A DNA stretch of 63,924 nt, counting the filler, from Hausera hauseri (lineage: Eukaryota): the NCBI GenBank assembly GCA_046269625.1. It is 10 parts of 10 records of this genome, joined end to end, with 100 filler letters (N's around TTAATTAATTAA, not from the genome) between each part and the next. Parts side by side here need not be neighbours in the genome. Positions count along the whole stretch, not along the records: positions 4,578 to 17,336 come from JBJURY010016676.1; 9 more parts are not named here. One strand, written 5' to 3'. This document shows positions 1 through 63,924 of the stretch, piece by piece. Positions within the stretch are counted from its first letter, which is position 1, and the number at the start of each line of letters is the position of its first letter. The translations under genes were made by a program, and so were the position numbers. The notes under the pieces were generated by a model. The model saw only the letters and a program-made list of their open reading frames with translations. It had not been told where the DNA came from and ran no database searches.

Positions 1-1287
1 TATTGATCTATTGCTGGTTGTGTTTTTATGGCTAAAATTTTAGAGTTATCCTAGGTCTCTATCCTCATTAAATAATTTGTATCTGGCGTTAGTTTTTTTA
101 CAAAAATTTCGTTTATGTGCCTCATATATGATGCTAACTTTATCACGAGAACTCGTACAAGTTATCATGAGATTCCGTTCGTTAATTGTGTTTTGCAATA
201 TTATTTCAATACGGTCTATGTAGGGCTTTAGTTTGAATTTGGTAGGGAATTTTTTCATCCATTTCCAATAAAATACATGTTTATATATTTTTGGTTTTAA
301 CATATATGGCTGCTGATCTTGTAATGTAGGCTAGTTTTGTAATTTGGACTGAACTTCTCGATCTCCTCTTCCCTTAAGGGTGGGTGTAGTCCATAATTTT
401 GGCGTTATCATATTTTTCACAGTTCGTGGAGCAGTTATGCGTTGTTTGGCAAAAACCGGAATGGGTATGTTTGAATTAACTGAAAAAAGAATAGGAATGC
501 AGTGAGAATGTACTCGAATGGATTATTTATTTTCCCGCGTTTGGTATGCATCTAAACGGATTCTGTACCAGATGTATGGATAAGGTTTATAACACGAACG
601 AGTACCATTTCATTTAAGATAACAATAATGTGGTTGTTTTATGGGTATAGTGATGGGGTCGAGCCATATGCTGATTTCACATTTATAGGGTAATAGTTGT
701 GTGATGCGGAAATTCATGCAAGGAGGTTGTCTTGTAAGAGTGATACTGGAAAACTCAATATCATGTTCAAGAAATGGAGCAATAAAAGGGTTACGCGAAA
801 ATACATCAGAAGTTTCCAATAAGTTCATCTCCTGGTAAGTATGAACGTGAAGAATAATATTGGGCTCGCAAAGAATGAAGGTATTGTTTACCTTCAATAT
901 TACATAGTACGTGTAAGTCCTTACATAATTGACGGAGCAACAGGTTTTATTATGCATTTCAAGGATTGTGCAAACAGAGGAGACATTATGTTGTGATATA
1001 AAGACAAAACTAACCGTGTGCTGTCTCATTACAGGTAGATGAGTTCGAAGGCAAATACTGGGTTTATGTGTATCTATACTGATAATCATAGTTCGTTCAG
1101 TCAATCCAGTTCGTAGTGTAGTTGTGGTATCTAAGTTGATATCAGCGATCGTAATAGGTATTAAGAGAGCGAGGAAAAGGAGGATAAAGGTACCTAAGTA
1201 TTCATGAAAAATGAAGTGAACAGAGCAATGTTCTGAGATACTCATCGGGTGAATTTTGAGCATTGCCGCTATTTTCGGTTCTTCCAT
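1..1287 (-). pseudogene. Integrase-fused surface protein (signal peptide, two Cys-rich domains, FN3-like domain), disrupted and cut by the window edge
   Basis: Hydrophobic LGTFILLFLALLIPITIA; KTCCSVNY; WYRIRLDAYQTREN (cf. YRIRLDLYEVRPN at ~13610); KKLTPDTNYLMRIET...ILAIKT FN3-like tail. In frame with the IN GPY motif apart from point stops. Confidence 0.7.
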
Positions 1288-1329
1288 TTAGGGTATTTCT
1301 AGCTCTCTTTCATGTATGAAATTGTTTTA

Positions 1330-4300
1330 TGAAGCAGATGCTCGGGTTACTCATTGAACAGACACAGTTTCGTATTTATCGGACCCTCTCTGAACAAAAA
1401 GTGTTTGTGGGCGCACATCGACAACTTTGTACGGTCCTTGACCTGTGCGTGTTAATTTTAGCGATTTGCCTTTCTTTGCCGCGGGGTAGTGAACCATTAC
1501 ATAATCTCCAATTTTGTAAATATGTGGTCGTACCTTCTTGTTAAATTGTTTTTATATCCAGATCTATAGTTCTCTTCAAACTCCTTTGCTTCGCGTTGAA
1601 AATATTGAAGACTTCTAAGCAAATTGTGGTATTGTTCATCCATATAATCACTAGTTTACAAGGAGGATGGTAGTAATTCAGTATCCAATGGTAGCAAGGG
1701 TAGGCGTCCAAACATTAACTCAAAAGGGGAATGATTGGTACGTTTGGTAGGTGTAGTATTAATTGCGAAGGCCGTAGTTTTCAGATGATTGTGCCAATCC
1801 TATTGATCTTGAGCTACCTTTGTAGAAAGAATACCTTGAATGGTGCGATTCATCCTTTCTATTATACCATTACATTGAGGATGGTATGATGTCGTTAATA
1901 AATTTTTGCATTGAAATATTTTTGATTTTTTCAAAGAAATCGCTAATGAAGTAAAGTGCGCGATCAGTTAACAACTGTTTCGGGGTGCCTAGTACGGCGA
2001 TAATTTCATAAAAAGGCTTCAGCAAGAGTGCTACTAGTCATGTTTTTCAATGGTATCAGTACGACGTAACGGGAGAAGTAGCCAACAAGTGATAGTATGT
2101 ATTTGTATCCTAAATCCGAAGCTGGGAAAGGCCCAGAGATGTCCATTATGCACACTTCAATTGGCTTACGAGCTTCAGGTAAGCTTCCTAAAACGGTTTG
2201 GTACGAAGTCCTCTATCTTTCCTTGTAGAGCACGTTTTGCATGAAAGTATCCATCCTTCAATATGTTTATTCATTTGAGGCAAATAATATTTAGCGGTTA
2301 TATGCTTCAAAGTCTTATTTAAAGACGAATGGCCAGCTAAGTGTGAATCATGTTCTTGTAGCATGACAGCCTTGATAGCCGGTGCAGGTACCATAACCAG
2401 TTTTCGTTCTCCGACTCTTAGTCGTAAAATGTCATCTTCGATTTCTAACTTCGCTCGGTTCTTTTCATAAAACTTTTGAATGTGGTGTGATGCCGAGCCA
2501 ACTATTTGTCCATTGATTAATTGTTTGATTTGAACAATAAATGGATCTTGGTTTTGTAAGGTCTCGATGTTTCGTACTTGAATTGGCGTTGTTCTTGTAA
2601 CATATCGTTAATGATTTTTTCATTCAAATGTTTGTCACTCTCATTGTTGATTTATAAGCTGCGGCCACTATTCTTTCATATGGTATTCTCGAAAGAGAAT
2701 CGGCGTCCATGTTTTCTTTGACAGGACGATATCGGTACTCAAGATCATAATTCAAAAGCTCCAACTTCCATCTTTGGAGTCGACTTGATACATGCCTGTT
2801 GTCTGAGCGTAAAGATAATAGTGCCTTATGGTCAGTAAATATCATAAACTTATGACCGTAAACATAATATTCGTAATGTCGCAATCAATCACGGATAGCT
2901 AATAGTTCTAATTCTGTAGTTGAGTATTTCTGCTCTGCATTATTCAAGCTACGTCCGCCGTAGGCGATTACATATTCAGTTGTTTCTTCTGGATTTTGTT
3001 GAGCTAATATAAAACTAATGGCTTTAATGCTAGCGTCGGTTTTAGAATGAATGGTAGTGAAAAATCTGGGTACCTCAATATTGATGCTGACACCAATCGT
3101 TTTTTAATTTCATCGAATGCGTTCTGGATCTCTTCGGTCCATTCCCATTTTTTGTCTTTCCGTAATAACCTGTATTGAGGCTGATTAATTTCCTCAAAGT
3201 TGGGAATGAAGGTAGCATAAAATCCTCCCAATCCTAACCATGCTTTCATTTCATGCACATTGGATGTAGGGGGTATTCCAGTATTTTAGTCACTAACTCA
3301 GGGCTGGTTGATATCCCTTTACTGGAAACGACAAATCCCAGGTATCTAACCTCCTTATACCATTCGCATTTTTTTGGTTTAATTTCTATTTAGCAAGTCT
3401 GATTCGGTCGAATACTTCCTTTAATTCCGCTAAATGGGCAGACCATGTCTGGGACGTAATAAGGATATCGTCAATGTACGATAACCCTCGCACTCCTTTT
3501 AGTACTAGACGAATGAACTCTTGCAAGAAAGTGAGTGCCGTCTTTAAGCCAAATGGCACGCGTGTGAATTGATAGACCCCTGTATGGGTTTTAAATGCGG
3601 TTTTCCACCGATCCTCTTCAGCTACAGGAATTTGCCAAAACCCACTTTGTAAGTCCAATGTGACAAAATATTTACAATCCTTTAGTTCATCAATGATGTC
3701 CCGTATCCGAAGAATTGGATAAGCGTGATTCATTAAGTGCTTGTTTAAGGCGACGTAATTTACGCACAAGCGGTGTTTAGTCTTATTAGCTTTCTTGGCA
3801 ATAACTATGGGAAAGGGCCATGGTAATTGACTTGTTTCTATGATACCTTTATCGAGGATTGCCTGAATTTGTTCCTCAACTTCCTTTTGGAAGAGGGTAC
3901 CATTTTGGTATGGGTCGTCGTAACAGATCTCTCTTTTCCGGTTGTTGGGTCGAGCATAAACGACAATTTAAATTCGACCAAATGGGTTCGTCCAATATCC
4001 GTTTCGTTTTTTGCAAAAATATCAAGGTACTGACAAATGAGACCTTAAAAATTTCTTAGGTATTCATATGATAAAATTTTCTTGACTTTAGTAAGAATGA
4101 CATTAAGTGTGTCTTCAACATTATCATATTCCGCTGTTGAGACAGTCGCAACTTTGTTGTCGTATTTCTCTTGGCGTGTAGCGTCCAGTGCCTGTCCAAT
4201 TTTTGTTTTAGTGAATACCGTGACACATCTTGGAGTGAAATTTAAAACTTCTACGGGAATGGTTCCTCCAATTACTTTAACGCAGTAATGTGGTAATATG

Positions 4301-4477
4301 AGTCCGTTTCTAAGAGGTTTCGGTATGAATTCGATCACACTTTTATCTGGGAATATCATTCTGGCGTGTATGACCATTCTAGAAGTGAGTGGTATTTTCT
4401 CAACATGTCCTACCCAAATGTCTGTTTTGTTGTAGTTAGGGGGTTTATCTTCATTATTTGGACAAATTGATCCTGAT
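1330..4477 (-). pseudogene. pol: Gypsy pol (RT-RNaseH-integrase), frameshifted
   Basis: LDLQSGFWQIPV, KTAF, PFGLK, SYIDDILI (RT); FTDHKAL, RLQRWKL, ADSLSR (RNaseH); HDSHLAGH...CKTC (IN zinc finger); YHPQCNG; GPY. Confidence 0.95.
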
Positions 4478-4577
4478 NNNNNNNNNNNNNNNNNNNNNNN
4501 NNNNNNNNNNNNNNNNNNNNNTTAATTAATTAANNNNNNNNNNNNNNNNNNNNNNNNNNNNNNNNNNNNNNNNNNNN
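4478..4577. other. Artificial contig linker (N44-TTAATTAATTAA-N44), first of nine
   Basis: Same 100-nt spacer also at 17337-17436, 24098-24197, 31301-31400, 35921-36020, 42119-42218, 51450-51549, 55540-55639 and 59716-59815. TTAATTAATTAA gives stops in all six frames. Confidence 0.99.
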
Positions 4578-7000
4578 GAATCAGAAGTAACGACGTAAGA
4601 ATCGGTATAGTCCATCATGAAAACGCAGAAGCATAGAGAATAATAGGCGCTTGCCTTCTCGAATTAGATAAGTATAGAGAAGAATGTAACTACATGAAAC
4701 AAATCATAGAATTTGTACGAGGGCCAAATCACGAATTAAAAGTAGCTCTTGAGACATTAGATGAAATAATCTATGTTAAAGCAACAATATTTAAACAATT
4801 AAGGAAGTGGATAAACTTCTTACCTTCCATAGCAGAAGTAATAAATGAAAGACTAAAAGAATTCGCTATGGTTGAGCCTATAATGAGACATCAATTGGAA
4901 GAAATGTTACTAGGTATCGCTACAATGGAAGATGAAGCTAAATCGCGAATTAAATTTGAATCATTCCGAGAACTCGAATTTATGAGCAAGGATCAAGATC
5001 AAAAAACATTAAAAGAGATATACAGTATAATAGAAGAAAAGGAATTCTATAAAAAAGAAACAAGCTAAATGATCTTCAGCGAAGTTTACTAAATATCCGA
5101 TGGGAAGGGATACAGAACCTAATGCAGAAACCGTTGAAAGAAATTTCAGCACAAAAAATAGAAACATTAGAAGTTTGTAACTATCACCGGATTGCTCTAG
5201 CGCAAACACTACAATATTTACAGAATTTAAACGAATGGACACCAGGTTTCGACCTGCATTGCCACACCGAAGTAACGGAAATTAGAAAGGAACTTCAGCT
5301 GACGTCCGACGAAGCCAAGTTCATAGGCAAACAGATGGACTCAATAGATCCGGACGCCGAAGTATTAAATCAAGCACACAAATTAATTATATTATTAACA
5401 GAAATGGCGGAAGTTGACGAGGTAGTAGCCAAACGACTAATAAATCGAATACATTTGATAAAAGAAACCCGACTACGCTCCGAGAAAAGACAGGGCGAAT
5501 TAAATGAATTGGTAAGAGAAGTAGAGGTTTACAAGAACAAGTATTCCGTTAAGGAATCTGAAATCAACGACAAAATGGAATTTATACAGAGATGGCAAAA
5601 AGACAGAATCGCAGAAATAACTAGTTATCAAGAGAAAGCTCTGATACAACCAGAAGAAATATGCCGATTAATAACATTGATGCAACAAGCGTGCTGAAAC
5701 GGAGACGTATTTAGGATATCCGTAATGAAAACATTAAAACCGCAGATAAGAGAACTACGCGAACGAGTGATGTTGGACATACGGCACTAATGAACTACGA
5801 GTTACCTGACGCAGATAATGATGCCGAGTGGGATGAATATCTTTAAGGTTTAACCGAGCAAAGTCAAAGAACCCCAATACAAATTTATGAGTCACCTACT
5901 GGTGCCCAAAAGATGAAATTTGACGTGGAAATGTTACTTGACCTTGCTCTAGCTGTAAAGAAATTGAGCGGTGTATTGAAAATAAACATAAGTGAAGATA
6001 AGTTAATGAAATTGATTCCAACTTTGACTAAACCATCCAGTGAAAATACCGTATACAGCGCCATACCCAAGCTTTTAATAAGAGATTATGCTAAATTGCT
6101 AAGAGACAAACCAGAAGCGGAACTTAAAGTGAAGGTATTATCCGAAGTAATGGACGACGAGGAATTTGATTGTACTACCTATACTACCGTTGCGGATATA
6201 AAACAGCGGATAATGGATAAGAATGATAGGGAATGAGTTAGTTATCGACTATATTTCAGAGGCAGGATATTAAACAAGCTAGAATCCTTAATAGACGTAG
6301 GGATTATACCCCACGAAGAAAATCTAATAATAGCCATATTCACCAGTGAACAAACCAAAGACGAAGCCACGAGAAAAGCACATACAGACCATTGCATTGG
6401 ATAAATCATGGGAATTCAAGATGCCGCAATGTATTTCGAATACTTACAGACTGATGAGGACAAACCGCAATATGATAAGAATTTAGTCCCGCTGAGCGAA
6501 ACCGCACCACCAATAAAAGCGAAACGGCCGGTCGGAAAACCGAGAAAAATAAAAGAGATTGACTATAACGCAGATCTGATTAGAGAATTGAGACAACTAT
6601 CAGTACCAACCCCGAGTTTGGACAACGAAGAACTAATTGAGCTAATGAAATACCTAATTAGGATAGTCAATTATACTGGACTCCAAGGTGACGTATTAAC
6701 TGAGAAAGAAAGATTAATATATAATATAGCCCAAACAATGAAGACCTCGCGATTTAAACTATTTAAAAGTACCCTCCCTGACGAAACGGTAATCGATAGA
6801 ATTATGATTGACAATACGATGGAAGAATTAAGGAAAGTCTTGATATACTTTGCAGTCAGAACTAACCCTTTCCGGGAAAACGAAATTGATAAGGCAATTA
6901 AATTAGCTAGAAAAGCTGGAAAAGGGTACCTAAAGAAATTAAATGGACTAAATTATTCGAAAAAGAGGAGGAGATAATAGGAATAAATAACTTAGAAGAC
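4578..7000 (+). pseudogene. Gag-distal accessory region: long helical/coiled-coil segment, ubiquitin-like domain and AT-hook-like motif
   Basis: E/K/L-rich helical ORF fragments colinear with 31830-34748 (e.g. ELPDADNDAEWDEY vs RLPDAGNETEWDAY; LIPTLTKPSSENTVYS vs LIPTLTKLSSENTIYS); KRPVGKPRK at 6522-6548. Confidence 0.75.
6120..6340 (+). other. Ubiquitin-like (beta-grasp) domain, frameshifted
   Basis: LKVKV...TTVADIKQRI...YRLYFRGRILNKLESLIDVGI fits the ubiquitin pattern TV..LK..I...RLIF.GK.L.D...L.DYGI. Confidence 0.7.
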
Positions 7001-8900
7001 ATGATACAAAATATCTCTCCGAATAAAGGAAACAAATCCAGTTGGTTAATCAAGTTGCTGACGATAATGACGCTATTAAAGCAGTTAGGAACAGTTACTG
7101 TATATGATTGCGATAAGTTCAAAGTGGGTCAGAAATATTCCTTAATAAACCTAGAAACATGCGAAGATGCGAGACCTCACAAGCTCGAGACAGCAGAAAA
7201 AAGATATATTATATCAACAACGTGAATTAATCGCAATGAATACAACGGAATGCATGATATAGAGATCTCGCACGGGCATTTTTCAATAATCAAACCAACC
7301 ACACCATTGATTCCGATGAATATGGATAGACAGCACTGTTTAGGAGCCCGGTTAACTGGTAGAATGGTTTGTGAAAGTATGGAATTGGAAGCTCAAGAGA
7401 GAAAAATAATTAGAGCTTACAAAGTTGCAGTAAAAAAATTAAACATGCACTGTGTCGAAGGAGAATATGACATGAAAATGAATAGGAGGAGGAATAATAG
7501 TTGTAGATTTTTACGAAACCAAGTTAAGATCTCTAAAGGCAATGTTTCATAGCGTCACTAAACTAATTACCGAAAATCAAAAATGTCACATACAAGATGG
7601 CGCTTGTACGTTCCAAAGTTCAGTCGTGGTATGGAGCCCACTTTCTAAGAGAGATAGCAATTTCATCAAAATCAAAGAGTTAAAGTTTAATAAAACAATA
7701 GGAAAACGTTATACAAATAAATTACACACAAATATTAGATTGCGGGAAGATGTTATAGAACATTCCACACCGACGATATTGATATCGGACGCACACGGAT
7801 TGAAGTTTATTAGAAAAGCTTAGCTAACGTGTTGCGATTTAGTGATGTATACCACAAATTACGAAGCATTTTTCGTAGCAGAAACTGAAATCAACATGAA
7901 AACATATGACTTAAAAACACAAGATATTATCGGATTGAAGATTACTTCAAAAACCGAGACGACTACTTCTATTACAAAGGACAGACCGAAATAGTGGAGT
8001 TATATCACAAAATGATAACAAATAACTGCAGATTAGATACTGAAGTCATGGGAACCAAACTGGCCTTAATTTATGCCAACCCAGAATTGGCATCACCAAT
8101 TATATCAATGAAAAGTGTTTCCGGACAAGTTAGTGGGGAAATCCTATTAACCGACGAGTGCGAGAAAAGAGACGTACCGATTAACGTAGAAGAGAAAAGA
8201 TGCATGCAAAAATTACCGGTCATCTATGAAAATATGCCGAGAATAGCGATACCACTCACCAGAGTATTATTGGCGAACTCAGCCGAACCAACAATACTAA
8301 AGGAATGCAAAACGAGCTAAGGCGAAACCATGTTCCGACGTAGTGGAACCGACTGGATAAGTCTATCTAATGGAGGTGTTGCCACAGACCCTAGTAAGCT
8401 AAATGGGACAAATTTAATAAACGGATTATCAGAAGAGAAGTTTGAAGACACGGCCAATAAAGGAATTTATAGACCAAAGGACATAGAAATCTATAGGCAA
8501 TTCTTAGCTTTTCCACGGCAACGAACCTCTGAGCTAAATCGGGTCATGTCAATGGTCATGGACGACACCCGCTTTCAAGAAAAATGGAAATCATTACTTG
8601 GCGCTAACCGCTATCAAAGAGTAACTTTAGAAATATTGTATAAGATTTGGGGAAGATTTCTGATTTTCGGACAAGCTGCATCGGGATTCCTAGCCATATA
8701 CTTCTTAGTCTAATTAGTTAAAGCAGTAATCCAAGCTGTTATAAACGGATATGAAATATTCACATTAACAGGATTTCTCTGAAAAATTTTGACTGCAATT
8801 ATCACCCCCGTCGGGAAAATGCTCAAGGCCTACGAAAAAAACCGATGGAAAAATGACGTGGAACGCCAATTCTCAATAGACGTAAAAATAAGAAAATAGT
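7001..8900 (+). pseudogene. env: Env-like class III fusion glycoprotein, chuvirus G-like
   Basis: Signal peptide then VTVYDCD...YSL..LETC; NCRLDTEV...LIYANPE...GEILL..C...RCMQKLPV.Y...PLTRVL; GIY...FLAFP...LN; WGRFLIFGQAASGFLAIYFLV TM and a second hydrophobic stretch. Confidence 0.8.
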
Positions 8901-9429
8901 AACACAAAAGGATGATTCAGACGATGACGAGCCTAAGGGAGGAGAAGGGAATCCTAGAACAAAGATGCATAGGATGTACTCGGTGATAAACACACCAATA
9001 CCCATCCTGCCACTAACTACGACAATATATGAAGACTGTGACCAAAAATCAGTTGTGTCGTACAGGTCTGACATCTGCCGCAAACACATTGACTATGAAG
9101 ACCCTTATGAAAAGACGAAACAATATGGGGTACTACGAAAAAAGAATGTCACCAACTAAGGATTAATAGAAAACGATCACGGAATATTGTACTCAAAAAG
9201 GATACCGCGTCACATAGAATCAAAATTAACGATATGGGAGTACCCGAAACTGTGTTCAATTTCGGGTTCACTACCCCAGGAACCGCTCATTGACAGTCGC
9301 TTTACTGAAATAACAAATAACTACTTATACCCGAACGGAGAATTGAGACAACTAAGGCAAGTATCATTTTATCGCCAGAGATAACAATAAATGGACATAA
9401 AGCCTCTACCACAAAGCAGTCAAAGACAG

Positions 9430-12400
9430 CGTCAAATTGCCGTGGGACAGTATTAGAAGGAAGACCTTTGTCGAAAATACACATCGAAGATTGGGAAGTG
9501 TATGCATTAAACGACGCAGGATCAGAAAAGTCGTATATAAAATACGAATCGATACTGACCACACTGCGGAAGCAACTATGTCCACAATTATCATCAGATC
9601 CAGGTAGCATAGGAGCATTTGGGCAAGTATCAAAGCCGAAATATAATGAACCCCTACCATTTATATAATGGGCAAAACACTTCAACATGAATTTGCAGTA
9701 ATGGATCAATTAATAGACGATGTAGTATTAGGTTGTGATATATTGAAACGGATACCGGGCATGGTAATCGATGTACATGACGGAAAGTTAGTTGAGCTCG
9801 AACCAATAAAAGGGACAAAAGTAACAAAGGAAAGGAAATCATGCGAAGTATGGATTCTGGTAGACGAGGATATTCCGACCAGAACCAAAATGATAATTTT
9901 TGCACAGATTCGTTAAAACGAAGATCTGCCGGTGTATTTCGAGCCTCAAGAGAATATCGATCCAAACCTTATGTTTAGCAACATTCTATGTAGAGTAGTA
10001 ACGGGGCGAATATCTATCAGATTAGTGAACAGTGCACCAATCCCCGTAAGATCGCACGCTAACACTACTTTAGGTCACACTTGCAGAGTATCAGCAATAA
10101 CGATAGAAAAAAAGCCATATAAGTGCGCTGAGTTTCCACCTCACGTTGAAACCAAATTCTCTCCGGAGGCGTATTGCAAATTTTACGAATTACTATGCAA
10201 AAACCGTCCGATAATCGCACAGAATGAGGAAGATATATGCAGAGCAAAAGCCCTAAGATCAACAATCCCATTAAGGAAGAAACCCTGTTCGAATGATGAA
10301 ATCCATCTAGAAGAACAGAAAATGCCCAAGTGGTATCCACCTCCCCATTCATTGAGACCGGAAATAACTAAAGAGGTAGAGCGAATATTAAAGGTCGATA
10401 TAATTCGACCAAGTTACCGATCTTGGTACTCGCCTATGCTTATGGTCAAGAAGAAAGGAACTACAAAACATCCATTTTGTATAGATTACCGGGTATTAAG
10501 CACACTGATGATGAAAGACTCGTTCCCCCTACGGTCAGTAAAGGAGGCTTTAAACAGACTATAAGGGGCGAAATGGTTTACCACTCTTGACTTACAATAT
10601 GGATACTGGCAAGTAGAAATCAAAGAAGATCGATATAAGACAGCATTTAAAACACACGATTGCGTATATGAATTTAATGTTACGCCTTTCAGCATCACTA
10701 CAGAACCAGCTATTTTTACTATAATGATGAATAAGATGCTTATTGGACTTGATCATGCTTTCCCGTATTTGGATGATGTAATGATAGCATCGAAAACAGA
10801 AGAAGAACACTTAAAAGACATTGAGGATACACTCATGCGACTAGAACAAGCAGGATTGAAACTAAATTCAAAGAAATGTAAATGGGCACAGAACGCAATA
10901 TCGTACCTCCGACACATAATTGGAGAAGGAGGATCAAAATCGGATAAATTCCTGCTGGATAAAATATCCGATTGTATGGAACTGCAGAATCAAAAAGAGT
11001 TAAGGCATTGGTTGGGCCTATGTGGGTATTATGCTACTTATGTACCGGACAAATCGAAAATTAACGCACCACTATATTGCCTACTGAAAAAGGGAACTAA
11101 TTGGAAATGGAAGGAAATGGGGCAAAAATCATTCGATGAAATGAAGAAGATTTTCACGAGCGAACAAGTCCTAAGATACCGGATTTTAATCTACCATTCA
11201 TCATTAAAACAGATGCAAGTAAAGAAGGCATAGGATACGAATTAGCTCAAAAGCGAGAAGATGAAGAACTAAAACACCCAATGGACTATGGAGGACGCCC
11301 GTTAAAGAAAGCAGAAAAGAATTATTCGGTTACCGAATTAGAAACGTTAGCCGTGAAGGAAGCACTACGACACTTTAATATCTGTCTATGGGCAAAAGAT
11401 TATAATAGTGACCGACCACAAAGCAGTTACGACATTAAAAGGACGAGCTAATAACCCAACATGTAGATTAAACCGTTGGATCGAAGAAATCTCAAGATAT
11501 AACATTGAATTCCAATACAAACCAGGTAGTAAACACGTCGACGCCGACGCACTATCAAGGTTAAAGACAAAAACAAGTGGGATTACCACAATGCAGAAAA
11601 CGCAACTCGAACTAATAATTGAACGTCAAAGAAGCCTAACTCTGGATAAAACGATCAGGATCACCGCAGAGCAAGCTAAATATAAGGTTATTCAGCAAAT
11701 TGTTGAGTTCGCACAAAACGGCAAAATACCCAAAAAGACGACAACTGAAGAAGCATCTACAGAAACACGGACATAAATACCGCGCATCGAACCTAGATAA
11801 TATTCTATATTACGAACGAAAAGGAAGAAGACTAATAGTTATTCCAAAAGGATTACAAATCGAAGTACTCATGGCCGAGCATTGGCCAAGCATTTATATC
11901 GATGTAAAGAATTGGGTAGGCACTTGCGAAGTTTGCGCGACAAAGCAAAGGAAAACAAAAGGCTACGTAGCAGAATTAAAACCCATAAGCGTACCAGATA
12001 GGCCCATGCAAGCTATGTCTATGGATATAGTGGGACCTTGCCTAAAACGCACAAAAATAACAGATATATTCTAACTTGCGTGGATCGGTTAACGCATTTC
12101 GTCGAACTGGTGACACTATTGGATCAAAAGGCAGAAACTTTAGCCGACGCAATAATAAGGAAAATCATCTGCAGATACGGACCACCAGAACAAATCTTAA
12201 CGGATAGAGAAAAGAACTTCACAAGCGAATAATTCGCAAAAATTACCAAGATATTCGAAATCAAACGTTTAACCACTACCGCGTACCACCCTCAATGTAA
12301 TGGAATGGTCGAACAAATGAACGCAACAGCCATTCATATACTATCAACAGTAGTGGCCAAAGACCAAAAGGATTGGGACAAATTCCTAGAAGGGACACAG

Positions 12401-12870
12401 TTCGCAATCAATACGACCCCACATCCAGCAACAGGATTTACACCATTCTTTATGATGTATAGACGAGAGGCAATCTTACCCATGGATCTAGGTATGACAC
12501 CGTACGAAAAGAACATCGAGGATCTAGAGCAAAACTTTTCCGAAGTCTTGCAGATAAGATTGCAAGTGTTGGGAAGTTGCTAAAACATTATCACTCGAAT
12601 ACCAGGAACAATTTAAAAAAAAATATGATAAAAAGACTAAGCCCCATGATTGGGTTTATATACATTACCCAGTCGCGAAGAAAGGTACATCCTTGAAATT
12701 AACCCGTACCGGAAGAGGACCATATAAAATCGTCCGCACAACGCCAACCACGGTCTATGTTAATAAAAACGGTAAAGAGGAAGTCGTATCAATCCAAAGA
12801 GTAGTTAAAACAGATATAAGACCAGCTAAACACTACAATTTAAGACAGCGAAACGCCAAGACCTTGTCGA
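9430..12870 (+). pseudogene. pol: Gypsy pol (PR-RT-RNaseH-IN), frameshifted
   Basis: ALNDAGS (DTG in the sister copy at ~50000) and VLGCDIL; FCIDYR, LDLQYGYWQV, YLDDVMIAS; TDHKA, DADALSR; MDIVGP, TDR, YHPQCNGMVE, GPY. The IN zinc-finger His region carries a short deletion near 11880 relative to the copy at ~18020. Confidence 0.95.
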
Positions 12871-12879
12871 TAATCACTA

Positions 12880-14301
12880 GACCGGTATCATACGCACAGA
12901 TAATAGTAGACTTATCGTTGATTGCTGTCCTAACGCCTAAGTATAACGCACAATGGTGGGTCGATGAAACTTCGTTGAGCGATATATATGGAATCAAGAA
13001 AATCAAATTAAAACCTTCACCGCCAAGGGAGGGAACTTCTGAATACAAATCGGAACAAAAAGACGAAAAATTTTTATGAGCAATAAAATTAGATTATTTT
13101 TCGCCAGAAGCTCCATGTGTAGGGTTTAGGATACCAGGACCATATGAGGGGCAAATCCAGATACTATTCCATGACCTATTAAACCAAGCCGAGTCTGATT
13201 GTAAATTCGAGCCAGAAGACGATACAATTTGCTGCAACTTAAAGTACGGACACACTTACGCCCTCAGTTATCGTTTATATTTGTCAAACTGCAATAATGT
13301 GCACGCCGAAATAAACCTGAATTCACGTTTATTTATACCACGAACTTATGGAGACTACCTTAATATAGAGCTAGAAAACATGCTCCAGTCCACCGATCCA
13401 ATAAAACGGATGCTAGAAGAAAATATAGCTAATATAACGGAAAACCAAAAGGACAACTGTATCCAAATAAACACAAAAGGACGGTTAATTAAAGGACGAG
13501 TAAACACGATTCAATTTATGAGAGAGGACAAAGCAGCTCATAATCAACAGTACTGTCAAATTGACGCCGGAAGGCCGAATAAGTGTTGTAAGTTACCTCA
13601 AAGTTATAAATATAGAATTCGGTTAGACTTATATGAAGTTCGACCGAACCAGTCGAGTATTTACCTAGGAAGTTATCAATTGGAAAGCCCAATTGGGAAA
13701 ACTCCACCTGAGATGACAAAAAGCAAAATTACGACTACAAAAACGAATATGACCACTTCTACATCCACCAAAATCATCCAAACAAGTGGTTTGTCTCAGA
13801 AGAATCTGGAAACGATTCCTATAAAATATCGGACACAGCAACATAAAATAACATTCATTGTGGAAGAAGCACTTAATTATGACATAGAAATAAGCTGCCA
13901 AACATTACATAATAACCAGAAAGTAACACTGGCTAAAGGTACCTATCAAATCAAATGTACCTACTTGAAACCCAAAACAGACTACATAATACAAATAGGT
14001 GCAGAGAACAGACAAAGTAGAACGCTTACGGTACGGACCCTAAACGAGATTGTCTTAACGAAACCACTAACTAACAAGGAAACGGAAGACAAAACTACGA
14101 CTACCACTAAAACGAAAAACCTAACTAAATGGACAACTCTCAATAATATTGATTATTGGATCGTCAACGTTTGCTCTCATAACTTTTGTTGCGTTTTTCC
14201 GATTTATTACCAAAAACTGCTGTAATAAGCGTCATAAAATCACCGAGAGGGAATTAAGGGTAATGGTACCGCAGGATGGAATCAATTATGGAGTAACCTG
14301 A
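12880..14301 (+). pseudogene. Integrase-fused type I membrane protein (signal peptide, two Cys domains, Thr-rich stalk, FN3-like domain, TM, short tail)
   Basis: YAQIIVDLSLIAVL in frame with IN; PCVGFR...ICCNLKY; CIQI...YC...KCCKLP; TTTKTNMTTSTST; YLKPKTDYIIQIGAEN...TVRT; hydrophobic segment ~14140-14210; ends ...YGVT-TGA. Confidence 0.72.
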
Positions 14302-14307
14302 CAATTA
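14299..14307 (+). promoter_or_regulatory. Putative stop-codon readthrough signal TGA-CAA-TTA (stop-CAR-YYA)
   Basis: Same context (TGA CAA CTA) at 20471-20479 and 45318-45310; matches the tobamovirus-type stop-CARYYA motif. Confidence 0.55.
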
Positions 14308-14384
14308 CAGGTCGGGTTATTCCACCATAAAACAAAGAATTGGTTCAGATTTAGAACAATACTTTGTTATAGGATATAACCTTA

Positions 14385-14399
14385 TTTTTTGTCTTTCAG
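14385..14399 (+). promoter_or_regulatory. Putative splice acceptor (polypyrimidine-TTTCAG) just before the ORF4 ATG
   Basis: TTTTTTGTCTTTCAG-A-ATG; equivalent TTTTTCAG at 20564-20571 and at 45238-45228 (minus). Confidence 0.55.
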
Positions 14400-14980
14400 A
14401 ATGGTAAGTACAGATAGCCGCATTAGTATCGACGAGTATTTACGGAGACAAGTTACAGTGTTTATTTCGAACGCAAAATCTATCTATAGAAGGATAACTG
14501 AAGCATTGCAGGCAAAAACCTATGCCGAATTTTCGAAAACCAATGAAATTCCCAATGATCTAAAAGGTATTATAGAGGAAAATCGCACAGTCTTCCTTTA
14601 CGCAATGCGCGAAGGTAACCAAGATAAAGCATATTCCCTAAAGGAATTAATCCGAAACAGACTAGCCAAAATTCAAGACATACATCCATTTAGCCTACGG
14701 AGAAATATATTATAGAATAGAAAACCAACCCTGGAACTCCAACGAAGGACATCAATACCGGTTCAGTACATTTAAAATAAATGGAAGAGGTTTAGAACAT
14801 ATCAATTACAGCCTAGAATTTAGAGTAGCTGCCCTTCCTGTCAAACTTATGATCGCAGTGACCTCCAGAGAAGATTGTAACTTACAGTTGCCGCCCTTAG
14901 AATTTGAGCAAATTCCAACTGAAACAGAAAAGGATGAACATCACCAATCATATAGACTAGTCTAAGACGGTCGCAACGTA

Positions 14981-15470
14981 AGAATCATCGCGATAAACTG
15001 TGGCAGAGAAAATGATGGATATGGAATACCCATAGAAGTATCTATTAGGGAGAGAGACGGGATCGAAATATACTCTACAATCATAAATCCCCGAAAACGT
15101 GTCCAAGAATCGTATGCGGAAGTGACCGGTTTAAGGAAAAAGCAGCTCACAGGAGGAAAGGACATTAAGCAAGTCCGTTCAGAATTGGATCATTGCCTTT
15201 ACGGTTGTATGTTAACAGGATATAACGTGCAACGATCAATCCAGCTACTAGAAATATCCGATGCAAATATTGCCGGAATAAGGGAAATGGCCACTCACCC
15301 AATAATCCAAAAACAGATGGAGAGAACCGTGCAAGGAAGAAATCATGCACGACCAACCGCTCCAAAAGTCTTCTTTAAGTTAATGATCGAAGCAATGAGC
15401 AATGACTCGAGTAGAATTCAAAGACTTTTAACGGCTAGCCAACGCTCCAAATATTTGAAAGAAATTTATA
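14981..15470 (+). other. ISG20/REX4-like DEDDh 3'-5' exonuclease fold lacking its catalytic acidic residues
   Basis: RIIAINCG...EVSI...IYSTIINPRKRVQESYAEVTGL...L..G.DIKQVRSEL...L.G.MLTGY...IREMATHP...ASQRSKYLKEIY tracks the REX4 pattern VA.DCE...RVSI...YVKP...V.DYRT..SGI...ILVGH...D...RDT...H.SVEDA.A.M.LY. Confidence 0.65.
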
Positions 15471-16463
15471 AACCATTAAAGTGGGAACATGAATGGGTCC
15501 CTAGAAACCCCTTATACAATTTACGCAGTTCCCTGAAGCCCGAACAAATAGATACAAGATATAGAAGGAATATCAAACTCTACTCTCCGACCAGAACTGT
15601 CCAGTCGATGGGCAGGCATAGTCTTACGATCGCCGTGCTAAAACCTATGGAAGGACAAGAGGAAAATAAAACGGAATTACAAACGATCGAAAAAGGAAAC
15701 AAAATACTCAATAGAACGTCAAAGTCTCTAGAAGAAAACAAAGAAGAACTGAGGCCGGAAACAATAATAAAGAAGCAGAAATTAGAAGAAAAGCCCCAGT
15801 CCAATAAAACGCAATCTATTTACAACTACTTATTCAAGAAAAAAAGAAAAGACGAGAAGCTAAAAGATGAAAACCAACAAATCGAACCAAGTACCTCTCA
15901 GAAGGTCAAATCCGTAGAGAAAAAAATCAGTGAACCTATGATAACCGAAGTCAATGTCCTTTTAGGAAAAAAGACCGAAAGAAATGTCCACTGTAAAACA
16001 ACTCAGGACTCATCAAGAATGTTAATAACCACAGAATATTGAAGTAAGAAAATGATTAAGGAAGCTATGTTCTATATCAAAGTTGTCCCAGCAAGAGAAG
16101 TTTTCGAAAACACTTATGTATGGGAAAATCCTAAGTTGGGAAATTACATTACCTCCGTCTTCCGCTCAAAAAGAACGGGAAAGTTAATAGTACCAGTAGG
16201 TAAACAAATCCGGATATTACTAAAAAAAACAGTATCAACGATATCGAGTAGAAAGGAAGATCCCGGATTTAGACCAAGACTTTATGGTGGATTGGACCCT
16301 AGTGCAAGTAAGCTGCGATCAAAGAAAAAGTTCCATTAACCCTAAGCAGAAGGTAATTCATGGATACCTTTATCAAGACGGGGATGGTCTTATATTCGAG
16401 CCTATTGAATTAACAATCCAAGTTGACTTAGATCGAGATGATTGGGACAAGGAAGAAAATGAA

Positions 16464-16593
16464 TGCCGTGTGCGATGTCAACCTGAGACAAGGCTATGTG
16501 GTCTTGGATAACAAGATTTGCCGCCACAAATACTGTCGGGATTGTTTGGAGAAGTGGACACTCGACAATGGAAAAACAACATGTCCGGTATGT
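16464..16593 (+). other. C3HC4 RING finger (frameshift within the first Cys pair)
   Basis: C.VC...CRHKYCRDC...W...TCPVC; intact in the copy at 43706-43840. Confidence 0.88.
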
Positions 16594-16815
16594 CGAGCGG
16601 AGGCTACGGATCTGGAATATTATTCTGATGGAAGTTACACCTGAGTCGTTCGTATTAAGCCCTACCACAGTTATGATCTAGAGACGAACCCTTTAATAAG
16701 CCAAACCAACCGGATTCCCAAACTGATTTACGAGAGAGGATGGATCGATTAAGGCGACCAAGGACATTAGGCGCCACCTCTTCTGACGCAATAGGCTCCT
16801 TCGAGGATGCCGCTC

Positions 16816-16827
16816 AGGGAGCAGAGA
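16816..16827 (+). promoter_or_regulatory. Polypurine tract
   Basis: AGGGAGCAGAGA followed by TGT; equivalents at 23117-23128 and 43494-43483. Confidence 0.8.
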
Positions 16828-17336
16828 TGTAATAAACCAGATTATGATTGGTGAAAATATTTTTAATTCAGACCGTAATGATTGAAATGTAAATGTAAAT
16901 TTATTTATAGGTTATTTATGAAATTGTCGGCTCATTTTAGAATAGTACTAGAATATGCGATCGTTTATGACTAACAAATAATTGTAAAAATATTTATGAT
17001 TGAATTGTAATGCAAAAGAATGCAAATATATTTAGAAATATTGTAAATAAATTAATGGAGTTCCAGACTTGCTACTATATAAGCAGATTCTAAAACGACC
17101 AAATTGAACCAGATGTGAACAGGTTAACCAGTTGTTGACCTTAAAGTCAGAATCAAATCGAATTGTGCTAATTGACGATATTAGTTATATTCGGAATTAT
17201 TCGACTACTCCTGACGTGTTATTTCTTGTGTGGAATAATGAAGGTTATTTGTATTTTGTCGTTAATATTCCCTATATAGTTTGCATCGTCTCTTAAAGAT
17301 GATTTGACTACATTAAGGGTAAAATCAGAATTAATC
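16828..17336 (+). repeat. 3' LTR, truncated by the contig end
   Basis: TG start after the PPT, AT-rich, TATATAA box near 17076. Confidence 0.75.
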
Positions 17337-17436
17337 NNNNNNNNNNNNNNNNNNNNNNNNNNNNNNNNNNNNNNNNNNNNTTAATTAATTAANNNNNNNN
17401 NNNNNNNNNNNNNNNNNNNNNNNNNNNNNNNNNNNN

Positions 17437-19080
17437 AAGAAAGCCGAAAAGAATTATTCCGTTACTGAATTAGAAACCCTAGCCGTTAAAGAAGCACTTC
17501 GGCATTTTAATGTTTACATATACGGACACAAAATTATAATTTTTACTGATCATAAAGCCGTCACGACTTTAAAAGGACCAGCAAATAATCCGACGTGTAG
17601 ACTTAACAGATGGATTGAAGAAATTTCTAGATACAATATCGAATTTCAGTATAAACCTGGAAACAAGCACGTAGATGCTGATGCACTGTCGAGGTTAAAA
17701 ATTAAGACGAGTACAATTACTGTTATGAAGAAAACTCAGCTCAAGGAAATAATAGATCGCCAACGTGCCATAACACTGGATAAAGCAATTAAAATCGCAG
17801 CAGAACGAAAAAGGATAAGGTTATTCAGCAGATTATAGAATTTACAAAAAGGGACATCATACCAAAAGGATGACAACTAAAGAAACAGTTACACCGGAAC
17901 GGGCATAAATACTGTCTTAAATGGCAAAGGCAATGAAGATATTTTATATTACGAACGAAATGGAAGAAAATTGATAGTTATTCCAAAAGGTTTACGAACC
18001 GAAGTTTTAATGGCAGAACACGACTCATATTTAGCAAGACACATGTCATGGAAAAAGACATAGGAAAGTATATAGAATAAATACTTTTGGCCCAGTATCT
18101 ATATTGATGTGAAGAACTGGGTAAATGCTTGTGAGGTATGTGCGACTAAACAGAAAAAGACGAAAAATTACATGGCGGAACTGAAACTAATCAACGTACC
18201 AGATAGACCCATGCAAGCCATGTCAATGAATATCGTAGGACCCATAAGAATAATAAATATATCTTACCCTGTATTGATCGTCTAACTCATTTTGTCGAAT
18301 TTGTAGCTTTGATTGACCAAAAGGCAGAAACTTTGGCGGAGGCTGTAGTGAGAAGAATTATTTGTAGATATGGACCTCCAGATCAAATATTAACAGATCG
18401 AGGAAGAAATTTCACAAGTGAACTATTTGAGAAAATTATTAAAATATTTGAGATTGAGCAGTTAACTACTACCGCATACCATCCTCAATGTAATGAAATG
18501 GTTGAACGGATGAACGCAACCGTCATACGCATATTATCCACAGTGGTAGACAAAGACCAAAAAATTGGGACGAATTTTTAGAAGGAACTCAATTTTCCAT
18601 CAATACTATACCACATCCAGCGACAGGATTTACACCGTTATTCATGATGTATGGACGTGAAGTTGTATTGCCCACAGATTTAGGAATGACACCATACACA
18701 GTAAACCCCGAAGAGTTAGAACAAAATTTTGCAGAAGTGCTACAGACACGACTACACAAATGTTGGAAAATTGCCAAAGAATTATCGCAAGAATATCAAG
18801 AACAGTTTAAAAGCAATATGATAAGAAAGCGAAGTTAGACGATTTAGAACAAGGAAATTTGGTTTATATTCATTACTCAGTAGCTAAGAAAGGTACGTCG
18901 TTAAAACTGACTCGTACAGACAGAGAACCGTATGAAGTTGCTAAAGTTACGTCAACTACGGTGCACATCAACAAAAATGGAAAAGAAATCATATCAGTAC
19001 AGAGAGTCGTTAAGACAGAAATACGGCCCAATAAACGTTACAACTTACGACAACCCGAGACAAAAACTTCTTCAATAATT
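17437..19080 (+). pseudogene. pol: RNaseH-integrase portion of pol
   Basis: NYSVTELETLAV, TDHKA, DADALSR, HDSYLARH...CEVC, LTDRGRNFTS, YHPQCN.MVER. Confidence 0.95.
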
Positions 19081-20473
19081 ACTAGACCGATTTCATACGT
19101 TCAGATAGTTTTAGTACTGTCGTTAATTGCTTCGTATATCCCAAAGGCACAAACTCAATGGTCGGACGACGAAACTACGCTAGAAGACGTATATGGAATC
19201 CGGAAGAGCGGATTAAAACGGAAAACCGTCGTAGTGGAAAAGAAGCCAACGCCCGAAGAAATCCAAAAACCAGAAGACAATTTTTGACAAACAATGAAGG
19301 CTCAATACTTTTCGCCAGATGCTGTGTGTCGGATTCAAACTCGGAGACCACATCACGATTTTGGGAAATTCCAAGTAGTGATGCATGATAAGGCAGGGAA
19401 CGAAATCAAAAACTGTGATTTCGAACTAGGAGATTATACACAATGCTGTGACGTAAACTACGGATGCACGTAAATCCTTAATTACCAATTAAATCTAGCA
19501 GACTCACCTGAAGTCTACGTAGAAGTAGACCCAGAGCTCCAATTAATTATGCCAACATTAGCCCGACGATTCGAAATAAAACTCGACGAAATGCTACAAT
19601 CCACCGACCAAAATATAAGGCGATTAAATAAAAATATCAAAGGGATCTCAGTTAATAATAAAAAACAATGCATCCAAGTAGATGCTCGAACGGGATTAAC
19701 TCTGAGTCAAGAAATTAGCATTGTTTTCGAAGCAGTAAACGGAAAACTCCGAAAATAGAATACTGCTCTGTTCATGCCGGTGTGCAACACCTGTGTTGTA
19801 AGCTACCAGTAAACCAAGAATTCAAAATAAAATTTGACTTATATGAAGTATGACCGAATAAACCGAGCAAGCACTTGCGAACGTATTATCCAGAAAATAA
19901 AGTATGGAGAATTTCAATAGAAACGACGACCAAAAGGCCGACCACTCGAGTTAGTACCATTATGAAAATCGTTACATCAAGCCGTGTACCCAAAAGAGAA
20001 TTAGAAAGTATACCTATTAAATATTCGGCACACCGATTTAAAATTGTGTTCTTCGTAGAAAAACTAAATTACGATATACTTATAAGCTGCCGAACAACGT
20101 ATAATAATCAAATAGTAACATTATTTAAGAAGACTTACCAGACAGAATTCAATTTGTTAAAACCACAATACGATTACATAGTACAAGTATATGCAGAAAA
20201 TAAGCAAAACCAAACAATTACATTGCGTACCTTAGATGAAATTCGTGCAGAATCGCATATATACGAAAACAGACGATGAAATCACAAGCACCAATGGGAT
20301 TAACCATTTTACCGATCGTGTCCACTTTTGTACTATCAACATTTTTTCTCATTATATTAATTGCGATTTTTCGGTTAGTTGCCAAAAATTGTTATTCTAA
20401 GCGTCCTAAAACTACAGAATGGGAATTAAGGGAATTGAAAACCCCTATCGGTCCATATGATAAAATAACCTGA
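19080..20473 (+). pseudogene. Integrase-fused type I membrane protein
   Basis: YVQIVLVLSLIASY signal; Cys domains; NLLKPQYDYIVQVYAEN...TLRT FN3-like; TM ILPIVSTFVLSTFFLIILIAIF; tail ends YDKIT-TGA. Confidence 0.75.
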
Positions 20474-20587
20474 CAACTACAAAGCTGGTTATTCTATCAT
20501 CAAATGAAGAATTGCTTTTATTTCTAGACCATCCCTTATTGTAAGAGTAATCCTTACTGTTTATTTTTCAGATTAAAGAGTATTCAC

Positions 20588-22950
20588 ATGGCCGAACGAT
20601 ATAGTATCGACAACCAACCAAAAGGAACCAGTCAAAAACGTCGATATAGTATCGACGAGTTTCTTCAGAAATATGCCGCCGTCTTCCTCCCAAATTCCAA
20701 GTCCATATATCGAGAAATTCATAACGAATTGCATGAGAAAACTTTTGTGAAGTACGATCAGATTAGTAGAATTCATAACAATCTAAAAGGTATTCTGGAA
20801 GAAAATAGAACTGTCTCTCTCTACGTCATGCGAGAAGACAAGGACGCCCGAGCATACACCCTCAAATATTTATATCCACCTGGAGGACAGTGAGATATAC
20901 TATCGATTCAAATATCAAGAATGGAACGCTAAAAACGAAAGGTAATACAGATTTAACATCCTTAGCCTACGTAGCGGAAATTTATAGCACTATGAATTAG
21001 AATTTCGAGTAGCCGCCCTTCCTGCAAAATTGATGTTCGAGGTGACTTGCCACGATTACCCCTATATCCAACTATCACCTTTGAAATTCTATCAACAACC
21101 GTCAGAAAAGCATTTGGACACATTCTTACAATCGTGTAGACTAGTGCAAGATGCCCGAAATACAAGAATCATAGCAACCAATTGTGGACAAGGGAATGAC
21201 GCGCAAAGGATTCCAATGGAAGTCTCAATGCGAGAAACAAGAGAAACAGAAGTATATTGTACGATTATTAGCCCGCGAAAACGCGTTCGCGAGACATACT
21301 ACGATACGACAGGAATTCGCAAAGAAACGCTTCCGAGAGGCAGAGACATCAAACTTGTCCAGGCAGAGTTAGAACACTGCTATATGGATATATCCTAGCT
21401 GGATATCGTATCGATAGGATTATCGAGCTCTTAGAGATACCCCGCTCAAGCATCGTAGGAACGCGTGAGATAGGGACACACCCAGTAGTCGCCGAACAGA
21501 CTAAACGAATATTGCGAGAAAGAAATTACCCTATGCCAAAAGTTATGGATGCCTATTTTAAGTTAATAGTTGACGCCATGAACAGCGAACGCGTTAAGAT
21601 TAGCAAATTGTTGACTGTAAGCCAACGTACCCAATACTTACGCGATATTTATGTAGCTTTAAAATTGGACCATGAGTGGACACCCAGTAATCCAGAACAA
21701 AATTTACGAAGTCCATCAAATCCGGACACTATAAGCAAAAAGTATCGGAAGCAGTATCGTTCGTATTCCCGTGCAGAGTCGTTGAAACTATGGGACAGGA
21801 CGATATCAAAATAACTATTCACAAATCAGATAGAATGAGTACCGATTTTCCCAGCACCAGTCGTAGTTCTCATACTAAATCTAATTTACCCATCAAGAGA
21901 CCAAGTCCAAAACAGGAATCAATAATAAAGGAAATAACCACAGTTGAGACCTTTAAGGTTCCACAAGTTCCCCAAAAAAGACAGAAAATTAAGATACAAA
22001 CTCCAGCAGTTAAAAGAAAAACATCCTTCTAGGAATACTTGTTTAGGAAGAAAAACAAAGGAACGAGCTCAACCCAAGTACAAGAAGACCGAACCAGTAA
22101 AAGGAACGAAGAACCCGAAAATTCAGAGATAGCAAGAAAAATTCCAACGACATCTGCAAATAACCTGACGACAATTCAAGTTCCAGAAAAACCCAAGAGA
22201 TCGATACAGAAATACAATGACCCAAAAGGCCGATTTATACAGCTATTCACGGAAATAAATTCGCTTAGGAAAATGAACTCTCAGGTAGATGTACATTTTA
22301 CAACAACTAAAGATTACCCAAAAATGCTAGTAACTACCGAATATTATAGTCACAGGAAAATCAAAGAAGCCATGTTTTTCGTAAAGATGACACAAGCAAG
22401 AGAAGTTTATGAAAACACCTACATTTGGGAAAACTCTAAAATAGGAAAGTATATCGCCCCCATCTTTTAGTCGAAAAGAAAAGGCAAGTTAACCGTACCA
22501 GTAGACAAACAAATAAAAACCTTGCTAAAGGAAAAATATCAGAGGTATAAAAATGATGGTTAAATTCCCGATTTAGATCGAGATACCACTGCTGATTGAA
22601 TATTAGTACCAGTAGTTTATGACCCTAGAAAAAGTTCCGTAAATCATAAGCAAGATAATCCATGGTTACCTATACCAAGATAAAGAGGGTCTCATATTCG
22701 AACCCATCGAACTCATAATAGGAGTAGATTTAGACAACGAAAAATGGGATAAAGAAGAAAATGAATTCCCAGTATGTGAAGCGAATCTCAGTCAAGGATA
22801 CGTCGTTCTAGACAACCGCGATTTCCGACATAAATATTGCCGAGATTGTTTGGAAAAATGGACTCTAGACAATGGAAAAACTACATGTCCCGTGTGTAGA
22901 GCCGAGGCGACCGAATTAAAATATTTTTCGAATGGTAGTTATACCCGTGT
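20588..22950 (+). pseudogene. ORF4 (inactive DEDDh exonuclease fold ~21165-21655; RING ~22765-22897)
   Basis: RIIATNCG...EVSM...IISPRKRV...TTGI; RHKYCRDCLEKW...TCPVC. Confidence 0.72.
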
Positions 22951-23128
22951 AGTCCGAAAAAACCCCATTACAGTTATGAATTGGAAACAAATCCCCGAGA
23001 AACTCAGCCAAATACGGACTCAGAAGTAAACTTATATCGACGGACAAATCTCCTAAGACAACCACGATATGGCGTCACCTCTCCTGATGCAGTGGGCACA
23101 TCCGATGATGCCGCTCAGGGAGGAGAAA

Positions 23129-23726
23129 CGTTGTAAAGATGTCCAATGTTGTAAGATGTCCAGAAATTGTAAATACTGTTATAAGCAGCAAATACTGTTA
23201 TTGTAAATAATTATTATTTTATGATATTTTCTCATTAATGTACAAACTTAGGAATTTGTACAAATATAAAGAAGGAAATTAGTAATAATTCGGTATATTT
23301 TTAGAATTTTCGGAAAAGGCGTTGAATTTATATTAATTTTTAAATCTGAAAAATCAGTTAAAAACTGTTTATAATTCTGAATAATCAGTCACGTACGCAG
23401 TACAGTCTTGTATATATACAGCAGAAAAAGAAATTAAAAATTGTTGAGAAGTCGAAAAGTATTAAGAAGTATTGAGTTGAGAAATTAAATTGATAATTGA
23501 AAACCTTTTGAAGCCAGATTTGCAAGTTGCTAAGGATCATTGAAGTTGGGAAGCAAATTCAGATTGAATTCGAGAAAACGACTGATTTGGTTCGATACTG
23601 TGGTGTATCCAGTAATTGTTTTGTTGTAAAATATACTTATTATTTTAAAATTCTTATATAATTTTTCATTGCCCCATAAGGGTGATTAGACTACACGAAG
23701 GTCTAAAATTCTACGGTAAATTAACA
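23129..23726 (+). repeat. 3' LTR (~600 bp)
   Basis: Follows PPT AGGGAGGAGAAA; starts CGTT (TGTT with a T>C change) and ends TTAACA; TATA-like box at ~23411. The right end is inferred. Confidence 0.65.
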
Positions 23727-23927
23727 TGGTTAAGACGATAATTTTTGTTAACATTTTGCACAGAACCACAAGCGAGTACCAGTACTACTGATTAAACTAT
23801 TTCTTATAAGGCACAATCTGTCTAATCAATAACGATACACCTTACTTGTATTAAGATACTCAAATCTTAAGTGTAATTATTGTTATATAGTGGGAGTTGT
23901 ATAAGGGCCACCATAATATATAACATT

Positions 23928-23945
23928 TGGCGACCCTAGCAGGAC
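23928..23945 (+). promoter_or_regulatory. Primer-binding site of another LTR element (tRNA-Arg-like) directly after an LTR end
   Basis: ...ATATAACA-TT-TGGCGACCCTAGCAGGAC; TGG start 2 nt after a CA end. Confidence 0.6.
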
Positions 23946-24197
23946 AGATTAGTGCCTCGTTAGACTTCAGCTGAAAGTTAATTAAAACGACATACCGGCG
24001 ATGAGCGCCACTCAGATTTAACCGCCTTTGAGCGAACCGATAAGTTTAAAATACCTCTTGTGAAAACTCAAGTTAATAAGGTAAATTTTACGACTAANNN
24101 NNNNNNNNNNNNNNNNNNNNNNNNNNNNNNNNNNNNNNNNNTTAATTAATTAANNNNNNNNNNNNNNNNNNNNNNNNNNNNNNNNNNNNNNNNNNNN

Positions 24198-25025
24198 GCA
24201 ATATCGTCTTGCAATACTTTTCATCGATTCTGTCGGCTTCGGTCTATTTTGTTCTTGTCTTTCCCGCATATGACATTGATTTGTTAATCTTTCCTCAGAT
24301 AGAATTGGTGTTGGTTCTATCTTTGTCAGCTTCAATGTGACATTTTTACTAGATATTCTGGAATATTTCTGTTTACTCGATTTAACTTTCGCCACCTGTG
24401 TTGGAATATTCATACTTTCAATCGTCTAGGCCAATGCCAATCGTTTTTCTGCTGACACATTTGCATCCAAAATAAACGTCTTTTTGAGCTCCTGGTCTTT
24501 CAATCCTTGATCACAAAGAGCTTCATAATTTTTTCCAACGAGTTTGCCTTGTCGAATTCTGTTTTAACTTCTTTTACCAATTTACTCACTCTCATTTCGA
24601 AAGTTTGGTATCTCTCTTCGGATTTTGAAAGATACTTCCTAATTGCCTAACTTTTTCAACTATGGTTCTCGGTTTCGCAAATTTCTTTGTGAACCAGGCA
24701 CAAACATCTTCGGTCGAAAGTTCTTTCTGAGAATTACAATACTCCTGCCATAGACCTTTGCACTCACATTTCAGCAGCATGTCGAATGCAAATGAGAGAT
24801 GAATTCTATTAAACCTGGCAAAGTCTTTTGTATCTTCAAGCCACATTGTCGCATCCTGATTTCAATCATCAACGAATGATGGCTTTTGGTCCAAAACATC
24901 TTGATCACTTTGAGGCAATGACGAAAAATTTTTTGTCTTTTCTCTGCTTGTTTCTCTGTTAACGTGCATATTTCCGATTTCATATCACTGGCGTGGTCGA
25001 CAGTAAGAGATCTAGAAGATTCCAT
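24198..25025 (-). pseudogene. Retrotransposon gag-like fragment
   Basis: WLEDT..F...MLL...KGLWQ...F.KKF...QL.SI.Q capsid-like pattern, frameshifted. Confidence 0.45.
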
Positions 25026-26156
25026 ATCAATTTATATTTCATTTATATAATTGACATTATTCAAACAAATTATCACATTTTCTAACTGTTTGAATATTCA
25101 AAAAAAACTTTTACACTGTATTCAGTCCGACATGTTTTTTACGGTATTAAATTTTTTGTTAGTCTTCTTGATCGATTTTCTTTTTTCATTATTTAATATG
25201 TCCAATTGGGGCACTGATGCAAATTTTGGAGAAGGAAATACAAATACAGATGTAAAGCAAGAAATTCATAACAAATGCCAACGCTTTATGTGGAGTAAAA
25301 CCAATAACGGTTCTCTTGACGATTGTCAGAATTAATTTAATAAAACATCAAGCGCGTATAATGAAGTCACACAAAACGTTGACCTGCAAATGGAACTGTT
25401 GCCCAAAGATTGTGATTATGAATATGCGAAAAAATCAACCAGAGCAAACATGCTGAAATTCAAACAGAATTACGGAAACATTATGGGCAGAAAGACGTCG
25501 GTTTTATCATTTACGGCAGAAACATCGTTACATATGAATTTAAACCCAATATGTAATATCCGAAATCTCAGACACATTCCTGCACTCAGCCGTTTCAATT
25601 TTGTCGATACAGAAACAGGCCGACGATCCAATGGTTCATTTTCGACGGGTTTCGCATGCCGCGGCCAACACGCAAATTACAGGTTGGTGAATTTGATTAC
25701 ATATATAATACCATCCCGAGACTCCATTTGTTAGAATATTCATGATCAGTGTTTTAAATGGAGGAAATAAAAACCACACAATACTGCAATTTTTATTACT
25801 TAGTTTAAACTATTACCAACCGAGACAATTGGACAAATTGAGATTTTCTCTCATTTTACAATTATGCAAAATTCTTAAATGGCCGAAGCTTATTTTAATT
25901 CGTTTAATGTTTTAAATGAAAAAGGCCAATTAGCCGATGCCACTGTAATTATTTCAATAAAATCCGAAGTGAGTAGCAATCAAGTAGTAGAAGAGATACA
26001 TGGCAACATAAGTAAAAAAACGATATTCCTTTTATTGATTATGATTCCTTTTATACCGATTTTTTCTGTGGTTATTCGAATTATAAGGTGTGGTTAATTA
26101 AACATGCATGACTCTCTAAACTTATTGGCACATACGGAGCACCCGAACAGTCTGAG

Positions 26157-29100
26157 ATGAACACTGGTCATCAGAGATCGGTTTTGGCGACCCGAATATC
26201 ATTTGGTCGGAAACCTGGGGGCGTCCGTGATCTGTGCACCACAACACGCCTCTGGCATTACTCTTCAATCCCTTTCTTTTTGTTTTTAAAAATAACACAC
26301 ATTTCTACCATACACACTAGTAACACGGACATTGCTTACACCCTCTATATGTCTCTATCCTCTTTTTTACGCACTTCCGACTTTTATTTTTTGCACCACG
26401 GTTCTTTGCTACACCCGTCTGACTCACGTTCCTTCTTCGCTTCTCCGATCATTTATCTCACCCTTCACTTTCACATCCGGGATGGTTCGGGCCCTGATCC
26501 TTCTGCTGAAATATCTACCAAAAAAAGATCTTGTCGTCGTCCTGCCGACTCTGCGCTGTCTGCTTCTCCTTATCTTCCTTGCACAGAGTTCTCCCTCGAT
26601 GAAACAAATTCAAACCGCACTAGACTACAATTTTATTTACAATGGCTTATAGCCAATAATATTACCGATTCTTTCTTTCGCGCTAACGGCTTGTTACTTC
26701 TTCTCACAGCAAATATCAAGCATAAAATAAATAATCTTGCTGACATCCTTACTTCTTCAACACCATATTACATGCTTTATGAATCTGTTCTTCATATTAA
26801 CGATCCATCGATTGATAATATAATACAGAAATACTTTAACGAACATGCTATAGGCAGTCAAAAGCCTTCTTATTTTCTGCAGACCTATATTTCACACCTA
26901 AGCCCTCTTGGCGTTACCTCCATTAGTAATGCAGACTTTCTTCGTCATTATTTCCTCTACTCTTTGCCCACTTCCATTAGAGCTCTACTTATTGTCGCGG
27001 ATGACTCGACGGAGATTGAATAACTTGCATTATTGGCTGATAAAAGTTTCGAAATTTTACAAACTAACAACTCACAACACATAGCTGCAGAAACCACGCA
27101 TACTTCATCGCACGTAGACACGATTGTTTTTGCACAGCAACTACAATTAATGCAGAAACAATACGATACTCTACAACAGTCAATTTCAGCCATCACGGCC
27201 CAACTAAGTAATCTGTCTTAGTCTCGGCGAGGTCAGACCCGTACATCGTGTGAGCAGAGCCTCTCCACGCACTCTTTTCATTCTAAATCTCCTGGCTGTC
27301 AAATGAAATGCCTTTAAGGCTGTAAATTTTATGACGAGCATTTGGCGGTGGGCAGCCCTATCTGTATTTATCATACAAATTTTTACTGTCGGACCAGATC
27401 GTGTGTGCCGGGAGGCAAACATTACAAAAACAACTTCAGTTTTTCTCCATCTTTTTCTCCTCCCCCTTCTTCTTATCATTCATCTTCTTTCCCTTCACAA
27501 TCTTAAAAAAGCTAAAAACGCCGCCAGATGTCACAGCATATTCTGCCACAGGCAATGCCGCTCGGTCTTCTAGCCGTTTTAACACTACCGCCACAGTTTT
27601 TCTGTTAAAAGCTACACTTTACTCTAGAAATGCTTCAAATATCGATTTTCTTATTGATTCAGGAGCTGCCTTTTCACCCCTTCCTTTGTCGTTTATCCCA
27701 ACATCCACTGCAGTTTCTTCTCGCTTTTCACTGCCAGCGGTCAACCTTTGTGCAATGCAAGTACCACTGAACTGGTTTTTACATTTTCGAACTTACCAAG
27801 CAAGTTTGTCTGGAAATCGCCTATAACCAACTCAGATTTTTAGCCGCATACGATCTGTTAGTTGACTGCAAGTATGGCTGTTTGCTACGTAGAAACGCCG
27901 TCATGAACGTTAACAATTATATAATTTAGATAGCTCAACAAGTATTTACTCTGCAAACTCCATGTTAATTTAGCAAATTATCCGTCGGTTGATAACGATA
28001 CATTTAGTAATTTATCAATTTTTTTAATTACATTTCAAATATCGATATCGATTTTAAAACAATCGGTTAAACCGAATGTTGATTGTGACAATGTCGGTCG
28101 TTCTTCACCAATCAGAGCCATTACCACCTCTGATGATATGCCTCAATCATTTTTATCACTACATTCCAATCCCAAATTCTATATCATTTTTTCTTGTACT
28201 CGATTACTCAAAAATGACTCTAGTTTTAAGCCCCATCAACAACTTAGCACCACATAGTTACGCAGCACCAAAGGACCATCAAATAAGAGGTTAGACCGTT
28301 ATCTCCGCGTAGCCGAAAAGACGTTAAATTAGAGTTTAATAAACTCGAAAAATTTGGTATCATTTGGAGGTCAATTACCATGGGCTTCACCATTATATTT
28401 AGTGTCAAAAAAGATGGCACTTTTCGACTATGTGGCGACTACTATCAAGTAAACAATCTAATCATCATGGGTGCTTACCCATTAGCACTCATAAAAGACA
28501 TGCTGCACAGTCTTAACAACACCAATACGCATTCCACAATAGATCTGCACAAAGCCTACTATCAAATTCCCGTTGCATCCGATGACATTCCAAAGACATC
28601 TGTCGCCACTCAGTTTTGCCCTTTGAAAATACATCTTTATGACATTCGATTTACGTAACGCAGCACAAACATTTCAACGCCACATCGACACCGTTCTCTC
28701 AGGCCTTGATTTTGCTCATCCGTACATCGATGACATATTAGTTGCCTCCAGGTCCGTCAAACAACACCATGAACATTTCTGAATTAATTTTCACATCATA
28801 GCAACTTATAAGTTAACTTCTCCAAGTGCAGTTTCTTTCAGAAACGTGTCAATTTCTTAGGACACATCATTACCCCGCACGGCCACTCGCCACAACCTGA
28901 TCGATTACAGCAATTGAAAAATGTAACACTACCAACGACCAGTACCGATATGAGGAGTTTTCTGGGCACACAACATTTCGTCCATAAATACGTACCGCAT
29001 TGCCTTGAGCTTACAGCACCTTTCGCACACCTCATCTGGAAAGGGAAGACAGGTAATGCAGTGGACTCCCGATTTAGTAGCCAAATTCGATCACTTCCGC

Positions 29101-30702
29101 GAAGGCCCAAAAACTACCAAAATACTGGCATATCCAAAACCCGACGCGGAGCTGATACTTACCACCGATGCCTCTACCACAGCTACAGGTGCAATACTAC
29201 ACCAGATTTCCAATGGCATCTATGAACCTTTAAAATTTTACTCTCGAAAACTCAAACAACCAGAAGGCAAATATTCAACATTTGATCGTGAGCTACTAGC
29301 CATTGTTATGGCAGTAAAGCATTTCAAGCATCTCCTCCTTTCTTATACATTTATCATCCTAACAGATCGTAAGCCTCTGCTGCACATCATGTTACTAAAA
29401 CAACCATCGCCGAGGCAGGAACGACAGATATCGTACCTATGTACATTTAGTTTTGTCATAAAGTACTGAGAATTTGGTCGCGGATTTTCTGTCGCAGTTG
29501 ATAGGCTCAATTGCGGTTGAACCAATATTTTCTACCGAAATTCTAAAGCTCAATCAGCCGTCAGCTTATTCTTAGCTCTCTCATGTTTTTCCAAATCATT
29601 GATGGCATTGCATACGACACTTCTAACCACGGTAATAAAAAAATAATTCTTCCTTCTTCTTTGCAGAAAACAGCTTTCCTTCACACGCATTCACTTCATC
29701 ATCCAGGCTCAAAGGCCACGTTTCGCTTGCTCCAACGTCATGTAGTTTGGCCATCAATGAGCACAGATGTACAGGGTTGGGTTAAGGAATGCGTAGCCTG
29801 TCAAAAATACAAAGTCAAAAAACATCTTAAACCGCCGCTTTACCATTTGCCTTGTACGTTACGTTTTTATACCGTCCATCTTGATATTGTTGGACCCTTA
29901 CCTTCTAACAACACGTATCAACATATTTTCACTATGATAAATCGTGCTTCTCCCTGGCCTGAAACCGTTCCTCTCCGTTCAACAAACACTGATTCAGTAG
30001 CCTATGCCTTAATTAAAATCTGGATAAGGTCCTCAGTTCGAATCGGACATCTTTAAATCGCTTGTTCAACGCCTGGGGATATCACATTTCCATAAAACAC
30101 CGTAACATCCACAGTCAAATGGCCTTCTTGAAAGGTTCCACTGAACAATGAAAATGTGTTTAAAAATCTTGTCAGATAATCATCGCAATTGGACGTCCAT
30201 TCTACCATTTGTTCTACTTGGGTGGAGCAATACACCTTCCACCACCACGGGTTGTGCTCCAGTCGAGCTTTTTAGGACTTCAATACAGGCTCTGTTTGAA
30301 CTTTTCGACCTCGACGACAATCCGACAGAAGAAAACATTCGCGCCGCACAGTATCACTTTGCTGAGGTCAGCTCAGATTCGTTTTGCCGTCTATATAACA
30401 ATAGAAAATCGTACATTTCAAAGGATTTATACTCAGCCAAGTTTGTATGGCTGAAGGATCAATCACCTTCGGTTTTTCGACCTCAGTATGTTGGCCCATA
30501 CAAACTTTTTCACCTCTCACCTCATGCGAATACCATCTTACGCCAAGACAAAGCCTACAACTTCCACACTTCGAATCTTAAGCCCGCTTTCTTCGTTGAA
30601 GACAATCCAAATGCCTATTCTACTTCCAACCCTAACTTAACTCTCACTCCTTCCATTCCTTCATTACACTTTCTCCACGATTTCGCTCCGTTAGAGCAAT
30701 AA
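26157..30702 (+). mobile_element. Decayed Ty3/Gypsy element, Mag-like (gag-PR-RT-RH-IN), unrelated to the env-bearing family
   Basis: Gag PY..L...GSQKPS...FL.SLP.SIR...LA.LADK with a C.YH..F.....C knuckle; FLIDSGA; KKDGTFRLCGDY; YIDDILVAS; TTDAS...FYSRKL...STFDRELLAI; H.LHHPG...CVAC; HLDIVGPLP; GPY. Confidence 0.9.
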
Positions 30703-31256
30703 CTTTTCTCTTTCACTAAATCATCGTCATCTTCCGCACCGCTTACTGTACCTACATCGCTTATTCCGTTTTCTCCACCCGCCTCTCTTCCCTCTCTTTC
30801 ATCATTTCCACTGCATTCAATTTTTTCGCCTCTTTTGCTTGACTTATTCTCTTCATCATCTTCAACGTCTTCAACATAAGCAACACAGCACACTGAATCA
30901 GAAAACCTTACAAAACGTCTACCACAAAATATCGTTCAACAGCCAAGCACAAATTAATTAAATAAGGCATGCAGAGTGACATTTAGTACCTATAGTAGGG
31001 AAAATCCGTAGACGGATTACAACGACTAATAGACACGAAAATCCAACAGTCACTAAACATTTTTTGCATTTTGTCTCTTTCTGTTTTGCTTTGTAGTTAC
31101 CTTTTTGCAACGGGGTTGATATGGTGCCAAGATGTAGGACATGGCCCGCCAATTTTGACAATCGGGTCACCGTTTGGTAGTATGGAGAAAATGGGAATTC
31201 GGGCACAGACCTTCCGGGGGGGTGGTTAATCGATAAATCGATATTGCACATGTGCC

Positions 31257-31287
31257 GATCGATAGTGCACCCGGAGCACTATCGATC
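31257..31287. repeat. Perfect 12-bp hairpin
   Basis: GATCGATAGTGC-acccgga-GCACTATCGATC. Confidence 0.85.
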
Positions 31288-31400
31288 CATAAAGTGCCTG
31301 NNNNNNNNNNNNNNNNNNNNNNNNNNNNNNNNNNNNNNNNNNNNTTAATTAATTAANNNNNNNNNNNNNNNNNNNNNNNNNNNNNNNNNNNNNNNNNNNN

Positions 31401-31827
31401 GAATTAACGGACTAGTTGGCTTAATTATGGAGGAATGTCCGTGTATTCGTCCACAGTGGAAGATGCTATGCGATCGTCTCAACATGCACTCCATTCCGTC
31501 TAACGATATCAATTCTTGTTGTTGATACAGGAAGTAACTTTTCTCTCTCGTTTCCAATTTGTGCGGTCGGGCGTTTTCGCATACTTCCAGGTCCACTAAG
31601 GAGTATCTCTGTCCTAATTTAAACTTATCGCAATCGTAGACGGTTACCGCACTTATATGCTTTATTAGCATCATTAAGGTAAGCAAGCTAATTAGCCAAT
31701 TTGATTCACTTTTCCGACCTCCAACGTCTGACGTTGTCAGGTTACGTAACACATCGTCGAGTTTATTGTTATTTCGTTTGTTTTCTTCCTTGTCGAATAA
31801 TCGTGCCCAATTTACTTCGCAAGGCAT
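31401..31827 (-). pseudogene. env: Chuvirus-like glycoprotein N-terminus
   Basis: WLISLLTLMMLIKHISA|VTVYDCD...YSLVDLEVC...LYQQ...ECMLRRS..IFHCG..GHSSII. Confidence 0.8.
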
Positions 31828-32199
31828 TCTTCTTGCTGCTCTACGTGAAAAGCTTATAGTCCTATTGATTTTATTCTCTCGATTAGGATTTATTTTAATA
31901 GCTTAGTACAGCAATACTTTCTCAATTCTTCATTTGTGTTTTCTACCATTATTTTTTCTATTACTGACTCGTTGGTTAAGTTACTTTTTGATAGTTTGAA
32001 ACGTGAACTTCTCATCATTTTGGCTGCATCGAAAATTATCTTTTCTTTATCATCTAACACATCCCCTCGAAAACTAGAATAATTCACAATTCGTATTAAA
32101 TTTTTCATTAATTCGCTTAATTCCTCGTTATCTGGGCTAAGAGTCAAAATCGACATCTGTCTCAATTCTCTAATTAATTCTCCGTTGTAATCCAGTTCT

Positions 32200-32645
32200 T
32201 CTCGGACTTTCCTAGGTCTACCTACTGGGCGTTTCGGTCTTGGACCCTTAGTGGTTGTTTCACTTATTGGTATTAAATTTATGTCGTATTGTTCCTTATC
32301 GTCGTCTGTTTGTAAATATTCAAAATATAGTGTAGCGTCTCAGACTCCCATGATTTGTCCTACGCATTGTTCTGTTTTGGCTTTACGTGTAGCTTCTTCT
32401 TTTGTCTGTTCGTTAGCTATTACTACCACTATCCGATCTGTTTCGTCAGGAATAATCCCGACGTCTTTTAGTTGTTCTAGGTCATCGAGTATTTTACCTC
32501 TAAAATAAAATCTGTAGTTTAACTCGTTCGTTCCACCATTGTTTACTAGCCATTCTTTTACATCCTTTACGTAGGAATGTGTATTTAATTCGCATTCTTT
32601 TTCGTCCATCCATTCGGATGACACCATTACCTTTATCGTCACCGC
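32200..32645 (-). other. Ubiquitin-like domain followed by an AT-hook
   Basis: TIKVMV...SYVKDVKEWL...YRFYFRGKILDDLEQLKDVGI; PKRPVGRPRK at ~32240-32210. Confidence 0.75.
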
Positions 32646-35336
32646 AGGTTTAGCCCTCAAGATCTTAGCGTACTTCCTTATCAAAACACTTCGGCACCGT
32701 ACTATAAATCGTGTTTTCACTAGATAGTTTAGTTAAAGTTGGAATAAGTCGTCTTAATTTACTCCCAGTAATGTCTACGCTAATTAGCTCAATCAAATCC
32801 TTTTCAGTTAGCGCTGAATCTAGTAGCATCTCCACATTGAATCTCCTATCCTGCGGGCATGTTTCTATTTTGTTTAGTTGTACTGGAGTCATAGATTTTC
32901 CGGCAAGTATTTCGTCGAAGTATGCATCCCATTCGGTTTCGTTTCCGGCATCCGGAAGTCGATAGTCCACTAAAGCCGCATTGGCTCTTTGAATTTTTTC
33001 CCGAATTTTCTTTAATCTAGATTGTATTCCTTTCATTTGCGTAGTTCGGAAACCTACTCCATTTCCACAGGCATACTGAATCATTTTCAGTAATTCTCCC
33101 AATTCGTTCGGGCCAACCAGCCCTTTCTGGTGATAATCTGTCAGTTCAAGAATCACATGTTTAGCCATTTTTATACAAATTCTCCTTTAATCTTAATCTC
33201 GGATTTGGTAAACGCATATTTGTTTCGATAGACTTCAAGCTCTTTTGTTATTTTATCTAACCTTATTTCTCTTTATTTTGTCTTAATACGTGTTTCTTCT
33301 ACTTCCTGTATCTTGGGCGTTAATCGCCTGATCTGCTCATCACTAATTTCTGCCATTTCCACTAATAAATAGGCTCATTTAGGCTCATTTATAACCTTTG
33401 AATCAGGGTCCACTGCATCCGACAATTTCTTTACAAACTTGTGTTCTGAAAGCTAAAATGTGGGTCGTTTCCGATTTCTATCAACTTGGTATGAAGATTC
33501 TGGTCTGATCCGGCCATCCATTCTTGAGGTTTGTGTAAAAACCTTATTGCATCCGTTAACGTATTTCGATATCCTGGACAAATGTCCAATATTTCAATGT
33601 CTGGTACAGAAATTTCGTCGATTGGTTTTCCGGTTAAATTTTGAATCCCTTCTAGTCGGACAATCCTTAACTTTGAATTTACATCGTAAATCATATTCCG
33701 TTTCTCCATAAAGTTTGTCTCTTCGATCAATTTGTAGATTTCCTCCATCATCGACGCTTCCCGTTCTGTTTTCATAAATTTTAGTCGTCGTAGCGCTTCA
33801 AATTGAGTACGGATGTCTTTCTATCCGCAACGTGGCTAAATTGTGTGCGCTTTCCTCTAGTTGCTTCTTCACCGTTGGCTCGCTTTGCGAAAATTCTGTT
33901 TTACGATCTTCTACCAATTTAGTTAGTCACCTTACTAACTCGGACCATTCCGACAGTTGATTTGCAATTACAGGTTTTGCCATTATAGCTTTATCTAACA
34001 TCTTATAGGCACCTTTCAACTCATCGTCTGGTCCTTTTAGGTAATTCATAACTCGACCGATATAACTAAACTCATCCCTATACTCGTTTAATTCAACGAT
34101 ACAAGCCTTTATTGTATATTGAGTATCCTCGTAGTTTGGGAACATAATTTGATTTTTCATATCATAAATCTGTGCTCGTGCTTCATTTTCTATTTTAGTA
34201 CGACTCTCTAAATTCGTATATTGTCCAGGTACGGCGAACGTGAGTTTATTCATTTCCATTAAGGGAGGAATATCTACTAAGTCTATACCCAATATTTCTA
34301 AATCGATATTACTTCGATGGTTAACCGGTTTTCCCCTAAGTTGTTTGGCCATTGCGTATCGAATTTCGTCCATCGTACGCTCTAAATTACGAACTACTCT
34401 GTTCAATTTTGGGTTTTCCTCCAAAGTTGATAGTAGCGTTTGAGCCTTAGTAACTTTTACATCGACACTCTCGTCATTCTTGTTACATCCTTCGGAAAAT
34501 TCTACTCCGCTTTTAATCCATGATTCCATTTCCTGCTTCCATTTTAACAACGTTTCGGTTGATACCTCGTCGGGTTGTTGTACGTCAATTGCTTCCGCAA
34601 ACTTGCCTTCGCTATGCAGTTTGAAACTTTTATATCGCTTCTCAGCGAATTGTTGTTCTTCTCCAGATATGTCTACTTGTTTGCTAATTTGTTTAAGCTG
34701 TTTTAGGTCAGACTGTAATATTTCTGACTCATAACGTTTGTTTCTCAATTTCCTTAATTCATTGGCGTTTTTCCATGAATGTCGGACTTTTTACTTCTTG
34801 CAATCGAAATCATCAGTATTCGTTGTTTCTTCCTCACTAGTAGGAAGTGGACAAATCACGTTAATTTTATTGATTTCCTCTATAGACCCCGCTACTCCGA
34901 CAGGTGTGTGTGAACCAATTTCTGGTGTATTCAAACTATGGTCCGTGTCGCCTCCTACAACGACGTTCGGTTTTTCGATTTCTTTAATTTTCTTTCTAGT
35001 TATTTTGGAACGTGAACGACTTCTTCGTTTCGTTTTTAGAGAGGGGCTACGGTCTCTATTTTTCGTAATGTTAAGTAATAATGGCTCCATAAATTCTTTT
35101 TCTGTTGTATCAGGTGTATCATCCTCAGTAAGCTTAACTACCTTTTCAACTGTAAACTCAGGTTCTGCATCTACGTCGACTGCCGTCGATGTGCCTGGTT
35201 TATCAGATGGTTTATTGCTTGTCGGAACGCTCATTTTTCGTGTCATATCGATTCGTTTAGGTGCTATCGCATGTTCATATTCAGTTTCTGATTCTGCTGA
35301 ACCATAATATACTTCTAGTAATCTCAGCTTATCTCC

Positions 35337-35920
35337 TTATTCTCTTCTAGCCATCAGAATTTGTAGGTTAATGGTATCCGGTTGAGCATCTAGGAATTTT
35401 CTCAAATCCTGTATATCGATGATAGTGCCTATATCTCCACGAATTCCATACTTTGCTTCTAAATTCTCATTGATTCTAATCATACTAGTCTTATTTGGCT
35501 TAGTAAATGAGACGCTGCGTGGGTTTGGGTATGACCTTGAAATGTGTCCTTCTTTGCCACAAGTAAAACAAACCAAATTCTCATTTCTGCCGACTCTCTG
35601 TCGACCGTCTTCGTTCACTGGTGACTTAGATCTATTCGTACCCTTATTGTACTGATTTGGCAAACTTTGCACATTGTCGGCACTTCGTCTATTATCGTTA
35701 TTTCGGTTATCACCGTTTTGATTCGAGTAGTTCGAGCCTTTATAATTTCCTCTATTCCTATCCTAGTTAGGGTCTGATCTGTTCGTATTTGTATAATTAC
35801 TACTTCTATCATTTCTGTAACCGTCATTATTATTTCTATTCCCATAATTTCTGTTACCCGTAAATCGTCTGTCGTCTCTTCCACGATTATCATTGCGATT
35901 TCTATCGTTCCGGTAATTTC
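35337..35920 (-). pseudogene. gag: Gag C-terminus: R/D/N-rich low-complexity region and CCHC-type zinc knuckle
   Basis: CFTCGKEGHISRSY (last Cys changed to Tyr), preceded by NDNRGRDDRR-type repeats. Confidence 0.75.
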
Positions 35921-37925
35921 NNNNNNNNNNNNNNNNNNNNNNNNNNNNNNNNNNNNNNNNNNNNTTAATTAATTAANNNNNNNNNNNNNNNNNNNNNNNN
36001 NNNNNNNNNNNNNNNNNNNNTACCTGTTCTTATCATTCTTAAATCGTGATGGACTTGGTCAGTTATGATTGGCAATTATCTTATCATTCGAAAATATTAA
36101 ATACAAAACGAAATGATGTACGGAATTGTAATTGAAATGCTATGATTCAAAATGTTTCATTTCACTTGTGTAATTTATTTCATGTATTTTATATATCATA
36201 GCATTCTGACGATGTATAACAATTGATATAAGTTGTCTGTGGATGACATTATAACTGTTATTTCGATTATTTCAGTTTCTTTGGGATCATTTCATAAAAA
36301 TGATTTTATTTTCCATAGCCTATATCGTACGATAAATTGAATTAAATTAAATAGTTAAATGAAATTCAAATACTGAACACATTAAAAGTAAATAATTATT
36401 GCTAACTAACACAAAAACAAATAATCGAAATAATTCTGTTTTTTCCTTCATAATTTTGATGATCATGCTGAATGGAATAATTTTTGGGCATCGAATGGTG
36501 TTTCTTTTGTTGCATTCGATTTTGTTCTGAAATTGTTTATTATTGATAAAAGGCATGAAGAAAATCGTTACTTAAATGGATTTTAAAAACGAGTAACGTT
36601 TCCCTTTTTTGATCGAGATTACCTGCAAATGTTGCATTGTATTTTGCACAAACTGGCGATATTTCAGACGAATGGGACAAATTAACGGATAATAGAAAAT
36701 AACCTTCTTCTTCAGCTATTCGTTCTTGATGCAATTTGACTAAACAGGAACTGTTTTTATGAACAATTTCATTCGGTACCAATTGGAAAATGGCCGGTGA
36801 TATCAGAGTCCCTGTATTGGTTTAGACAATGTTGCATTTTTGTGACGATACCTCAAATTACTCGACAACATGAATGCATTTGACATTCAACAAGACATTC
36901 GATGTTTGTTGATGATAAAATTTGTTTGGATGTTGTTTCTAATGAACATGATTTTGGTATGTTGATGGGCATCCAAATTTCACTGTGCACCAGCACCATT
37001 GCCATCGATATTATCAACAGATTCATTTAGACAAACATCCGATGAGTTCGGTAATTTATATATGAATTACCCCGCAGTACATTATTTATGTAAATATTGT
37101 CTTCGTTTTGTTTAGATTCTTTTAGTTCTATTGACAGATGAGATTTGTGAATAATTGTGAAAGTAATGGTAGAATAAATAATCCTGTTTTGTATTTTTCA
37201 TAAATCATAAAATATTTCAAATATCAAATTTAATTTACTAAATTGTTTTAATATTCCATTTATAAATGTTTCTATGATATGATCACAAACTACAGACCAA
37301 TTGATATCCAATGGGTATATTTTATGTAGGCAGAACATCAAGAAAATATCAATCGAATATAAAAACGAATATTAACTTGACAAAAGAACGTCACTCTGAT
37401 CATTTGTCATAAAAAATCTCAGATTTACAATGCTTAATTGTCCGTTATAGGAAACATTTTACAAATACACACATACACAGTCTCACACACACGCAAAGTC
37501 AATTATTACGATATTTGTGTACACTAAACGATAATGGCACCATCTGTCATATCATTATAAGTAGCAGTAACCCTCAATGATATGAAAAAAATATTCATGA
37601 AGTAACAAAATTATCGATTCTGGGTCAGTTTCAAACAACAATTTCTTCATAATACCACAACAAAGAAATGCAATGATAGATAATTCTCATACACTTGATA
37701 AATCATGTTAAATCTCATACTTTGAAATTGGTCAGCAACAACAGATCTGTACAATTCATTTAGAATTCGAAATATCAAACGTATAACCAAATGTAAAAAT
37801 ACTACTCATTTTAGTATAACTTGTAATCAATAAATCATTATATTTAAATAAAATTCTATTATTTAATGATGTTAGACAGCAAAGTAGATTTCCTAATTCT
37901 GAGACATAAAAAAGATGAACTAATG

Positions 37926-38810
37926 TTATTCAAATTTCTTTGTAAAAATGACATTCGATAAAAGCTGGTCACAACTTGGCCGATCTTCAGCATTTGGTCT
38001 CAAACATGAATCAACAAATATTTTCAGATTGGCAGACAATGTTTCTGGGAATTTGTAGTCAATTTTTTTGTCGGTACCAATTTTCAAAATGGCCGCATAT
38101 TCATTGAGATGAGGATATGGAGGATAACCTGAAATATTTTCAAGTGGACATGGAGAAGCGTAGACAGCAAACCAGTGATCATTTCAATTACAGTGCCTTC
38201 CATCTGGCAGTGCCAACATCTGTCGATCCACCTGCTAAACATATTTTATCCGTGGCATCAGTGAGGCATTTCGATAATCCGAAATCCGTCAGTTTAACTG
38301 AACAGAATTCATCCAGCAGCACATTGGATCCTTAATTGTTTGTAATCCATGCACACAAACAAACATACACAAATAAGTTACCCTTTATATCCCTGTGCAT
38401 GACTTTGTTGTCGTGTAAATATTTCAGTCCATCCAATATCTGTCCGGCAAAATGCACTATTTTGCATTCAGAAAGTGGATGATTGATGACTAAATGCTGA
38501 CTGAGAGATTCCTGAGACAGGATTTAGAATCTTCAAGGAATTTGAAATCAACCTTCATGAAGTCCATGACTATGTAAAAAGTTGACGTATCCTCCATGAA
38601 ATTATGAAATCTGATAATTCTTGGATGTTGTGTAATTTGGGCTGCAACTAATATTTCATTTCGAATGTCCATTTTCATTTCCGGTAACTGTTGTTTGAAA
38701 TTCGTTTTCTTCATTGCATATTCCTTTGGATCGTCTACAATTTTACATTTGATGACTTTACCGTAACTTCCTTTGCCGATTTTGCCGAGTTTTATCACAT
38801 TCGAGTACCT
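37926..38810 (-). pseudogene. STE/MAP3K-like Ser/Thr kinase with short introns and an internal deletion
   Basis: IGKGSYG, AMKK, HRDIKG|SN, DFGLSK, VIEMITG, RPS..QLL. Introns 38552-38512 (41 nt) and 38381-38331 (51 nt). The APE-to-DIWS segment is missing. Confidence 0.85.
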
Positions 38811-39071
38811 AATGAAATATGCACTGCTGTCAATATTTTACATGAATATTGCCTATGATGACGAAATTCATAACGTTGTAGCAAATGGGAGTAATTATTG
38901 ATATATTCAAGTGATTTACAATGAAATGAGGGATTTTACTGTAAATATGGGCCATTTTTATAACAAATAATCAGAGAGACATGCAAAATAAAATAATGAT
39001 TAATAATATGAGAAAATTGTTGAACATTTCTTTTGTGGAATTTTTAGAATTCATAATTCAGTGAAGGTGGA

Positions 39072-39176
39072 TGTGGTGCCCACAGCGGCTGGCGCCCTCT
39101 GGCCCATTTGGTTGGGCGCAGCCGGGCTTTCGCCGCCGCCGCATCGGGCTTATAGTTGGACCCGATCTTCCGCCTC
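39072..39176 (-). repeat. GC-rich structured dispersed repeat, copy 1
   Basis: Roughly three-quarters identical by eye to 53861-53966; several stems. Confidence 0.8.
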
Positions 39177-39945
39177 TGAAACTTGTTTTACGAGGCTTAA
39201 ATTTACATTAACAATCTGTGCCATGAGGCGAACAAATACGATTAATGATTATTCTGAAGAAATTTCTTGTGTCGAGTCCATCAACACGTCTTCATCTAGA
39301 ATATAAATCAGCTTTCTAACCGTTATGAAGAAACAAACCGAAACGTTGACTTCGGGAATAAGCTTCAGGAATGATGCTACCGCGTTCATAGAGTGCTGAG
39401 GAATTATTGAGGCTTCCTGAATGAACAGCTATTAGTTTATGCGACGAAGATGATTTTACAATATTCTTATCCGCTCTATACCATTCCTATTTTAATGAGT
39501 AAAATCTTGGCCGGTGGATAATTCGATGTTGAATCACGAAAGACGTTACAACAATTCCGAAGATATTTTTGACTTTTCCGTAGCTTTATCAGAAAAATCA
39601 TCTATTTCAACCATGACAAAATGTCCTCCATTAAGTTGTCTGCAAAACTACGAATCGATTCAACCGAATACAAAGCCGTTGCTGCGGAATCACGTTGGTG
39701 TCGTAACATGTCGGATGCCGTATTTCCTGAACAGAAGTGGAAACTCATACAAAGAGGATGTATCGAACTAAAAAGCGGATTTACGACACCATTCATGGTA
39801 TGTAGAGTTGTTGAAGATCGAAATAGTTCGAATGAAAATCGCCAAAATTTCGAACTAAGCAGCGAACATTTCCCGGCATTCACAATGTTTCAACATTCAT
39901 CAGAAATCGTTTGAGTGTAACCGATTTCTTTGACGTACTAATATT

Positions 39946-40460
39946 GTGTATAATAACGTTTTTATACTTGTTATTGCCATTTGTGGTAATTTTACTTTTT
40001 CTGTTTGTGATCATATCTCGTTCAACAACGAATCACCCATAATCTACTGTTCCTTTTACGACGAGCAATTTAAAACGGTTTTTACAATAAACGTTTTAAT
40101 TTGGTTGATTTTTGTTTTCCTTCTACCGACTATAGCGTTGATAACGTTTCTGATTCAGATTATTGCAAAGTTAAGGCTAACAAATTTCAATTTACCAAAT
40201 ACGAATAATGCTCGAGAAAACATTTGCATTCATTTTATAAAGGCTTGTGTTGTAAATAGTATATTTTATTGTGTTATTTTTAGTACTGAAATTATCAACT
40301 TCATCTTGTACCGGTATGCACATATTTTATTGTTGGATATACATTTTACATATAATACGTTTCTTTTATAATTGATCAGTGTGATGAATCCATTTTTTAT
40401 CTGACATTGATTCCAGCATTTTGGGATTTCGTAAAGCAGGGCTACAATAAATTAATTTAA
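39946..40460 (+). pseudogene. Rhodopsin-class GPCR C-terminal half (TM4-TM7)
   Basis: Hydrophobic helices, ECL2 Cys, FLLP in TM5, and MNPFFY (NPxxY) just past a premature stop at 40369. Confidence 0.65.
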
Positions 40461-40795
40461 TGTAAAAATTAAAAAAAATTGTTTTAATAAAAAAGAGTAT
40501 TTGCAACCTTATGAATTCTTTTTACTCGCCATCTTTCAGATTGAAGTTTTATTTTCGATCAGACATTTCTCTTACGCCATTTTTTGGGGAATATGATTTT
40601 CAATCCGGATTTGTAACATTCAGAAACGGTTCTTATACAATTAAATCCTGTTTCTCTGAGTAGGAATTTTATTTATCAAGCATACATCGTTCTGACGAGA
40701 ATTGAAAAATTCAATATCCTGACATTTTAGTTTGCTCCCAAAACGAATGTTAACCAGATAACAAATTGGTGTCAGAGTTTATGAGAATGCCGATT

Positions 40796-41090
40796 ATGAG
40801 CAAGAAAGAACAGATTTCAACACTTATTCAGACGTCCTATCCGACCCTTCAAGATGAATTATTTGATCATGTGAATGATATTTCAAGTGAAAACGCTGAT
40901 ACATTTGTGTGTGTTGCTGAGATAAAGGAAGCCATTGAAGGTATATTAAATGAAGTTGATTCTACAAAATCTGAAAACGATGTCCTTCCTTTATGTGAAG
41001 ATATTTTCAAAATCTTAAATATCGAAGGCAATCAAGTTAAACAGCTGATTTTACTGAACAATCCACTTCCTATTAGTGATTTAGTCGATA
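40796..41090 (+). pseudogene. ABCF3/GCN20-like N-terminal domain fragment
   Basis: LIQTSYPTLQDELFDHV...F..V.EI.EAI.GIL.EV...K.E.DV..LC..I...L...LLNNPL.IS resembles the ABCF3 N-terminus; no ABC cassette follows. Confidence 0.5.
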
Positions 41091-41599
41091 AAACAAAGCA
41101 AAAGAAACAAAAAAAGAAAAAAACTGATGGAATGCATACATTATTGATTAGTCCGCAATTCAGTCGAAATAATAATTTGAATGAAGCAAATACAGATTGT
41201 AGCAGCGGTGATGGCAAAACAACAATCCCTTTGATGATCCAATTGTTTTGGTCAATACTGCCGTAAGAACTTGTAAGGCTCAAACTGGAGTAGATTTGTC
41301 GAGTTGCAAAATTTGGTACAAATTTTTAGAAATACATTACCATAGAGATAAACATGATAATAAGAAAGTAGAAAGTGATCAGGGGGATAGCATTATTGAA
41401 ACAGTTGTAATATTCATCCCGAATATTTGGATTGTACCCCTACAGATGTACAATGGAATGACGGTAAACAAATGTTTCTTCATAAATTTCAAAGTTTGAC
41501 AAAAGTTACGGTACGCCATAGAGAAGAGGAAAAAGAACGACGGAATACTTCTATGAATTTTAAAAAATCAATTTTCAGCGTTAATCATTCTCAGGAGAA

Positions 41600-41759
41600 A
41601 ACAATATACGAACGACCAAATTACAGTTATACACAATTGATTTACATGTCCATCGAAAGTTCTCCACAGAAAGCTTTAACAGTCAATGAAATTTACCAAT
41701 GGTGTGAACAAAATTTTGATTATTTTGCCCATGCTATACATGGATGGAAGAATTCTCTG
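41600..41759 (+). CDS. Forkhead DNA-binding domain exon (first two-thirds; FoxN/FoxP-like)
   Basis: RPNYSYTQLIYMSIESSPQKALTVNEIYQW...F.YF....GWKNSL followed by a GTATGT donor at 41760. Confidence 0.85.
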
Positions 41760-41899
41760 GTATGTTTGCTGAATCAGAATTGGATCGTTTGAAATTACTC
41801 ATTGAAAAGTAAACAACAGTTGTAGTAAATTTTTTATTATTCAAAATATTTATTTGGAAACAAATTTGCCAAATTTAAATCAGACTTTTAATTTGAATT

Positions 41900-42118
41900 T
41901 AGAATTTTTGTTTTCGATTATATCCTCACATCTCCCTTTTGTAAGAATCTTCGTAGCTTCTCTACGTTTCTCTCCAAGGTTTGGCCGTCTTCATGTCGTA
42001 GTACGTATCGCCTGCCGTGAACTTTCTCAATGATCGTGTATGGGCCTTCGTATTTGTCTTTCTCCTTTGTTCCGGATTCTTTCCGTACCAGCACCTGATT
42101 CCCTACTTCAAACGTTCT
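41900..42118 (-). mobile_element. Gypsy integrase C-terminus, PPT and LTR start
   Basis: FEVGNQVLVRK...KYEGPYTIIEK...RNVEKLRRF; AAAAGGGAGA then TGTGAG starting at 41930. Confidence 0.75.
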
Positions 42119-42218
42119 NNNNNNNNNNNNNNNNNNNNNNNNNNNNNNNNNNNNNNNNNNNNTTAATTAATTAANNNNNNNNNNNNNNNNNNNNNNNNNN
42201 NNNNNNNNNNNNNNNNNN

Positions 42219-42364
42219 TGGTGAACAGGACAAACCAAATCTGTCTTTGAGGGGCGGTAGAGGTGACCCTTCTGGCAATCGGATATGATACTTTTGAATA
42301 ATGGTTGATATGAATAGGAACAGCTCCATCTTTGCTAGGGCTTCCCCAAGGCAAGAACGCCTTC
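42219..42364 (-). CDS. Cytochrome P450 terminal exon (heme-binding region, CYP2-clan-like)
   Basis: tttcacag acceptor, then GRRSCLGEALAKMELFLFISTIIQKY. Confidence 0.9.
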
Positions 42365-42789
42365 CTGTGAAAAGAATATTTATACCGTTAAATATGGTGA
42401 TTTTCTCGCTAGATAACCCATGCATATTCAAACTTGTATGGATTCACGTCACAGGATCAGTCAATTTCATTATTTCTGTGCGATGGTTCTGTTTAGATAA
42501 ATGCAACCTTCGCCATGCTAGATTTCGTAGGGAGCTATTGAACTTGTTAGGGCATTCTAAAACAGCTCCAAAATAATAACTGACACGACGATGTTTACGT
42601 CTGTCCATGCCGGGCCACCACAACCCTAAATGAAACCAATGGTACATTGGCGTGTATTCACACACTTTTAAAACATTAATTGGTGATCTATCAAGACAAT
42701 CGTCCTATGGTGTATATTACCTTTAAGGAAAACATGAAATTACTCCTATATTCTATATGATTCGATTAATCTTAAATGGGAAAATGTTA

Positions 42790-43482
42790 TGTTATACTGG
42801 CAGTAAATAATGCGCATTCATACTTTTACGGTGTATTAATTTTTAGAAGAAAAAGGATCTGAAGAATTAAATATGTATTTTTACGTAAATCGTACAAAAC
42901 AATGATGAGCCACCCAACTGTAAAAATAAATTCAAACAACAGAAAAACAAAACTACACAAATTTATACTAAAACTTACTTAAGTATAAGTAAATTTCTAT
43001 TTTAGAAATTTCTCTTAACTTCAATAACAAATTCCACAAATTTTCTAGACAGATGAATTTTTGACGATAATTATTTGTGTGTGAAATGATTTTCCTCTCC
43101 TTATTTATATCACTTTTTACCAATATGAATTTAGCGCCGGCGCCAACCACGAATTTAATAAAAATTCAAGCTAGCCGCGCGCGCTATTTACAAAATTTAA
43201 GGTCTGACTAGTGCAACTAGTCTAGACACAATCACAACATTATTGTTCGGTAATGAGACACTGTATACATAAAACATTTTCCATTAATAATTGATTGTTT
43301 TTTCCGGCAATCTCATCGATTAACCTGACTTAGTAATTGATTATAAGTCATACAACATGCGATTACCAACGATTTGGTTATTAACAATTATGATTATATA
43401 ATTAATTCTAGTTAAATTTATCAATCCGTTTCCAACCTAACTTATACTATGTACAATTGTCATGATGGGTGCTTTTATAACA
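42790..43482 (-). repeat. 3' LTR (~690 bp)
   Basis: PPT AGGGAGGTGAAA (43494-43483); terminal 7-bp inverted repeat TGTTATA...TATAACA. Confidence 0.75.
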
Positions 43483-43649
43483 TTTCACCTCCCTGAGTTG
43501 CGAACTCGGATACATTGCCGATCTCAGTAAAGAATCCACGGACGTCCGGTCTTCTCAAAAGATTTAATCGCCTACGTAAGCTTGTTTCTGAATATATCCA
43601 TGGATTGGATTCTAGGAAATAACTAGTACTTGGCCTATCCGGTCAGATG

Positions 43650-45217
43650 TTTATGGTCCGGTTAGTTTTGCCATTAGCAAAATACTGTAACTTCGTTGCT
43701 TGTGCTCGACACACATGGCATGTCGTCTTACCATTTTCTAACGTCGAGGTTTCTAGGCAACTCCTACAATATTTATGCCTGCAGTCGATGTTTACTAGAA
43801 TCAGGTGTCCTTGCTTTAGACTTGCTTCACAAACAGGGCACTCGTCGTTCTAGTCATCTAGGTCTACATCCGCCACGATTCCGATATGCTCCATAACCAT
43901 ACCTTTTCGATCTTGGTGCAGGTACCCAAATAACCCCTTTTGCTTAGGGTCGATTGAATTCCTCTAGGCCATTTTTTACGGCAGTTAGGGTCCATTCGAC
44001 GACGTCTTGTTTGTCGAGGTCCAATATACCCGTTTGCTTGTATTGCCTCTTCATTTGTATTTTCACTTGGTTGTCTACGGGTACTGTTAATCTTTTGTCC
44101 AAATTTTTGAACGAAAAATGGGCGCCAAATATCTCCCTTCTCTGGTATGTTCATTTTTGAATTTGTCGCTTGGGCACCATGTGCACGTCAAAGAGGGCCT
44201 CTTTAATTTTCTCGTGGATAACATATTCCGTCATTACTAAACTTTTAGGAAATTCTGTGATTTGGCCGACTTCTGAGGACTTCTCTATTTCTCTAGGCAC
44301 GCTGGTTTTCCTTAGGACGTTTGCTTCGGTCGTTCTGGTTTTCGGCGTTATTTTCCTCGCTCTCTGGCAGCTAGATCGGAATAAGAGATCTTTGTCCTTT
44401 TTGTTCCTTGTTTGTCACTGATTTTATACTTCGACCGTTTAGGGTGTATCCTGGAGGTCATCGGTCGTTCTGTCTTAATCATCCTGCGTAATTGGGGTTA
44501 TGTAGGAGCTGGTACTACGATCGTTGTTTTTGGTTTTTATTCCTATTATACTTTCGAAGAAAGAAGGTTTAGACTTTCCTGTTTCCCTCTCGGTTGCTTT
44601 TGTCTCCCTTCGATTGTTTGAATAACGCTCTGATATTTCCGGATATTCGGACTTCCCTGATGGTTTGACGGTGGTTGCTGCTTTGCAAAGAATTCTTTGT
44701 TTTACTGCACGGTACGAGGAGGGCCTTCAGTGGTCATTTTTTCAGTTACTATGGTGACTTGAAAATGATTACCCTCTCTGGGACTCATTAGTCGCTTCTG
44801 GGAATAAATGTAGAATCCTCGCCGGTATTTTTGATTTAGTTTTGTTGTGTTGGTTGAACTTTGGATATTTTGCTTTGGGTTTACTGGTGACCATTCGTGG
44901 TCCTATCATAGAGATGTATAGATGTTTCTCACGTACTAAGTTCGTTGGCATAAGTTCGTTTAGGGCATATGTTCGGGCGTCTGAACTTTTTTCAGAGTTT
45001 AGTCGAACTATCCTCTTTTCTTGGGTAATCCATTTCAGGATGTTTGGTATTTGATTTTCTTGGTTGATGTCGATGTACGATTCTTTTTTTATTCCGCGTT
45101 AATTTGTCGATAAAAACTTTTTGATGGGGGAGTATATACGGTGGCATGTTGGAAAGAGTCTTTGATATCAAAAATTGATCTGAGATCTGATTCCGTTTTC
45201 TCCGCCTTTTCGGCCAT
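43650..45217 (-). pseudogene. ORF4 with an intact C3HC4 RING (43706-43840) but without the exonuclease-like domain
   Basis: CPVC...CRHKYCRSC...TCHVC; the N-terminal domain joins DHEWSPVNP directly near 44930. Confidence 0.7.
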
Positions 45218-45315
45218 ACTTACGTTTCTGAAAAAAAAGTTAAGCCTAAAACAGATGATTGCTTTAAAACAAAACATTCGCTCTTTTGATGACAGGATTA
45301 CTTGATCTGTAGTTG

Positions 45316-46630
45316 TCAGGTTATTCTATTATAATTGTCCTCTTGGTACTTCTATCATTTACTCCTTTGTATTTTTATGACGCTTAGTATGTTTTTGTAA
45401 GCTATAGAAATAATAGCAGTTTCCATTATTAGAGCAAACATTGACAAACTCAAAGATAGTAACATCGGTACACTTATTAGTTCGGTTGACTTCCGTAGTG
45501 GCTTGTTTCAGTAGTAGTATCTTTACGCGATTCTGCATAATTTTCGCTTAAGGTTCGTAGTGTAAAAGTTTTACCTCTTTTGTCTTCTGCGGAAATTTGG
45601 ATAATGTAATCAAATATAATTTCATAATTATTTCTTAATATTACGACTTGACTACGATGTAAAGTTCGACAATTAATTTTGACATCATAACTTAGTTTTT
45701 CTTCAACGAAGAACACGATGATATACTGCTGAGCCAAGTACTTAATAGGTATGTTTTCTAATTCTCTTAGGCATTTTACTTGAGGTGACGGCTTTATTAG
45801 TAGTAGTTGGTTTTCTTATACTTATTTCGAAGGGCGGTTTCCATATTTGTTCTTCTGGATAATAGCTTCTTGGGTAAATACTCAGTTTATTGGGTCGAAG
45901 TTTATATATATCGAAATGTGTTTTATATTCGTGACCAATCGGTATTTTACAGCGCTGATTAGGTCTTCGATCTCCAACGTAGAAGTTGTTCGCCGGAAGG
46001 GTTGACTTCTTTAATTTGAACTGAATGGAGATTTGTCGCTTGTTAGTTTTTTCTTGGTTTTCATCTGGATACATCCCTTTCTCATGTCCTTACAGATCCA
46101 ATTATATTATCATCTAACATGCTTTTGCGGATTAGTGGTTTGAATCATCTGAATCATCCTATTCATTCGACTCTGAATTGGTATAATTAACCGAAATCGT
46201 CGGTCAAATTCGGGTTGAATTCCATGTATGTTTTGATAGTACATTCCAAATATGTATATATAGGAACAGCCATAATTTACTTTACAAAACCACTTCTGAA
46301 TTCCATGTGGGAAGTTAATTTCATCCAATAGTGATATCTGAAATTTTACGGACTTTCTGACAGGTTTACTTGTTTCGAACCAAACACAGCACTTTCTGAT
46401 CCATATTGCATGCTTTAATGGATTGTAAACTTTTTATATCAATTTGCTTCGCGGCTTGTTCCTCCTTTTCGGCCAACCTTTACTGTATTTTACTCTTACG
46501 AATTCCATTTATATCTTCCACTGAGGATTCATCCCGTATCCATTGGGTTTTTACTCTCGACATATATGAAGCGATTAATGATAGTGCTAAGATTATTTGC
46601 ACATATGATATCGGTCTGCAATTATGGAAG
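45316..46630 (-). pseudogene. Integrase-fused membrane protein
   Basis: YVQIILALSLIASY signal; FCKVNYGCSY; DYIIQISAE...TLRT; TM; tail YNRIT-TGA. Confidence 0.72.
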
Positions 46631-46679
46631 TTTTCTTTTCTCCTTTGCTTCGATTCTGGGTTTCGTTATTAGACTGTGG

Positions 46680-49600
46680 GTTGTAGCGTTTATTCGGTCT
46701 TATTGCTGTTTTGACCACTATTAACTGACACAACCTCTTTACCATTTTTATTAATATAAACTGTAGTTGAAGTAATATTGATAATTTCGTACGGTTCTCC
46801 TCCAGTAAGTTTCAATGAAGTGACTTAGCGACTTCATAGTGTACATCAACCCAATTACCTTGTTCTAAATCTCGCAGTTTAGCTTTTTTGGCATATTGCT
46901 TTTTAAACTGCTCTTGATATTCTCGGAATAATTCTTTTCCGATTTCCCGACACTTTTGTAATCTCGTCTCTAATACTTCAACGAAATTTTGCTCTAATTC
47001 TTCGGATTTTATCGTATAAGGTACCATCCCTAGATGTATTAGTAATATGACTTCTCTTCCATATATCATAAAAACGGTGTAAATGTGTTTGCAGGATGTA
47101 GTCTTGTGTTATTAGCAAATTGAGGGCCTTCTAAAAATTCTTTTTTGTCTTTTGCGACTACTGTTGATAGTATTCGTATGACAACTGCATGCATTCGTTC
47201 AACCATTCCGTCACATTGAGGTTGGTAAGCTGTCGTAGTTAGTCGTTCAATCTCGAATATTTTAATAATTTTGTCAAATAGTTCGCTTGTAAAATTCCTT
47301 CCTCGATCAGTGAAAATCTGTCCAGGAGATCCATATCTGCAGATCATCTTACTACAGCTTCTGCCAGGGTTTCCGCTCTTTGATCAATTAGTGCTCTTAA
47401 CTCTACAAAATGAGTTAAACAGTCAATGCACACCAAAATGTATTTGTTACTCTTGAGTCGTAGACAGTGGTCCTACAATATCCATAGATATTGCTTGCAT
47501 TGGTCTGTCGGGTACGCTGATCGGTTTGAGTTCAGCGATGTAATTCTTCACCTTTCTCTGTTTAGTTGTGCATACTTCGCAAGCGTTCACCAAATTCTTT
47601 ACATCAATATATATGCTTGGCCAATAACATTTGTTTAATATTCTTTCCTGTCTTTTTCCAAGACGTGTCCAGCTAAACGAGTCTTGTTCGGCCATTAGTA
47701 TTTCCGTTCGCAGCCTTTTTGGAATAACTACTAGTCTTCGTCCTTTGCGTTCGTAACACGAAATATTTTCATTATTCTTGTAATCTGATACACTATATTG
47801 ATAACCATGTCTGTAAATGTTTTCGTAATTGGTGGTCTTTCGGCACGATATCTGCAAATCTAATAATCTGTTGGATAACTTTATCCTTGTGCTAACTCAA
47901 AATTTTGATAGCTTTATTTACCGTTAAGGCTCGTTATCTGTCCTCTAGTTCTTCAAGTTGAGCTTTTTTCATTGCAGTAACCGCACTTGATTTTGTTTTT
48001 AATCTCGATAAGGCACCAGCATAGACATGTTTACTGCCAGGTTTATACTGAAATTCAATATTATACCGTGAGATTTCGATCCATCTGTTTAGTCTACATG
48101 TCGGATTATTTGCCCGTCCTTTCAAAGTTGTAACAGCCTTGCGATCGATAACAATTATAATTTTCTGTCTGCATACATAAACGTTAAAATGCAGTATGGT
48201 TTCTTTTATCGCCAATGTTTCTAGTTCTGTGACTGAGTAATTTTTTTCGGCTTTTAGTAATTGTCCTCCATAAACAATTGAGTGCTCTAATTCTTCATCA
48301 TCCCTTTTTTGTGCTAACTATATCCAATTCCTTCTTCATTAGCGTCAGTTTTAATTATAAAAGGTAGACTAAAGTCAGGGTTGCTCAAGAATGGTTCACT
48401 TGTTAACATTTTCTTCATCGAAAGCTTTCTGTAGAAACCTGTCCATTTCCACTTAATTCCTTTTTAAACTAAACGATGTGATGGTGCATTTATTTTCCAA
48501 TTATCTGGAACGTAAGTAGTATAATATCCGCATAAGCTTAACCAATGTCTCAGCTCATTTTGGTTCTGTAGTTTCATACAATTTGATATCTTGTTTAATA
48601 ATGATTTGTCAGGTTTTGATCATCCCTCTCCAACTATATATCTAAGATAGGATGTGGCATTTTGGGCCCATTTACATTTTTAGGATTTAGCTTTAATCTA
48701 TCTTGTTCCAATCTTATGGGTGGATCTGATATCTTCCGTGTTTGACGCGATCATTACGTCGTCCAGATATGCGAATGCATGTTTAAGTCACATTAGGATT
48801 TTATTCATCATTCGGGTGAAAATAGCTGGTCTGGTTGTAGTGCCAAATGGCATGACATTGAATTCGTGTACATCATTATGAGTTTTAAATGCCATCGTAT
48901 AACGGTCCTCGCATTTCATCTCCACTTGCCAGTACCAAGATTGTAAATTGAAAGTGGTAAACCATTTTGCTCCAGAAAGTCTATCTAGAACTTCTTTCAC
49001 AAATAGCGGTGGGAAATGGCCTTTCATCATCAAGGTATTCAAGACTTCATAGTCGATACGAAATCGGTATTATCTGGAACCTTTGTTTTTAATCATAAGT
49101 ATAGATGAATACCAAGATCAATGACTCGGTGTAATTATGTCGGCTTTAAGCATTCGTTTAACTTCTTGTTATTTTGAGTCTTAACGAATGTAGTGGGAAT
49201 ACCATTTCGGTATCTTTTGATCTTCAATAACAATCCCATAGTTTGATCCAGGATTTTCTTAAGCTGGATTGTTAATCTAGGAGCTTTAGCTCTACCAACA
49301 TCGTCTTCACGTCTGGAGATAATTGATTTATAACAGCACAAAAGACTAAAATCGAAAATAAACTTCAGGCAAAAAATTAGTTTCGACATGACGTGGAAAG
49401 TCAGTGCATGTGTAAGCTTTTTCCTTAATAATTTTTGACGATACCTTATATGATCGAAGGTGATGTTAGCGTAAGGTTTACTTGGCATTGATGCATTGTT
49501 AACTAATCTGATCGGCACATGGCCTGATGATACTCTTCTTAATACATTACTGAGTACAATACTTGGGTCAACATTTCTTTGGGCTCGAAATATACTGGCT

Positions 49601-50070
49601 GATCATCTTGACAAATCTGTGCACATATCAACGTCTCTGTTCTAGATGGGATATTTTCGTCCACCGGAGTCACTACTTTTACGGATTTTCTATTTTTGAT
49701 AGTTTTATCCTTTTGATTGATTCAAGTTCTATTAACTTTCCCGCGTGAAAATCTATTGCCACATTTGGCAATTGGCTTTATAAATCTCATTCTAATGTCA
49801 TATCGTCGGTTAACTGCTCCAATATCGAGAATTCGTAATGAAACGATAGTCCAATCATGTGGATTTAGGGATTCAATCTGTATTTACATCTCAATGACTG
49901 TCCAAAAGCTCAAATATTTCCTCAATCTGTTGCTGGTGGTGGACAATTGTTTCCTTAAATTTTGTGGCAGAGTCATGTTTGATCAATATTTCAGATCCTG
50001 TGTCATTTAGTGCATACAATTCCGAGTCTTCAATACGGATTTTAGCGAAAGATATTCGAAAGATAATTAT
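46680..50070 (-). pseudogene. pol: Gypsy pol (PR-RT-RH-IN)
   Basis: YALNDTGS, WYWQV, MPFG, YLDD, IKTDA, MDIVGP, TDRGRNFTS. Confidence 0.93.
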
Positions 50071-50699
50071 TGTTCCCTAACAATTCGGTGATACTTTATG
50101 ATGTTTAATTAGTGATACTTTATATCCGTTGATTTTGATTTCTGTGGCTATAACCGTTTGGTTAACTAGTTGTCACATTTCTTCATTTGGATATAATTCA
50201 TTCTGCATGCAATTTATCGCTTTTGTTTCTTGGTTTCTAATGATTGTTTGCGGTCCTTGGTTTCTGAAGGTTCGCATTTGTTGGTCTCTAAAAAAGGTCC
50301 ACCTGACTTTATTGGTTCTAGCTATCCTCGAGAATACCATATTCTATAAACTTCAACTGATTGACACTGTAAGAAACGGATGCTTCTCTCATTCCATGCA
50401 TATTCCGTAATACGCGCTGTTTCGTTCCTTCATAAGGAAACGCAAGATTGAATGGTTTTTTATAGAATTCCGTTTTGCCCGAACTCATTGATCGTTAATT
50501 CACATGTTGACACATTTGATATCATAGGTAGCGGCAGTTTTATACCAGGGTATGCTCTTTTCTACCCGCTTCGGAGACGATGTCTCGTCCCTTAGACTCG
50601 TCATCGTCTGATTGTTTCTTGGCGTTTTTAACTTAATGAATTTTCGTTCGTACTTGAATGTATGCCTTCTTTGTCATTTGCGATTGTGGTTGCCCACAT

Positions 50700-51449
50700 G
50701 CCGTTCCACATCGGTTTTCCATTTATTTTTTTCATAAGCCTTTACGAATTTACCAAAAGGTTTTATGATCGCCGTTAAATCCTGTCAAAGTAAATATCTC
50801 GTCCGTTTATAATTGCCGTTTTGACTAGTTCTATAAAAAAAGATTGTCAAAATCCCGGATGCGGCTTGCCCAAAAATACACATCCCCAGATTTTATACAA
50901 GATTTCTGTGGTTATTCTTTGACAATGGTTAGTACTCAGTAACGATTCCCATTTCGTTTGATAGCGAGTATCCTCTAACACAGTATACACAGCCCGATTT
51001 AATTCTTTATTATGTTGACGTGGAAAAGAAAGAAACTGTGTAAAGGATTCGACTTCCTTTAGTCTATAAATGGCCTTATTTGCAGTATCATCTGTTATTC
51101 CTTTTAACAAGTTGGTTTCTGTCAATTTACTGAGTGGCGTGGTTATGCTCCATTGGCAAACTTACCCTGTCAGTTTCGCTACATCTGAACATAGGTTTTT
51201 CTAGATTTGCCTTACATTCTTTTAAAATCGTCGGCTAAATTGAATGAGCAAGCAGAATTCTGGTAAATGGCATCGCCATTTTTTGCATATTCTGGTATAA
51301 AACAGGAAGTTCCTGTATATATCTCTATTCTTCTACATTAATTAGGACATCTCTTTTCTCATATTCATAAGTCAACAAAACTTCGCCACTAACTAGACTG
51401 AAAATACCTTCTCTCATTGAAATTACAGGTGATGCTAAATCGGGCTTGG
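50700..51449 (-). pseudogene. env: Chuvirus-like glycoprotein C-terminal half
   Basis: GEVLL...ELPVLY...PFTRIL; DTANKAIY...FLSFPRQ...LN; EILYKIWG. Confidence 0.8.
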
Positions 51450-51549
51450 NNNNNNNNNNNNNNNNNNNNNNNNNNNNNNNNNNNNNNNNNNNNTTAATTA
51501 ATTAANNNNNNNNNNNNNNNNNNNNNNNNNNNNNNNNNNNNNNNNNNNN

Positions 51550-52020
51550 GCTTGTTGAGGGGATACTGGTGCTTCTTGTAGACATCACGATTTCTTTTTT
51601 GGACCGATGAAACTGGTTCAAGTGGTTCTTGTGCTCATTGTAAAATTGTTCATAGTTGATTTGACCATCAACTATAGAACAACCGGGACATACATAGAAC
51701 CGTTTATTGCGCACCGTTGTTGTAATGCCATAGTACTGCTCCATTGCACTATGGCAACCATCAACGTCGTGCACTGTACTTGTACAGTACTGTGGGTACA
51801 TGGGGCAATGCACTAGCATCATCTTCGACTGTGTAAACGGTCCGAGATGATGCTTGTGCATCTCATAAAAATCTGGATACAAACATTGGGCTGAAATATT
51901 ATTACACGTCGGACACAGATATATGTCCGGACCAATGTTGTAACATTTCGACATCTGTTGATAACACGGATCCCTTCCGCATGTATGCGAGAGACACAAT
52001 ACATGCGATATTGTTTGCAT
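51550..52020 (-). CDS. Cys/His-rich protein with an internal tandem repeat (putative zinc-binding), 3'-truncated
   Basis: YLCPTC...Y.DFYEMHKHHLGPF..SK and YVCPGC...Y.QFYNEHKNHLNQF..SK. Confidence 0.55.
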
Positions 52021-52889
52021 TTCTAAATTTAAACAAATTAACGTTTAAAATAGATTACAATTATAAATAAAATAAATTAAAATACATACATTTGTAAAAT
52101 TAAACACACAAAAATGAAACCAAACATTTTCTATATTTTTCGCAAAGTGCAATGCAAATGAGAAACAGCAGCCCAGTAATGAGAATGAAATGAAAGTCTG
52201 AAAATTCTGGAACTGGAACGATTCGTAACAAAATGTCTAATTAAAAGTGTGAAAAGTCCATGATGGAATAATTGATTGTGTTAATTCAAACATGGGTTCT
52301 CGAATTTGTTTGACCTTGTAGAAATTTTTGAAAATTTTGGTTATACTGCAGATAATGTTCGGTAATTTGATTCTGGATGGATTGTCAATTCTGCAATAAA
52401 AATTTGTCGGCTAATCTGGCCCTGATATGGCCTATGGCTTTTGTATAAATGACATTTAAATTTGTGGTTACTCACTATTCTTGATTGTTTGAAATTTGTC
52501 TGTGTTTACAAATGGTTGAAATACTGTTGTTTATTTTAGGATAGCATTCATGGGTTAATTTGGAACGAACAAATTAGTTGGAATTGTTGGAATTTGAACA
52601 GTTCAATGCAGAGGATACGAGAAGCAAATTGAATGATGAATTGTTTTGACTGCCAGCAGAGACAAAACGAAGAACGGTAATTACGAGCAGAATTCGTGAC
52701 GGTTTAGGGCGATGAATGATCGTCATTTAATCGAGAGGTCGGGTTGTGTCCAGGACCGCGGCATTACACCTAACGTTTCTTCCAACTCTGAAAAAGGATT
52801 CGGTCCTCCGGATTTGTCCACTTGTTGACGTCGATGTAACTGCGGACTTTTGGTCTGACTGCTAGAGTGACATAGTTTACTGCCAGATC

Positions 52890-53264
52890 CTATGAAATAG
52901 ACGTTGAAAAGTGATAGTAAATTGAGGGTTGACGGCAGTATGAGCAGGCGATGTCGATTTGAAAGGTTACGTTGAGTGCATTGCCGTGATCAAGGGTTTG
53001 AAGGAATTGTGAACAAATCTTATTAAAACAGTTTGCGCATATGGTATGATTGCATTGGAATTGGACTACCGTTGTACGTGAGGTAAAACAAATAGTACAT
53101 TCATGTGAAAGAATGTCAGTGTATAATAGGAATAGTAGTGATGTCCAAAAACTAGATGACGCTAGGTTGGTAGTGTGATTCTTTCTGGAAGCAACGGTAA
53201 TAGTTTTGGCATTACAACAACTAAAATGATAGACAATTTGGGGGGTTTGAGGCATAAACAACAT
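52890..53264 (-). CDS. C3HC4 RING finger protein, possibly degenerate
   Basis: CTIC...CNHTICANC...CSYCR. Confidence 0.7.
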   Translation of the reverse strand: MLFMPQTPQIVYHFSCCNAKTITVASRKNHTTNLASSSFWTSLLFLLYTDILSHECTICFTSRTTVVQFQCNHTICANCFNKICSQFLQTLDHGNALNVTFQIDIACSYCRQPSIYYHFSTSIS

Positions 53265-53860
53265 GCAAGGAGTTGGAAACCCGGGGATGAAAAATGCGCT
53301 TTTATATTCCAGATCTATTAATATGTTTTATAGTCAGGTAATACGAGGGTTTGGAGTGTTGTTCCATCGAGTAAAGATTGGTATACATCCGATGCATATA
53401 CATCATGTTTTAAGCAGTACTTCGTCTCAAACTTGCATATAGGGAAATGGCGGTATTGATCTTGCTTGGGATTTAGCTTGAGTTGAGCGCTGGAAACATT
53501 ATATGTAGATCATAGAACAAGTCGATGCACGATATCAAGGATGACTCTGCACTCCATACATTCGGGATAATCTGAAAATAGGAAAAATCAATTGGATTTT
53601 CATCCAATAATTATTAGAAATATAATAACATTAGTATTCTGAATATAAAATGAATCTGTTAAGTATTTACAGTTTGTGCTAGAGATGATGTATACATAGG
53701 TACTGAGGAGGTTCACAATAGTCGTTCACTTAGGCGAATTATGGGTACCGGGTCTCTTATAACTCGCGGCAGAGATGATGGTTAAGATCAAAAAACCATT
53801 ATTATGGGAAACAGGTAGTTTCAGTAAACATAGTAGTAAGCCCAAAGGTGCTACTATGAT

Positions 53861-53966
53861 TGTGGTGTCCACAGCAGCCGGTGCCCTTTGGGCCATTTGG
53901 TTGAACACGGCCGGGTGACCGTTGCCGCCGCGTCGAGCCTATAGGCAGGCCCCGATCTTTCGCCTC
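53861..53966 (-). repeat. GC-rich structured dispersed repeat, copy 2
   Basis: Homologous to 39072-39176. Confidence 0.8.
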
Positions 53967-55229
53967 AAAAGAATTATAAAATTCAGCCAGATTACGCTTT
54001 GTAGAGCGCAGTCGGTAATCGAATGATATCAAGAAATCATGTTACAGTTGAAAGGCTTAGCAAAACAAATTGTTATATGATCATAGTTTAAATTGAACAC
54101 ACATTCGTGTTTAAAAGTGAAACGCGAAGATCCATCCGAATCCGGCTCAGTGAAATCCATTAATAAAATTCAAGAAAATACCAATATATCCGTTGTTTCC
54201 ACGTCTCAACCCATTAATAAAGATGTAAACCAAATTAAAACATTTAAAAACGGAGCCCAGGTAGGACATTCTCGTCTCTGGGGTAGTTGCGGTTCTGCTG
54301 GAACATTACAATTGAATTTTGACAAAAAAATTGTTACCAAAGCCGATTCCGGTACTTCAGATCCATTCAGAATCAGACTCAAGTCAATCAAATCATTCAG
54401 TTCTCTAACACTCTAAAAACATTAAGAACCATTTTCTATTTGAGCGAAACAAACATTTACAAATTTAGTCTCGAAGAAACTAACACATGTAAATAAAGCA
54501 TATTACTTGAATGATGTACCAAAGATAATATTTTTTTGCTTGCTCCAAATTTTCCAGATCGGACACAAGATCGAATCTAACCAAAAATTATTTGCTGACG
54601 CAGATAGCTTATCATCAGATACATCATGCTCCACTGACCAAAATAATACTTCACTACATGAAGAAAAGGTGCAATCTATTCATATGCAGCATTTTCTGCG
54701 TTGGAAAGGAAAAGTAAAAGCGATATTTAAAAATTTATTAAACAAGTCTTTTTCAAAGAGATTAATAAAAATTTTCAACATGGAATATGAAGATAAAGAA
54801 AAGCTGTTGCATTATAAGGTAATTTTGGTTATTGTATTTATATTTTTGTACGAAGTAATCAGTAAAAAGCGAAACCGCAGTTTGTTTAAGCGGATTAAAT
54901 TTCGGAATCTGATATCATACTTTGTGTTATAGGTACTAAAATTTGTGCAGAATACCCTAAATTTAATCAATGTTTATATTCCGCAGTTTGATTTTTTATT
55001 TGAAATCTTATTTATATATTATTTAAATAATGTTAATCAAATTGACATTCAATGAATATATTGCTTTTATAAAGCTTGTCATATTCACCCAATGGTGCAC
55101 AGAATAGGCAACACGCCATAATTGCATAGTTTAAAACCCTCTTTAGTTTATTAGAATTTATATCTTGTCAAACTCCAAATTATCTGCATGCTTATATTCA
55201 AAAGTTTCCATAAAAGCACACAAACTTAT

Positions 55230-55518
55230 AGGCACTTACATAGTATCACCCCATTGAACATTCACTCAAAAATATAATATGCATACAAACAAATTCTCCT
55301 TAGAGACGATGCTATTTACTTGTTATGGAATAATGTATACGTAAATTAAAGGTCGATTAAAATGTTAGTGTAATTTTTGGTTGCATGACGAGACGGGGAT
55401 TATGCTGTACAAGTGCCCTATAACAAGGAAACAGCATCGTTGCTAAGGGAAATTTGCTTTGTGTGTTTGTTAAATTTTTGAGCGCATGTTCAAGGGCAGC
55501 GATATTGTATAAGTGCCT
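55230..55518. mobile_element. MITE-like foldback element with ~100-bp imperfect terminal inverted repeats
   Basis: AGGCACTTA..TTGAACAT..CTCAAAAAT..CCTTAG..ACGATGCT..CTTGTTAT is mirrored at 55419-55518. Confidence 0.75.
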
Positions 55519-55814
55519 GATATAGAATAATGCATATTANNNNNNNNNNNNNNNNNNNNNNNNNNNNNNNNNNNNNNNNNNNNTTAATTAATTAANNNNN
55601 NNNNNNNNNNNNNNNNNNNNNNNNNNNNNNNNNNNNNNNTGGTAGGTATACCAAAGAACATTACATGTATTTATCGTGAACATGGTTCACATTGTGCTCA
55701 TAAAAAGTGTTTAGTGTTATGTCAAAGTTATATTGTTACAAAATAAAAGTGTTATGAAAAGTTGTTCGTTTTATAAGACTTAAGGTATATTGAAAAACAT
55801 GTATTTAACAACAA

Positions 55815-56111
55815 TCACAAAATAATAGTATCATCACTCTCACTGCCACTGTCAGGTTCTGTGTCTGGTAAGAATTCATGTAGGGTTTTTATCAGGCGCC
55901 TTACCCATGTTACATACAGGCACTGGTCTTCAGCATCCTGGACTATCACATACTCGCACTTTGTTCTGCATAGCGGACAAGATATTTTACTGCATAGCCA
56001 TTTGTGTAGACAGCTTATACAGAAAGTATGTGTATCGCATGTCGCTATTCTCATTGTTTTATACGACATCTGCTCCCAACAAATCGTACAAGTTTTTGAC
56101 ATTTTGAAATA
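55815..56111 (-). CDS. Small RING finger protein with acidic tail
   Basis: MSKTCTIC...CDTHTFCISCLHKW...SCPLCR; intact ORF. Confidence 0.8.
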   Translation of the reverse strand, partial: YFKMSKTCTICWEQMSYKTMRIATCDTHTFCISCLHKWLCSKISCPLCRTKCEYVIVQDAEDQCLYVTWVRRLIKTLHEFLPDTEPDSGSESDDTIIL

Positions 56112-56544
56112 ATGAAAGACTAATGCAAGTAAATGTCTCACTGTATTGATTTTTTATTCAAATATGAAATTTATTCATTTTATTCATCTTACTTGGTCTT
56201 AACCTATATAGTATTTACTTATTTTTACTTGGTCTTATCCTATATCCCACATGACTTGATCAAAAACTCTAGACAATTATTATAACAAACATTTATTGGT
56301 AGAAAACTACAACACATGTCTAATAAGTACAACAACAATGTTCATATTTACATTAATGCAGCATATCCATGAGGCAATGATTCCGTCTTCAAGAATATGC
56401 CTTTTGTCATCAAACCAATCGAGGCTTTTTTCCGCAGCGCAACCTTGGCAATCTGATGTTCCCGGGACTGGATCCTCTTCATCTCGTTGTCTATATGAGT
56501 TTGTTCCCGCAACACTTAATATCTGCAAAGCTTATGTCTTTAGC

Positions 56545-59500
56545 TAATGTGGCCCTTTGAACTACCTTGGCCCGCTTCTTTACCTGACCACCTACATCGA
56601 TGGTGTAAATTTTTGATCTCAACGCCACGAAACGGGTTCTTCCCATTCTCCTAGTCTTTAAACTTCCTGAGGACCTTCTTGTTGGCGGTTGAATAATTTG
56701 GATGATCCTTCGGATAGTCCGAGGTATCCATATACTAAGTCAATTTTGCAAATTTTTCAAAGACATCATCTATGTGAATATGGTACATGAAACTGTCCGT
56801 ATCCATGTACATTAGCTGGAGCTCCTTGAATGTGGGGACCATAATGTTTTAATGAAAGTCATACATCAAGGTCTTGGATGGATCCAATATGGACATGCCC
56901 ACATATATAGGCTTGTTGAACTCAAGTGATGTCTTGAGCATATGGATGCTCACCAGGTTCTCCGTGCAGATTGTGTTGCTGTGGAAGTTGGGCTTAGCGA
57001 TGAGTTTCTTTGCCCACTTACAATCATATACCATCTCGATATTTATCCGGTTCAGGATGTTCTCCATAGTTTTGCCAAAGACCGAGTTGTTATACATATT
57101 GAATTTATTCGTTTCAAACTCGTTTTTGGCATTGGCCCTCAACTGGGTATTGAGGTCTATGTACGGATTTAGCTATTTGTACTGGCTGCACTGCAGAGTC
57201 CGATGAATCCTGATGACTCGAAGTCAATTTTTATGGCCTGTTGGGGATTTATGTAGTGGGATACATACCTCTCCCTGCTTTCGAGGTGGAAGAGCAGATT
57301 CTTATGCTTGTGATTCGCCGGTCTCTTGCTCTCCGGCGGGAAAGGCAGCTACTCATGCCTTGTGTGGATGCTATATGGGTATTCTACATCCACCTCCAGT
57401 ATGTAGCCTGTATCTCCATTGGGATCCATACCTTTAATATCCAGGACTTGAGGCTGCTCCACCCGTTGAAAGTTATCATGAGGCAATGGGTTACTTATTG
57501 CCCATTTATACAGGTTGTTGCTATCCAGGTATAATATATATATTAGGATTCCTGGGATGGATCGTAATCTGCCATGTATTTGTTTTTGGCCTCACTGTAC
57601 CTGTGAATGACCTGGCAGATTCTGCCCCTGATGCCTCTCTCAACCATGAGGACCATATTGTAATCCTTCAAGATCCGGAGCCTTATGCCGGTATAACGCA
57701 GGGCCGCCGTCCAGCTCATTCCTGGAGCTATAAAGATGTGGGCTGGATCTAACTTGTGGCTCTTAAAAGTCACATCCCGGAAGCTTTCGAAGACATCTGT
57801 AAGCAACAGCACATCTGTGAGGAGATAGATATCACTGTATTCCCCATGGCCCTGCACTGGAAGGTCTGCCATACTCTTTGGGCATGCTCATAGTCAGCAT
57901 CGCTAATATGACTGTATGACAACTGACTATAGAAGTCCTCCAATGCTTCTTCATTCAGTGCTTTCCATAACGTAATATAGTCATAGAGGAACACTCCTTT
58001 CCGCTTCACCAGGTCAAATGTATCTGGGAATAACCTCTTCGTTTCCTTGAACTCATTAGCTGGAAGGTTATTCACGAGGCTGTCCAGTGACGAGCTCATG
58101 AAGCGGAAGCAATATATGAAACGAAGTCTAATTCAGCGCACGTGCTTCGTGAAGGTGATGTACTTCACCTCACTATTTGGAATCACATCAATGTCCCCTT
58201 CAATATTATCCAATTCTCGAACAATGAAGTGGGAATCGTATCCACTAAGATTGTGGAAAACCACGGGAACATATGAACATGTCTTGCAGCGTAAGTAGCA
58301 ACTGTTGCACGCTGCACCTCGGTATATGCCTGTAAAATGGCAGTGATCTCTGACTTTGTGATTGTCCAATGTGAATGGCTTTCTGTATAAGTAGCATGTT
58401 GCTGCTTTGCGCCATTCACTTTTTCTTGCTGCAACATCACCATGTAGCCCTTATGTTTCTGCAACATGTCTTCAAGTTTGCGGGCATACTGTTCCATACG
58501 CTGCATAAAATGTGCTGCTGCATTTAGACTCTTGTATAGGTAGGGTTCTTTGTCTAGTCCTTTGATATACATGCAGTATGATGATAACTCATGGTACTGG
58601 TATGCTGTAGTACTGCTTTGCTGCAGATTGGGGCTGCAGCTGTGAACTGGGCTGAGGATGGCCTCAAAGTTACAATATATGAAAATCGGCATCTTCTGCA
58701 TCTTCTCTAACTCCTTGAATTCCAGGTAATCCTCCTTGAGCAATTCTGCTCGGATGCAATATTTTGTAATGCAGTAGGTCTTGTGCTCCATCAGCTTTTC
58801 TGGGGCTGTATCTCCATTAAAATGGATAAAGCATCTTTCGCATATTTCCAGCCTTGATTTATGCTTGGATATTTGGGATCCTACAAGGCGCTCAAAATTT
58901 TTATCCAGATGAAATGCCTTGTTTCTCCATCATCTAGCAGCAGCAGATCCCTATGATCCTCCAATTCCTCCTTGCACACATGTAAGGGATAAAATTTGTC
59001 CTCCTCCAATCCAAAAATGTTGATGGAGATGTTGTTTACGCTTTCAAATTCCGATGCATCATCTAGGTTCGGCGTGAATAAAGTACAGCTGAAGTCGTAT
59101 GTGTGCTGCACTTAGTCATATATGCAAAATCGGGAAGCATTATGTTGATCCTGGACTAGTTTTGACAAAATAGAATATATGGAACACATGCTGCCTCATT
59201 ATGAACATTGATGCATGCCTTTTTCTTAACTATCCATTCAGAAAGCTGTATACAGGAGCTGCCTCTCATGGGAGAATACTTGTACACATGCACAAGTAAC
59301 CACTTTATTGCTTCCAAAGTCCAACCGCTCTTCTTGTCCTGGCTTTCTTCGGCTTCGCGGATGAGCCTTGCATTGTCCCCAGTAATGAAATCCTTAATAT
59401 TAAAGGATTTTAATAGTGGCCTGCTTTTTGTCTTGAAGGCTCTACTAGACAGCTCTCCTTCAACATTGGTGAAGGTGGCTTTTAATTTGAAGCTCATCTT

Positions 59501-59715
59501 AAGGGCTTTCAGCTCCAACAAGTTGTTCTGGAGAATTCCTGCTGCCTCCTCCTTTGAATATTTCAGAAAATCATGGAGCGATGTCTGCCCCACTGCTGCT
59601 ATGAAGTATCGCCGCCTTTTGCTCTTCAGTGCAGCTACATAAACTGGTCGCTGCCGTTGACTTTTTAGCGATACATCATTAGCTACCACTGCATCTATTT
59701 ACGCTCCTCTGATGA
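56545..59715 (-). mobile_element. Maverick/Polinton (adintovirus)-type protein-primed family B DNA polymerase, frameshifted
   Basis: KVRDHCH.TG.YRGAA, VVFHNLSGYDSH, KGVF.YDY, YL.TDVLLL.DVFE.FR, GIRG, YLD.NNLY, NNSVFGKTMEN, KPIYVGMSILD, YMDTDS. Confidence 0.9.
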
Positions 59716-59899
59716 NNNNNNNNNNNNNNNNNNNNNNNNNNNNNNNNNNNNNNNNNNNNTTAATTAATTAANNNNNNNNNNNNNNNNNNNNNNNNNNNNN
59801 NNNNNNNNNNNNNNNTTTTTAATTTTGCAACAAAAATAACCACAAGTGAAATCTTGAAGACATTGGCCATTAAAGAAAAATTTGAAATTCTAAATTGGT

Positions 59900-60110
59900 T
59901 CAGCTGATGTATCGCTGCACATACATGATTGCATTAACGGTCGGATTGCGCTCAAGTAATTCGTGCATAATTCCTGTCCGGTCCCAACAAATGCATAGCA
60001 TCGTTTCCCGAGAATGAAGGTCTTGTTTTGAACTTGGAGTTGCCTGTTTGTCCGGGCTTAACCATTCTTTTCGTTGTTTCATATTGGCATAAAGACAGAT
60101 AAAGCATTGC
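59900..60110 (-). mobile_element. Mariner transposase fragment
   Basis: Y.N.K.RK.W..P......K..LH....MLCI.WD..GI..ELL....TVNA..Y. Confidence 0.75.
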
Positions 60111-61709
60111 TTCAGAAACAAACCCCACTACCCGAGAGAACCAAGATCACATCGACAAAAATTGAAATGCGAGAACCGAACTGAAAGATGTGACATTACA
60201 GAAGGAATATGACGACAGAAATCAAATGCGAGGACCAGAAAGAGAGATATCGAATAACATAATGGTAAGGATGATGAAAACCGAGGAGAATCCAGTTGTG
60301 CACCCAGAGGTAAATATGCGGGAAGCTGAAAGAAGCGAACGAAAGAACAGAAAGGAAAAATGGGAAACCGACAAAGTGTCATCGGCTCTTAAGACATCGG
60401 GAACGGGAAACTAACAGCAGACAAGAGAAGGAACTGGAAAGACTGATGCCCAGGTATGGAGCAACTAGAACCCCTGGGCGGATGAACGAGTATCCCCGAA
60501 AGAAACCACTTGAGACGCCACCGAAGAACCGCTTGAAATAATAGAACTCAACAGCTCCACCAAAGAATCCCTTCTCTCGGAAAGTGACAGAAGAGAATTA
60601 GTGGATCTAGACCACGAGAATAGATCTAGCCTACTGTTCTACTCTACGTCGACCGTATCGAAGACGAGGTGAGTTCGGCGTCTTCCACCACGGAGGTATG
60701 GGAGAGTATAACAATATCTCAGGCCTAGATCGCTCAATCAGAAAATCTTGGCTCCATCAGACCTACGACCCTACCTCTGGGATACAGGATACGGTTCGAT
60801 ATAAATCGATAACCTATTCCTTGCTGATCCTACTCGGATTCCGAACGGCAAACGATCTGTAACAGCATGTTCGATATGTACCGCACCCATCGCGGTTGCC
60901 AATCAGCAACCCCTATGCGTTGTCACGAATCCGTCTACGCAAATTCTATTCCGACGCTGAAAATATGCGTGTTCTATTCGTCAGGATTCATGATAGTCTT
61001 CATTAGATTGATGATGGCTATCGATAGACTCCTCACGTCAATGAGTCATTAAGTAAGCCGACTCATTCCTGAAGCCTATGAGGCAATACCCTCGAGTCGC
61101 ACACTACGATGTGGACAAGTCACTCATTTCTACCTTACGTCGTGATACCGGAGCCATCCGCGTCTTCGACAGATGAGTGTGACATATTTGCTGGCGAGAG
61201 AATGAATTCTAATAAACATTTATTACCTTGTTCGATTCTTGTTTATTCGCTCTATGAGTTTTATTAAGGTTTGTGATACTAAGTTATCTAGGGCCAAAAA
61301 CACCGGAATAGAAACCCCCAAATACCATTTTTCGTCACTAGTAACGACGCGATAAAGAAAACGCTCCTTGTTACCGCATTTTGCGAAATGACGAGCGAGC
61401 AAACCGGCGGAAATTGTTCAGAGTTGATTTTTGATGTCTTGGTTCAGTGTGATACTAGGGATATGACTACATAAGTTTTTATTAAATTTTAATTACCCTA
61501 TAGTTGAAGTCGATGAATAATTACTTCTTGAGTAGAATTATGTAACTTTTGTGTTATTTTATTCAAAAAGTGTTCCCCGCCCAAGGAAATTTTGAAATGG
61601 CCGTGTAACAAATAACACTGAATAAACATATGTGCGTAAGAAGTAGCAAGAAACTAAAAAATATTAACAGTAACAAATTTAAAGTTCAGGTATTTGTCAC
61701 ATTTACAAT

Positions 61710-63542
61710 TTTATTCTTTCATGAATTTGATACATAGTTGCGCCACAATGTTGGTTCGTGGAACTTAAATTCTCGATTGTCCATGATTCCAGTGGGTATT
61801 AAAACATTTAATGAAAGAAGCGCAGTTGAGTTTGTCAATGGTCATGTTCAAAGATTCAGTAATTTTTTCACTGTACTTTTGACCTAATAACCAGGCTCCT
61901 TGCCAATGATTTGCCACAAATTCGACTACCATTTTTTGCTTACTCCTCCATCCTGGTAGCGGGAAGTAGGTTAGAAGACAGTATATAGCACAGATGTTCT
62001 ATCGTGCTGAATGGAGGGAAGGTAATTTCTTCCACTTTATCATGGTAAACTTACTATGTGACTTGTAGTAGTGTAAACTTTGCATAAACCAAACAAAAAG
62101 TGAAATTATTTCTCCATCCAGGATTTCCAGTTTTCAGGAGTTCAACTTCTTCTACATAGAGGAGTTGAAGTTCTGCGTATCTTTTTTTCACTTCGTTGAC
62201 GAATTCGTAATTGAACGTAGGTTTTATAGACCGTCCTTCAATAAAGAAATCTAACAAATGTTTGAGTAAAAGATCCAAAATGTGATGCTGACAACCAATG
62301 TATTGCGGTTTTGGCAAACGCCGCCTGACACATCCCTCTGAATTTGCACTACAACGCCATTCAGTCGACCAGTGTTGACTACAGTGGTGTGGCAAATTAT
62401 CATTCGAATGCTGGACCAAGCGTCATACTCATCAATTATCACTTTTATAGATTCGAAACATGTCGTGAAGAACCACATTCACATTTAATAACTCCCATAT
62501 TCACTTGTATCTTATCACTTTCCAGGCACACTACTTTATATTCATCATTGTTCATTTTCTTACCATCAAAATGCAAAGAAAATATTTTGTCATTTAACAA
62601 CACTTCCTTAATTCTATCTTTTATCAAAGTACTCTATATTACATCTCTATTACAAACTCCAGAATGAGAAGGAGTCGGTAGTTTCACATAATCTGACACT
62701 AGGTTTTTACAGACAGCAGAGGCTTTTGGCGTTGATAAATGATGTTTGGTTACTAGTTTGCTTGCAGTTTCAGTGGAAGAATGTGTCGTATGCTTTTCTG
62801 AACTGTCACACGAAAGTGTGAAACACCAATCTAGGTCATAACGGTCATCAGTCCTGTCAACTTCACTTTCTTCAGAACTTTCACTTTCATCACTCTACGT
62901 AGTCTGCTATGCAGAACAGCATCTGGTCGAATAAGTTTATCAGTTATTTTTAAACATTTTCTCTTGGAAAGGTGGATGGAGGAAACTGGTGCAACTTTGT
63001 TTGGTGCCCACTTTTCCTCCTGACTTTATTTGCTTCAAATACATTTGCTTTTCTTCTTGACATAGCTACAATCCATCAATTTTCATAATATCATATACTG
63101 CTCTCATTTCCTTTTCAAACATGTTATCTCTTCTTCTCAGGTACTTATAGTGCTGACTGACAAGTTTATTAATTTTTGCAATATTAACCTAGTGACTGAA
63201 TGCTGGGAAGTTAAATTTGAACCACAGTTCAAATATCTCATTACACACTTGAAATATTCTTGATTTTCTTTCTTTACTTTGTTCGTACAAAAACAGAAAG
63301 CGACCAACAACATATTTTACAATTTGTCCTTCATTCCTCTGCACTAAAACAACATTTTCCCTTCGCTTTAACTTTCCAACCAAAAGTAAGTTTTTGGACA
63401 AAATATCAGCATTATTATCAACAGCTTTCTTTGACTCTTTACAACATAACATGTTTATTTGCCTAAAACAAAACGAAGAAATGTAGTTTTTTGAAAGTAG
63501 ATTATTGGTATATGACAAAGTAGTTGTTAAATAGTCACCCAA
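61710..63542 (-). mobile_element. Decayed DDE transposase, hAT-related (hATx/hATm-like)
   Basis: FSLHFDGK, II.(D>H)TT.VNTG..NG, YIGCQHHILDL.LKH (C(2)H motif). The subfamily label is from memory and tentative. Confidence 0.6.
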
Positions 63543-63924
63543 ATATTACATACTGCTCATGAAGACCTTTCAAAAAAGTATATTTAAAATACATTCATAT
63601 GTATTACCAATAAAACGTTCTAACTTTGTTTACGTTACAAATTACAATAAATGGCTTTTCAAGAACTTTGATATTTTATACCTCTAACTTGTTGTTTGCC
63701 TAATTATGGAATTATTGATTTAACATTTTTAATTTTCTCATTTACTTCAAATATTTCAACATAAAAATGTGTTGAAGAGTTGGATGTTTACCTTCAATAG
63801 CTGATATTTCATCAGATGCCTGATTTCTTAATTTTCTTAATTAAGTCTAGTTTTTTTGTTCCAGGTTTCTGAAAATGTTGTATCTTTTCTTCAGTAAAAA
63901 TGTTTTGATTTTTCACTTGCGTTG

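Follow-up and report, generated by a model that had tools for sequence, protein, structure and literature searches.

A ubiquitin-like domain ahead of the gB-type envelope of a decayed Ty3/gypsy element in Hausera hauseri

Related elements and the layout of the decayed element

Burro/GYPSM1 elements of planarians are giant gypsy-like LTR retrotransposons, more than 30 kb in length, which, as described in the accessible text of a review (Arkhipova and Yushenova 2019; PMC6431247), encode Gag knuckles and, ahead of BCL-2, a Ubi2/SUMO-like motif; between gag and pol they have an in-frame env with matches to fusion glycoproteins of mononegaviruses, and they also carry MATH, BIR and ankyrin cargo. 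Tuning of host protein turnover has been proposed for the ubiquitination- and apoptosis-related part of this cargo. GAG-ENV-POL errantiviruses with envelopes of the HSV/gB type are known from Platyhelminthes, Bryozoa and Nematoda (for example, Smed_errantivirus_1-6; Chary and Hayashi 2026; PMC13524379); the main text of that paper contains no occurrence of ubiquitin, RING or accessory domains, and seven of its supplements contain none of ubiquitin. The accessible literature, PMC5053271 included, yielded nothing on a ubiquitin-like domain (UBL) or an AT-hook in such elements beyond these two sources.

The sequence analysed here (the window) is a 63,924-nucleotide stretch of DNA of Hausera hauseri (assembly GCA_046269625.1), in which 10 contigs are joined end to end with N and stop-codon spacers between them. 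Two of these contigs, copy A and copy B, carry the UBL (Table 1). Around the UBL region, 1,246 bases of the copies align at 65% DNA identity, and the predicted proteins of the two are collinear from position 4643 of copy A to approximately position 7310. In a frameshift-aware alignment, the coding stretches that precede the UBL are 35-57% identical by segment, and no significant Pfam family was found in this stretch of copy A.

Table 1. Features of the two copies of the element (positions count along the window)
Feature	Position	Strand	Comment
Copy A	contig 4578-17336	+	main locus
Copy B	contig 31401-35920	-	second locus
Degenerate Gag zinc knuckle	35535-35573	-	copy B; fourth ligand not Cys; zf-CCHC E 9e-4, 19.7 bits, cut-off 20.8
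Coding stretch before the UBL, copy A	4643..6122	+	frame changes and stops; counterpart in copy B 34112-32637
UBL, copy A	6123-6350	+	PF00240; stop codon inside at 6234
UBL, copy B	32409-32636	-	PF00240; frame open, 76 residues
Basic motif KRPVGKPRK, copy A	6522-6548	+	without GRP core
Basic motif KRPVGRPRK, copy B	32208-32234	-	GRP present, RGR absent
Domain after the motif, probably helical	6552..6960	+	~140 residues; counterpart in copy B ~32201-31790
Hydrophobic stretch before envelope ectodomain	7046..7096	+	Kyte-Doolittle; copy B 31695-31645
gB/chuvirus-type envelope glycoprotein, broken	7097..8902	+	start inferred; upstream of pol
Reverse transcriptase, RNase H, integrase, broken	10445..12292	+	Ty3/gypsy order; Pfam
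RING finger of the 3' accessory region	16465..16596	+	zf-RING_2, 31.5 bits, cut-off 27.3

Judged from its sequence, the host of the UBL is a decayed Ty3/gypsy element. Its parts follow the order zinc knuckle, ~965 codons, UBL, basic motif, helical domain, hydrophobic stretch, gB-type envelope, reverse transcriptase, RNase H, integrase and RING finger, a layout that is composite: the knuckle lies upstream of the start of the envelope in copy B, the envelope and pol are in copy A, and no contig holds all three. The envelope is matched by PF24664 (Monjiviricetes_fusion, E 1.3e-36 over 7931-8902) and pol by RVT_1 (E 5e-24), RT_RNaseH_2 (E 2.5e-19) and rve (E 4.3e-11). No Gag knuckle was found in the contig of copy A (4578-17336), and that of copy B begins ~340 nt upstream of its knuckle. 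The distance from knuckle to UBL given above is measured in copy B, the only copy with a knuckle, and replaces the several hundred residues that an earlier note on this DNA had placed between the two.

The domain that follows the basic motif is 61-63% identical between the copies, with a change of frame in copy A near 6915-6920. A two-sequence model of its open piece, which this frame change shortens, has six helices, modelled with low confidence (pLDDT 43). No Bcl-2 match for the domain was obtained with Pfam, with a PDB profile, in the ESM Atlas or by Foldseek with the pLDDT 43 model of the shortened piece; at E 0.001, Foldseek matched the same model to nothing in the viral or the PDB library, and the ESM Atlas gave no usable match of any kind. 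The hydrophobic stretch farther downstream, whose best 17-residue Kyte-Doolittle mean is 1.42 in copy A and 1.94 in copy B, is likely an internal signal sequence.

Compared by description, the element resembles Burro (PMC6431247) in its knuckle, its long accessory stretch, its UBL/SUMO-like domain and its mononegavirus-type envelope between gag and pol; in the single long frame that is inferred for it below; and in its decay, since Burro copies from Dugesia japonica are likewise described as having stops and frameshifts. It differs in that the best Pfam match of its UBL is PF00240 rather than PF11976, and in that it has one degenerate knuckle, near the start of a partial contig, instead of two to three; the position of BCL-2 in Burro is occupied by the conserved, probably helical domain. 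Burro-type MATH, BIR and ankyrin motifs were absent from the frames and pieces scanned of these partial contigs. With its envelope upstream of reverse transcriptase, RNase H and integrase, the element matches in class the GAG-ENV-POL elements of gB type (PMC13524379) as well as Burro (PMC6431247). It shares with the former a Ty3/gypsy pol preceded by a gB/chuvirus-type envelope, and the order of envelope motifs is, by eye, the same as in the errantiviruses of Schmidtea; those elements are intact whereas the present copies are dead, and the likeness is one of layout rather than of placement in a tree (PMC13524379).

Copy A is interrupted by stops at 6234, inside the UBL, and at 6402, and copy B by a stop at 32342. 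Along the path of the frameshift-aware alignment, none of the 11 stops and none of the 9 frame changes is common to both copies, which suggests that one ancestral frame was open from Gag through the start of the envelope (its knuckle-proximal part being present in one copy only) and that the two copies decayed independently. An alternative genetic code was rejected, as stops of all three kinds occur, unshared and with frameshifts alongside; decay of the methylation or RIP type is not indicated by the CpG observed/expected ratios (1.08 and 1.29) or by TpA, which is not enriched.

Two sibling copies, also decayed, occupy contigs 17437-24097 (+), which spans RNase H to the 3' accessory region, and 42219-51449 (-), which runs from the C-terminus of the envelope across pol into the accessory frames; both are ~67-73% identical to copy A in the DNA of pol. 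A search for LTRs returned short 3' matches only, between sibling contigs, and the contigs of copies A and B both lack the 5' end of the element. Between the protease region and reverse transcriptase of copy A, a stretch at ~9830-10080 (+) appears by eye to be degenerate and dUTPase-like, with no Pfam match; the dUTPase of Burro has the same position (PMC6431247). An accessory frame after the integrase (12700-14300, +) is conserved in three contigs at 35-49% identity and has no significant Pfam family; by eye it resembles a surface protein rich in beta structure, hydrophobic at its end, in which a fibronectin-III-like stretch and a linker rich in Thr can be made out. A second accessory frame (14966-16600, +), conserved in sibling contigs, ends in a C3HC4-type RING. 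Two other, more distant retroelements are found at 1-4477 (-; RVT_1 at 3389-3967) and at 24198-31300 (+), the latter with RNase H and an integrase zinc domain at 28954-30053. Contigs 36021-42118 and 51550-55539 share a 106-base match (77% identity) that has no relation to the element, and the region ~42240-42450 (-) resembles by eye the C-terminal exon of what we take to be a cytochrome P450 host gene.

Identity and conservation of the ubiquitin-like domain

The earlier note had seen a ubiquitin pattern in both copies and proposed a search of the PF00240 clan as a check. Taken in isolation, the UBL of copy A (with X at the stop) scores 25.4 bits against PF00240 (E 1.2e-5), exactly at the cut-off of 25.4, and that of copy B 23.5 bits (E 4.9e-5), just under it, so that a match to the ubiquitin clan was obtained in both; the scores of both drop to 21-22 bits when the domains are searched in longer context. 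Further searches agree. In the ESM Atlas, the UBL of copy B lies nearest a PF00240 cluster (0.93), and all ten of its ten best family-bearing matches fall in one family or clan. A profile of the two copies had 80 matches among 1.84 billion proteins, every one centred on the UBL part, and the 15 of these that were examined are ubiquitin or multi-UBL repeat proteins; because many of the scores sum over repeats, they overstate the similarity of a single domain. Of 66 PDB matches for the UBL profile, the 60 listed are all ubiquitin, ubiquitin-derived or UBL proteins, FAT10, ISG15, ubiquilin and RAD23B among them. A ubiquitin HMM built from the matches hit the two UBLs (copy A, iE 7.6e-7) and no other place in the six frames of the window, and nothing in its reversed frames, implying one UBL per copy; a tandem second UBL, sought with the same HMM in the six frames, was not found. 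A single-sequence structure model of the block in copy B had a pLDDT of 35, too low for its fold to be read. On these matches, the segment in both copies is identified as a ubiquitin-like domain of the ubiquitin clan.

Identities to ubiquitin number 14 of 76 residues in copy A and 16 of 76 in copy B. Core residues are retained, whereas the surface positions L8, I44 and H68 and the tail are unlike ubiquitin. In both copies, L8 of ubiquitin aligns to E, I44 to Y and V70 to I or V, the assignment of L8 depending on the ungapped alignment of the first hairpin, which is less surely aligned than the rest; the A46 and K63 positions hold R and P, and R42, G47 and K27 are retained. In 497 ubiquitin and UBL units, Tyr does not rank among the six residues most often found at position 44. 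As the earlier note had observed, there is no Gly-Gly at the end of the UBL, where ubiquitin positions 75-76 align to SE in copy A and to NE in copy B; its proposal of an integral, non-cleavable UBL is supported by this lack together with the UBL matches, within what was probably a single long frame. Without Gly-Gly, and without the L8-I44-V70 patch of ubiquitin, the UBL is predicted to be neither a conjugatable ubiquitin nor a type I UBL.

Comparison of the two copies shows past purifying selection on the UBL (dN 0.43, dS 2.15, ratio 0.20). Differences are mostly at third codon positions, and dN ranges from 0.17 to 0.43, with synonymous sites near or at saturation between the copies. The UBL is nevertheless the least conserved part of its block, at 41% identity as against 52-73% in the three segments that follow. 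The best-conserved segment, at 73% identity and thus above both the UBL and the basic motif, is the linker after the UBL (6351-6500 in copy A; 32408-32260 in copy B), which belongs to no assigned family and may form the functional core of the block.

Relatives covering the flanks of the UBL were not found in protein homology searches with the UBL of copy B among longer proteins, with the two-copy alignment or with the C-terminal region of the envelope (the last taking in proteins of 910-2595 aa); the scan of 1.84 billion proteins with the two-copy profile gave UBL-centred matches only, and a search for related loci confirmed 0 of 118 metagenome and 0 of 303 viral contig pattern matches. All conclusions therefore rest on the two copies. 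Matches to ERK2 at E 0.4-0.6 were taken as chance.

The basic motif downstream of the domain

AT-hooks have a GRP core, and a central RGR is important in them; the HMGA consensus is TPKRPRGRPKK, and non-canonical hooks exist, according to the accessible text of PMC11354804. The motif KRPVG(K/R)PRK, which had been noted earlier at ~60 residues after the UBL, is present in both copies and begins 57-58 codons past the aligned end of the UBL. Like the hooks of HMGA, it has a G-R/K-P centre flanked by Pro and by basic residues; it differs from them (PMC11354804) in being single and in its centre, which is VGK in copy A and VGR in copy B, so that neither copy has RGR and only copy B has GRP. Eight of the nine residues are the same in both copies, six of them through synonymous codon changes, and the motif is therefore probably constrained, although P is only ~0.05 when its conservation is set against the local identity of 57%.

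The AT-hook that the earlier note recognised here is not confirmed as such: neither motif region is matched by a Pfam family up to an E-value of 10 (with HMMER filters that discard weak matches), the centre is GKP in copy A, and RGR is in neither copy. The motif is best called, on its sequence, a basic, AT-hook-like patch, and it was likely a patch for targeting or for weak binding of nucleic acid and not a canonical AT-hook. A working AT-hook, tethering the UBL-bearing protein to AT-rich chromatin as the earlier note supposed, would be consistent with the retention of the motif inside a linker that has indels and with its resemblance to the HMGA consensus, non-canonical hooks being on record (PMC11354804). 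Such a tether is improbable, with a core that is incomplete (V stands for the first R of RGR in both copies and K for the second in copy A), a single motif that Pfam does not recognise, a lone GRP with basic flanks arising by chance 0.55 times per shuffled window, and a protein that would initially be joined to a likely membrane signal. The weak AT-hook-like motif is the only unreported feature of the locus; AT-hooks have no occurrence in the accessible text of the Burro review (PMC6431247), and the original Burro paper or its supplements may mention one.

Candidate roles of the ubiquitin-like domain

The reading that we prefer, at a probability of about 0.45, is that the UBL, a domain of host type that lacks Gly-Gly and became established between the knuckle of Gag and the envelope of a now dead Ty3/gypsy element, would have been a non-conjugatable docking module for proteins of the host ubiquitin pathway. 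One ancestral polyprotein would have carried the UBL block, which, lying ahead of the likely signal sequence of the envelope, would stay cytosolic; the element protease and signal peptidase would release the block as an accessory protein, and the UBL would then tune the turnover of host proteins as an adaptor or a decoy, in the way that has been proposed for the cargo of Burro.

The low conservation of the UBL within its block counts against docking, since a merely structural domain would account for it too. A role limited to the structure or folding of the polyprotein, or to contacts with the element's own proteins without any host partner, accords with the UBL diverging fastest and with a core that is kept while the surface positions and tail depart from ubiquitin; coronavirus nsp3 has integral UBLs whose binding partners are proteins of the virus itself. 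The UBL lies, however, at the position of the cluster of ubiquitination- and apoptosis-related domains in Burro (PMC6431247), which together with the RING of the element indicates dealings with host pathways, and a purely structural role is on balance unlikely. The suggestion of the earlier note that the UBL, fused to Gag, substitutes for a late domain by recruiting ESCRT for budding has a precedent in engineered fusions, in which ubiquitin without Gly-Gly rescues budding when fused to Gag, provided that L8 and I44 are present (accessible text of PMC2958808). The element likewise has a Gly-Gly-less ubiquitin-type domain, probably in one chain with Gag; it has an envelope; neither copy shows PTAP/PSAP, PPxY or YPxL in any frame of the sequence available ahead of its envelope, from which the Gag N-terminus is missing; and the Tyr at the I44 position is still hydrophobic. 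The fusions, however, carried authentic ubiquitin, whereas the UBL of the element is divergent, with few ubiquitin residues, and far from the knuckle; the role is disfavoured because the two residues required in the fusions (PMC2958808) align to E and to Y, the latter not among the commonest at its position, and we consider it improbable. Recruitment of the proteasome, which the earlier note also suggested, would be a further candidate role.

Two further proposals involve the RING finger. That the UBL and the element's own RING together form a two-part ubiquitin ligase is very improbable: the RING is on the same contig as the UBL of copy A, but lies ~10 kb downstream of it, past the integrase, whereas in Parkin and UHRF1, where a UBL and a RING cooperate, both domains are in one chain. 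Decidedly improbable, too, is a scheme in which the UBL and a non-canonical AT-hook make up a chromatin- or RNA-tethered ubiquitin adaptor within a Gag-Env polyprotein, the remodelled UBL, with Tyr at the Ile44 position, recruiting or decoying host ubiquitin/SUMO silencing factors, perhaps with the RING of the element.

Published work accounts for most of the finding: a Ubi/SUMO-like domain before an in-frame envelope has already been described for planarian Burro (PMC6431247). With the H. hauseri copies, the Burro-type layout, in which a host-derived UBL stands between Gag and a gB-type envelope in the same frame, extends to another lineage that is distant in sequence, and comparison of the copies shows past purifying selection on such a UBL. 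In copy B, the 76-residue domain is naturally open and can be assayed by itself. Should the basic motif bind nucleic acid, the block would represent a transposon-encoded targeting adaptor.

Follow-up and report, generated by a model that had tools for sequence, protein, structure and literature searches.

Does this retroelement encode Gag and its glycoprotein as one polyprotein with an internal signal peptide, threaded through a membrane and cut by signal peptidase and protease (PR)? We addressed this question in the window, a stretch of 63,924 nucleotides from Hausera hauseri (GCA_046269625.1) that consists of 10 contigs joined by N-linkers; the 109-nt "repeats" along it are these linkers and not genomic repeats. 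The window contains four decayed copies (59–69% identical) of one Ty3/gypsy family, each on a separate contig:

4578-17336, + strand: copy c2, region X to the 3′ polypurine tract (PPT)
17437..23140, + strand: copy c3, from RNase H through RING to the 3′ PPT
31401..35920, − strand: copy c5, end of Gag to the start of G, which is truncated by the contig end
43470..51449, − strand: copy c7, from the second half of G through RING to the 3′ PPT; decayed further than the other copies

According to alignment-based break calls, the ORFs are broken in 4/4 copies, and all four are fossils. The visible part of the element spans ~14 kb, and no contig includes its 5′ end; Gag and Pol never occur together on a single contig, each junction is covered by two copies only, and that between Gag and X by one only. 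We read the four copies as a decayed Burro-like Ty3/gypsy LTR element with the order gag, envelope, pol, in which Gag-X-UBL-L-G likely forms a single frame that probably extends across Pol and into a second, predicted surface protein, S (probability about 0.7). The upstream half of this order comprises the following features:

35340..35920, − strand: end of Gag in c5, an Arg/Asn-rich stretch and a CCHC-type zinc knuckle (35570-35544); the contig does not extend into the capsid part
35337..35339, − strand: in-frame Gag stop (TAA) in c5, ~75 codons past the knuckle; covered by one copy only
31401..35336, − strand: X-to-G part of c5, with region X, ubiquitin-like domain (UBL, ~32600-32420), helical domain L, putative internal signal (31698-31648) and start of G
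4637..6130, + strand: region X in c2, broken; matches no Pfam family; pN/pS 0.39-0.50 against c5
6165..6340, + strand: UBL in c2, a Pfam ubiquitin match without the C-terminal di-glycine
6350..7042, + strand: domain L and n-region of the signal, conserved, probably helical; frame change at ~6918
7043..7093, + strand: putative internal signal peptide 1, hydrophobic core of ~12 residues; cleavage predicted directly before VTVYDC
7094..8896, + strand: G, a chuvirus/gB-type fusion glycoprotein of ~600 codons, broken; C-terminal hydrophobic stretches at 8687-8743 and 8756-8812

The zinc knuckle of c5 scores 22 bits against Pfam zf-CCHC (cutoff 20.8), and the UBL matches Pfam ubiquitin with E 1.8e-5 in c2 and 7.4e-5 in c5, both just below the curated cutoff. 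In pestiviruses, ubiquitin serves as a deubiquitinase cleavage signal; since the di-glycine is absent in both copies, this role is ruled out for the UBL. The following domain L is well conserved between c2 and c5 (64% amino-acid identity and pN/pS 0.22 over 6350-6836) and occupies the slot of a Bcl-2-like domain in Burro and in the relatives P0052, P0059 and P0067. Position and relatives hinted that L is itself a Bcl-2 domain, but five profile tests with shallow profiles gave no match. G is assigned by a match to Pfam Monjiviricetes_fusion (PF24664, E 5e-36) ahead of PR in c2, and the knuckle lies ahead of G in c5, so that the order is gag, an Env of gB/chuvirus type, then pol. The PF24664 match begins at signal 1, at profile position 6, and the signal 1 motif also occurs inside 11 natural chains. 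The hydrophobic stretch at 7043-7093 matches the predicted signal peptide of the family. Its best Kyte-Doolittle 11-mer reaches 2.24 in c2 and 2.75 in c5. As a counterpoint, the core is short and contains lysines.

The sequence-only reading had proposed that c5 reads without a break from NPNRENK into the signal of G. This is indeed what we found: NPNRENK (31890-31870), WARLFDKEE (31809-31783), the hydrophobic stretch (31698-31663) and VTVYDC (31647-31630) lie in a single open frame, 31902-31402. Just upstream of NPNRENK, c5 has a frame change of its own (~31916) and a stop (31905-31903). The homologous VPKEIKWTKLFEKEE of c2 (6926-6970) is, as also noted before, out of frame with the upstream ORF (6405-6977); the change falls at ~6918, 80 nt from that of c5, which is the more upstream of the two. 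Since each copy has its own frame change, neither alone reads from UBL to G, and continuity can be read only from both together. Over 867 aligned codons, from X via UBL into G, 0/19 breaks are common to c2 and c5. No conserved stop stands ahead of G: none is shared from X to the start of G, also under 4/4 alternative penalty sets, and the same break-calling method recovers the shared stops at the real ORF ends 14299 and 16830. The earlier claim that the remaining breaks are copy-specific therefore stands from X to the start of G; it fails at the G-Pol junction, where the G frame has a stop in both copies (8897-8902; ~50676), and at the end of S, where a stop is common to three copies.

Selection between X and G is continuous as well, with a third-position excess in every bin and pN/pS of 0.22-0.52 in 8/8 segments. 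Between the two frame changes lie 26 codons with a pN/pS of 0.35, which match at 45/78 nt in register versus 19-26 off register; close pairs of copy-specific shifts like this one are expected 1.2 times by chance. The rough likelihood ratio favours continuity 5-21 fold, and we consider the L-G frame very probably continuous. Comparison of c2 with c5 at this junction gave no shared slippery heptamer and no stable downstream structure, and programmed −1 frameshifting at 6918 was rejected on these grounds. An assembly error may lie behind the frame change at 6918; the junction would read the same either way.

The strongest support for the putative polyprotein comes from intact natural relatives, distant as they are (33% identity in G). 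The closest match, P0051, is one chain of 2,627 aa with the order zinc knuckle, signal, G, PR, RT, RH, IN, signal, ectodomain, TM. G continues into protease in 8/9 top matches. At least 100 residues precede G in 11/33 matches with a placeable G start, and 5 of those 11 have a zinc knuckle. After the integrase, P0051, P0056, P0131 and P0201 carry a second signal-like stretch and a TM segment. Together with the unshared breaks and the purifying selection, relatives of this order argue for the polyprotein with an internal signal peptide that had been proposed. Word-indexed protein searches with G gave no match, no solved structure matches G by sequence, the scanned viral and metagenome contigs contain no related locus, and the junction piece had no usable match in an Atlas search.

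Downstream of G, the following features were identified in c2:

8897..9500, + strand: G-to-protease spacer, G-frame stop near its start in both copies; LYP motif at 9325-9345
8922..8945, + strand: internal copy of the 3′ PPT, candidate central PPT, with its homologue on the − strand at 50606-50583
9507..12850, + strand: Pol, with PR motif (9507), insert, RT (YLDD, 10766), RNase H and integrase with GPY-like tail (12717); broken
12880..14301, + strand: putative signal 2 (12900-12932) and S, with FN3-like domain(s), TM (14143-14200), short tail and a stop common to three copies
14401..16832, + strand: ORF Y, separate and downstream, RING finger at its end (~16490-16600)
16802..16830, + strand: 3′ PPT, then TGT, the presumed 3′ LTR start

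The order PR-RT-RH-IN follows from sequential Pfam matches (RVT_1, RT_RNaseH, Integrase_H2C2, rve), with PR assigned by motif only and an insert of ~180 codons between PR and RT. An RT search returned generic gypsy proteins only (best identity 41%), with gypsy-type RNase H domains in 50/50 matches listed and no glycoprotein domain among them.

At the G-Pol junction, the G-frame stops of c2 and c7 lie within ~10 codons of each other, and both copies need the same −1 change to reach the SDDDE frame. This pattern (rough ratio 6-8 fold against continuity) would be expected if the Gag-X-UBL-L-G ORF ended after G, with Pol-S as a second ORF reached via −1 frameshift or from its own message, that is, with the retroviral gag/pol switch shifted downstream of env. 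The sequence-only reading had singled out this junction as a place to look for a conserved frameshift signal, and we did not find one. The sole slippery heptamer common to c2 and c7 in 8076-9700 is 8836-8842, but the −1 frame shuts at most five codons from it in both copies, and the folding z values are +1.08 and +0.36; programmed −1 frameshifting at 8836 was rejected for want of a stable structure. Moreover, c7 is heavily decayed (~4 shifts per kb), the PPT copy accounts for the conserved DNA block there, and most of the closest relatives read through from G to PR, as described above. A prior of 0.89 from the relatives gives a posterior of 0.50-0.58 for continuity. A separate Pol-S ORF is thus a possibility of rather low probability, and continuity of the G-Pol frame appears slightly better than an even bet. 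A further "shared stop" (8780/50787) is an alignment artefact, as c7 lacks that stretch.

The conserved block itself (8917-8945) was at first read as a splice acceptor or as overlapping frames; a PPT match explains it better. The tract at 8922-8945 and its homologue are the best match in each copy to a profile built from the three 3′ tracts (0/300 shuffles each), and the tract is kept at the DNA level despite near-saturated synonymous sites. The literature searched contains no description of a central PPT in such elements.

The integrase had been said to run into a second signal peptide, and indeed it continues into the hydrophobic stretch without a break in c2 (12563-13077) and in c3 (18809-19285), so that the IN-S frame is highly likely to be continuous. 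A predicted signal-led surface protein follows integrase in three of the copies and in four intact relatives. Foldseek rows for S are mostly FN3-type, every one with E 1e-3 or worse. The single-sequence folds made for the family were poor throughout (mean pLDDT 40 and 48). Pairwise comparison of S and the upstream regions with the relatives was not significant (best z 2.9). We found no description of an FN3-like second surface protein after integrase in the literature searched.

Even in a continuous frame, a spliced or subgenomic message could supply most G; it would begin at an internal Met located 80-130 codons before the signal and yield an Env with a long leader. Met codons at 6645, 6738 and 6804 are common to both copies, directly before several shared AG sites 7-9 of 12 nt are pyrimidines, and four relatives are called as proteins beginning 129-144 residues before G. 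Against this, the AG sites are weak, the Met codons sit inside a conserved domain, and five relatives have the zinc knuckle in the same chain. We consider this route unlikely.

Less likely still is that Gag truly ends with the stop at 35337, with X onward made via read-through or separately. As had been stated before, this stop is in frame with the next ORF: that frame has stops at 4/702 codons versus 56 and 87 in the other two. A Gag end ~75 codons past the knuckle is plausible and the frame is kept beyond it, but decay by itself would put a stop into those 150 codons with a probability of 65%, and 600 codons of c5 hold 3 stops versus 4.2 expected from its decay rate. A further stop (35763) lies upstream of the knuckle, and a low-confidence model (mean pLDDT 48) sets the stop at 35337 in a hairpin turn. 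The stop is TAA, the least leaky stop codon. No stable RNA structure was found downstream of it (folding z −0.37), and read-through at this site was rejected accordingly. The stop is probably decay, and the Gag-X frame is likely to be continuous. A wide search with a model of this region reached a best Z of 3.3. Finally, G as a separate ORF overlapping the upstream one at −1 is very improbable: the net −1 offset between L and G is the same in c2 and c5 and the 6918 event formally splits into a shared shift and a c5 shift in 2/4 penalty sets, but one copy must then have two compensating events, the likelihood ratio given above points the other way, there is no shared slippery site, and the relatives are continuous.

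The single chain had been called flavivirus-style. Polyproteins of the Flaviviridae carry internal signals and are cut by host and viral proteases; the term describes a manner of working and not kinship, as the likeness is one of working principle with no homology. By description only, the element also resembles the nematode NERVs that Sacco et al. are said to have reported in 2022, in which a metavirus reportedly captured an RNA-virus glycoprotein, with env ahead of pol in a continuous gag-env-pro-pol ORF.

Among planarian giant gypsy-like elements, Burro/GYPSM1 share with our family the order Gag-CCHC, long insert, ubiquitin/SUMO-like domain, domain slot, mononegavirus-like Env in frame, PR, insert, RT, RH, IN, as far as the excerpted account goes (Arkhipova and Yushenova 2019, PMC6431247). 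In that account, Burro has env in frame between gag and pol in a 4,873-aa ORF, and likewise accessory ORFs and ubiquitin-system cargo; the layout is already published (PMC6431247), and the present family is another instance of it. Here, Env is in frame with the upstream region, as inferred from the unshared breaks of two broken copies, and a ubiquitin/SUMO-like domain precedes env, with scores below the curated cutoff. Our element is smaller (~3,800 visible codons and the capsid part that is missing versus 4,873-5,140 aa), and the shallow profiles gave no Bcl-2 match for domain L. The pieces scanned gave no Pfam match to MATH, BIR or ankyrin, all cargo of Burro (PMC6431247), nor to dUTPase-like domains. 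The excerpts on Burro make no mention of a second surface protein, a central PPT or a downstream RING ORF (PMC6431247). The GAG-ENV-POL "ancient errantiviruses" with HSV/gB-type ENV also have a Ty3/gypsy Pol, and their envelope, of gB/chuvirus type, sits between gag and pol (Chary and Hayashi, eLife, PMC13524379). Their ENV ectodomains have a TM segment on either side, as would fit an internal signal; one ORF, UBL, S and RING are not discussed in the excerpted text (PMC13524379). The Atlas belpaovirus, as excerpted, likewise makes one Gag-Pol-Env polyprotein (2,828 aa), in which the glycoproteins follow integrase, but belongs to the BEL/Pao family and has a class II phlebovirus-like envelope with env last (PMC9094657).

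We infer the following mode of action. The ribosome would make Gag-X-UBL-L in the cytosol until the stretch at 7043-7093 serves as an internal signal. A cut by signal peptidase before VTVYDC would place G in the ER lumen, and the remnant of the signal would keep the upstream product tethered. The membrane anchor of G would halt transfer and keep PR-RT-RH-IN cytosolic, for release by PR; since G ends in two hydrophobic stretches, a cytosolic Pol allows only one of them to cross the membrane. The second internal signal would then send the FN3-like S into the lumen, and the TM of S and the shared stop would end the frame. Roughly halfway along the genome, which measures at least 14 kb, the internal PPT could start synthesis of a second plus strand. 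The core layout confirms a published one in another, decayed family and is ordinary by itself. More tentatively, a gypsy-type lineage may have placed capsid, UBL, class III fusogen, all enzymes and an FN3-type attachment or decoy-receptor protein in one ER-crossing chain via two internal signals, with a lentivirus-like central PPT for its long genome. The signal-led S after integrase suggests distinct fusion and attachment proteins, which, if true, would make a two-glycoprotein entry system in a retroelement. With intact relatives such as P0051, short natural fragments could be used to test the topology.

Beyond the end of S, ORF Y with its RING would be a separate ORF. It has an ATG at the corresponding place in three copies, a shared stop at 16830, and a RING that matches Pfam zf-RING_2 with E 1e-7. 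In three copies, the 3′ PPT is followed by an LTR-like TG start.

One decayed retroelement family lies on four of the ten contigs that make up the window, which are joined by linkers of N, and its copies share 59-69% nucleotide identity.

Copies of the retroelement family in the window (copy, coordinates, strand)
c2, 4578-17336, +, retroelement copy
c3, 17437-24097, +, retroelement copy
c5, 31401-35920, -, retroelement copy
c7, 42219-51449, -, retroelement copy

By Pfam models, c5 has a zinc knuckle, and c2 and c5 each have a ubiquitin-like domain and a fusion glycoprotein of the Monjiviricetes (chuvirus/gB) type, G (c2: E 5e-36); reverse transcriptase (RT), RNase H (RH) and integrase (IN) follow, with a RING finger near the 3' end. 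In three copies the 3' LTR is marked by a polypurine tract (PPT) followed by TG. A separate ORF, Y (14401-16832, +; ~800 codons), ends in the RING finger, has homologues in c3 and c7, and stops where the LTR starts; outside the RING finger no family was found for it. The family is a decayed addition to an already published kind of element, and the proposal of the sequence-only reading that the Gag region and G form one polyprotein with an internal signal peptide is largely correct. Chary and Hayashi describe GAG-ENV-POL elements with gB-type glycoproteins in nematodes, bryozoans and flatworms (PMC13524379). The element type suggests that the host is an invertebrate.

As that reading stated, an open frame in c5 extends from 31902 across a hydrophobic stretch and on into G, and in c2 the frame shifts at ~6918. 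However, c5 itself shifts at ~31916 and also carries a stop (31905-31903), and the case for continuity therefore rests on c2 and c5 jointly. Of the 10 stops and 9 frame changes that a frame-aware pairwise comparison detected over 867 codons, not one is common to both copies. The breaks are copy-specific from X up to the start of G, as claimed, but not at the G-Pol junction, where c2 and c7 both stop. As a control, the same comparison detects the common stops that terminate the second surface protein and the RING ORF. Third positions are the most divergent in 15 of 15 bins, and each of the eight segments has a pN/pS within 0.22-0.52, which excludes a non-coding spacer before G. Alternatively, the event at 6918 could combine a shift common to both copies with an extra shift in c5, given that the net -1 offset is identical in c2 and c5 and that two of four other penalty sets divide the event in this way. 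This reading demands two compensating events within one copy, finds no slippery site or stimulatory structure common to both, and is 5-21 times less likely by a rough calculation. The 26 codons separating the two frame changes match in register at 45 of 78 nt, versus 19-26 off register.

Upstream of G, c2 and c5 have a single marked hydrophobic stretch in common, 7043-7093 in c2 and 31698-31648 in c5. Because the Pfam glycoprotein model begins on this stretch, at model position 6, it is the counterpart of the N-terminal signal carried by stand-alone viral G proteins. No methionine common to both copies occurs within the 80 codons upstream of this stretch; the closest one is at 6804. Signal-peptide cleavage sites follow a small-residue rule, by which the cleavage site was predicted. 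In a single ribosome pass, the part up to this signal (Gag-X-UBL-L) would be made in the cytosol, the signal would thread G into the ER, the enzymes would again be on the cytosolic side, and a second signal would thread the second surface protein, S, into the ER; signal peptidase and the protease (PR) would release the parts. This model requires that just one of the two terminal hydrophobic stretches of G cross the membrane; the same pair occurs in relatives whose chain also includes Pol.

A HMMER search in which the second half of G served as query returned 383 matches, of which 150 were listed; the domain scan, on protein sequences, covered the 16 longest or best-placed matches and three cluster members. 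Most of those listed are stand-alone proteins of ~650 residues; the closest are long chains. P0051 (2,627 aa, 33% identity) contains zinc knuckle, spacer, internal signal, G, TM, PR, RT, RH, IN, second signal, ectodomain and TM, in this order. Eight of the nine best listed matches continue from G into protease, and the ninth terminates within the anchor region of G. At least 100 residues precede G in 11 of 33 matches with a placeable G start, five of them with a zinc knuckle. P0051 (HBK71150.1), an enveloped retrotransposon polyprotein, is deposited as a Flavobacteriaceae protein, probably through eukaryotic contamination of the bacterial bin. P0056, P0058, P0062 and P0201 carry several tandem aspartic-protease domains each (P0201 has as many as six Pfam stretches), and in P0056 and P0201 protease motifs also occur beyond integrase; in P0169 two Ig domains are fused ahead of a chuvirus-type glycoprotein. 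In P0052, P0059 and P0067 a Bcl-2-like domain immediately precedes the internal signal; after cleavage, the signal could anchor this domain in the membrane. With shallow profiles, domain L of the window showed no match to the Bcl-2-like domain, which occupies the slot ahead of the signal in Burro, according to PMC6431247. Atlas is described as a single Gag-Pol-Env chain in PMC9094657.

The Gag-X junction is covered by one copy, and its stop is consistent with that copy's decay rate (three stops seen, 4.2 expected). At the G-Pol junction, c2 and c7 each have a G-frame stop near 8870-8900, and frame changes are needed to reach the next conserved stretch. By themselves these stops weigh 6-8 fold toward a real boundary; when the relatives supply the prior, continuity is close to an even bet, tilted slightly in its favor. 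Directly ahead of PR, both copies contain a YPxL-like motif (9325-9345, +; 50196-50176, -), as do 4 of 12 relatives (P0051, P0057, P0058, P0131). The motif, noticed after the fact against a background of 0.045 per 90 residues, resembles ALIX-binding budding motifs.

The second signal had also been proposed: c2 and c3 indeed run unbroken from the integrase tail into it, and c7 carries the same signal. S ends at one stop (14299-14301) common to three copies. A profile of post-integrase domains from three relatives, picked after their likeness to S was seen, matches S at 13863 (E 4.4e-4; runner-up across six frames, E 0.32). Three weak but concordant leads suggest that S is FN3-like.

Among 29-nt windows of the c2/c7 alignment, 8917-8945 is one of the three best conserved; protein identity in this region is 33-39%.

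Candidate central PPT (coordinates, copy, strand)
8922-8945, c2, +, near-duplicate of the 3' PPT
50606-50583, c7, -, near-duplicate of the 3' PPT

When only the family's three 3' tracts are used for scoring, this tract is the top site in both copies, and it outscores 300 of 300 shuffles in each. Its position is roughly central: the 3' tract is 7.1-7.9 kb away, and at least 6.1 kb of the element lies upstream. PMC7197481 describes central PPTs for HIV, Ty1 and EVADE. For such elements we found no literature description of a central PPT or of a post-integrase FN3-like protein; Sacco 2022, Grohme 2018, figures or supplements may cover either.

Other elements share the window. At 610-4477 (-), the integrase frame of a different gypsy element also continues, across stops, into a signal-like stretch followed by a Cys-rich 225-aa ORF without Pfam match. 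An ordinary decayed gypsy element without env occupies 26112-30702 (+). The intervals 52890-53327, 55815-56153 and 57543-59698 (-) include RING-finger ORFs and fragments whose motifs resemble those of a Polinton-type DNA polymerase; these fragments have no Pfam match. Between them, 55230-55518 is a self-inverted stretch of ~290 nt with 67% identity.

Follow-up and report, generated by a model that had tools for sequence, protein, structure and literature searches.

The stretch of DNA analysed here (the window, 63,924 nt) consists of ten contigs joined by N44-TTAATTAATTAA-N44 spacers, with linkers at positions 4478, 17337, 24098, 31301, 35921, 42119, 51450, 55540 and 59716; because separate contigs have been joined, the element copies within it are not neighbours. 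One Ty3/gypsy element family is present on four of the ten contigs, with 65-73% identity among its copies. The GC content of the window contigs is 33-41%. The features of the copy that holds the glycoprotein gene (env), followed by the three sister copies, are listed below.

4578..16840 (+): large Ty3/gypsy element, decayed copy, recognised by domain order, tblastn with natural polyproteins and colinear sister copies
4637..6071 (+): remnants of a long helical stretch separating gag from the ubiquitin-like domain, of no family, colinear by tblastx with 32689-34112(-)
6090..6404 (+): ubiquitin-like domain (Pfam ubiquitin)
6405..6977 (+): basic motif and helical block, standing where relatives have a Bcl-2-like domain
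7001..8899 (+): env, a broken gene for a chuvirus-like, HSV-gB-type class III glycoprotein (PF24664, profile, hydropathy)
9470..9770 (+): aspartic protease remnant (weak match to gag-asp_proteas in Pfam, E 0.21; aligned by tblastn with polyproteins from 9665 on)
9833..10120 (+): segment separating protease from RT, aligning with relative P0003; Burro has a dUTPase-like domain there
10145..11600 (+): reverse transcriptase and RNase H (RVT_1, E 2.1e-21; RT_RNaseH, E 1.4e-5)
11680..12920 (+): integrase with H2C2 zinc finger, core and C-terminal part, frameshifted (Pfam, tblastn)
12860..14225 (+): second predicted type-I membrane protein (hydropathy, motif, relatives' profile)
14966..15550 (+): ORF with a DEDD/RNase T-like exonuclease fold (Atlas feature matches of 0.93-0.94 to PF00929 clusters)
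16465..16600 (+): RING finger at the 3' end (zf-RING_2, E 1e-7)
31401..35920 (-): sister copy with gag CCHC knuckle, helical region, ubiquitin-like domain and env N-terminus
43600..51449 (-): sister copy with env C-half, protease, RT, RNase H, integrase, 3' cargo and RING
17437..23137 (+): sister copy with RNase H, integrase, membrane module, exonuclease-like ORF and RING

The copy at 4578..16840 has lost its 5' end at the edge of contig 4578-17336, and that at 17437..23137(+) is a 3' half whose env region falls outside its contig. The stretch 4643-7300 has a colinear counterpart in the copy at 31401-35920(-). No convincing LTRs, terminal repeats or polypurine tract were found in the window copies, all of which are ended by contig edges. 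Of the words searched, 43% occur in a single run, X1, and no RNA run was listed with them. From the X1 run, which may be the source sample, 22,214 contig records map on 4600-17300 and cover 30 of 30 bins, a depth that is no measure of copy number and that fits a many-copy family.

Elsewhere in the window, gypsy-type pol remnants lie at 1375-4332(-) and 28248-30273(+), with no env on their contigs. Two host-like exons were seen, one for a divergent forkhead domain at 41610-41780(+) and one for the end of a cytochrome P450 at 42219-42377(-); they could be placed in a protein family, and gave no pointer to the host phylum. Contig 8 holds a RING-like ORF (52890-53327(-), Pfam) as well as a Cys/His-rich ORF without a family assignment (51550-52044(-)). 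The decayed ORFs at 57770-59698(-) had no Pfam match; we take their likeness to be to a Polinton/adintovirus polymerase-associated sequence.

Genes flanking env

Pfam was run on the 52 window ORFs of 120 aa or more. Upstream of env, the helical region at 4637..6071 matched no family at cut-off. The evidence for gag is a single CCHC knuckle at 35535-35573(-) (E 1.6e-4) in the 31401-35920 copy, and no capsid domain was seen in the window; in that copy it would fall outside the contig. The initial annotation had placed the glycoprotein between gag and pol; its position 5' of pol is clear, and gag is represented by this knuckle in the colinear copy. The ubiquitin-like domain has Pfam E-values of 1.9e-5 at 6090..6404 and 1.2e-4 in the sister copy, both just below the curated cut-off, and by hhalign it matches the domain at the same position in relatives P0154 and P0003, with 0 of 60 shuffles scoring as high. 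The basic motif within 6405..6977 we take to be AT-hook-like. A Bcl-2 likeness of the block at 6567-6974 is not supported: against the Bcl-2-like block of P0154 and P0003, 9 of 60 shuffles scored as high by hhalign, and the Atlas gave no match.

Downstream, the protease remnant has D-A-G at 9513 and D-T-G in the 50060-49800(-) copy, no dUTPase was matched by Pfam at 9833..10120, and the RT motif YLDD stands at 10766-10777. The pol of the element carries frameshifts and stops. The membrane protein that follows the integrase has a Thr-rich stretch, an anchor at 14143 and, at 13965, a motif that is presumably fibronectin-type-III-like. This module is present in three window copies (12860-14225(+), 19075-20370(+) and 45420-45815(-)), each with an anchor and a motif related to the C-x2-L-x-P-x-T-x-Y/H that, together with a signal-like stretch and an anchor, ends four of the five full-length relatives examined (P0003, P0008, P0154 and P0156 have the module). 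Among 715 pieces scored with a profile of the relatives, ORF 13080-14222 came out on top (E 2.2e-4), and hhalign gave a weak match (E 0.09, 1 of 50 shuffles as high). The exonuclease-like ORF at 14966..15550 had no Pfam match, its acidic catalytic residues are not evident by eye, and it recurs in the copy at 20988-21814(+). By eye, relative P0083 has a DEDD-like stretch ahead of its env. The RING finger is common to three copies (16465..16600(+), ORF 22643-23029 and 43700-43840(-)). No MATH, BIR or ankyrin was found among the 52 window ORFs, the element copies being partial.

The Ty3/gypsy identity of the carrier, as originally proposed, is borne out by RVT_1, RT_RNaseH and Integrase_H2C2 matches and by a gypsy pol order. 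A BEL/Pao carrier, or a layout created by assembly chimerism, is extremely unlikely. The RT has YLDD and its matches are gypsy-type, and no BEL-type Pfam family, such as the pol domain DUF5641, occurs among the 52 ORFs. The contigs are short, yet the layout repeats on separate contigs, and X1 contigs (X1 being possibly the source sample) run from both flanks into env, with joints at 6918-6998, 6918-7019, 8775-8876 and 8865-8917. One X1 record passes straight from 6923 to 10255 and leaves out both env and protease. What speaks for a BEL/Pao carrier is that elements of that superfamily do carry such glycoproteins according to the text of PMC13524379, as in the chuvirus glycoprotein-bearing BEL/Pao elements described from mosquitoes (Dezordi 2020, PMC7642597), which share the glycoprotein family with the window but belong to another retrotransposon superfamily.

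The env gene and its predicted protein

Three of the 52 window ORFs matched PF24664 (Monjiviricetes fusion glycoprotein) above cut-off, at 7910-8320 (E 6.6e-12), 8321-8713 (E 3.7e-11) and 31345-31902(-) (E 1.6e-7), and the conserved cysteines of this family are present in env. A profile of 90 relatives, run in six frames over the whole window, located env only at 7001-8854, 31417-31701(-) and 50880-51450(-). Read in frame from 7001, env begins with a hydrophobic signal-like stretch (hydropathy 1.9) followed by YDC at 7103; C..LPV...P.TR.L begins at about 8201, GIY..K stands at 8462 with FP next, and W..F..FG.A.SG.LAI forms the C-terminal membrane anchor at about 8657-8750 (hydrophobic peak 2.3). 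All of these motifs had been named in the initial annotation and all were found at 7001-8899(+), as was, in the 31401 copy, the CG..H that it had reported there: this motif is intact only at 31402-31809(-) and lost from the 7001 copy. The statement that the glycoprotein lies upstream of protease in two copies also proved correct, with env 5' of the protease-RT-RNase H-integrase block both at 7001 and in the 43600-51449(-) copy, where its C-half occupies 50836-51444(-).

The gene at 7001 is split into five frame pieces with internal stops, both copies showing most of env are broken, and the env copies of the window are dead. Differences between copies at codon positions 1/2/3 number 58/36/130 in env and 62/36/143 in RT, and 15/6/27 in a second comparison; this third-position bias, like that of RT, indicates that env was under selection when the subfamilies split. 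These data bear on the idea that a chuvirus-derived endogenous fragment landed accidentally in a single gypsy copy, to be passively amplified afterwards. Such an event is conceivable, given that Jingchuvirales glycoprotein fossils often adjoin LTR-Gypsy fragments in arthropods, as stated in the text of PMC10084718, and the broken state of both env copies would agree with it. However, the identical position of env in copies that are only 65-73% identical, its RT-like divergence, and the lack of any chuvirus gene other than the glycoprotein among the 52 ORFs by Pfam all argue against it, and natural relatives whose env and pol share a single open frame largely refute it. We therefore regard passive amplification as very improbable.

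The env C-half was modelled with X at the stops on an 85-row alignment, yielding a monomer with a pLDDT of 83 and a pTM of 0.49. In BFVD its best matches were chuvirus-like and related negative-strand RNA virus G (E 2e-10), with 24 matches at E<=0.001 and low TM-scores, while Foldseek against the PDB gave none at E<=0.001 and weak rows that were all gB (best E 0.017). Relative P0011, which is 29% identical to the window env over the C-half, gave a model of pLDDT 83 that matched Tacheng tick virus 4 G (E 1.4e-44, TM 0.54) and herpes gB (Z 10.8, rmsd 6.9, 388 residues). Among the PDB sequences retrieved by a profile of the relatives, 30 of 31 were herpes gB (best E 0.0034). The structural comparison suggested in the initial annotation came out in favour of the proposed class in BFVD and gave weak rows in the PDB. 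Together with PF24664 and the P0011 model, it makes the assignment of env as a class III, gB-related, chuvirus-like glycoprotein well supported. By analogy with this class, the intact protein would presumably have had membrane-fusion activity.

Relatives and descent of env

A phmmer search with the window env returned 383 relatives. The identity of the window env to any relative is at most 33%. An env-profile search returned five proteins, none of them a named virus; a word-index search of the env C-half against longer proteins gave no match, and no related loci were found in metagenome contigs. Nineteen of the best 150 listed relatives were scanned for domain order: env is followed by protease in one frame in 10 of the 19, and five of these ten also have RT in frame; one protein has env after integrase and one (P0044) carries DUF5641. 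Among the best nine phmmer matches, protease follows env in one reading frame in seven. Cluster members include env-pol polyproteins of 3,003 aa and 4,844 aa. A Bcl-2-like domain lies directly ahead of env in relatives P0004, P0011, P0019 and P0284, the P0011 model matching Bcl-xL with Z 8.9 and rmsd 2.5 over 79 residues. The order in P0284 is capsid-CCHC-Bcl2-env-protease-ankyrin, which is the Burro order given in the text of PMC6431247.

Several of these relatives have peculiarities of their own. The 4,844-aa P0156 has six aspartic-protease-like stretches, and both it and P0008 carry several such repeats with ankyrin or C2H2 inserts. In P0121 (1000 aa), immunoglobulin domains are fused to a full PF24664 glycoprotein, which may be a gene-model artefact. 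The best env relative, P0003, was deposited as a Flavobacteriaceae MAG protein (HBK71150.1); since its domains are those of a eukaryotic retroelement, that MAG bin is probably contaminated.

For the two env trees, 66 and 30 rows were chosen out of 157, named viral G being absent from them. The window env groups with the env-before-protease proteins (support 100/99) on a long branch, and in the quick env tree it likewise stands apart from the stand-alone and BEL-like matches; P0044, with its DUF5641, falls in that other group. Profiles built from the env-near relatives and from the other matches (the latter omitting 2 of 12 rows) scored the N-terminal piece of env at 74 versus 19 bits and the middle piece at 63 versus 4; neither piece had any part in choosing the env-near relatives.

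For RT, the first tree left out 11 of 129 rows for short matches and the second used 45 picked rows. The RTs of the two window copies pair on a long branch without a resolved sister, and the window RT is 32-46% identical to the 120 matches listed. When RT was held with the env-near set, the AU test gave p 0.56, with a likelihood higher by 3.0 log units.

The initial annotation had favoured an independent capture of a chuvirus-like glycoprotein by a gypsy lineage; on this reading its position 5' of pol would be a product of convergence. The low identities of both RT and env, the RT branch without a resolved sister and an AU p of 0.26 for placing env with the stand-alone/BEL-like group instead are compatible with such an event, and GAG-ENV-POL elements as a whole are not monophyletic according to the text of PMC13524379. 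On the other side stand the 100/99 grouping in the best env tree, the ubiquitin-like domain and post-integrase membrane module common to the same relatives, and the likelier tree with the RTs held together. We thus consider independent capture unlikely. The closest relatives of env are polyproteins that have env before protease and share the ubiquitin-like domain, which makes inheritance likelier than fresh capture; shared cargo and the best trees favour, without proving, inheritance within one lineage. Env probably came down with this lineage from an ancient capture, of a glycoprotein of mononegavirus/chuvirus type, and was not newly captured.

Taken together, we are largely confident that the locus is a broken env belonging to a Ty3/gypsy element that is decayed, present in many copies and has env before pol, that the element is likely Burro-like GAG-ENV-POL in a host that is likely a flatworm, and that its env was probably inherited. 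Counted against this reading are the RT without a resolved sister, the lack in the window of Bcl-2 likeness, LTR or capsid, and the host comparison with Schmidtea mediterranea, whose genome is >70% A/T as against the 33-41% GC of the window contigs and to whose elements the likeness was judged by eye only.

Relation to known GAG-ENV-POL elements

The position of the glycoprotein 5' of pol had been thought novel, and it is already in print. Planarian Burro elements with env between gag and protease and a mononegavirus-like G were described in 2019 (PMC6431247), and GAG-ENV-POL Ty3/gypsy errantiviruses with gB-type env are described from flatworms, nematodes and bryozoans (Chary and Hayashi 2026, PMC13524379). 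Burro/GYPSM1, as described in PMC6431247, resembles the window family in its mononegavirus-type env between gag and protease, its ubiquitin/SUMO-like domain upstream of env and the additional domain room that separates protease from RT; that paper also notes numerous decayed copies, as in the window family, for Dugesia japonica. The same text describes a single ORF of ~4,900 aa in an element of >30 kb with LTRs from a planarian host, and a cargo that varies. Burro has a BCL2-like domain before env, whereas the likeness of the corresponding window block was equalled by 9 of 60 shuffles; MATH, BIR and ankyrin belong to the Burro cargo and were not seen in the partial copies of the window. Conversely, the window family, unlike Burro/GYPSM1 as described in PMC6431247, has RING and exonuclease-like ORFs at its 3' end. 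As several Burro features were not seen in the window or lie beyond its decayed copies, we file the family as Burro-like GAG-ENV-POL and not as Burro itself.

With Platyhelminthes_Smed_errantivirus_1-6, which the supplement of PMC13524379 lists as six elements from Schmidtea in copy numbers of up to 215, the window shares a Ty3/gypsy pol and a gB-type env ahead of it. By eye only, motifs of env domains I-II in the window and its relatives are shared with these six elements and not with the bryozoan rows. The errantiviruses of PMC13524379 are intact by that study's inclusion rule, whereas the window family is decayed and divergent, its env and pol both carrying frameshifts and stops. Non-canonical ERVs of nematodes that have env ahead of pol (Sacco et al. 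2022, as cited in PMC13524379) resemble the window in placing a glycoprotein captured from an RNA virus upstream of a Metavirus-type pol. Bdelloid LTR elements carry a DEDDy exonuclease as an extra ORF (Rodriguez 2017, PMC5408684) and so share with the window an exonuclease-like ORF 3' of pol; as described in that paper their env is paramyxovirus F-like, in contrast to the gB-type env of the window, whose exonuclease-like ORF seemingly lacks the acidic catalytic residues. The layout, then, is known already, and the window adds one more divergent, decayed GAG-ENV-POL family, now dead, to that group.

In the once-active element, gag, ubiquitin-like cargo, env and pol would have been made as one polyprotein or in tightly coupled frames. 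An internal signal stretch would direct env to the ER, where its anchor would stop transfer, so that protease, RT, RNase H and integrase stay cytosolic; signal peptidase and the element protease would then free the parts. A trimeric class III env could enable enveloped particles to fuse with adjacent cells, spreading the element from cell to cell within its host, much as an endogenous retrovirus with a borrowed fusogen might.

The second membrane protein after the integrase is common to the relatives and, as far as text searches of PMC6431247 and PMC13524379 go, seemingly undescribed there. In the main text of PMC13524379, the words 'fibronectin', 'exonuclease' and 'Burro' are absent; searches for a fibronectin-like protein after integrase found no relevant literature. 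We put forward, as a tentative and rather doubtful proposal, that the clade encodes a two-part entry machine made of a gB-type fusogen and a fibronectin-like stalked membrane protein, with exonuclease-fold and RING products as counter-defence cargo in the window family. In such a miniature-herpesvirus-like arrangement the post-integrase membrane protein might serve attachment or triggering.

The finding would matter more if the host lay outside flatworms, nematodes and bryozoans. Herpesviruses keep a partner protein with their gB fusogen; if the second membrane protein indeed works with env, retroelements with gB-type fusogens would keep a partner protein as well.

What the first reader, a model, noticed from the sequence alone, without database searches (positions are those of the whole stretch)
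14299..14403. Conserved stop-CAA-YTA readthrough context linking the membrane protein to ORF4
Seen: all three copies end the membrane protein with ACC-TGA-CAA-(T/C)TA-CA although flanks diverge. The ORF4 ATG is in frame 99 nt (here) and 114 nt (20474-20588) downstream, and 98 nt in the third copy. The linker translates similarly (QLQ..LF.H..KN.F.F.TI), and its extra stops fall at different codons in each copy (14377, 20525, 45300). Established: stop-CARYYA is the tobamovirus-type leaky stop. Inference: a minor readthrough product would anchor the pseudo-nuclease/RING to the membrane as a long cytoplasmic tail.
Basis: partly seen in the sequence, partly recalled or inferred. Interest (0 to 1): 0.7.

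Follow-up and report, generated by a model that had tools for sequence, protein, structure and literature searches.

The report
Probable leaky stop in invertebrate retroelement
Three decayed, related virus-like jumping genes from an animal genome keep a plant-virus-style leaky stop signal inside an RNA hairpin just ahead of a strong splice site, so the next gene is probably made mostly as a free protein by splicing and in small amounts as a membrane-anchored extension; the read-through itself is inferred, not shown.

Summary
Three related, decayed gag-env-pol Ty3/gypsy elements share TAACC-TGA-CAA-YTA-CA: 15 of 16 columns identical, the best window in 2.1 kb. It follows a transmembrane segment and matches stop+CAR-YYA; the spacings and extra stops are as stated.

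(1) The linker ends in the strongest splice acceptor of each element's sense strand, and the first ATG after it is in the ORF4 frame in 3 of 3. Splicing is probably ORF4's main route.
(2) The stop lies inside a 12-14 bp hairpin, clear in two copies and weak in the third.
(3) The three ORF4 ATGs lie at different offsets from the acceptor. Two database relatives are open in frame into the linker and have no Met for 35-44 codons after the acceptor-equivalent position.

An open, coding linker is not established: all three copies carry a stop (likelihood ratio 1.2-4.7) and the codon signal is borderline (P about 0.05). ORF4 is a jelly-roll domain, a catalytically dead ISG20-like domain and a RING.

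Best reading: spliced soluble ORF4 plus a minor read-through, membrane-anchored form (0.55). New variant of a known kind; interest 0.5.

The parts
7910..8713 (+). Pieces of a class III (Monjiviricetes/gB-type) fusion glycoprotein lying between the gag-like region and pol (gag-env-pol order)
   Evidence: PF24664, E 6.6e-12 and 3.7e-11
10565..12900 (+). pol in pieces: RT, RNase H, integrase
   Evidence: RVT_1 and RT_RNaseH hits; integrase read from motifs (label recalled)
12860..14301 (+). ORF3, in frame behind integrase: signal-like hydrophobic segment, Cys-rich ectodomain with a possible FN3-like part, TM, basic stop-transfer residues, short tail ending at the TGA; broken by a stop at 13077 and a frameshift near 14125-14225
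   Evidence: Frames; hydropathy 1.44 signal-like and 2.41 TM; Atlas FN3 leads at 0.86, a lead only
14294..14309 (+). Conserved stop block TAACC-TGA-CAA-TTA-CA (UGA + CAR-YYA)
14287..14329 (+). Hairpin A: 5' arm upstream of the stop, 3' arm at +16..+30; the stop is at the top of the stem and the CAAUUA hexamer mostly in the loop
   Evidence: z -5.9, rank 1 of 234 windows; 12 of 12 pairs with a 3-nt bulge; three-way alifold rank 1 of 138
14302..14400 (+). 99-nt linker in the ORF4 frame, with one stop at 14377; may form a 3' stem-loop B (14314-14382), tentative
14376..14399 (+). Branch-point-like TAAC, polypyrimidine tract and CAG 3' splice acceptor; the exon would start at the third base of a codon of the ORF4 frame
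   Evidence: Rank 1 of 357 YAG sites on the element's sense strand; branch-point label recalled
14401..16832 (+). ORF4 in pieces: double-stranded beta-helix domain, catalytically dead ISG20/DEDD-like domain, low-complexity spacer, C-terminal RING; ends in TAA at the LTR start
   Evidence: 38-61% identity to intact relative P0004 in 4 HSPs; fold of P0004; RING E 2e-08
16815..17336 (+). Polypurine tract and start of the 3' LTR (TG at 16828), cut by the contig end
   Evidence: Read (labels from general LTR-element knowledge)
20457..20590 (+). Second element: hairpin A, TGA 20471, 101 nt to acceptor CAG 20569-20571, ATG 20588; linker stop at 20525
   Evidence: z -4.35, rank 3 of 234; acceptor rank 1 of 211
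45215..45332 (-). Third element: TGA 45318, 91 nt to acceptor CAG 45230-45228, ATG 45217; linker stop at 45300; hairpin A weakened (10 of 14 pairs)
   Evidence: rank 45 of 234; acceptor rank 1 of 243

Best explanation
The TGA is the true, selected stop of the element's long upstream reading frame (pol followed by the type I membrane protein ORF3), and it is a programmed leaky stop of the CAR-YYA type. ORF4 has two routes. Most is made as a soluble protein from a spliced subgenomic RNA that uses the acceptor at the end of the linker. On unspliced RNA a few per cent of ribosomes decode the UGA, cross the 33-codon linker and continue into ORF4, which hangs the jelly-roll/dead-nuclease/RING protein on the cytoplasmic side of the ORF3 membrane anchor. 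The hairpin must be melted by the arriving ribosome, so it cannot be a classical 3' stimulator; it more likely sets the level of read-through or of acceptor use, possibly by competing with a 3' stem that covers the branch region. SHOWN: conserved stop and hexamer, hairpin complementarity, acceptor-like site and its phase, TM hydropathy, ORF4 domains. INFERRED: read-through, splicing, topology, any switch, all functions.
For: Block conservation far above flanks, including silent third positions of codons -2, -1, +1, +2. The hexamer fits CAR-YYA: chance 0.0028 from composition; 6 of 1678 sense-strand stop triplets have it, 3 being these sites. Most of the hexamer lies in the loop, so pairing does not explain its conservation. 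UGA followed by CAA-UUA raised read-through to 5.8% in vitro and 10.1% in cells in an alphavirus cassette (PMC3159437 passage). No CpG depletion (o/e 1.04-1.19), so the shared TGA is not CpG decay. No indel between elements 1 and 2 over the 101 nt. No stop is shared at any linker codon among the 3 copies and 2 database relatives. P0004 and P0005 run open 18 and 22 codons upstream of the acceptor-equivalent residue and a further 35 and 44 codons to their first internal Met (chance of the downstream stretches about 0.10 and 0.055), so in them translation seems to enter the ORF4 frame from upstream. Acceptor ranks first in 3 of 3 elements; first downstream ATG in frame in 3 of 3.
Against: All 3 linkers contain an in-frame stop. 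That pattern alone is more likely for a non-coding linker (0.015) than for a coding one with the measured decay (0.003-0.011); adding the two open relatives gives a likelihood ratio of only 1.2-4.7. Codon signal element 1 vs 2 is borderline (P 0.045 synonymous, 0.051 BLOSUM) and not significant once the motif is removed (0.14, 0.11). Only 1 of 4 comparisons with element 3 is nominally significant, while 31 of 34 coding control blocks (HSP-selected, so biased) reach P of 0.01 or less. The stop is UGA and the codon before it ends in C, whereas tobamoviruses have xxA-UAG. The 3' stem-loop B is not significant. The splice route removes the need for read-through. The open stretches after the acceptor in P0004/P0005 are also explained by in-frame splicing. 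No DNA of an intact element, no transcript and no fused protein was found.
Confidence: 0.55

Rival explanations
1. Splice-only: ORF4 is made only from a spliced RNA, the linker is the 3' end of an intron, and the conserved block is the loop and stem of a hairpin with another job (protein binding, packaging, export or splice control); its fit to CAR-YYA is coincidence.
For: Acceptor first-ranked in 3 of 3; in-frame ATG first after it in 3 of 3, at non-homologous positions; a stop in every linker; weak codon signal; hairpin A is the best-folding window; extra ORFs of LTR elements are typically expressed from spliced messages (PMC5408684 passage).
Against: Needs the conserved loop to match stop+CAR-YYA by chance (0.0028 for this motif, more if other leaky contexts are counted) and the linker to keep frame by chance; P0004 and P0005 are open upstream of the acceptor (chance 0.31 and 0.215 in simulation).
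Confidence: 0.25
2. The stop is leaky by selection, but the point is RNA stability: low read-through clears the 2.5-kb apparent 3' UTR of the unspliced genome and protects it from nonsense-mediated decay; the fused protein is a by-product under little constraint.
For: [quoted passage not shown]
Against: No direct evidence; it still predicts selection for an open frame, so sequence cannot separate it from the best explanation.
Confidence: 0.12
3. ORF4 starts at an AUG inside or just after the linker, by reinitiation after the TGA, internal entry or an internal promoter, with the hairpin as the helper element.
For: Element 2 has an in-frame ATG at linker codon 11 (20504), about where the predicted start of P0005 aligns.
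Against: Elements 1 and 3 have other codons there; database starts are gene-caller choices and may be GTG/TTG; it leaves the acceptor and hexamer unexplained.
Confidence: 0.05
4. Chance or decay: an ordinary stop with flanks that happened to stay alike, or a sense codon that decayed to TGA three times in a once-continuous frame.
For: The copies are related and decayed; neighbouring decay stops do occur (13077 in element 1, 19285 in element 2, at adjacent codons).
Against: Best 16-column window in 2.1 kb; no CpG depletion; elements 1 and 2 have 10 and 13 stops in 1612 aligned codons and share 2, one being this TGA.
Confidence: 0.03

Closest known systems
Type I read-through signal (tobamovirus replicase; benyvirus and pomovirus coat-protein extensions), UAG-CAA-UYA / CAR-YYA (PMC3159437, passages and Discussion)
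   Same: Stop followed by CAA-YUA; nucleotide conservation from about codon -1 to +3; in benyviruses and pomoviruses it appends a long C-terminal domain to a structural protein.
   Different: UGA not UAG; ACC not xxA before the stop; stop enclosed by a hairpin with an upstream arm; animal retroelement; a splice acceptor 100 nt downstream gives a second route.
SIRE1 (soybean Sirevirus, Ty1/copia): env-like ORF by stop-codon suppression after pol (seen in passages of PMC2194720 and PMC2829016; its TMV-like context is recalled, the original paper was not read)
   Same: LTR retroelement that expresses a 3' extra ORF by reading through the stop of the pol-containing frame.
   Different: Copia in plants versus gypsy in an animal; in SIRE1 only a stop separates pol and env, here a 99-nt linker with an acceptor follows a membrane protein and the extension is a cytoplasmic pseudo-nuclease/RING.
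GAG-ENV-POL errantiviruses with gB-type ENV of Nematoda, Bryozoa and Platyhelminthes (PMC13524379)
   Same: Gene order gag, class III fusion glycoprotein, pol.
   Different: The main text has no occurrence of readthrough, read-through, exonuclease, RING or fibronectin; ORFs after pol are not described there. Placement in their tree was not tested.
Bdelloid rotifer Vesta/Juno LTR elements with DEDDy exonuclease ORF3 (PMC5408684, passages)
   Same: LTR element carrying a DEDD-family extra ORF; extra TM ORFs also occur in those lineages.
   Different: There the catalytic residues are intact and no read-through is mentioned (0 occurrences); here the acidic residues are lost and a jelly-roll domain and RING are attached.
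Carmovirus/umbravirus recoding elements with competing active and inactive folds (PMC10602861 passages; TCV details recalled)
   Same: An upstream hairpin that includes the stop may compete with a 3' stem.
   Different: Here the 3' stem is statistically unsupported and no long-range pairing was tested.

Membership tests
Type I (CAR-YYA) read-through signal | Stop followed by CAR-YYA | tested here: met
   CAA-TTA, CAA-CTA, CAA-CTA in 3 of 3
Type I (CAR-YYA) read-through signal | Stop is generally UAG, preceded by A | tested here: not met
   ACC-TGA in 3 of 3 against xxA-UAG in tobamoviruses; UAA variants exist and UGA-CAA-UUA works in a reporter (PMC3159437). This lowers membership, not 'works like'.
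Type I (CAR-YYA) read-through signal | Silent-site conservation around codons -1 to +3 | tested here: met
   15 of 16 columns identical over -5..+10; only three sequences, and the 5' part also lies in a hairpin stem
Type I (CAR-YYA) read-through signal | Open in-frame coding sequence 3' of the stop | tested here: inconclusive
   One non-homologous stop in each of 3 decayed linkers; 2 relatives open from about codon 15 and 10-11; likelihood ratio 1.2-4.7
Type I (CAR-YYA) read-through signal | Measured read-through that depends on the hexamer | not testable with these tools
   Needs a reporter, ribosome profiling or mass spectrometry
Type II read-through signal (UGA-CGG/CUA plus 3' stem-loop) | UGA-CGG or UGA-CUA | tested here: not met
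   UGA-CAA in 3 of 3
Type II read-through signal (UGA-CGG/CUA plus 3' stem-loop) | Conserved 3' stem-loop after a short spacer | tested here: inconclusive
   Predicted in context only for element 1 (0.87 vs 0.01 and 0.00); 19 of 26 pairs kept in element 2, P 0.046, but 10 of 51 control windows do as well
SIRE1-type pol/env stop suppression | Copia element with pol and env separated only by a stop | tested here: not met
   RT-RH-IN order (gypsy), env upstream of pol, 99-nt linker
GAG-ENV-POL errantivirus (Metaviridae-like) | Gypsy pol order with class III fusion glycoprotein between gag and pol | tested here: met
   PF24664 at 7910-8713, RVT_1 at 10565, RNase H at 11140; gag and integrase read from sequence only
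GAG-ENV-POL errantivirus (Metaviridae-like) | LTRs, PBS, PPT | tested here: inconclusive
   PPT and LTR start in 3 of 3, LTR end with PBS-like site in element 2; no paired LTRs on these contigs
GAG-ENV-POL errantivirus (Metaviridae-like) | Placement in the errantivirus RT tree | not tested
   No reference RT set on hand; a motif look-up in the supplements of PMC13524379 found no close match (cells over 400 characters are cut)
Active DEDD 3'-5' exonuclease | DEDD/ISG20 fold | tested here: met
   Model of P0004 residues 243-419 vs ISG20 1wlj: Z 15.8, rmsd 2.4, 145 aligned; profile hit to ISG20L2 E 3.6e-29, carried largely by the active relatives in the alignment
Active DEDD 3'-5' exonuclease | Catalytic acidic residues (ExoI D-x-E, ExoII D, ExoIII D) | tested here: not met
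   ExoI D-x-E is present in 6 of the 8 distant relatives aligned but replaced in P0004 and P0005 and in elements 1 and 2; the ExoII and ExoIII positions are not acidic in P0004 as aligned
Selenocysteine UGA (SECIS-dependent) | SECIS or other known RNA family | tested here: inconclusive
   Rfam over 14150-14500 gave 4 weak matches, all below gathering score; the 3' end of the element was not scanned

The most novel reading that the evidence does not exclude
An animal gag-env-pol errantivirus uses one 130-nt RNA element as a translation-coupled switch. A hairpin encloses a CAR-YYA leaky stop; the arriving ribosome melts it and frees its 3' arm to pair over the branch-point region, forming a read-through-stimulating stem. 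The same RNA thus balances a spliced soluble form and a read-through membrane-anchored form of a dead-nuclease/RING ubiquitin ligase, the latter acting at the membrane or in particles.
Probability: 0.15. Interest if true: 0.8.

Novelty: new variant of a known kind. Interest (0 to 1): 0.5.

Why it matters
If true, it extends the plant-virus CAR-YYA read-through signal to an animal envelope-bearing gypsy element, at a new kind of junction (membrane protein to accessory ORF). It would show one ORF made in soluble and membrane-tethered forms by splicing and recoding, and it points to an accessory module (jelly-roll, dead ISG20-like domain, RING) and a second membrane protein after pol that the errantivirus survey read here does not mention. 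It is cheap to test with a 150-nt reporter cassette. Searches of the held library found no paper with readthrough+retrotransposon+CARYYA, none with all of stop codon readthrough, LTR retrotransposon, metazoan, env, spliced, and one fungal-element paper for CAR-YYA+retrotransposon; subscription journals are mostly not covered. If only splicing operates, the finding is an ordinary accessory-ORF junction with a conserved hairpin.

Tried and rejected
Homologue searches for ORF3 found nothing: none of 1310 candidates at near length and none of 126 at 973-2775 aa using the integrase end and signal segment. Both are weak negatives, and a polyprotein above 2775 aa was out of range. A search with P0004 returned only itself among 4979 candidates.

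CpG decay as the source of the TGA: rejected. The block as branch point plus acceptor (CTGAC...CAG): not favoured; element 2 lacks the CAG, there is no pyrimidine tract, and several AGs lie between it and the main acceptor. A second conserved stop at the pol/ORF3 boundary (13077, 19285): rejected; adjacent but different codons, and element 3 has sense codons at both. The 3' stem-loop B: 3 of 3 double changes between elements 1 and 2 keep pairing, but P 0.29; registers were chosen by hand; kept only as a lead. Amino-acid likeness of the P0004/P0005 N-termini to the linker (9 of 19 for P0004, E 7.2 against the window) was not counted, as nucleotide-level likeness would give it too. tblastx HSPs with element 3 were off-frame at the stop, so shared-stop counts with it were not used; its 22 of 562 stop rate is inflated by out-of-frame stretches. 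Troyka elements: rejected, they encode no envelope (PMC12440569, abstract and one section). Rfam: no family. A 3-mismatch look-alike of the block at 31744 (-) lies in another context and was treated as chance.

Full report
SETTING. The window is ten contigs joined by N spacers. Three carry related LTR elements: element 1 (4578-17336, +), element 2 (17437-24097, +) and element 3 (51449-42219, -), 65-79% identical in their BLAST-aligned parts. Element 1 reads gag-like region, class III fusion glycoprotein (PF24664, E 7e-12 and 4e-11), RT, RNase H, integrase, then in the integrase frame a signal-like segment, an ectodomain, a TM and a short tail ending at the TGA, then ORF4 up to the LTR. This gag-env-pol order with a gB-type env is described for errantiviruses of nematodes, bryozoans and flatworms (PMC13524379; abstract, passages, first part of section 5 and three supplement look-ups seen). 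All three elements are decayed by stops and frameshifts. The host is an animal by inference (P450-, forkhead- and kinase-like pieces read, labels recalled); I did not identify it.

OBSERVATION. The conserved block is TAACCTGACAAYTACA: 3 matches against 0.01 expected. Three-way identity is 0.93 over -3..+10 against 0.31-0.55 in the eleven flanking intervals. It is the best 16-column window of 2299 columns and is equalled once in the far better conserved RNase H-integrase region. CpG is not depleted (o/e 1.04-1.19), so a thrice-decayed CGA is unlikely. Elements 1 and 2 have 10 and 13 stops in 1612 aligned codons and share two, one of them this TGA. It is a real, selected stop.

THE HEXAMER. CAA-YUA after a stop is the type I read-through context. 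[quoted passage not shown] By composition the hexamer has probability 0.0028; 6 of 1678 sense-strand stop triplets in the three elements have it, three being these sites. The only variable base of the hexamer here is one the motif allows. Departures: UGA instead of UAG, and C instead of A before the stop.

The linker ends in a pyrimidine tract and CAG that scores first among all YAG sites of the sense strand in each element (1 of 357, 211 and 243; simple pyrimidine score). It lies 101, 101 and 91 nt from the stop and in the same phase of the ORF4 frame. The first ATG after it is in the ORF4 frame in 3 of 3, at offsets 1, 16 and 10; the ATG at 14401 is not homologous to the other two. ORF4 therefore very likely has a spliced message, as is typical for extra ORFs of LTR elements (PMC5408684 passage). 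No transcript data were available.

The window -20..+34 folds with z -5.9 in element 1 and -4.35 in element 2, ranking 1 and 3 of 234 windows; in element 3 it ranks 45. The stem has 12 of 12 pairs (with a 3-nt bulge), 13 of 14 and 10 of 14. Alignment folding ranks it 1 of 138 three-way, 1 of 151 for elements 1+2, 4 of 146 for 1+3, but 82 of 143 for 2+3. There is no two-sided compensatory change. Its 5' arm is upstream of the stop, so a terminating ribosome has already melted it. The freed 3' arm can pair with the branch-point region (+71..+83) in all three by hand-chosen registers. That stem is predicted in context only for element 1 (0.87, 0.01, 0.00) and is not significant against controls (19 of 26 pairs kept, P 0.046; compensatory changes P 0.29; 10 of 51 control windows as good). 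Competing active and inactive folds are known from carmovirus and umbravirus recoding sites (PMC10602861 passages). Rfam has no match above gathering score.

IS THE LINKER CODING? Mixed. For: no indel between elements 1 and 2; element 3 differs by 9 nt plus one base; the three extra stops are at different codons, where the other copies have sense codons. A search of 1.84 billion representatives with ORF4 gave 11 hits, two close. P0004 (870 aa, intact, from a 16.2-kb contig) and P0005 run open in frame 18 and 22 codons upstream of the acceptor-equivalent residue and a further 35 and 44 codons to their first internal Met; their predicted starts are gene-caller choices and the register rests on a short motif. 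Against: a stop in each of three linkers has probability 0.015 if non-coding but 0.003-0.011 if coding with the decay measured in ORF4 and pol (3 of 751, 7 of 637, about 10 of 1017 codons). With the two open relatives the joint figures are 0.0023 against 0.003-0.011, a ratio of 1.2-4.7. Differences between elements 1 and 2 fall 8/11/14 on codon positions, 8 synonymous and 16 not (P 0.045; BLOSUM P 0.051), and 0.14 and 0.11 without the motif; 1 of 4 comparisons with element 3 is nominally significant. For scale, 31 of 34 HSP-selected coding blocks reach P of 0.01 or less, but the two blocks over the TM and tail are as weak as the linker. The open stretches after the acceptor in the relatives show that translation enters from upstream, but in-frame splicing would do that too.

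THE PROTEINS. Peak 19-residue hydropathy is 2.2-2.8 for the TM, followed by basic residues, 1.4-1.9 for the signal-like segment after integrase, and 0.5-0.6 for the linker. That fits a type I membrane protein with a cytoplasmic tail, so a read-through extension would be cytoplasmic (inference). The ectodomain has only an FN3 lead (0.86) and no sequence homologue. In the model of P0004 (mean pLDDT 48.5; confident mainly over residues 55-355), residues 243-419 match ISG20 (Z 15.8, rmsd 2.4, 145 aligned) and 51-204 match double-stranded beta-helix oxygenase folds (Z up to 9.8, rmsd 3.7). The ExoI D-x-E of 6 of 8 distant relatives is replaced in P0004, P0005 and elements 1 and 2, so the domain is a pseudo-nuclease in an intact member too. 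A RING is present in all three elements.

MECHANISM AND RIVALS. Best reading (0.55): spliced RNA gives soluble ORF4, and CAR-YYA read-through on unspliced RNA gives a minor membrane-anchored form, with the hairpin tuning one or both. Splice-only with a hairpin of another function: 0.25. Leakiness kept mainly to protect the unspliced RNA, with 2.5 kb behind the stop, from NMD, as reported for Moloney MLV and Colorado tick fever virus elements (PMC6277124 passages): 0.12. Initiation in the linker: 0.05. Chance: 0.03.

COMPARISON AND NOVELTY. It works like a type I read-through site but is not a strict member (UGA, no 5' A, open frame unproven, read-through unmeasured). Retroelement precedent exists: SIRE1 expresses its env-like ORF by stop suppression (passages of PMC2194720 and PMC2829016; original paper not read, its context recalled). 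Library searches found no report for an animal gypsy element; the errantivirus survey's main text has no occurrence of readthrough, exonuclease or RING, and long cells of its supplements are cut, so its sequences could not be compared. The DNA around P0004 and P0005, which would settle the linker question, stayed unchecked. Verdict: real feature, new variant of a known kind, interest 0.5.

Noticed in passing
window 12860-12960 (+); 19060-19160 (+); about 46620-46540 (-): A signal-like hydrophobic segment follows integrase in frame in all three elements, and the fusion glycoprotein's signal likewise follows the gag-side frame (6911-7225). The intact element may be one very long polyprotein that ends at the TGA.
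   Followed up: partly
P0004 residues 51-204; window about 14430-14960: The N-terminal domain of ORF4 has a double-stranded beta-helix (2OG-oxygenase/cupin-like) fold, Z up to 9.8, with one conserved His; it is shared with relatives that keep an active-looking DEDD domain.
   Followed up: partly
window 14371-14373; 20543-20545; 45247-45245 (-): A second AG in the same phase lies 27, 27 and 18 nt upstream of the main acceptor in the three elements, a possible alternative in-frame acceptor.
   Followed up: no
window 23131-24097: Element 2's 3' LTR (about 795 nt) is followed by a PBS-like site and a leader with a donor-like AAG/GTAAAT at 24078-24086: a tandem copy or a collapsed assembly, and a candidate splice donor.
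   Followed up: partly
window about 14223-14243 and homologues: A second short block (13 of 16 three-way identical) covers the basic K-R-x-K residues just after the TM.
   Followed up: no
window 20504-20506: In-frame ATG at linker codon 11 in element 2 only, near where the predicted start of P0005 aligns.
   Followed up: partly
window 31401-35920 (-): Gag-side and glycoprotein start of a fourth related element (65% to 6015-7231), with a CCHC zinc knuckle and a ubiquitin-like stretch (labels from reading the translation).
   Followed up: no
window 1-4477 (-) and 24198-31300 (+): Two further, more distant decayed gypsy-type pol regions; the first is followed by a 225-aa ORF (1287-610) with a hydrophobic N-terminal segment.
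   Followed up: no
window 55640-59715 (-) and 52890-53327 (-): Pieces resembling a Polinton/Maverick-type DNA polymerase B region, plus two separate RING-finger ORFs (labels recalled from motifs, not tested).
   Followed up: no
window 42216-42704 (-), 41400-41789 (+), 38493-38837 (-): Host-like gene pieces: cytochrome P450 heme-motif exon with a canonical pyrimidine-CAG acceptor next to element 3's LTR, a forkhead domain and a protein kinase (labels recalled, not tested).
   Followed up: no

Follow-up and report, generated by a model that had tools for sequence, protein, structure and literature searches.

A predicted catalytically dead ISG20/REX4-like exonuclease domain, joined to a RING finger, in the last ORF of a Ty3/gypsy element

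The last ORF of a decayed Ty3/gypsy element in Hausera hauseri encodes, at positions 14966–15526 of the DNA analysed here, a predicted DEDDh fold of the ISG20/REX4 type. As judged from alignments, every catalytic residue of this domain is replaced, whichever of two registers is applied to its first motif. The dead form is older than the split between the families of copies 1 and 2, and it has been retained by selection, more loosely than pol. A sister clade with the same N-terminal domain keeps the motif, so that the family probably goes back to an element-borne nuclease with catalytic activity, which was lost in the dead lineage specifically.

The carrier element and its accessory ORF

The window, by which we mean the whole stretch of 63,924 nucleotides that was analysed, consists of ten contigs of an AT-rich animal genome with N-linkers between them. 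The contig at 4578–17336 is a decayed Ty3/gypsy element with the order env, pol, a 381-aa ORF, a long broken ORF, a polypurine run and a putative LTR. The long broken ORF, here called the accessory ORF, has two further copies in the window and an unbroken counterpart, protein P0001. The features are as follows.

7040–8900 (+): decayed env, a Monjiviricetes/gB-type fusion glycoprotein, upstream of pol (PF24664, E 7e-12 and 4e-11)
9321–12900 (+): decayed Ty3/gypsy pol (protease-like, RT, RNase H, integrase), from PF00078 (E 2e-21) and reading frames
13080–14225 (+): upstream accessory ORF, 381 aa open, beta-rich, with weak FN3-like Pfam hints (E 0.06–0.16); conserved across four copies
14401–16830 (+): whole accessory ORF, copy 1 (barrel, pseudo-nuclease, low-complexity linker, further domain, RING), from tblastn with P0001
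14401–14870 (+): N-terminal domain, a predicted 2OG-dioxygenase-like double-stranded beta-helix, with a frame change near 14655–14675
14966–15526 (+): predicted DEDDh-fold (ISG20/REX4-like) pseudo-exonuclease domain, copy 1, open frame, from phmmer, profile and model
14990–14998 (+): ExoI positions, A-x-N replacing D-x-E in the preferred register, from the sister alignment and the structural range
15236–15238 (+): ExoII acidic position, Ser in copy 1, from the sister-profile alignment
15428–15445 (+): ExoIII H-x4-D positions, L-x4-R in copy 1 (His position 15428, Asp position 15443)
15930–16340 (+): conserved domain between linker and RING, family not assigned, 63% identical over 62 aa to copy 2 and present in P0001
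16460–16593 (+): C3HC4 RING finger of copy 1, in two pieces because of a frame change; copy 2 and P0001 pass the PF00097 cut-off
16816–17336 (+): polypurine-tract-like run, then a TG-starting putative 3′ LTR interrupted by the contig end, inferred from sequence
20588–23130 (+): accessory ORF, copy 2; nuclease-like domain 21150–21709, frame change near 21385
31401–35920 (−): related element, 5′ part (end of gag including a zinc knuckle, a long spacer that holds a ubiquitin-like domain, start of env), from sequence and Pfam
43478–45175 (−): accessory ORF, copy 3; RING kept, barrel mostly and nuclease-like domain almost entirely missing

By its gene content, the carrier is a gag-env-pol Ty3/gypsy element. 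Its PR-RT-RH-IN pol has a gB-type env upstream, as in GAG-ENV-POL errantivirus-like Ty3/gypsy elements, with gag taken from the other contig of a related copy; the RNase H and integrase Pfam matches were found in the pol of copy 3. Related element copies lie at 17437–24097 (+) and 42219–48700 (−). The polypurine run and TG start recur in 3/3 copies, and copy 2 also has a CA end and a primer-site-like motif: its 3′ LTR-like stretch at 23131–23940 (+) directly adjoins a primer-binding-site-like motif at 23928, a junction that reads as either a tandem element or a collapsed LTR. No paired LTR for copy 1 was found on contig 4578–17336. A sequencing run (X1), which may be the source of the window, yielded 677 contigs matching the region, most of them under 95% alike, consistent with a multi-copy family.

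The copy 1 accessory ORF is disrupted by frame changes in the vicinity of 14665, 16226 and 16470, and its in-frame stops include 14963, 16040 and 16642. P0001 (profile E 4e-64) is an unbroken 870 aa with the same architecture and aligns over the entire broken ORF of all three copies, at 36–61% identity by segment. Since its C-terminal residues match the frame that crosses the polypurine tract in the window copies, it probably comes from a related element. The original prediction had the nuclease-like domain carried by a retroelement and followed in its ORF by a C-terminal RING, and both points are borne out: the ORF is the last one of the gag-env(gB-type)-pol element, and a C3HC4 RING ends it, also in P0001 (residues 747–790). 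PF00097 scored 30.8 bits in P0001 and 24.8 bits in copy 2 (cut-off 21), and the C3HC4 ligand pattern is present. That account had left out the third copy (43478–45175, −), which is without the stretch equivalent to P0001 residues 134–403; this absence could be a post-insertion loss.

The smaller FN3-hint ORF between pol and the nuclease ORF was also seen at 19294–20243, 45543–46029 (−) and 403–1083 (−). A membrane-protein-like ORF at L001:1-1512, upstream of the exonuclease of that metagenome locus, had no similarity to the 13080–14225 ORF by tblastn. A ubiquitin-like domain stands upstream of env at 32343–32732 (−) (PF00240, E 1e-4, under cut-off) and again at 6130–6370 (+).

The N-terminal domain of the accessory ORF is known chiefly from the P0001 model described below. 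Model residues 1–153 matched Ofd2 at Z 9.7 (133 aligned, 3.1 Å), vCPH, a viral prolyl hydroxylase, at 9.2, ALKBH6 at 9.0 and FTO at 8.8; these matches are at 2–8% identity, for a domain modelled jointly with the nuclease rather than alone, and cupins were also among its Foldseek matches. The predicted model has the double-stranded beta-helix core with N-terminal helices of the 2OG-Fe(II) dioxygenase superfamily. No HxD motif is invariant among 10 sisters and no HxD..H motif was seen in the copy 1 domain, while a single His is invariant in 10/10 sisters and present in copies 1 and 2, P0001 and P0002. At the sequence level, searches of PDB and Pfam with the domain gave nothing meaningful, hhalign did not link it to E. 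coli AlkB, and Atlas offered only TM<0.5 with a low-confidence model. We read it, on the model, as a 2OG-dioxygenase-like barrel, probably without the usual iron site in both the active and the dead branch.

Fold and catalytic positions of the nuclease-like domain

Searched by itself against the PDB with phmmer, the nuclease-like domain of the window gave four matches at E<=10, and 4/4 are DEDDh proteins: DnaQ (E 0.019), PolC-exo (0.072), SDN1 (0.17) and ISG20 (0.37). Pfam alone gave no match for it, and its single-sequence fold, at pLDDT 38, was no usable model. A three-piece profile of the two window copies was then run against 1.84 billion proteins at E<=0.001. It returned 14 proteins, comprising two of the same clade, four sisters, six REX4-like proteins with PF00929 and two repeat-rich false matches (P0004 and P0012), which were discarded as family members. 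The family profile matched ISG20L2 at E 1e-20. Two Logan-derived proteins, P0003 and P0007, carry three to four REX4-like domains in tandem, and the catalytic motifs are degenerate in some of these.

The first two domains of P0001 were modelled with AlphaFold on a 24-row alignment. In the resulting model (pLDDT 83.5, pTM 0.82), barrel and nuclease form a single unit, predicted with confidence. It superposes on ISG20 with Z 17.3 (2.2 Å, 159 residues aligned) and on ISG20L2 with Z 16.8, followed by PolC, DnaQ, Pan2 and SDN1 at Z 12.8–13.6. Because its alignment included REX4-type rows, the model is not independent of the sequence evidence, fold and register being partly circular. Together, the ISG20 match of the model and the phmmer matches of the window domain alone bear out the ISG20/REX4-like fold that had been predicted.

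Other searches returned little. Word-indexed searches with the window protein found no homolog among 312 and 67 candidates. Nor did any locus turn up among the 87 candidates when metagenome contigs were scanned with P0008, or among the 149 candidates when viral contigs were scanned with sisters. An arenavirus nucleoprotein ranked fourth in Atlas with a score of 0.87, under the 0.9 bar, and was not among the 50 matches listed in each of two VIA lists and in the viral Foldseek list.

The catalytic residues of ISG20 include D11, D94 and D154 (PMC7756014). The corresponding first motif lies in AINCG at 14990–15004 in copy 1 and in ATNCG at 21174–21188 in copy 2. In a sister-only profile (15 proteins), D-x-E aligns ungapped to A-x-N with a posterior of at least 0.9. 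The structural range agrees: model residue 189 pairs with ISG20 residue 6, and Ala falls on ISG20 D11 if the first strand is ungapped. The alternative register, N-C-G for D-C-E, derives from REX4-type spacing (SDN1 alignment) and requires a 2-residue loop deletion; as N-x-G/A, it is likewise without acids. We therefore take A-x-N for D-x-E, rather than N-C-G, as the likely ExoI register.

Read in this register, the five catalytic positions are A-N-S-L-R in copy 1 and A-N-M-L-C in P0001; copy 2, in two pieces, shows A-N and I-L-R, and P0002, which is partial, shows A-N. ExoI is thus A-N in 4/4 clade members; ExoII is non-acidic, and ExoIII neither His nor acidic, in 3/3. An Asp that follows ExoII and does not vary among sisters and hosts is replaced by Glu in 3/3 dead-clade rows. 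The predicted replacement of ExoII and ExoIII in both copies is confirmed (copy 1 has S, L and R, copy 2 has I, L and R). For ExoI, the prediction stands as to the loss, AINCG and ATNCG being present and free of acids in either register, but not as to N-C-G, for which A-x-N is preferred. The domain accordingly has the fold of the DEDDh ISG20/REX4 group and is without its ExoI D-x-E, ExoII Asp and ExoIII H-x4-D. By the two-metal mechanism, and by analogy with the inactive Bombyx Maelstrom, nuclease activity is very probably absent.

Outside the catalytic positions, the dead clade has its own insertion of ~10 residues. Its invariant polar residues are E 15035, E 15284, H 15191 and H 15296, and N 14996, E 15035, E 15284 and H 15296 are common to all dead-clade rows that cover them. 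It also keeps several residues that are invariant in the active-motif sisters (P-R, G and G-x-R). Among the 40 of 323 differences listed between X1 and the window, 36 are within the open frame, 15 silent and 21 not, and the sole ExoI difference is silent.

Sister clade, age of the loss and selection

Family-profile searches gave further proteins and 14 metagenome loci. Six of these 14 sister loci entered the census and tree together with 9 database proteins, the others being near-duplicates, truncated or broken; P0002 and the copy 2 pieces were left out of the tree as partial. All 15 sisters examined keep D-E-(D/E)-H-D, two as DEDD and 13 as DEED. The sisters and the dead clade have the N-terminal domain in common: a profile of the sister domain found P0002 (E 2.5e-10), copy 1 (9e-7), copy 3 (3e-4), P0001 (0.013) and copy 2 (0.06), against a best E of 1.1 in 200 shuffles, and no REX4-like protein was among the matches listed for it.

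In one sister locus, L014, the intact exonuclease gene precedes a TG...CA stretch of ~1.6 kb, after which come a primer-site-like motif and gag (PF03732 and zinc knuckle). This layout is consistent with a terminal ORF in an LTR element whose sequence continues across a tandem or collapsed LTR, and the same LTR-then-primer-site junction occurs in window copy 2. In the tree, the six REX4-like rows fall on one side of a branch (99/100), while the branch of the dead clade is very long (3.7) and its placement weak (55/67); one piece of copy 2 scored 29 bits with the host profile vs 19 bits with the sister profile. Because the placement is weak and the branch long, descent from the sisters rests mainly on the shared N-terminal domain and the 3′-terminal position. 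The original prediction had been staked on intact copies not retaining D-E-D-D; this holds within the clade, whose unbroken P0001 is without it, while the sister clade keeps D-E-(D/E)-H-D. A further protein, P0031, is partly degenerate, with N-x-D at ExoI, ExoII lost and no RING, and is possibly a second, independent or intermediate, loss of activity.

The loss is ancestral rather than the product of decay after insertion, as had been proposed. Over 183 codons, copies 1 and 2 share 51% identity, pS is 0.77 (saturated) and pN is 0.29; we quote pN/pS instead of dN/dS since dS is saturated. For the nuclease-like domain, pN/pS between the copies is 0.38 (0.30–0.47), so that the dN/dS-type check named in the prediction points to purifying selection. 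The N-terminal part gave 0.40, the RING region 0.18 and pol segments 0.12–0.20, and the 32 codons after the domain gave 0.77 (0.51–1.18); the rows labelled 'domain3', 'IN1' and 'FN3orf C' were excluded as frame-mismatched or too short. With silent sites saturated and 51% identity nevertheless maintained, the loss must predate the family split and the domain must have been kept by selection. The domain thereby combines the marks of a DEDD pseudo-nuclease, namely a kept fold, lost catalytic residues and selection.

Neutral decay of a once-active gene after insertion would account for the damage to the three window copies, each of which has stops, frame changes or a deletion. It does not account for shared replacements in silent-saturated copies and in an unbroken 870-aa ORF, nor for the pN/pS of the domain, and we hold it to be very improbable.

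Possible functions and related systems

Our tentative guess, which we would put somewhat below even, is that the dead nuclease domain serves as an RNA-binding adaptor for the fused RING. An active element-borne exonuclease would have become a pseudo-exonuclease by losing its five catalytic residues; this domain would bind RNA, and the RNA-bound adaptor would bring the RING to host proteins for ubiquitination, presumably those of a silencing or restriction complex that the host assembles on RNA of the element. We favour this reading because the DEDD pseudo-nucleases that serve as precedents bind RNA, because every full-length dead member seen (copies 1 and 2 and P0001) combines the loss of the catalytic residues with a fused RING, and because the elements carry much ubiquitin-pathway cargo. 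No RING was found in the same chain in the full-length sister proteins scanned. Two sister loci have such genes upstream instead, three RING genes and a TRAF gene in L011 and one RING gene and a TRAF gene in L012; the TRAF-like gene encodes RING, zf-TRAF, coiled coil and MATH. On their sequences, these genes make up a cassette of ubiquitin-signalling cargo. The stretches concerned, L011:1-3999 and L012:54-1845, lie just upstream of the intact exonuclease and contain RING-H2 genes (L011), a RING of the C3HC4_3 type and a complete TRAF-like gene.

Several features speak against the adaptor. The charge of the domain is not consistently basic (net +9 in copy 1 and +1 in P0001; +4 to +8 in REX4-like proteins), the zinc site of Maelstrom is lacking, with no Cys among 61 clade-invariant columns for its ECHC tetrad, and copy 3 is without the domain. 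No SAM-like subdomain of the Exu/PXL kind was seen in the dead-clade protein. Moreover, because ~300 residues, including the long low-complexity linker, separate the nuclease fold from the RING, the two may act apart. That linker is compatible with a domain working independently of the RING as an RNA shield or decoy, capping 3′ ends or structures of the element RNA or occupying partners of host DEDDh nucleases; the evidence of fold and selection applies equally to such a role, and exonuclease-dead ISG20 D154G retains an activity (PMC7756014). The coincidence of catalytic loss and RING fusion tells against it, the RING-less P0031 is compatible with both shield and adaptor, and on balance we regard the shield as unlikely.

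The inconsistent charge would also suit a protein-binding scaffold, in which both dead folds bind a host protein and no nucleic acid. So would the clade-specific insertion with its new invariant residues, and the single confident unit formed by barrel and nuclease. This role sits less well with the retention of the P-R, G and G-x-R residues of the active-motif sisters and with the RNA binding of the DEDD pseudo-nucleases compared (PMC4408791, PMC13659232), and we consider it, too, an unlikely explanation. The polar residues common to the dead clade (N 14996, E 15035, E 15284, H 15296) and the barrel His kept in 10/10 sisters, copies 1 and 2, P0001 and P0002 raise the question of whether the protein is still an enzyme, with a rebuilt or weak site formed by conserved Asn, Glu and His or a metal at the invariant His of the barrel. 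All four acids and the His are lost, Arg or Cys occupies the ExoIII Asp position, and Bombyx Maelstrom without DEDD is inactive (PMC4408791), so we find this quite improbable. Extending the adaptor reading to the whole family, a dioxygenase-like barrel joined to an ISG20-type exonuclease may have diverged into an active branch and an RNA-recognition branch serving a RING, the latter for counter-defence by tagging host RNA-silencing or restriction proteins on RNA of the element, so that they are destroyed; as a whole, this picture is doubtful.

PML is a RING protein. To our knowledge, there are few known cases of animal LTR retrotransposons that encode counter-defence proteins. Among host proteins, the closest precedents are Maelstrom, Exuperantia and the PXL domain of PML, all of them DEDD folds with catalytic residues lost. 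Maelstrom without DEDD binds ssRNA, the Bombyx protein is inactive and an active relative exists in amoebae (PMC4408791), paralleling the active-motif sisters of the dead clade. The PXL pseudo-exonuclease binds G-rich RNA and DNA, and a SAM-like subdomain gives part of its RNA specificity (PMC13659232). Exuperantia (PDB 5l80) matched the P0001 model at Z 9.9. These are host genes with an ECHC zinc site or a SAM-like subdomain, whereas the domain described here is element-borne and closest to ISG20 (Z 17.3).

Among retroelements, the Juno and Vesta LTR retrotransposons and the Terminons of bdelloid rotifers encode an intact DEDDy exonuclease in ORF3 (PMC5408684). The likeness lies in the additional ORF that an animal Ty3/gypsy element carries 3′ of pol, in its DnaQ-like 3′-5′ exonuclease and in the DEED variant, found here in 13/15 sisters. 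The rotifer ORF3 differs in being RNase D-like DEDDy with catalytic residues intact, as opposed to ISG20/REX4-type DEDDh, and the available text of PMC5408684 does not describe a barrel domain, a RING or a dead form. The gene order and env class resemble those of errantiviruses reported from Nematoda, Bryozoa and Platyhelminthes, which have the order GAG-ENV-POL and an env of HSV/gB type (PMC13524379); in its main text, that paper does not use the terms exonuclease, DEDD, RING or accessory and describes no ORFs 3′ of pol. Burro giant gypsy elements of planarians have a mononegavirus-like env between gag and pol, a ubiquitin/SUMO-like domain and RING and MATH/TRAF cargo (PMC6431247). They resemble the present elements by layout only, in the env between gag and pol, the ubiquitin-like domain before env, the RING and the TRAF of L011 and L012; an exonuclease is not listed for them in the part of PMC6431247 covered here, and their BIR, BCL2 and ankyrin domains were not seen in the window. 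Orchid Ty3/gypsy elements carry an AlkB-type 2-ODD ORF, an active m6A demethylase (PMC9289625), and thus also an accessory domain of 2OG-dioxygenase fold; the orchid ORF has clear AlkB similarity, whereas the barrel here is a structural match only (Z 8–10, 2–8% identity) with no HxD..H seen.

Intact DEDDy ORFs on rotifer LTR elements, AlkB on orchid gypsy elements and host pseudo-exonucleases are therefore already known from the sources cited. In the literature outside supplements, Repbase notes and subscription papers, we found no description of a dead DEDDh domain, a barrel-DEDDh fusion or a RING-fused dead exonuclease on a retroelement. The known accessory ORFs would gain a DEDDh type and a barrel-nuclease fusion. 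The full-motif sisters and the RING-carrying lineage without the motif form a matched natural pair for following how a captured nuclease becomes a binding module, and the pair bears on the use of ubiquitin ligases by retroelements against host RNA defence. If the counter-defence reading is true, a retrotransposon would mirror host proteins such as Maelstrom and PML.

Other sequences of the window include a separate decayed Ty3/gypsy element at 26112–30700 (+), with RT, RNase H and integrase matches, a primer-site-like motif at 26185 and no match to the nuclease domain. A further decayed element at 55818–59698 (−) has an endonuclease-VII-like motif (PF02945, E 8e-4), a RING gene and DNA-polymerase-B-like stretches, which we take to resemble the Polinton/Maverick type. 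A RING match lies at 52893–53327 (−) and a forkhead match at 41400–41789 on other contigs. At 42219–42790, the end of the putative LTR of copy 3 is ~400 bases from an exon that, from its translation, presumably belongs to the cytochrome P450 family; by sequence, this exon and the forkhead match are pieces of the host genome.
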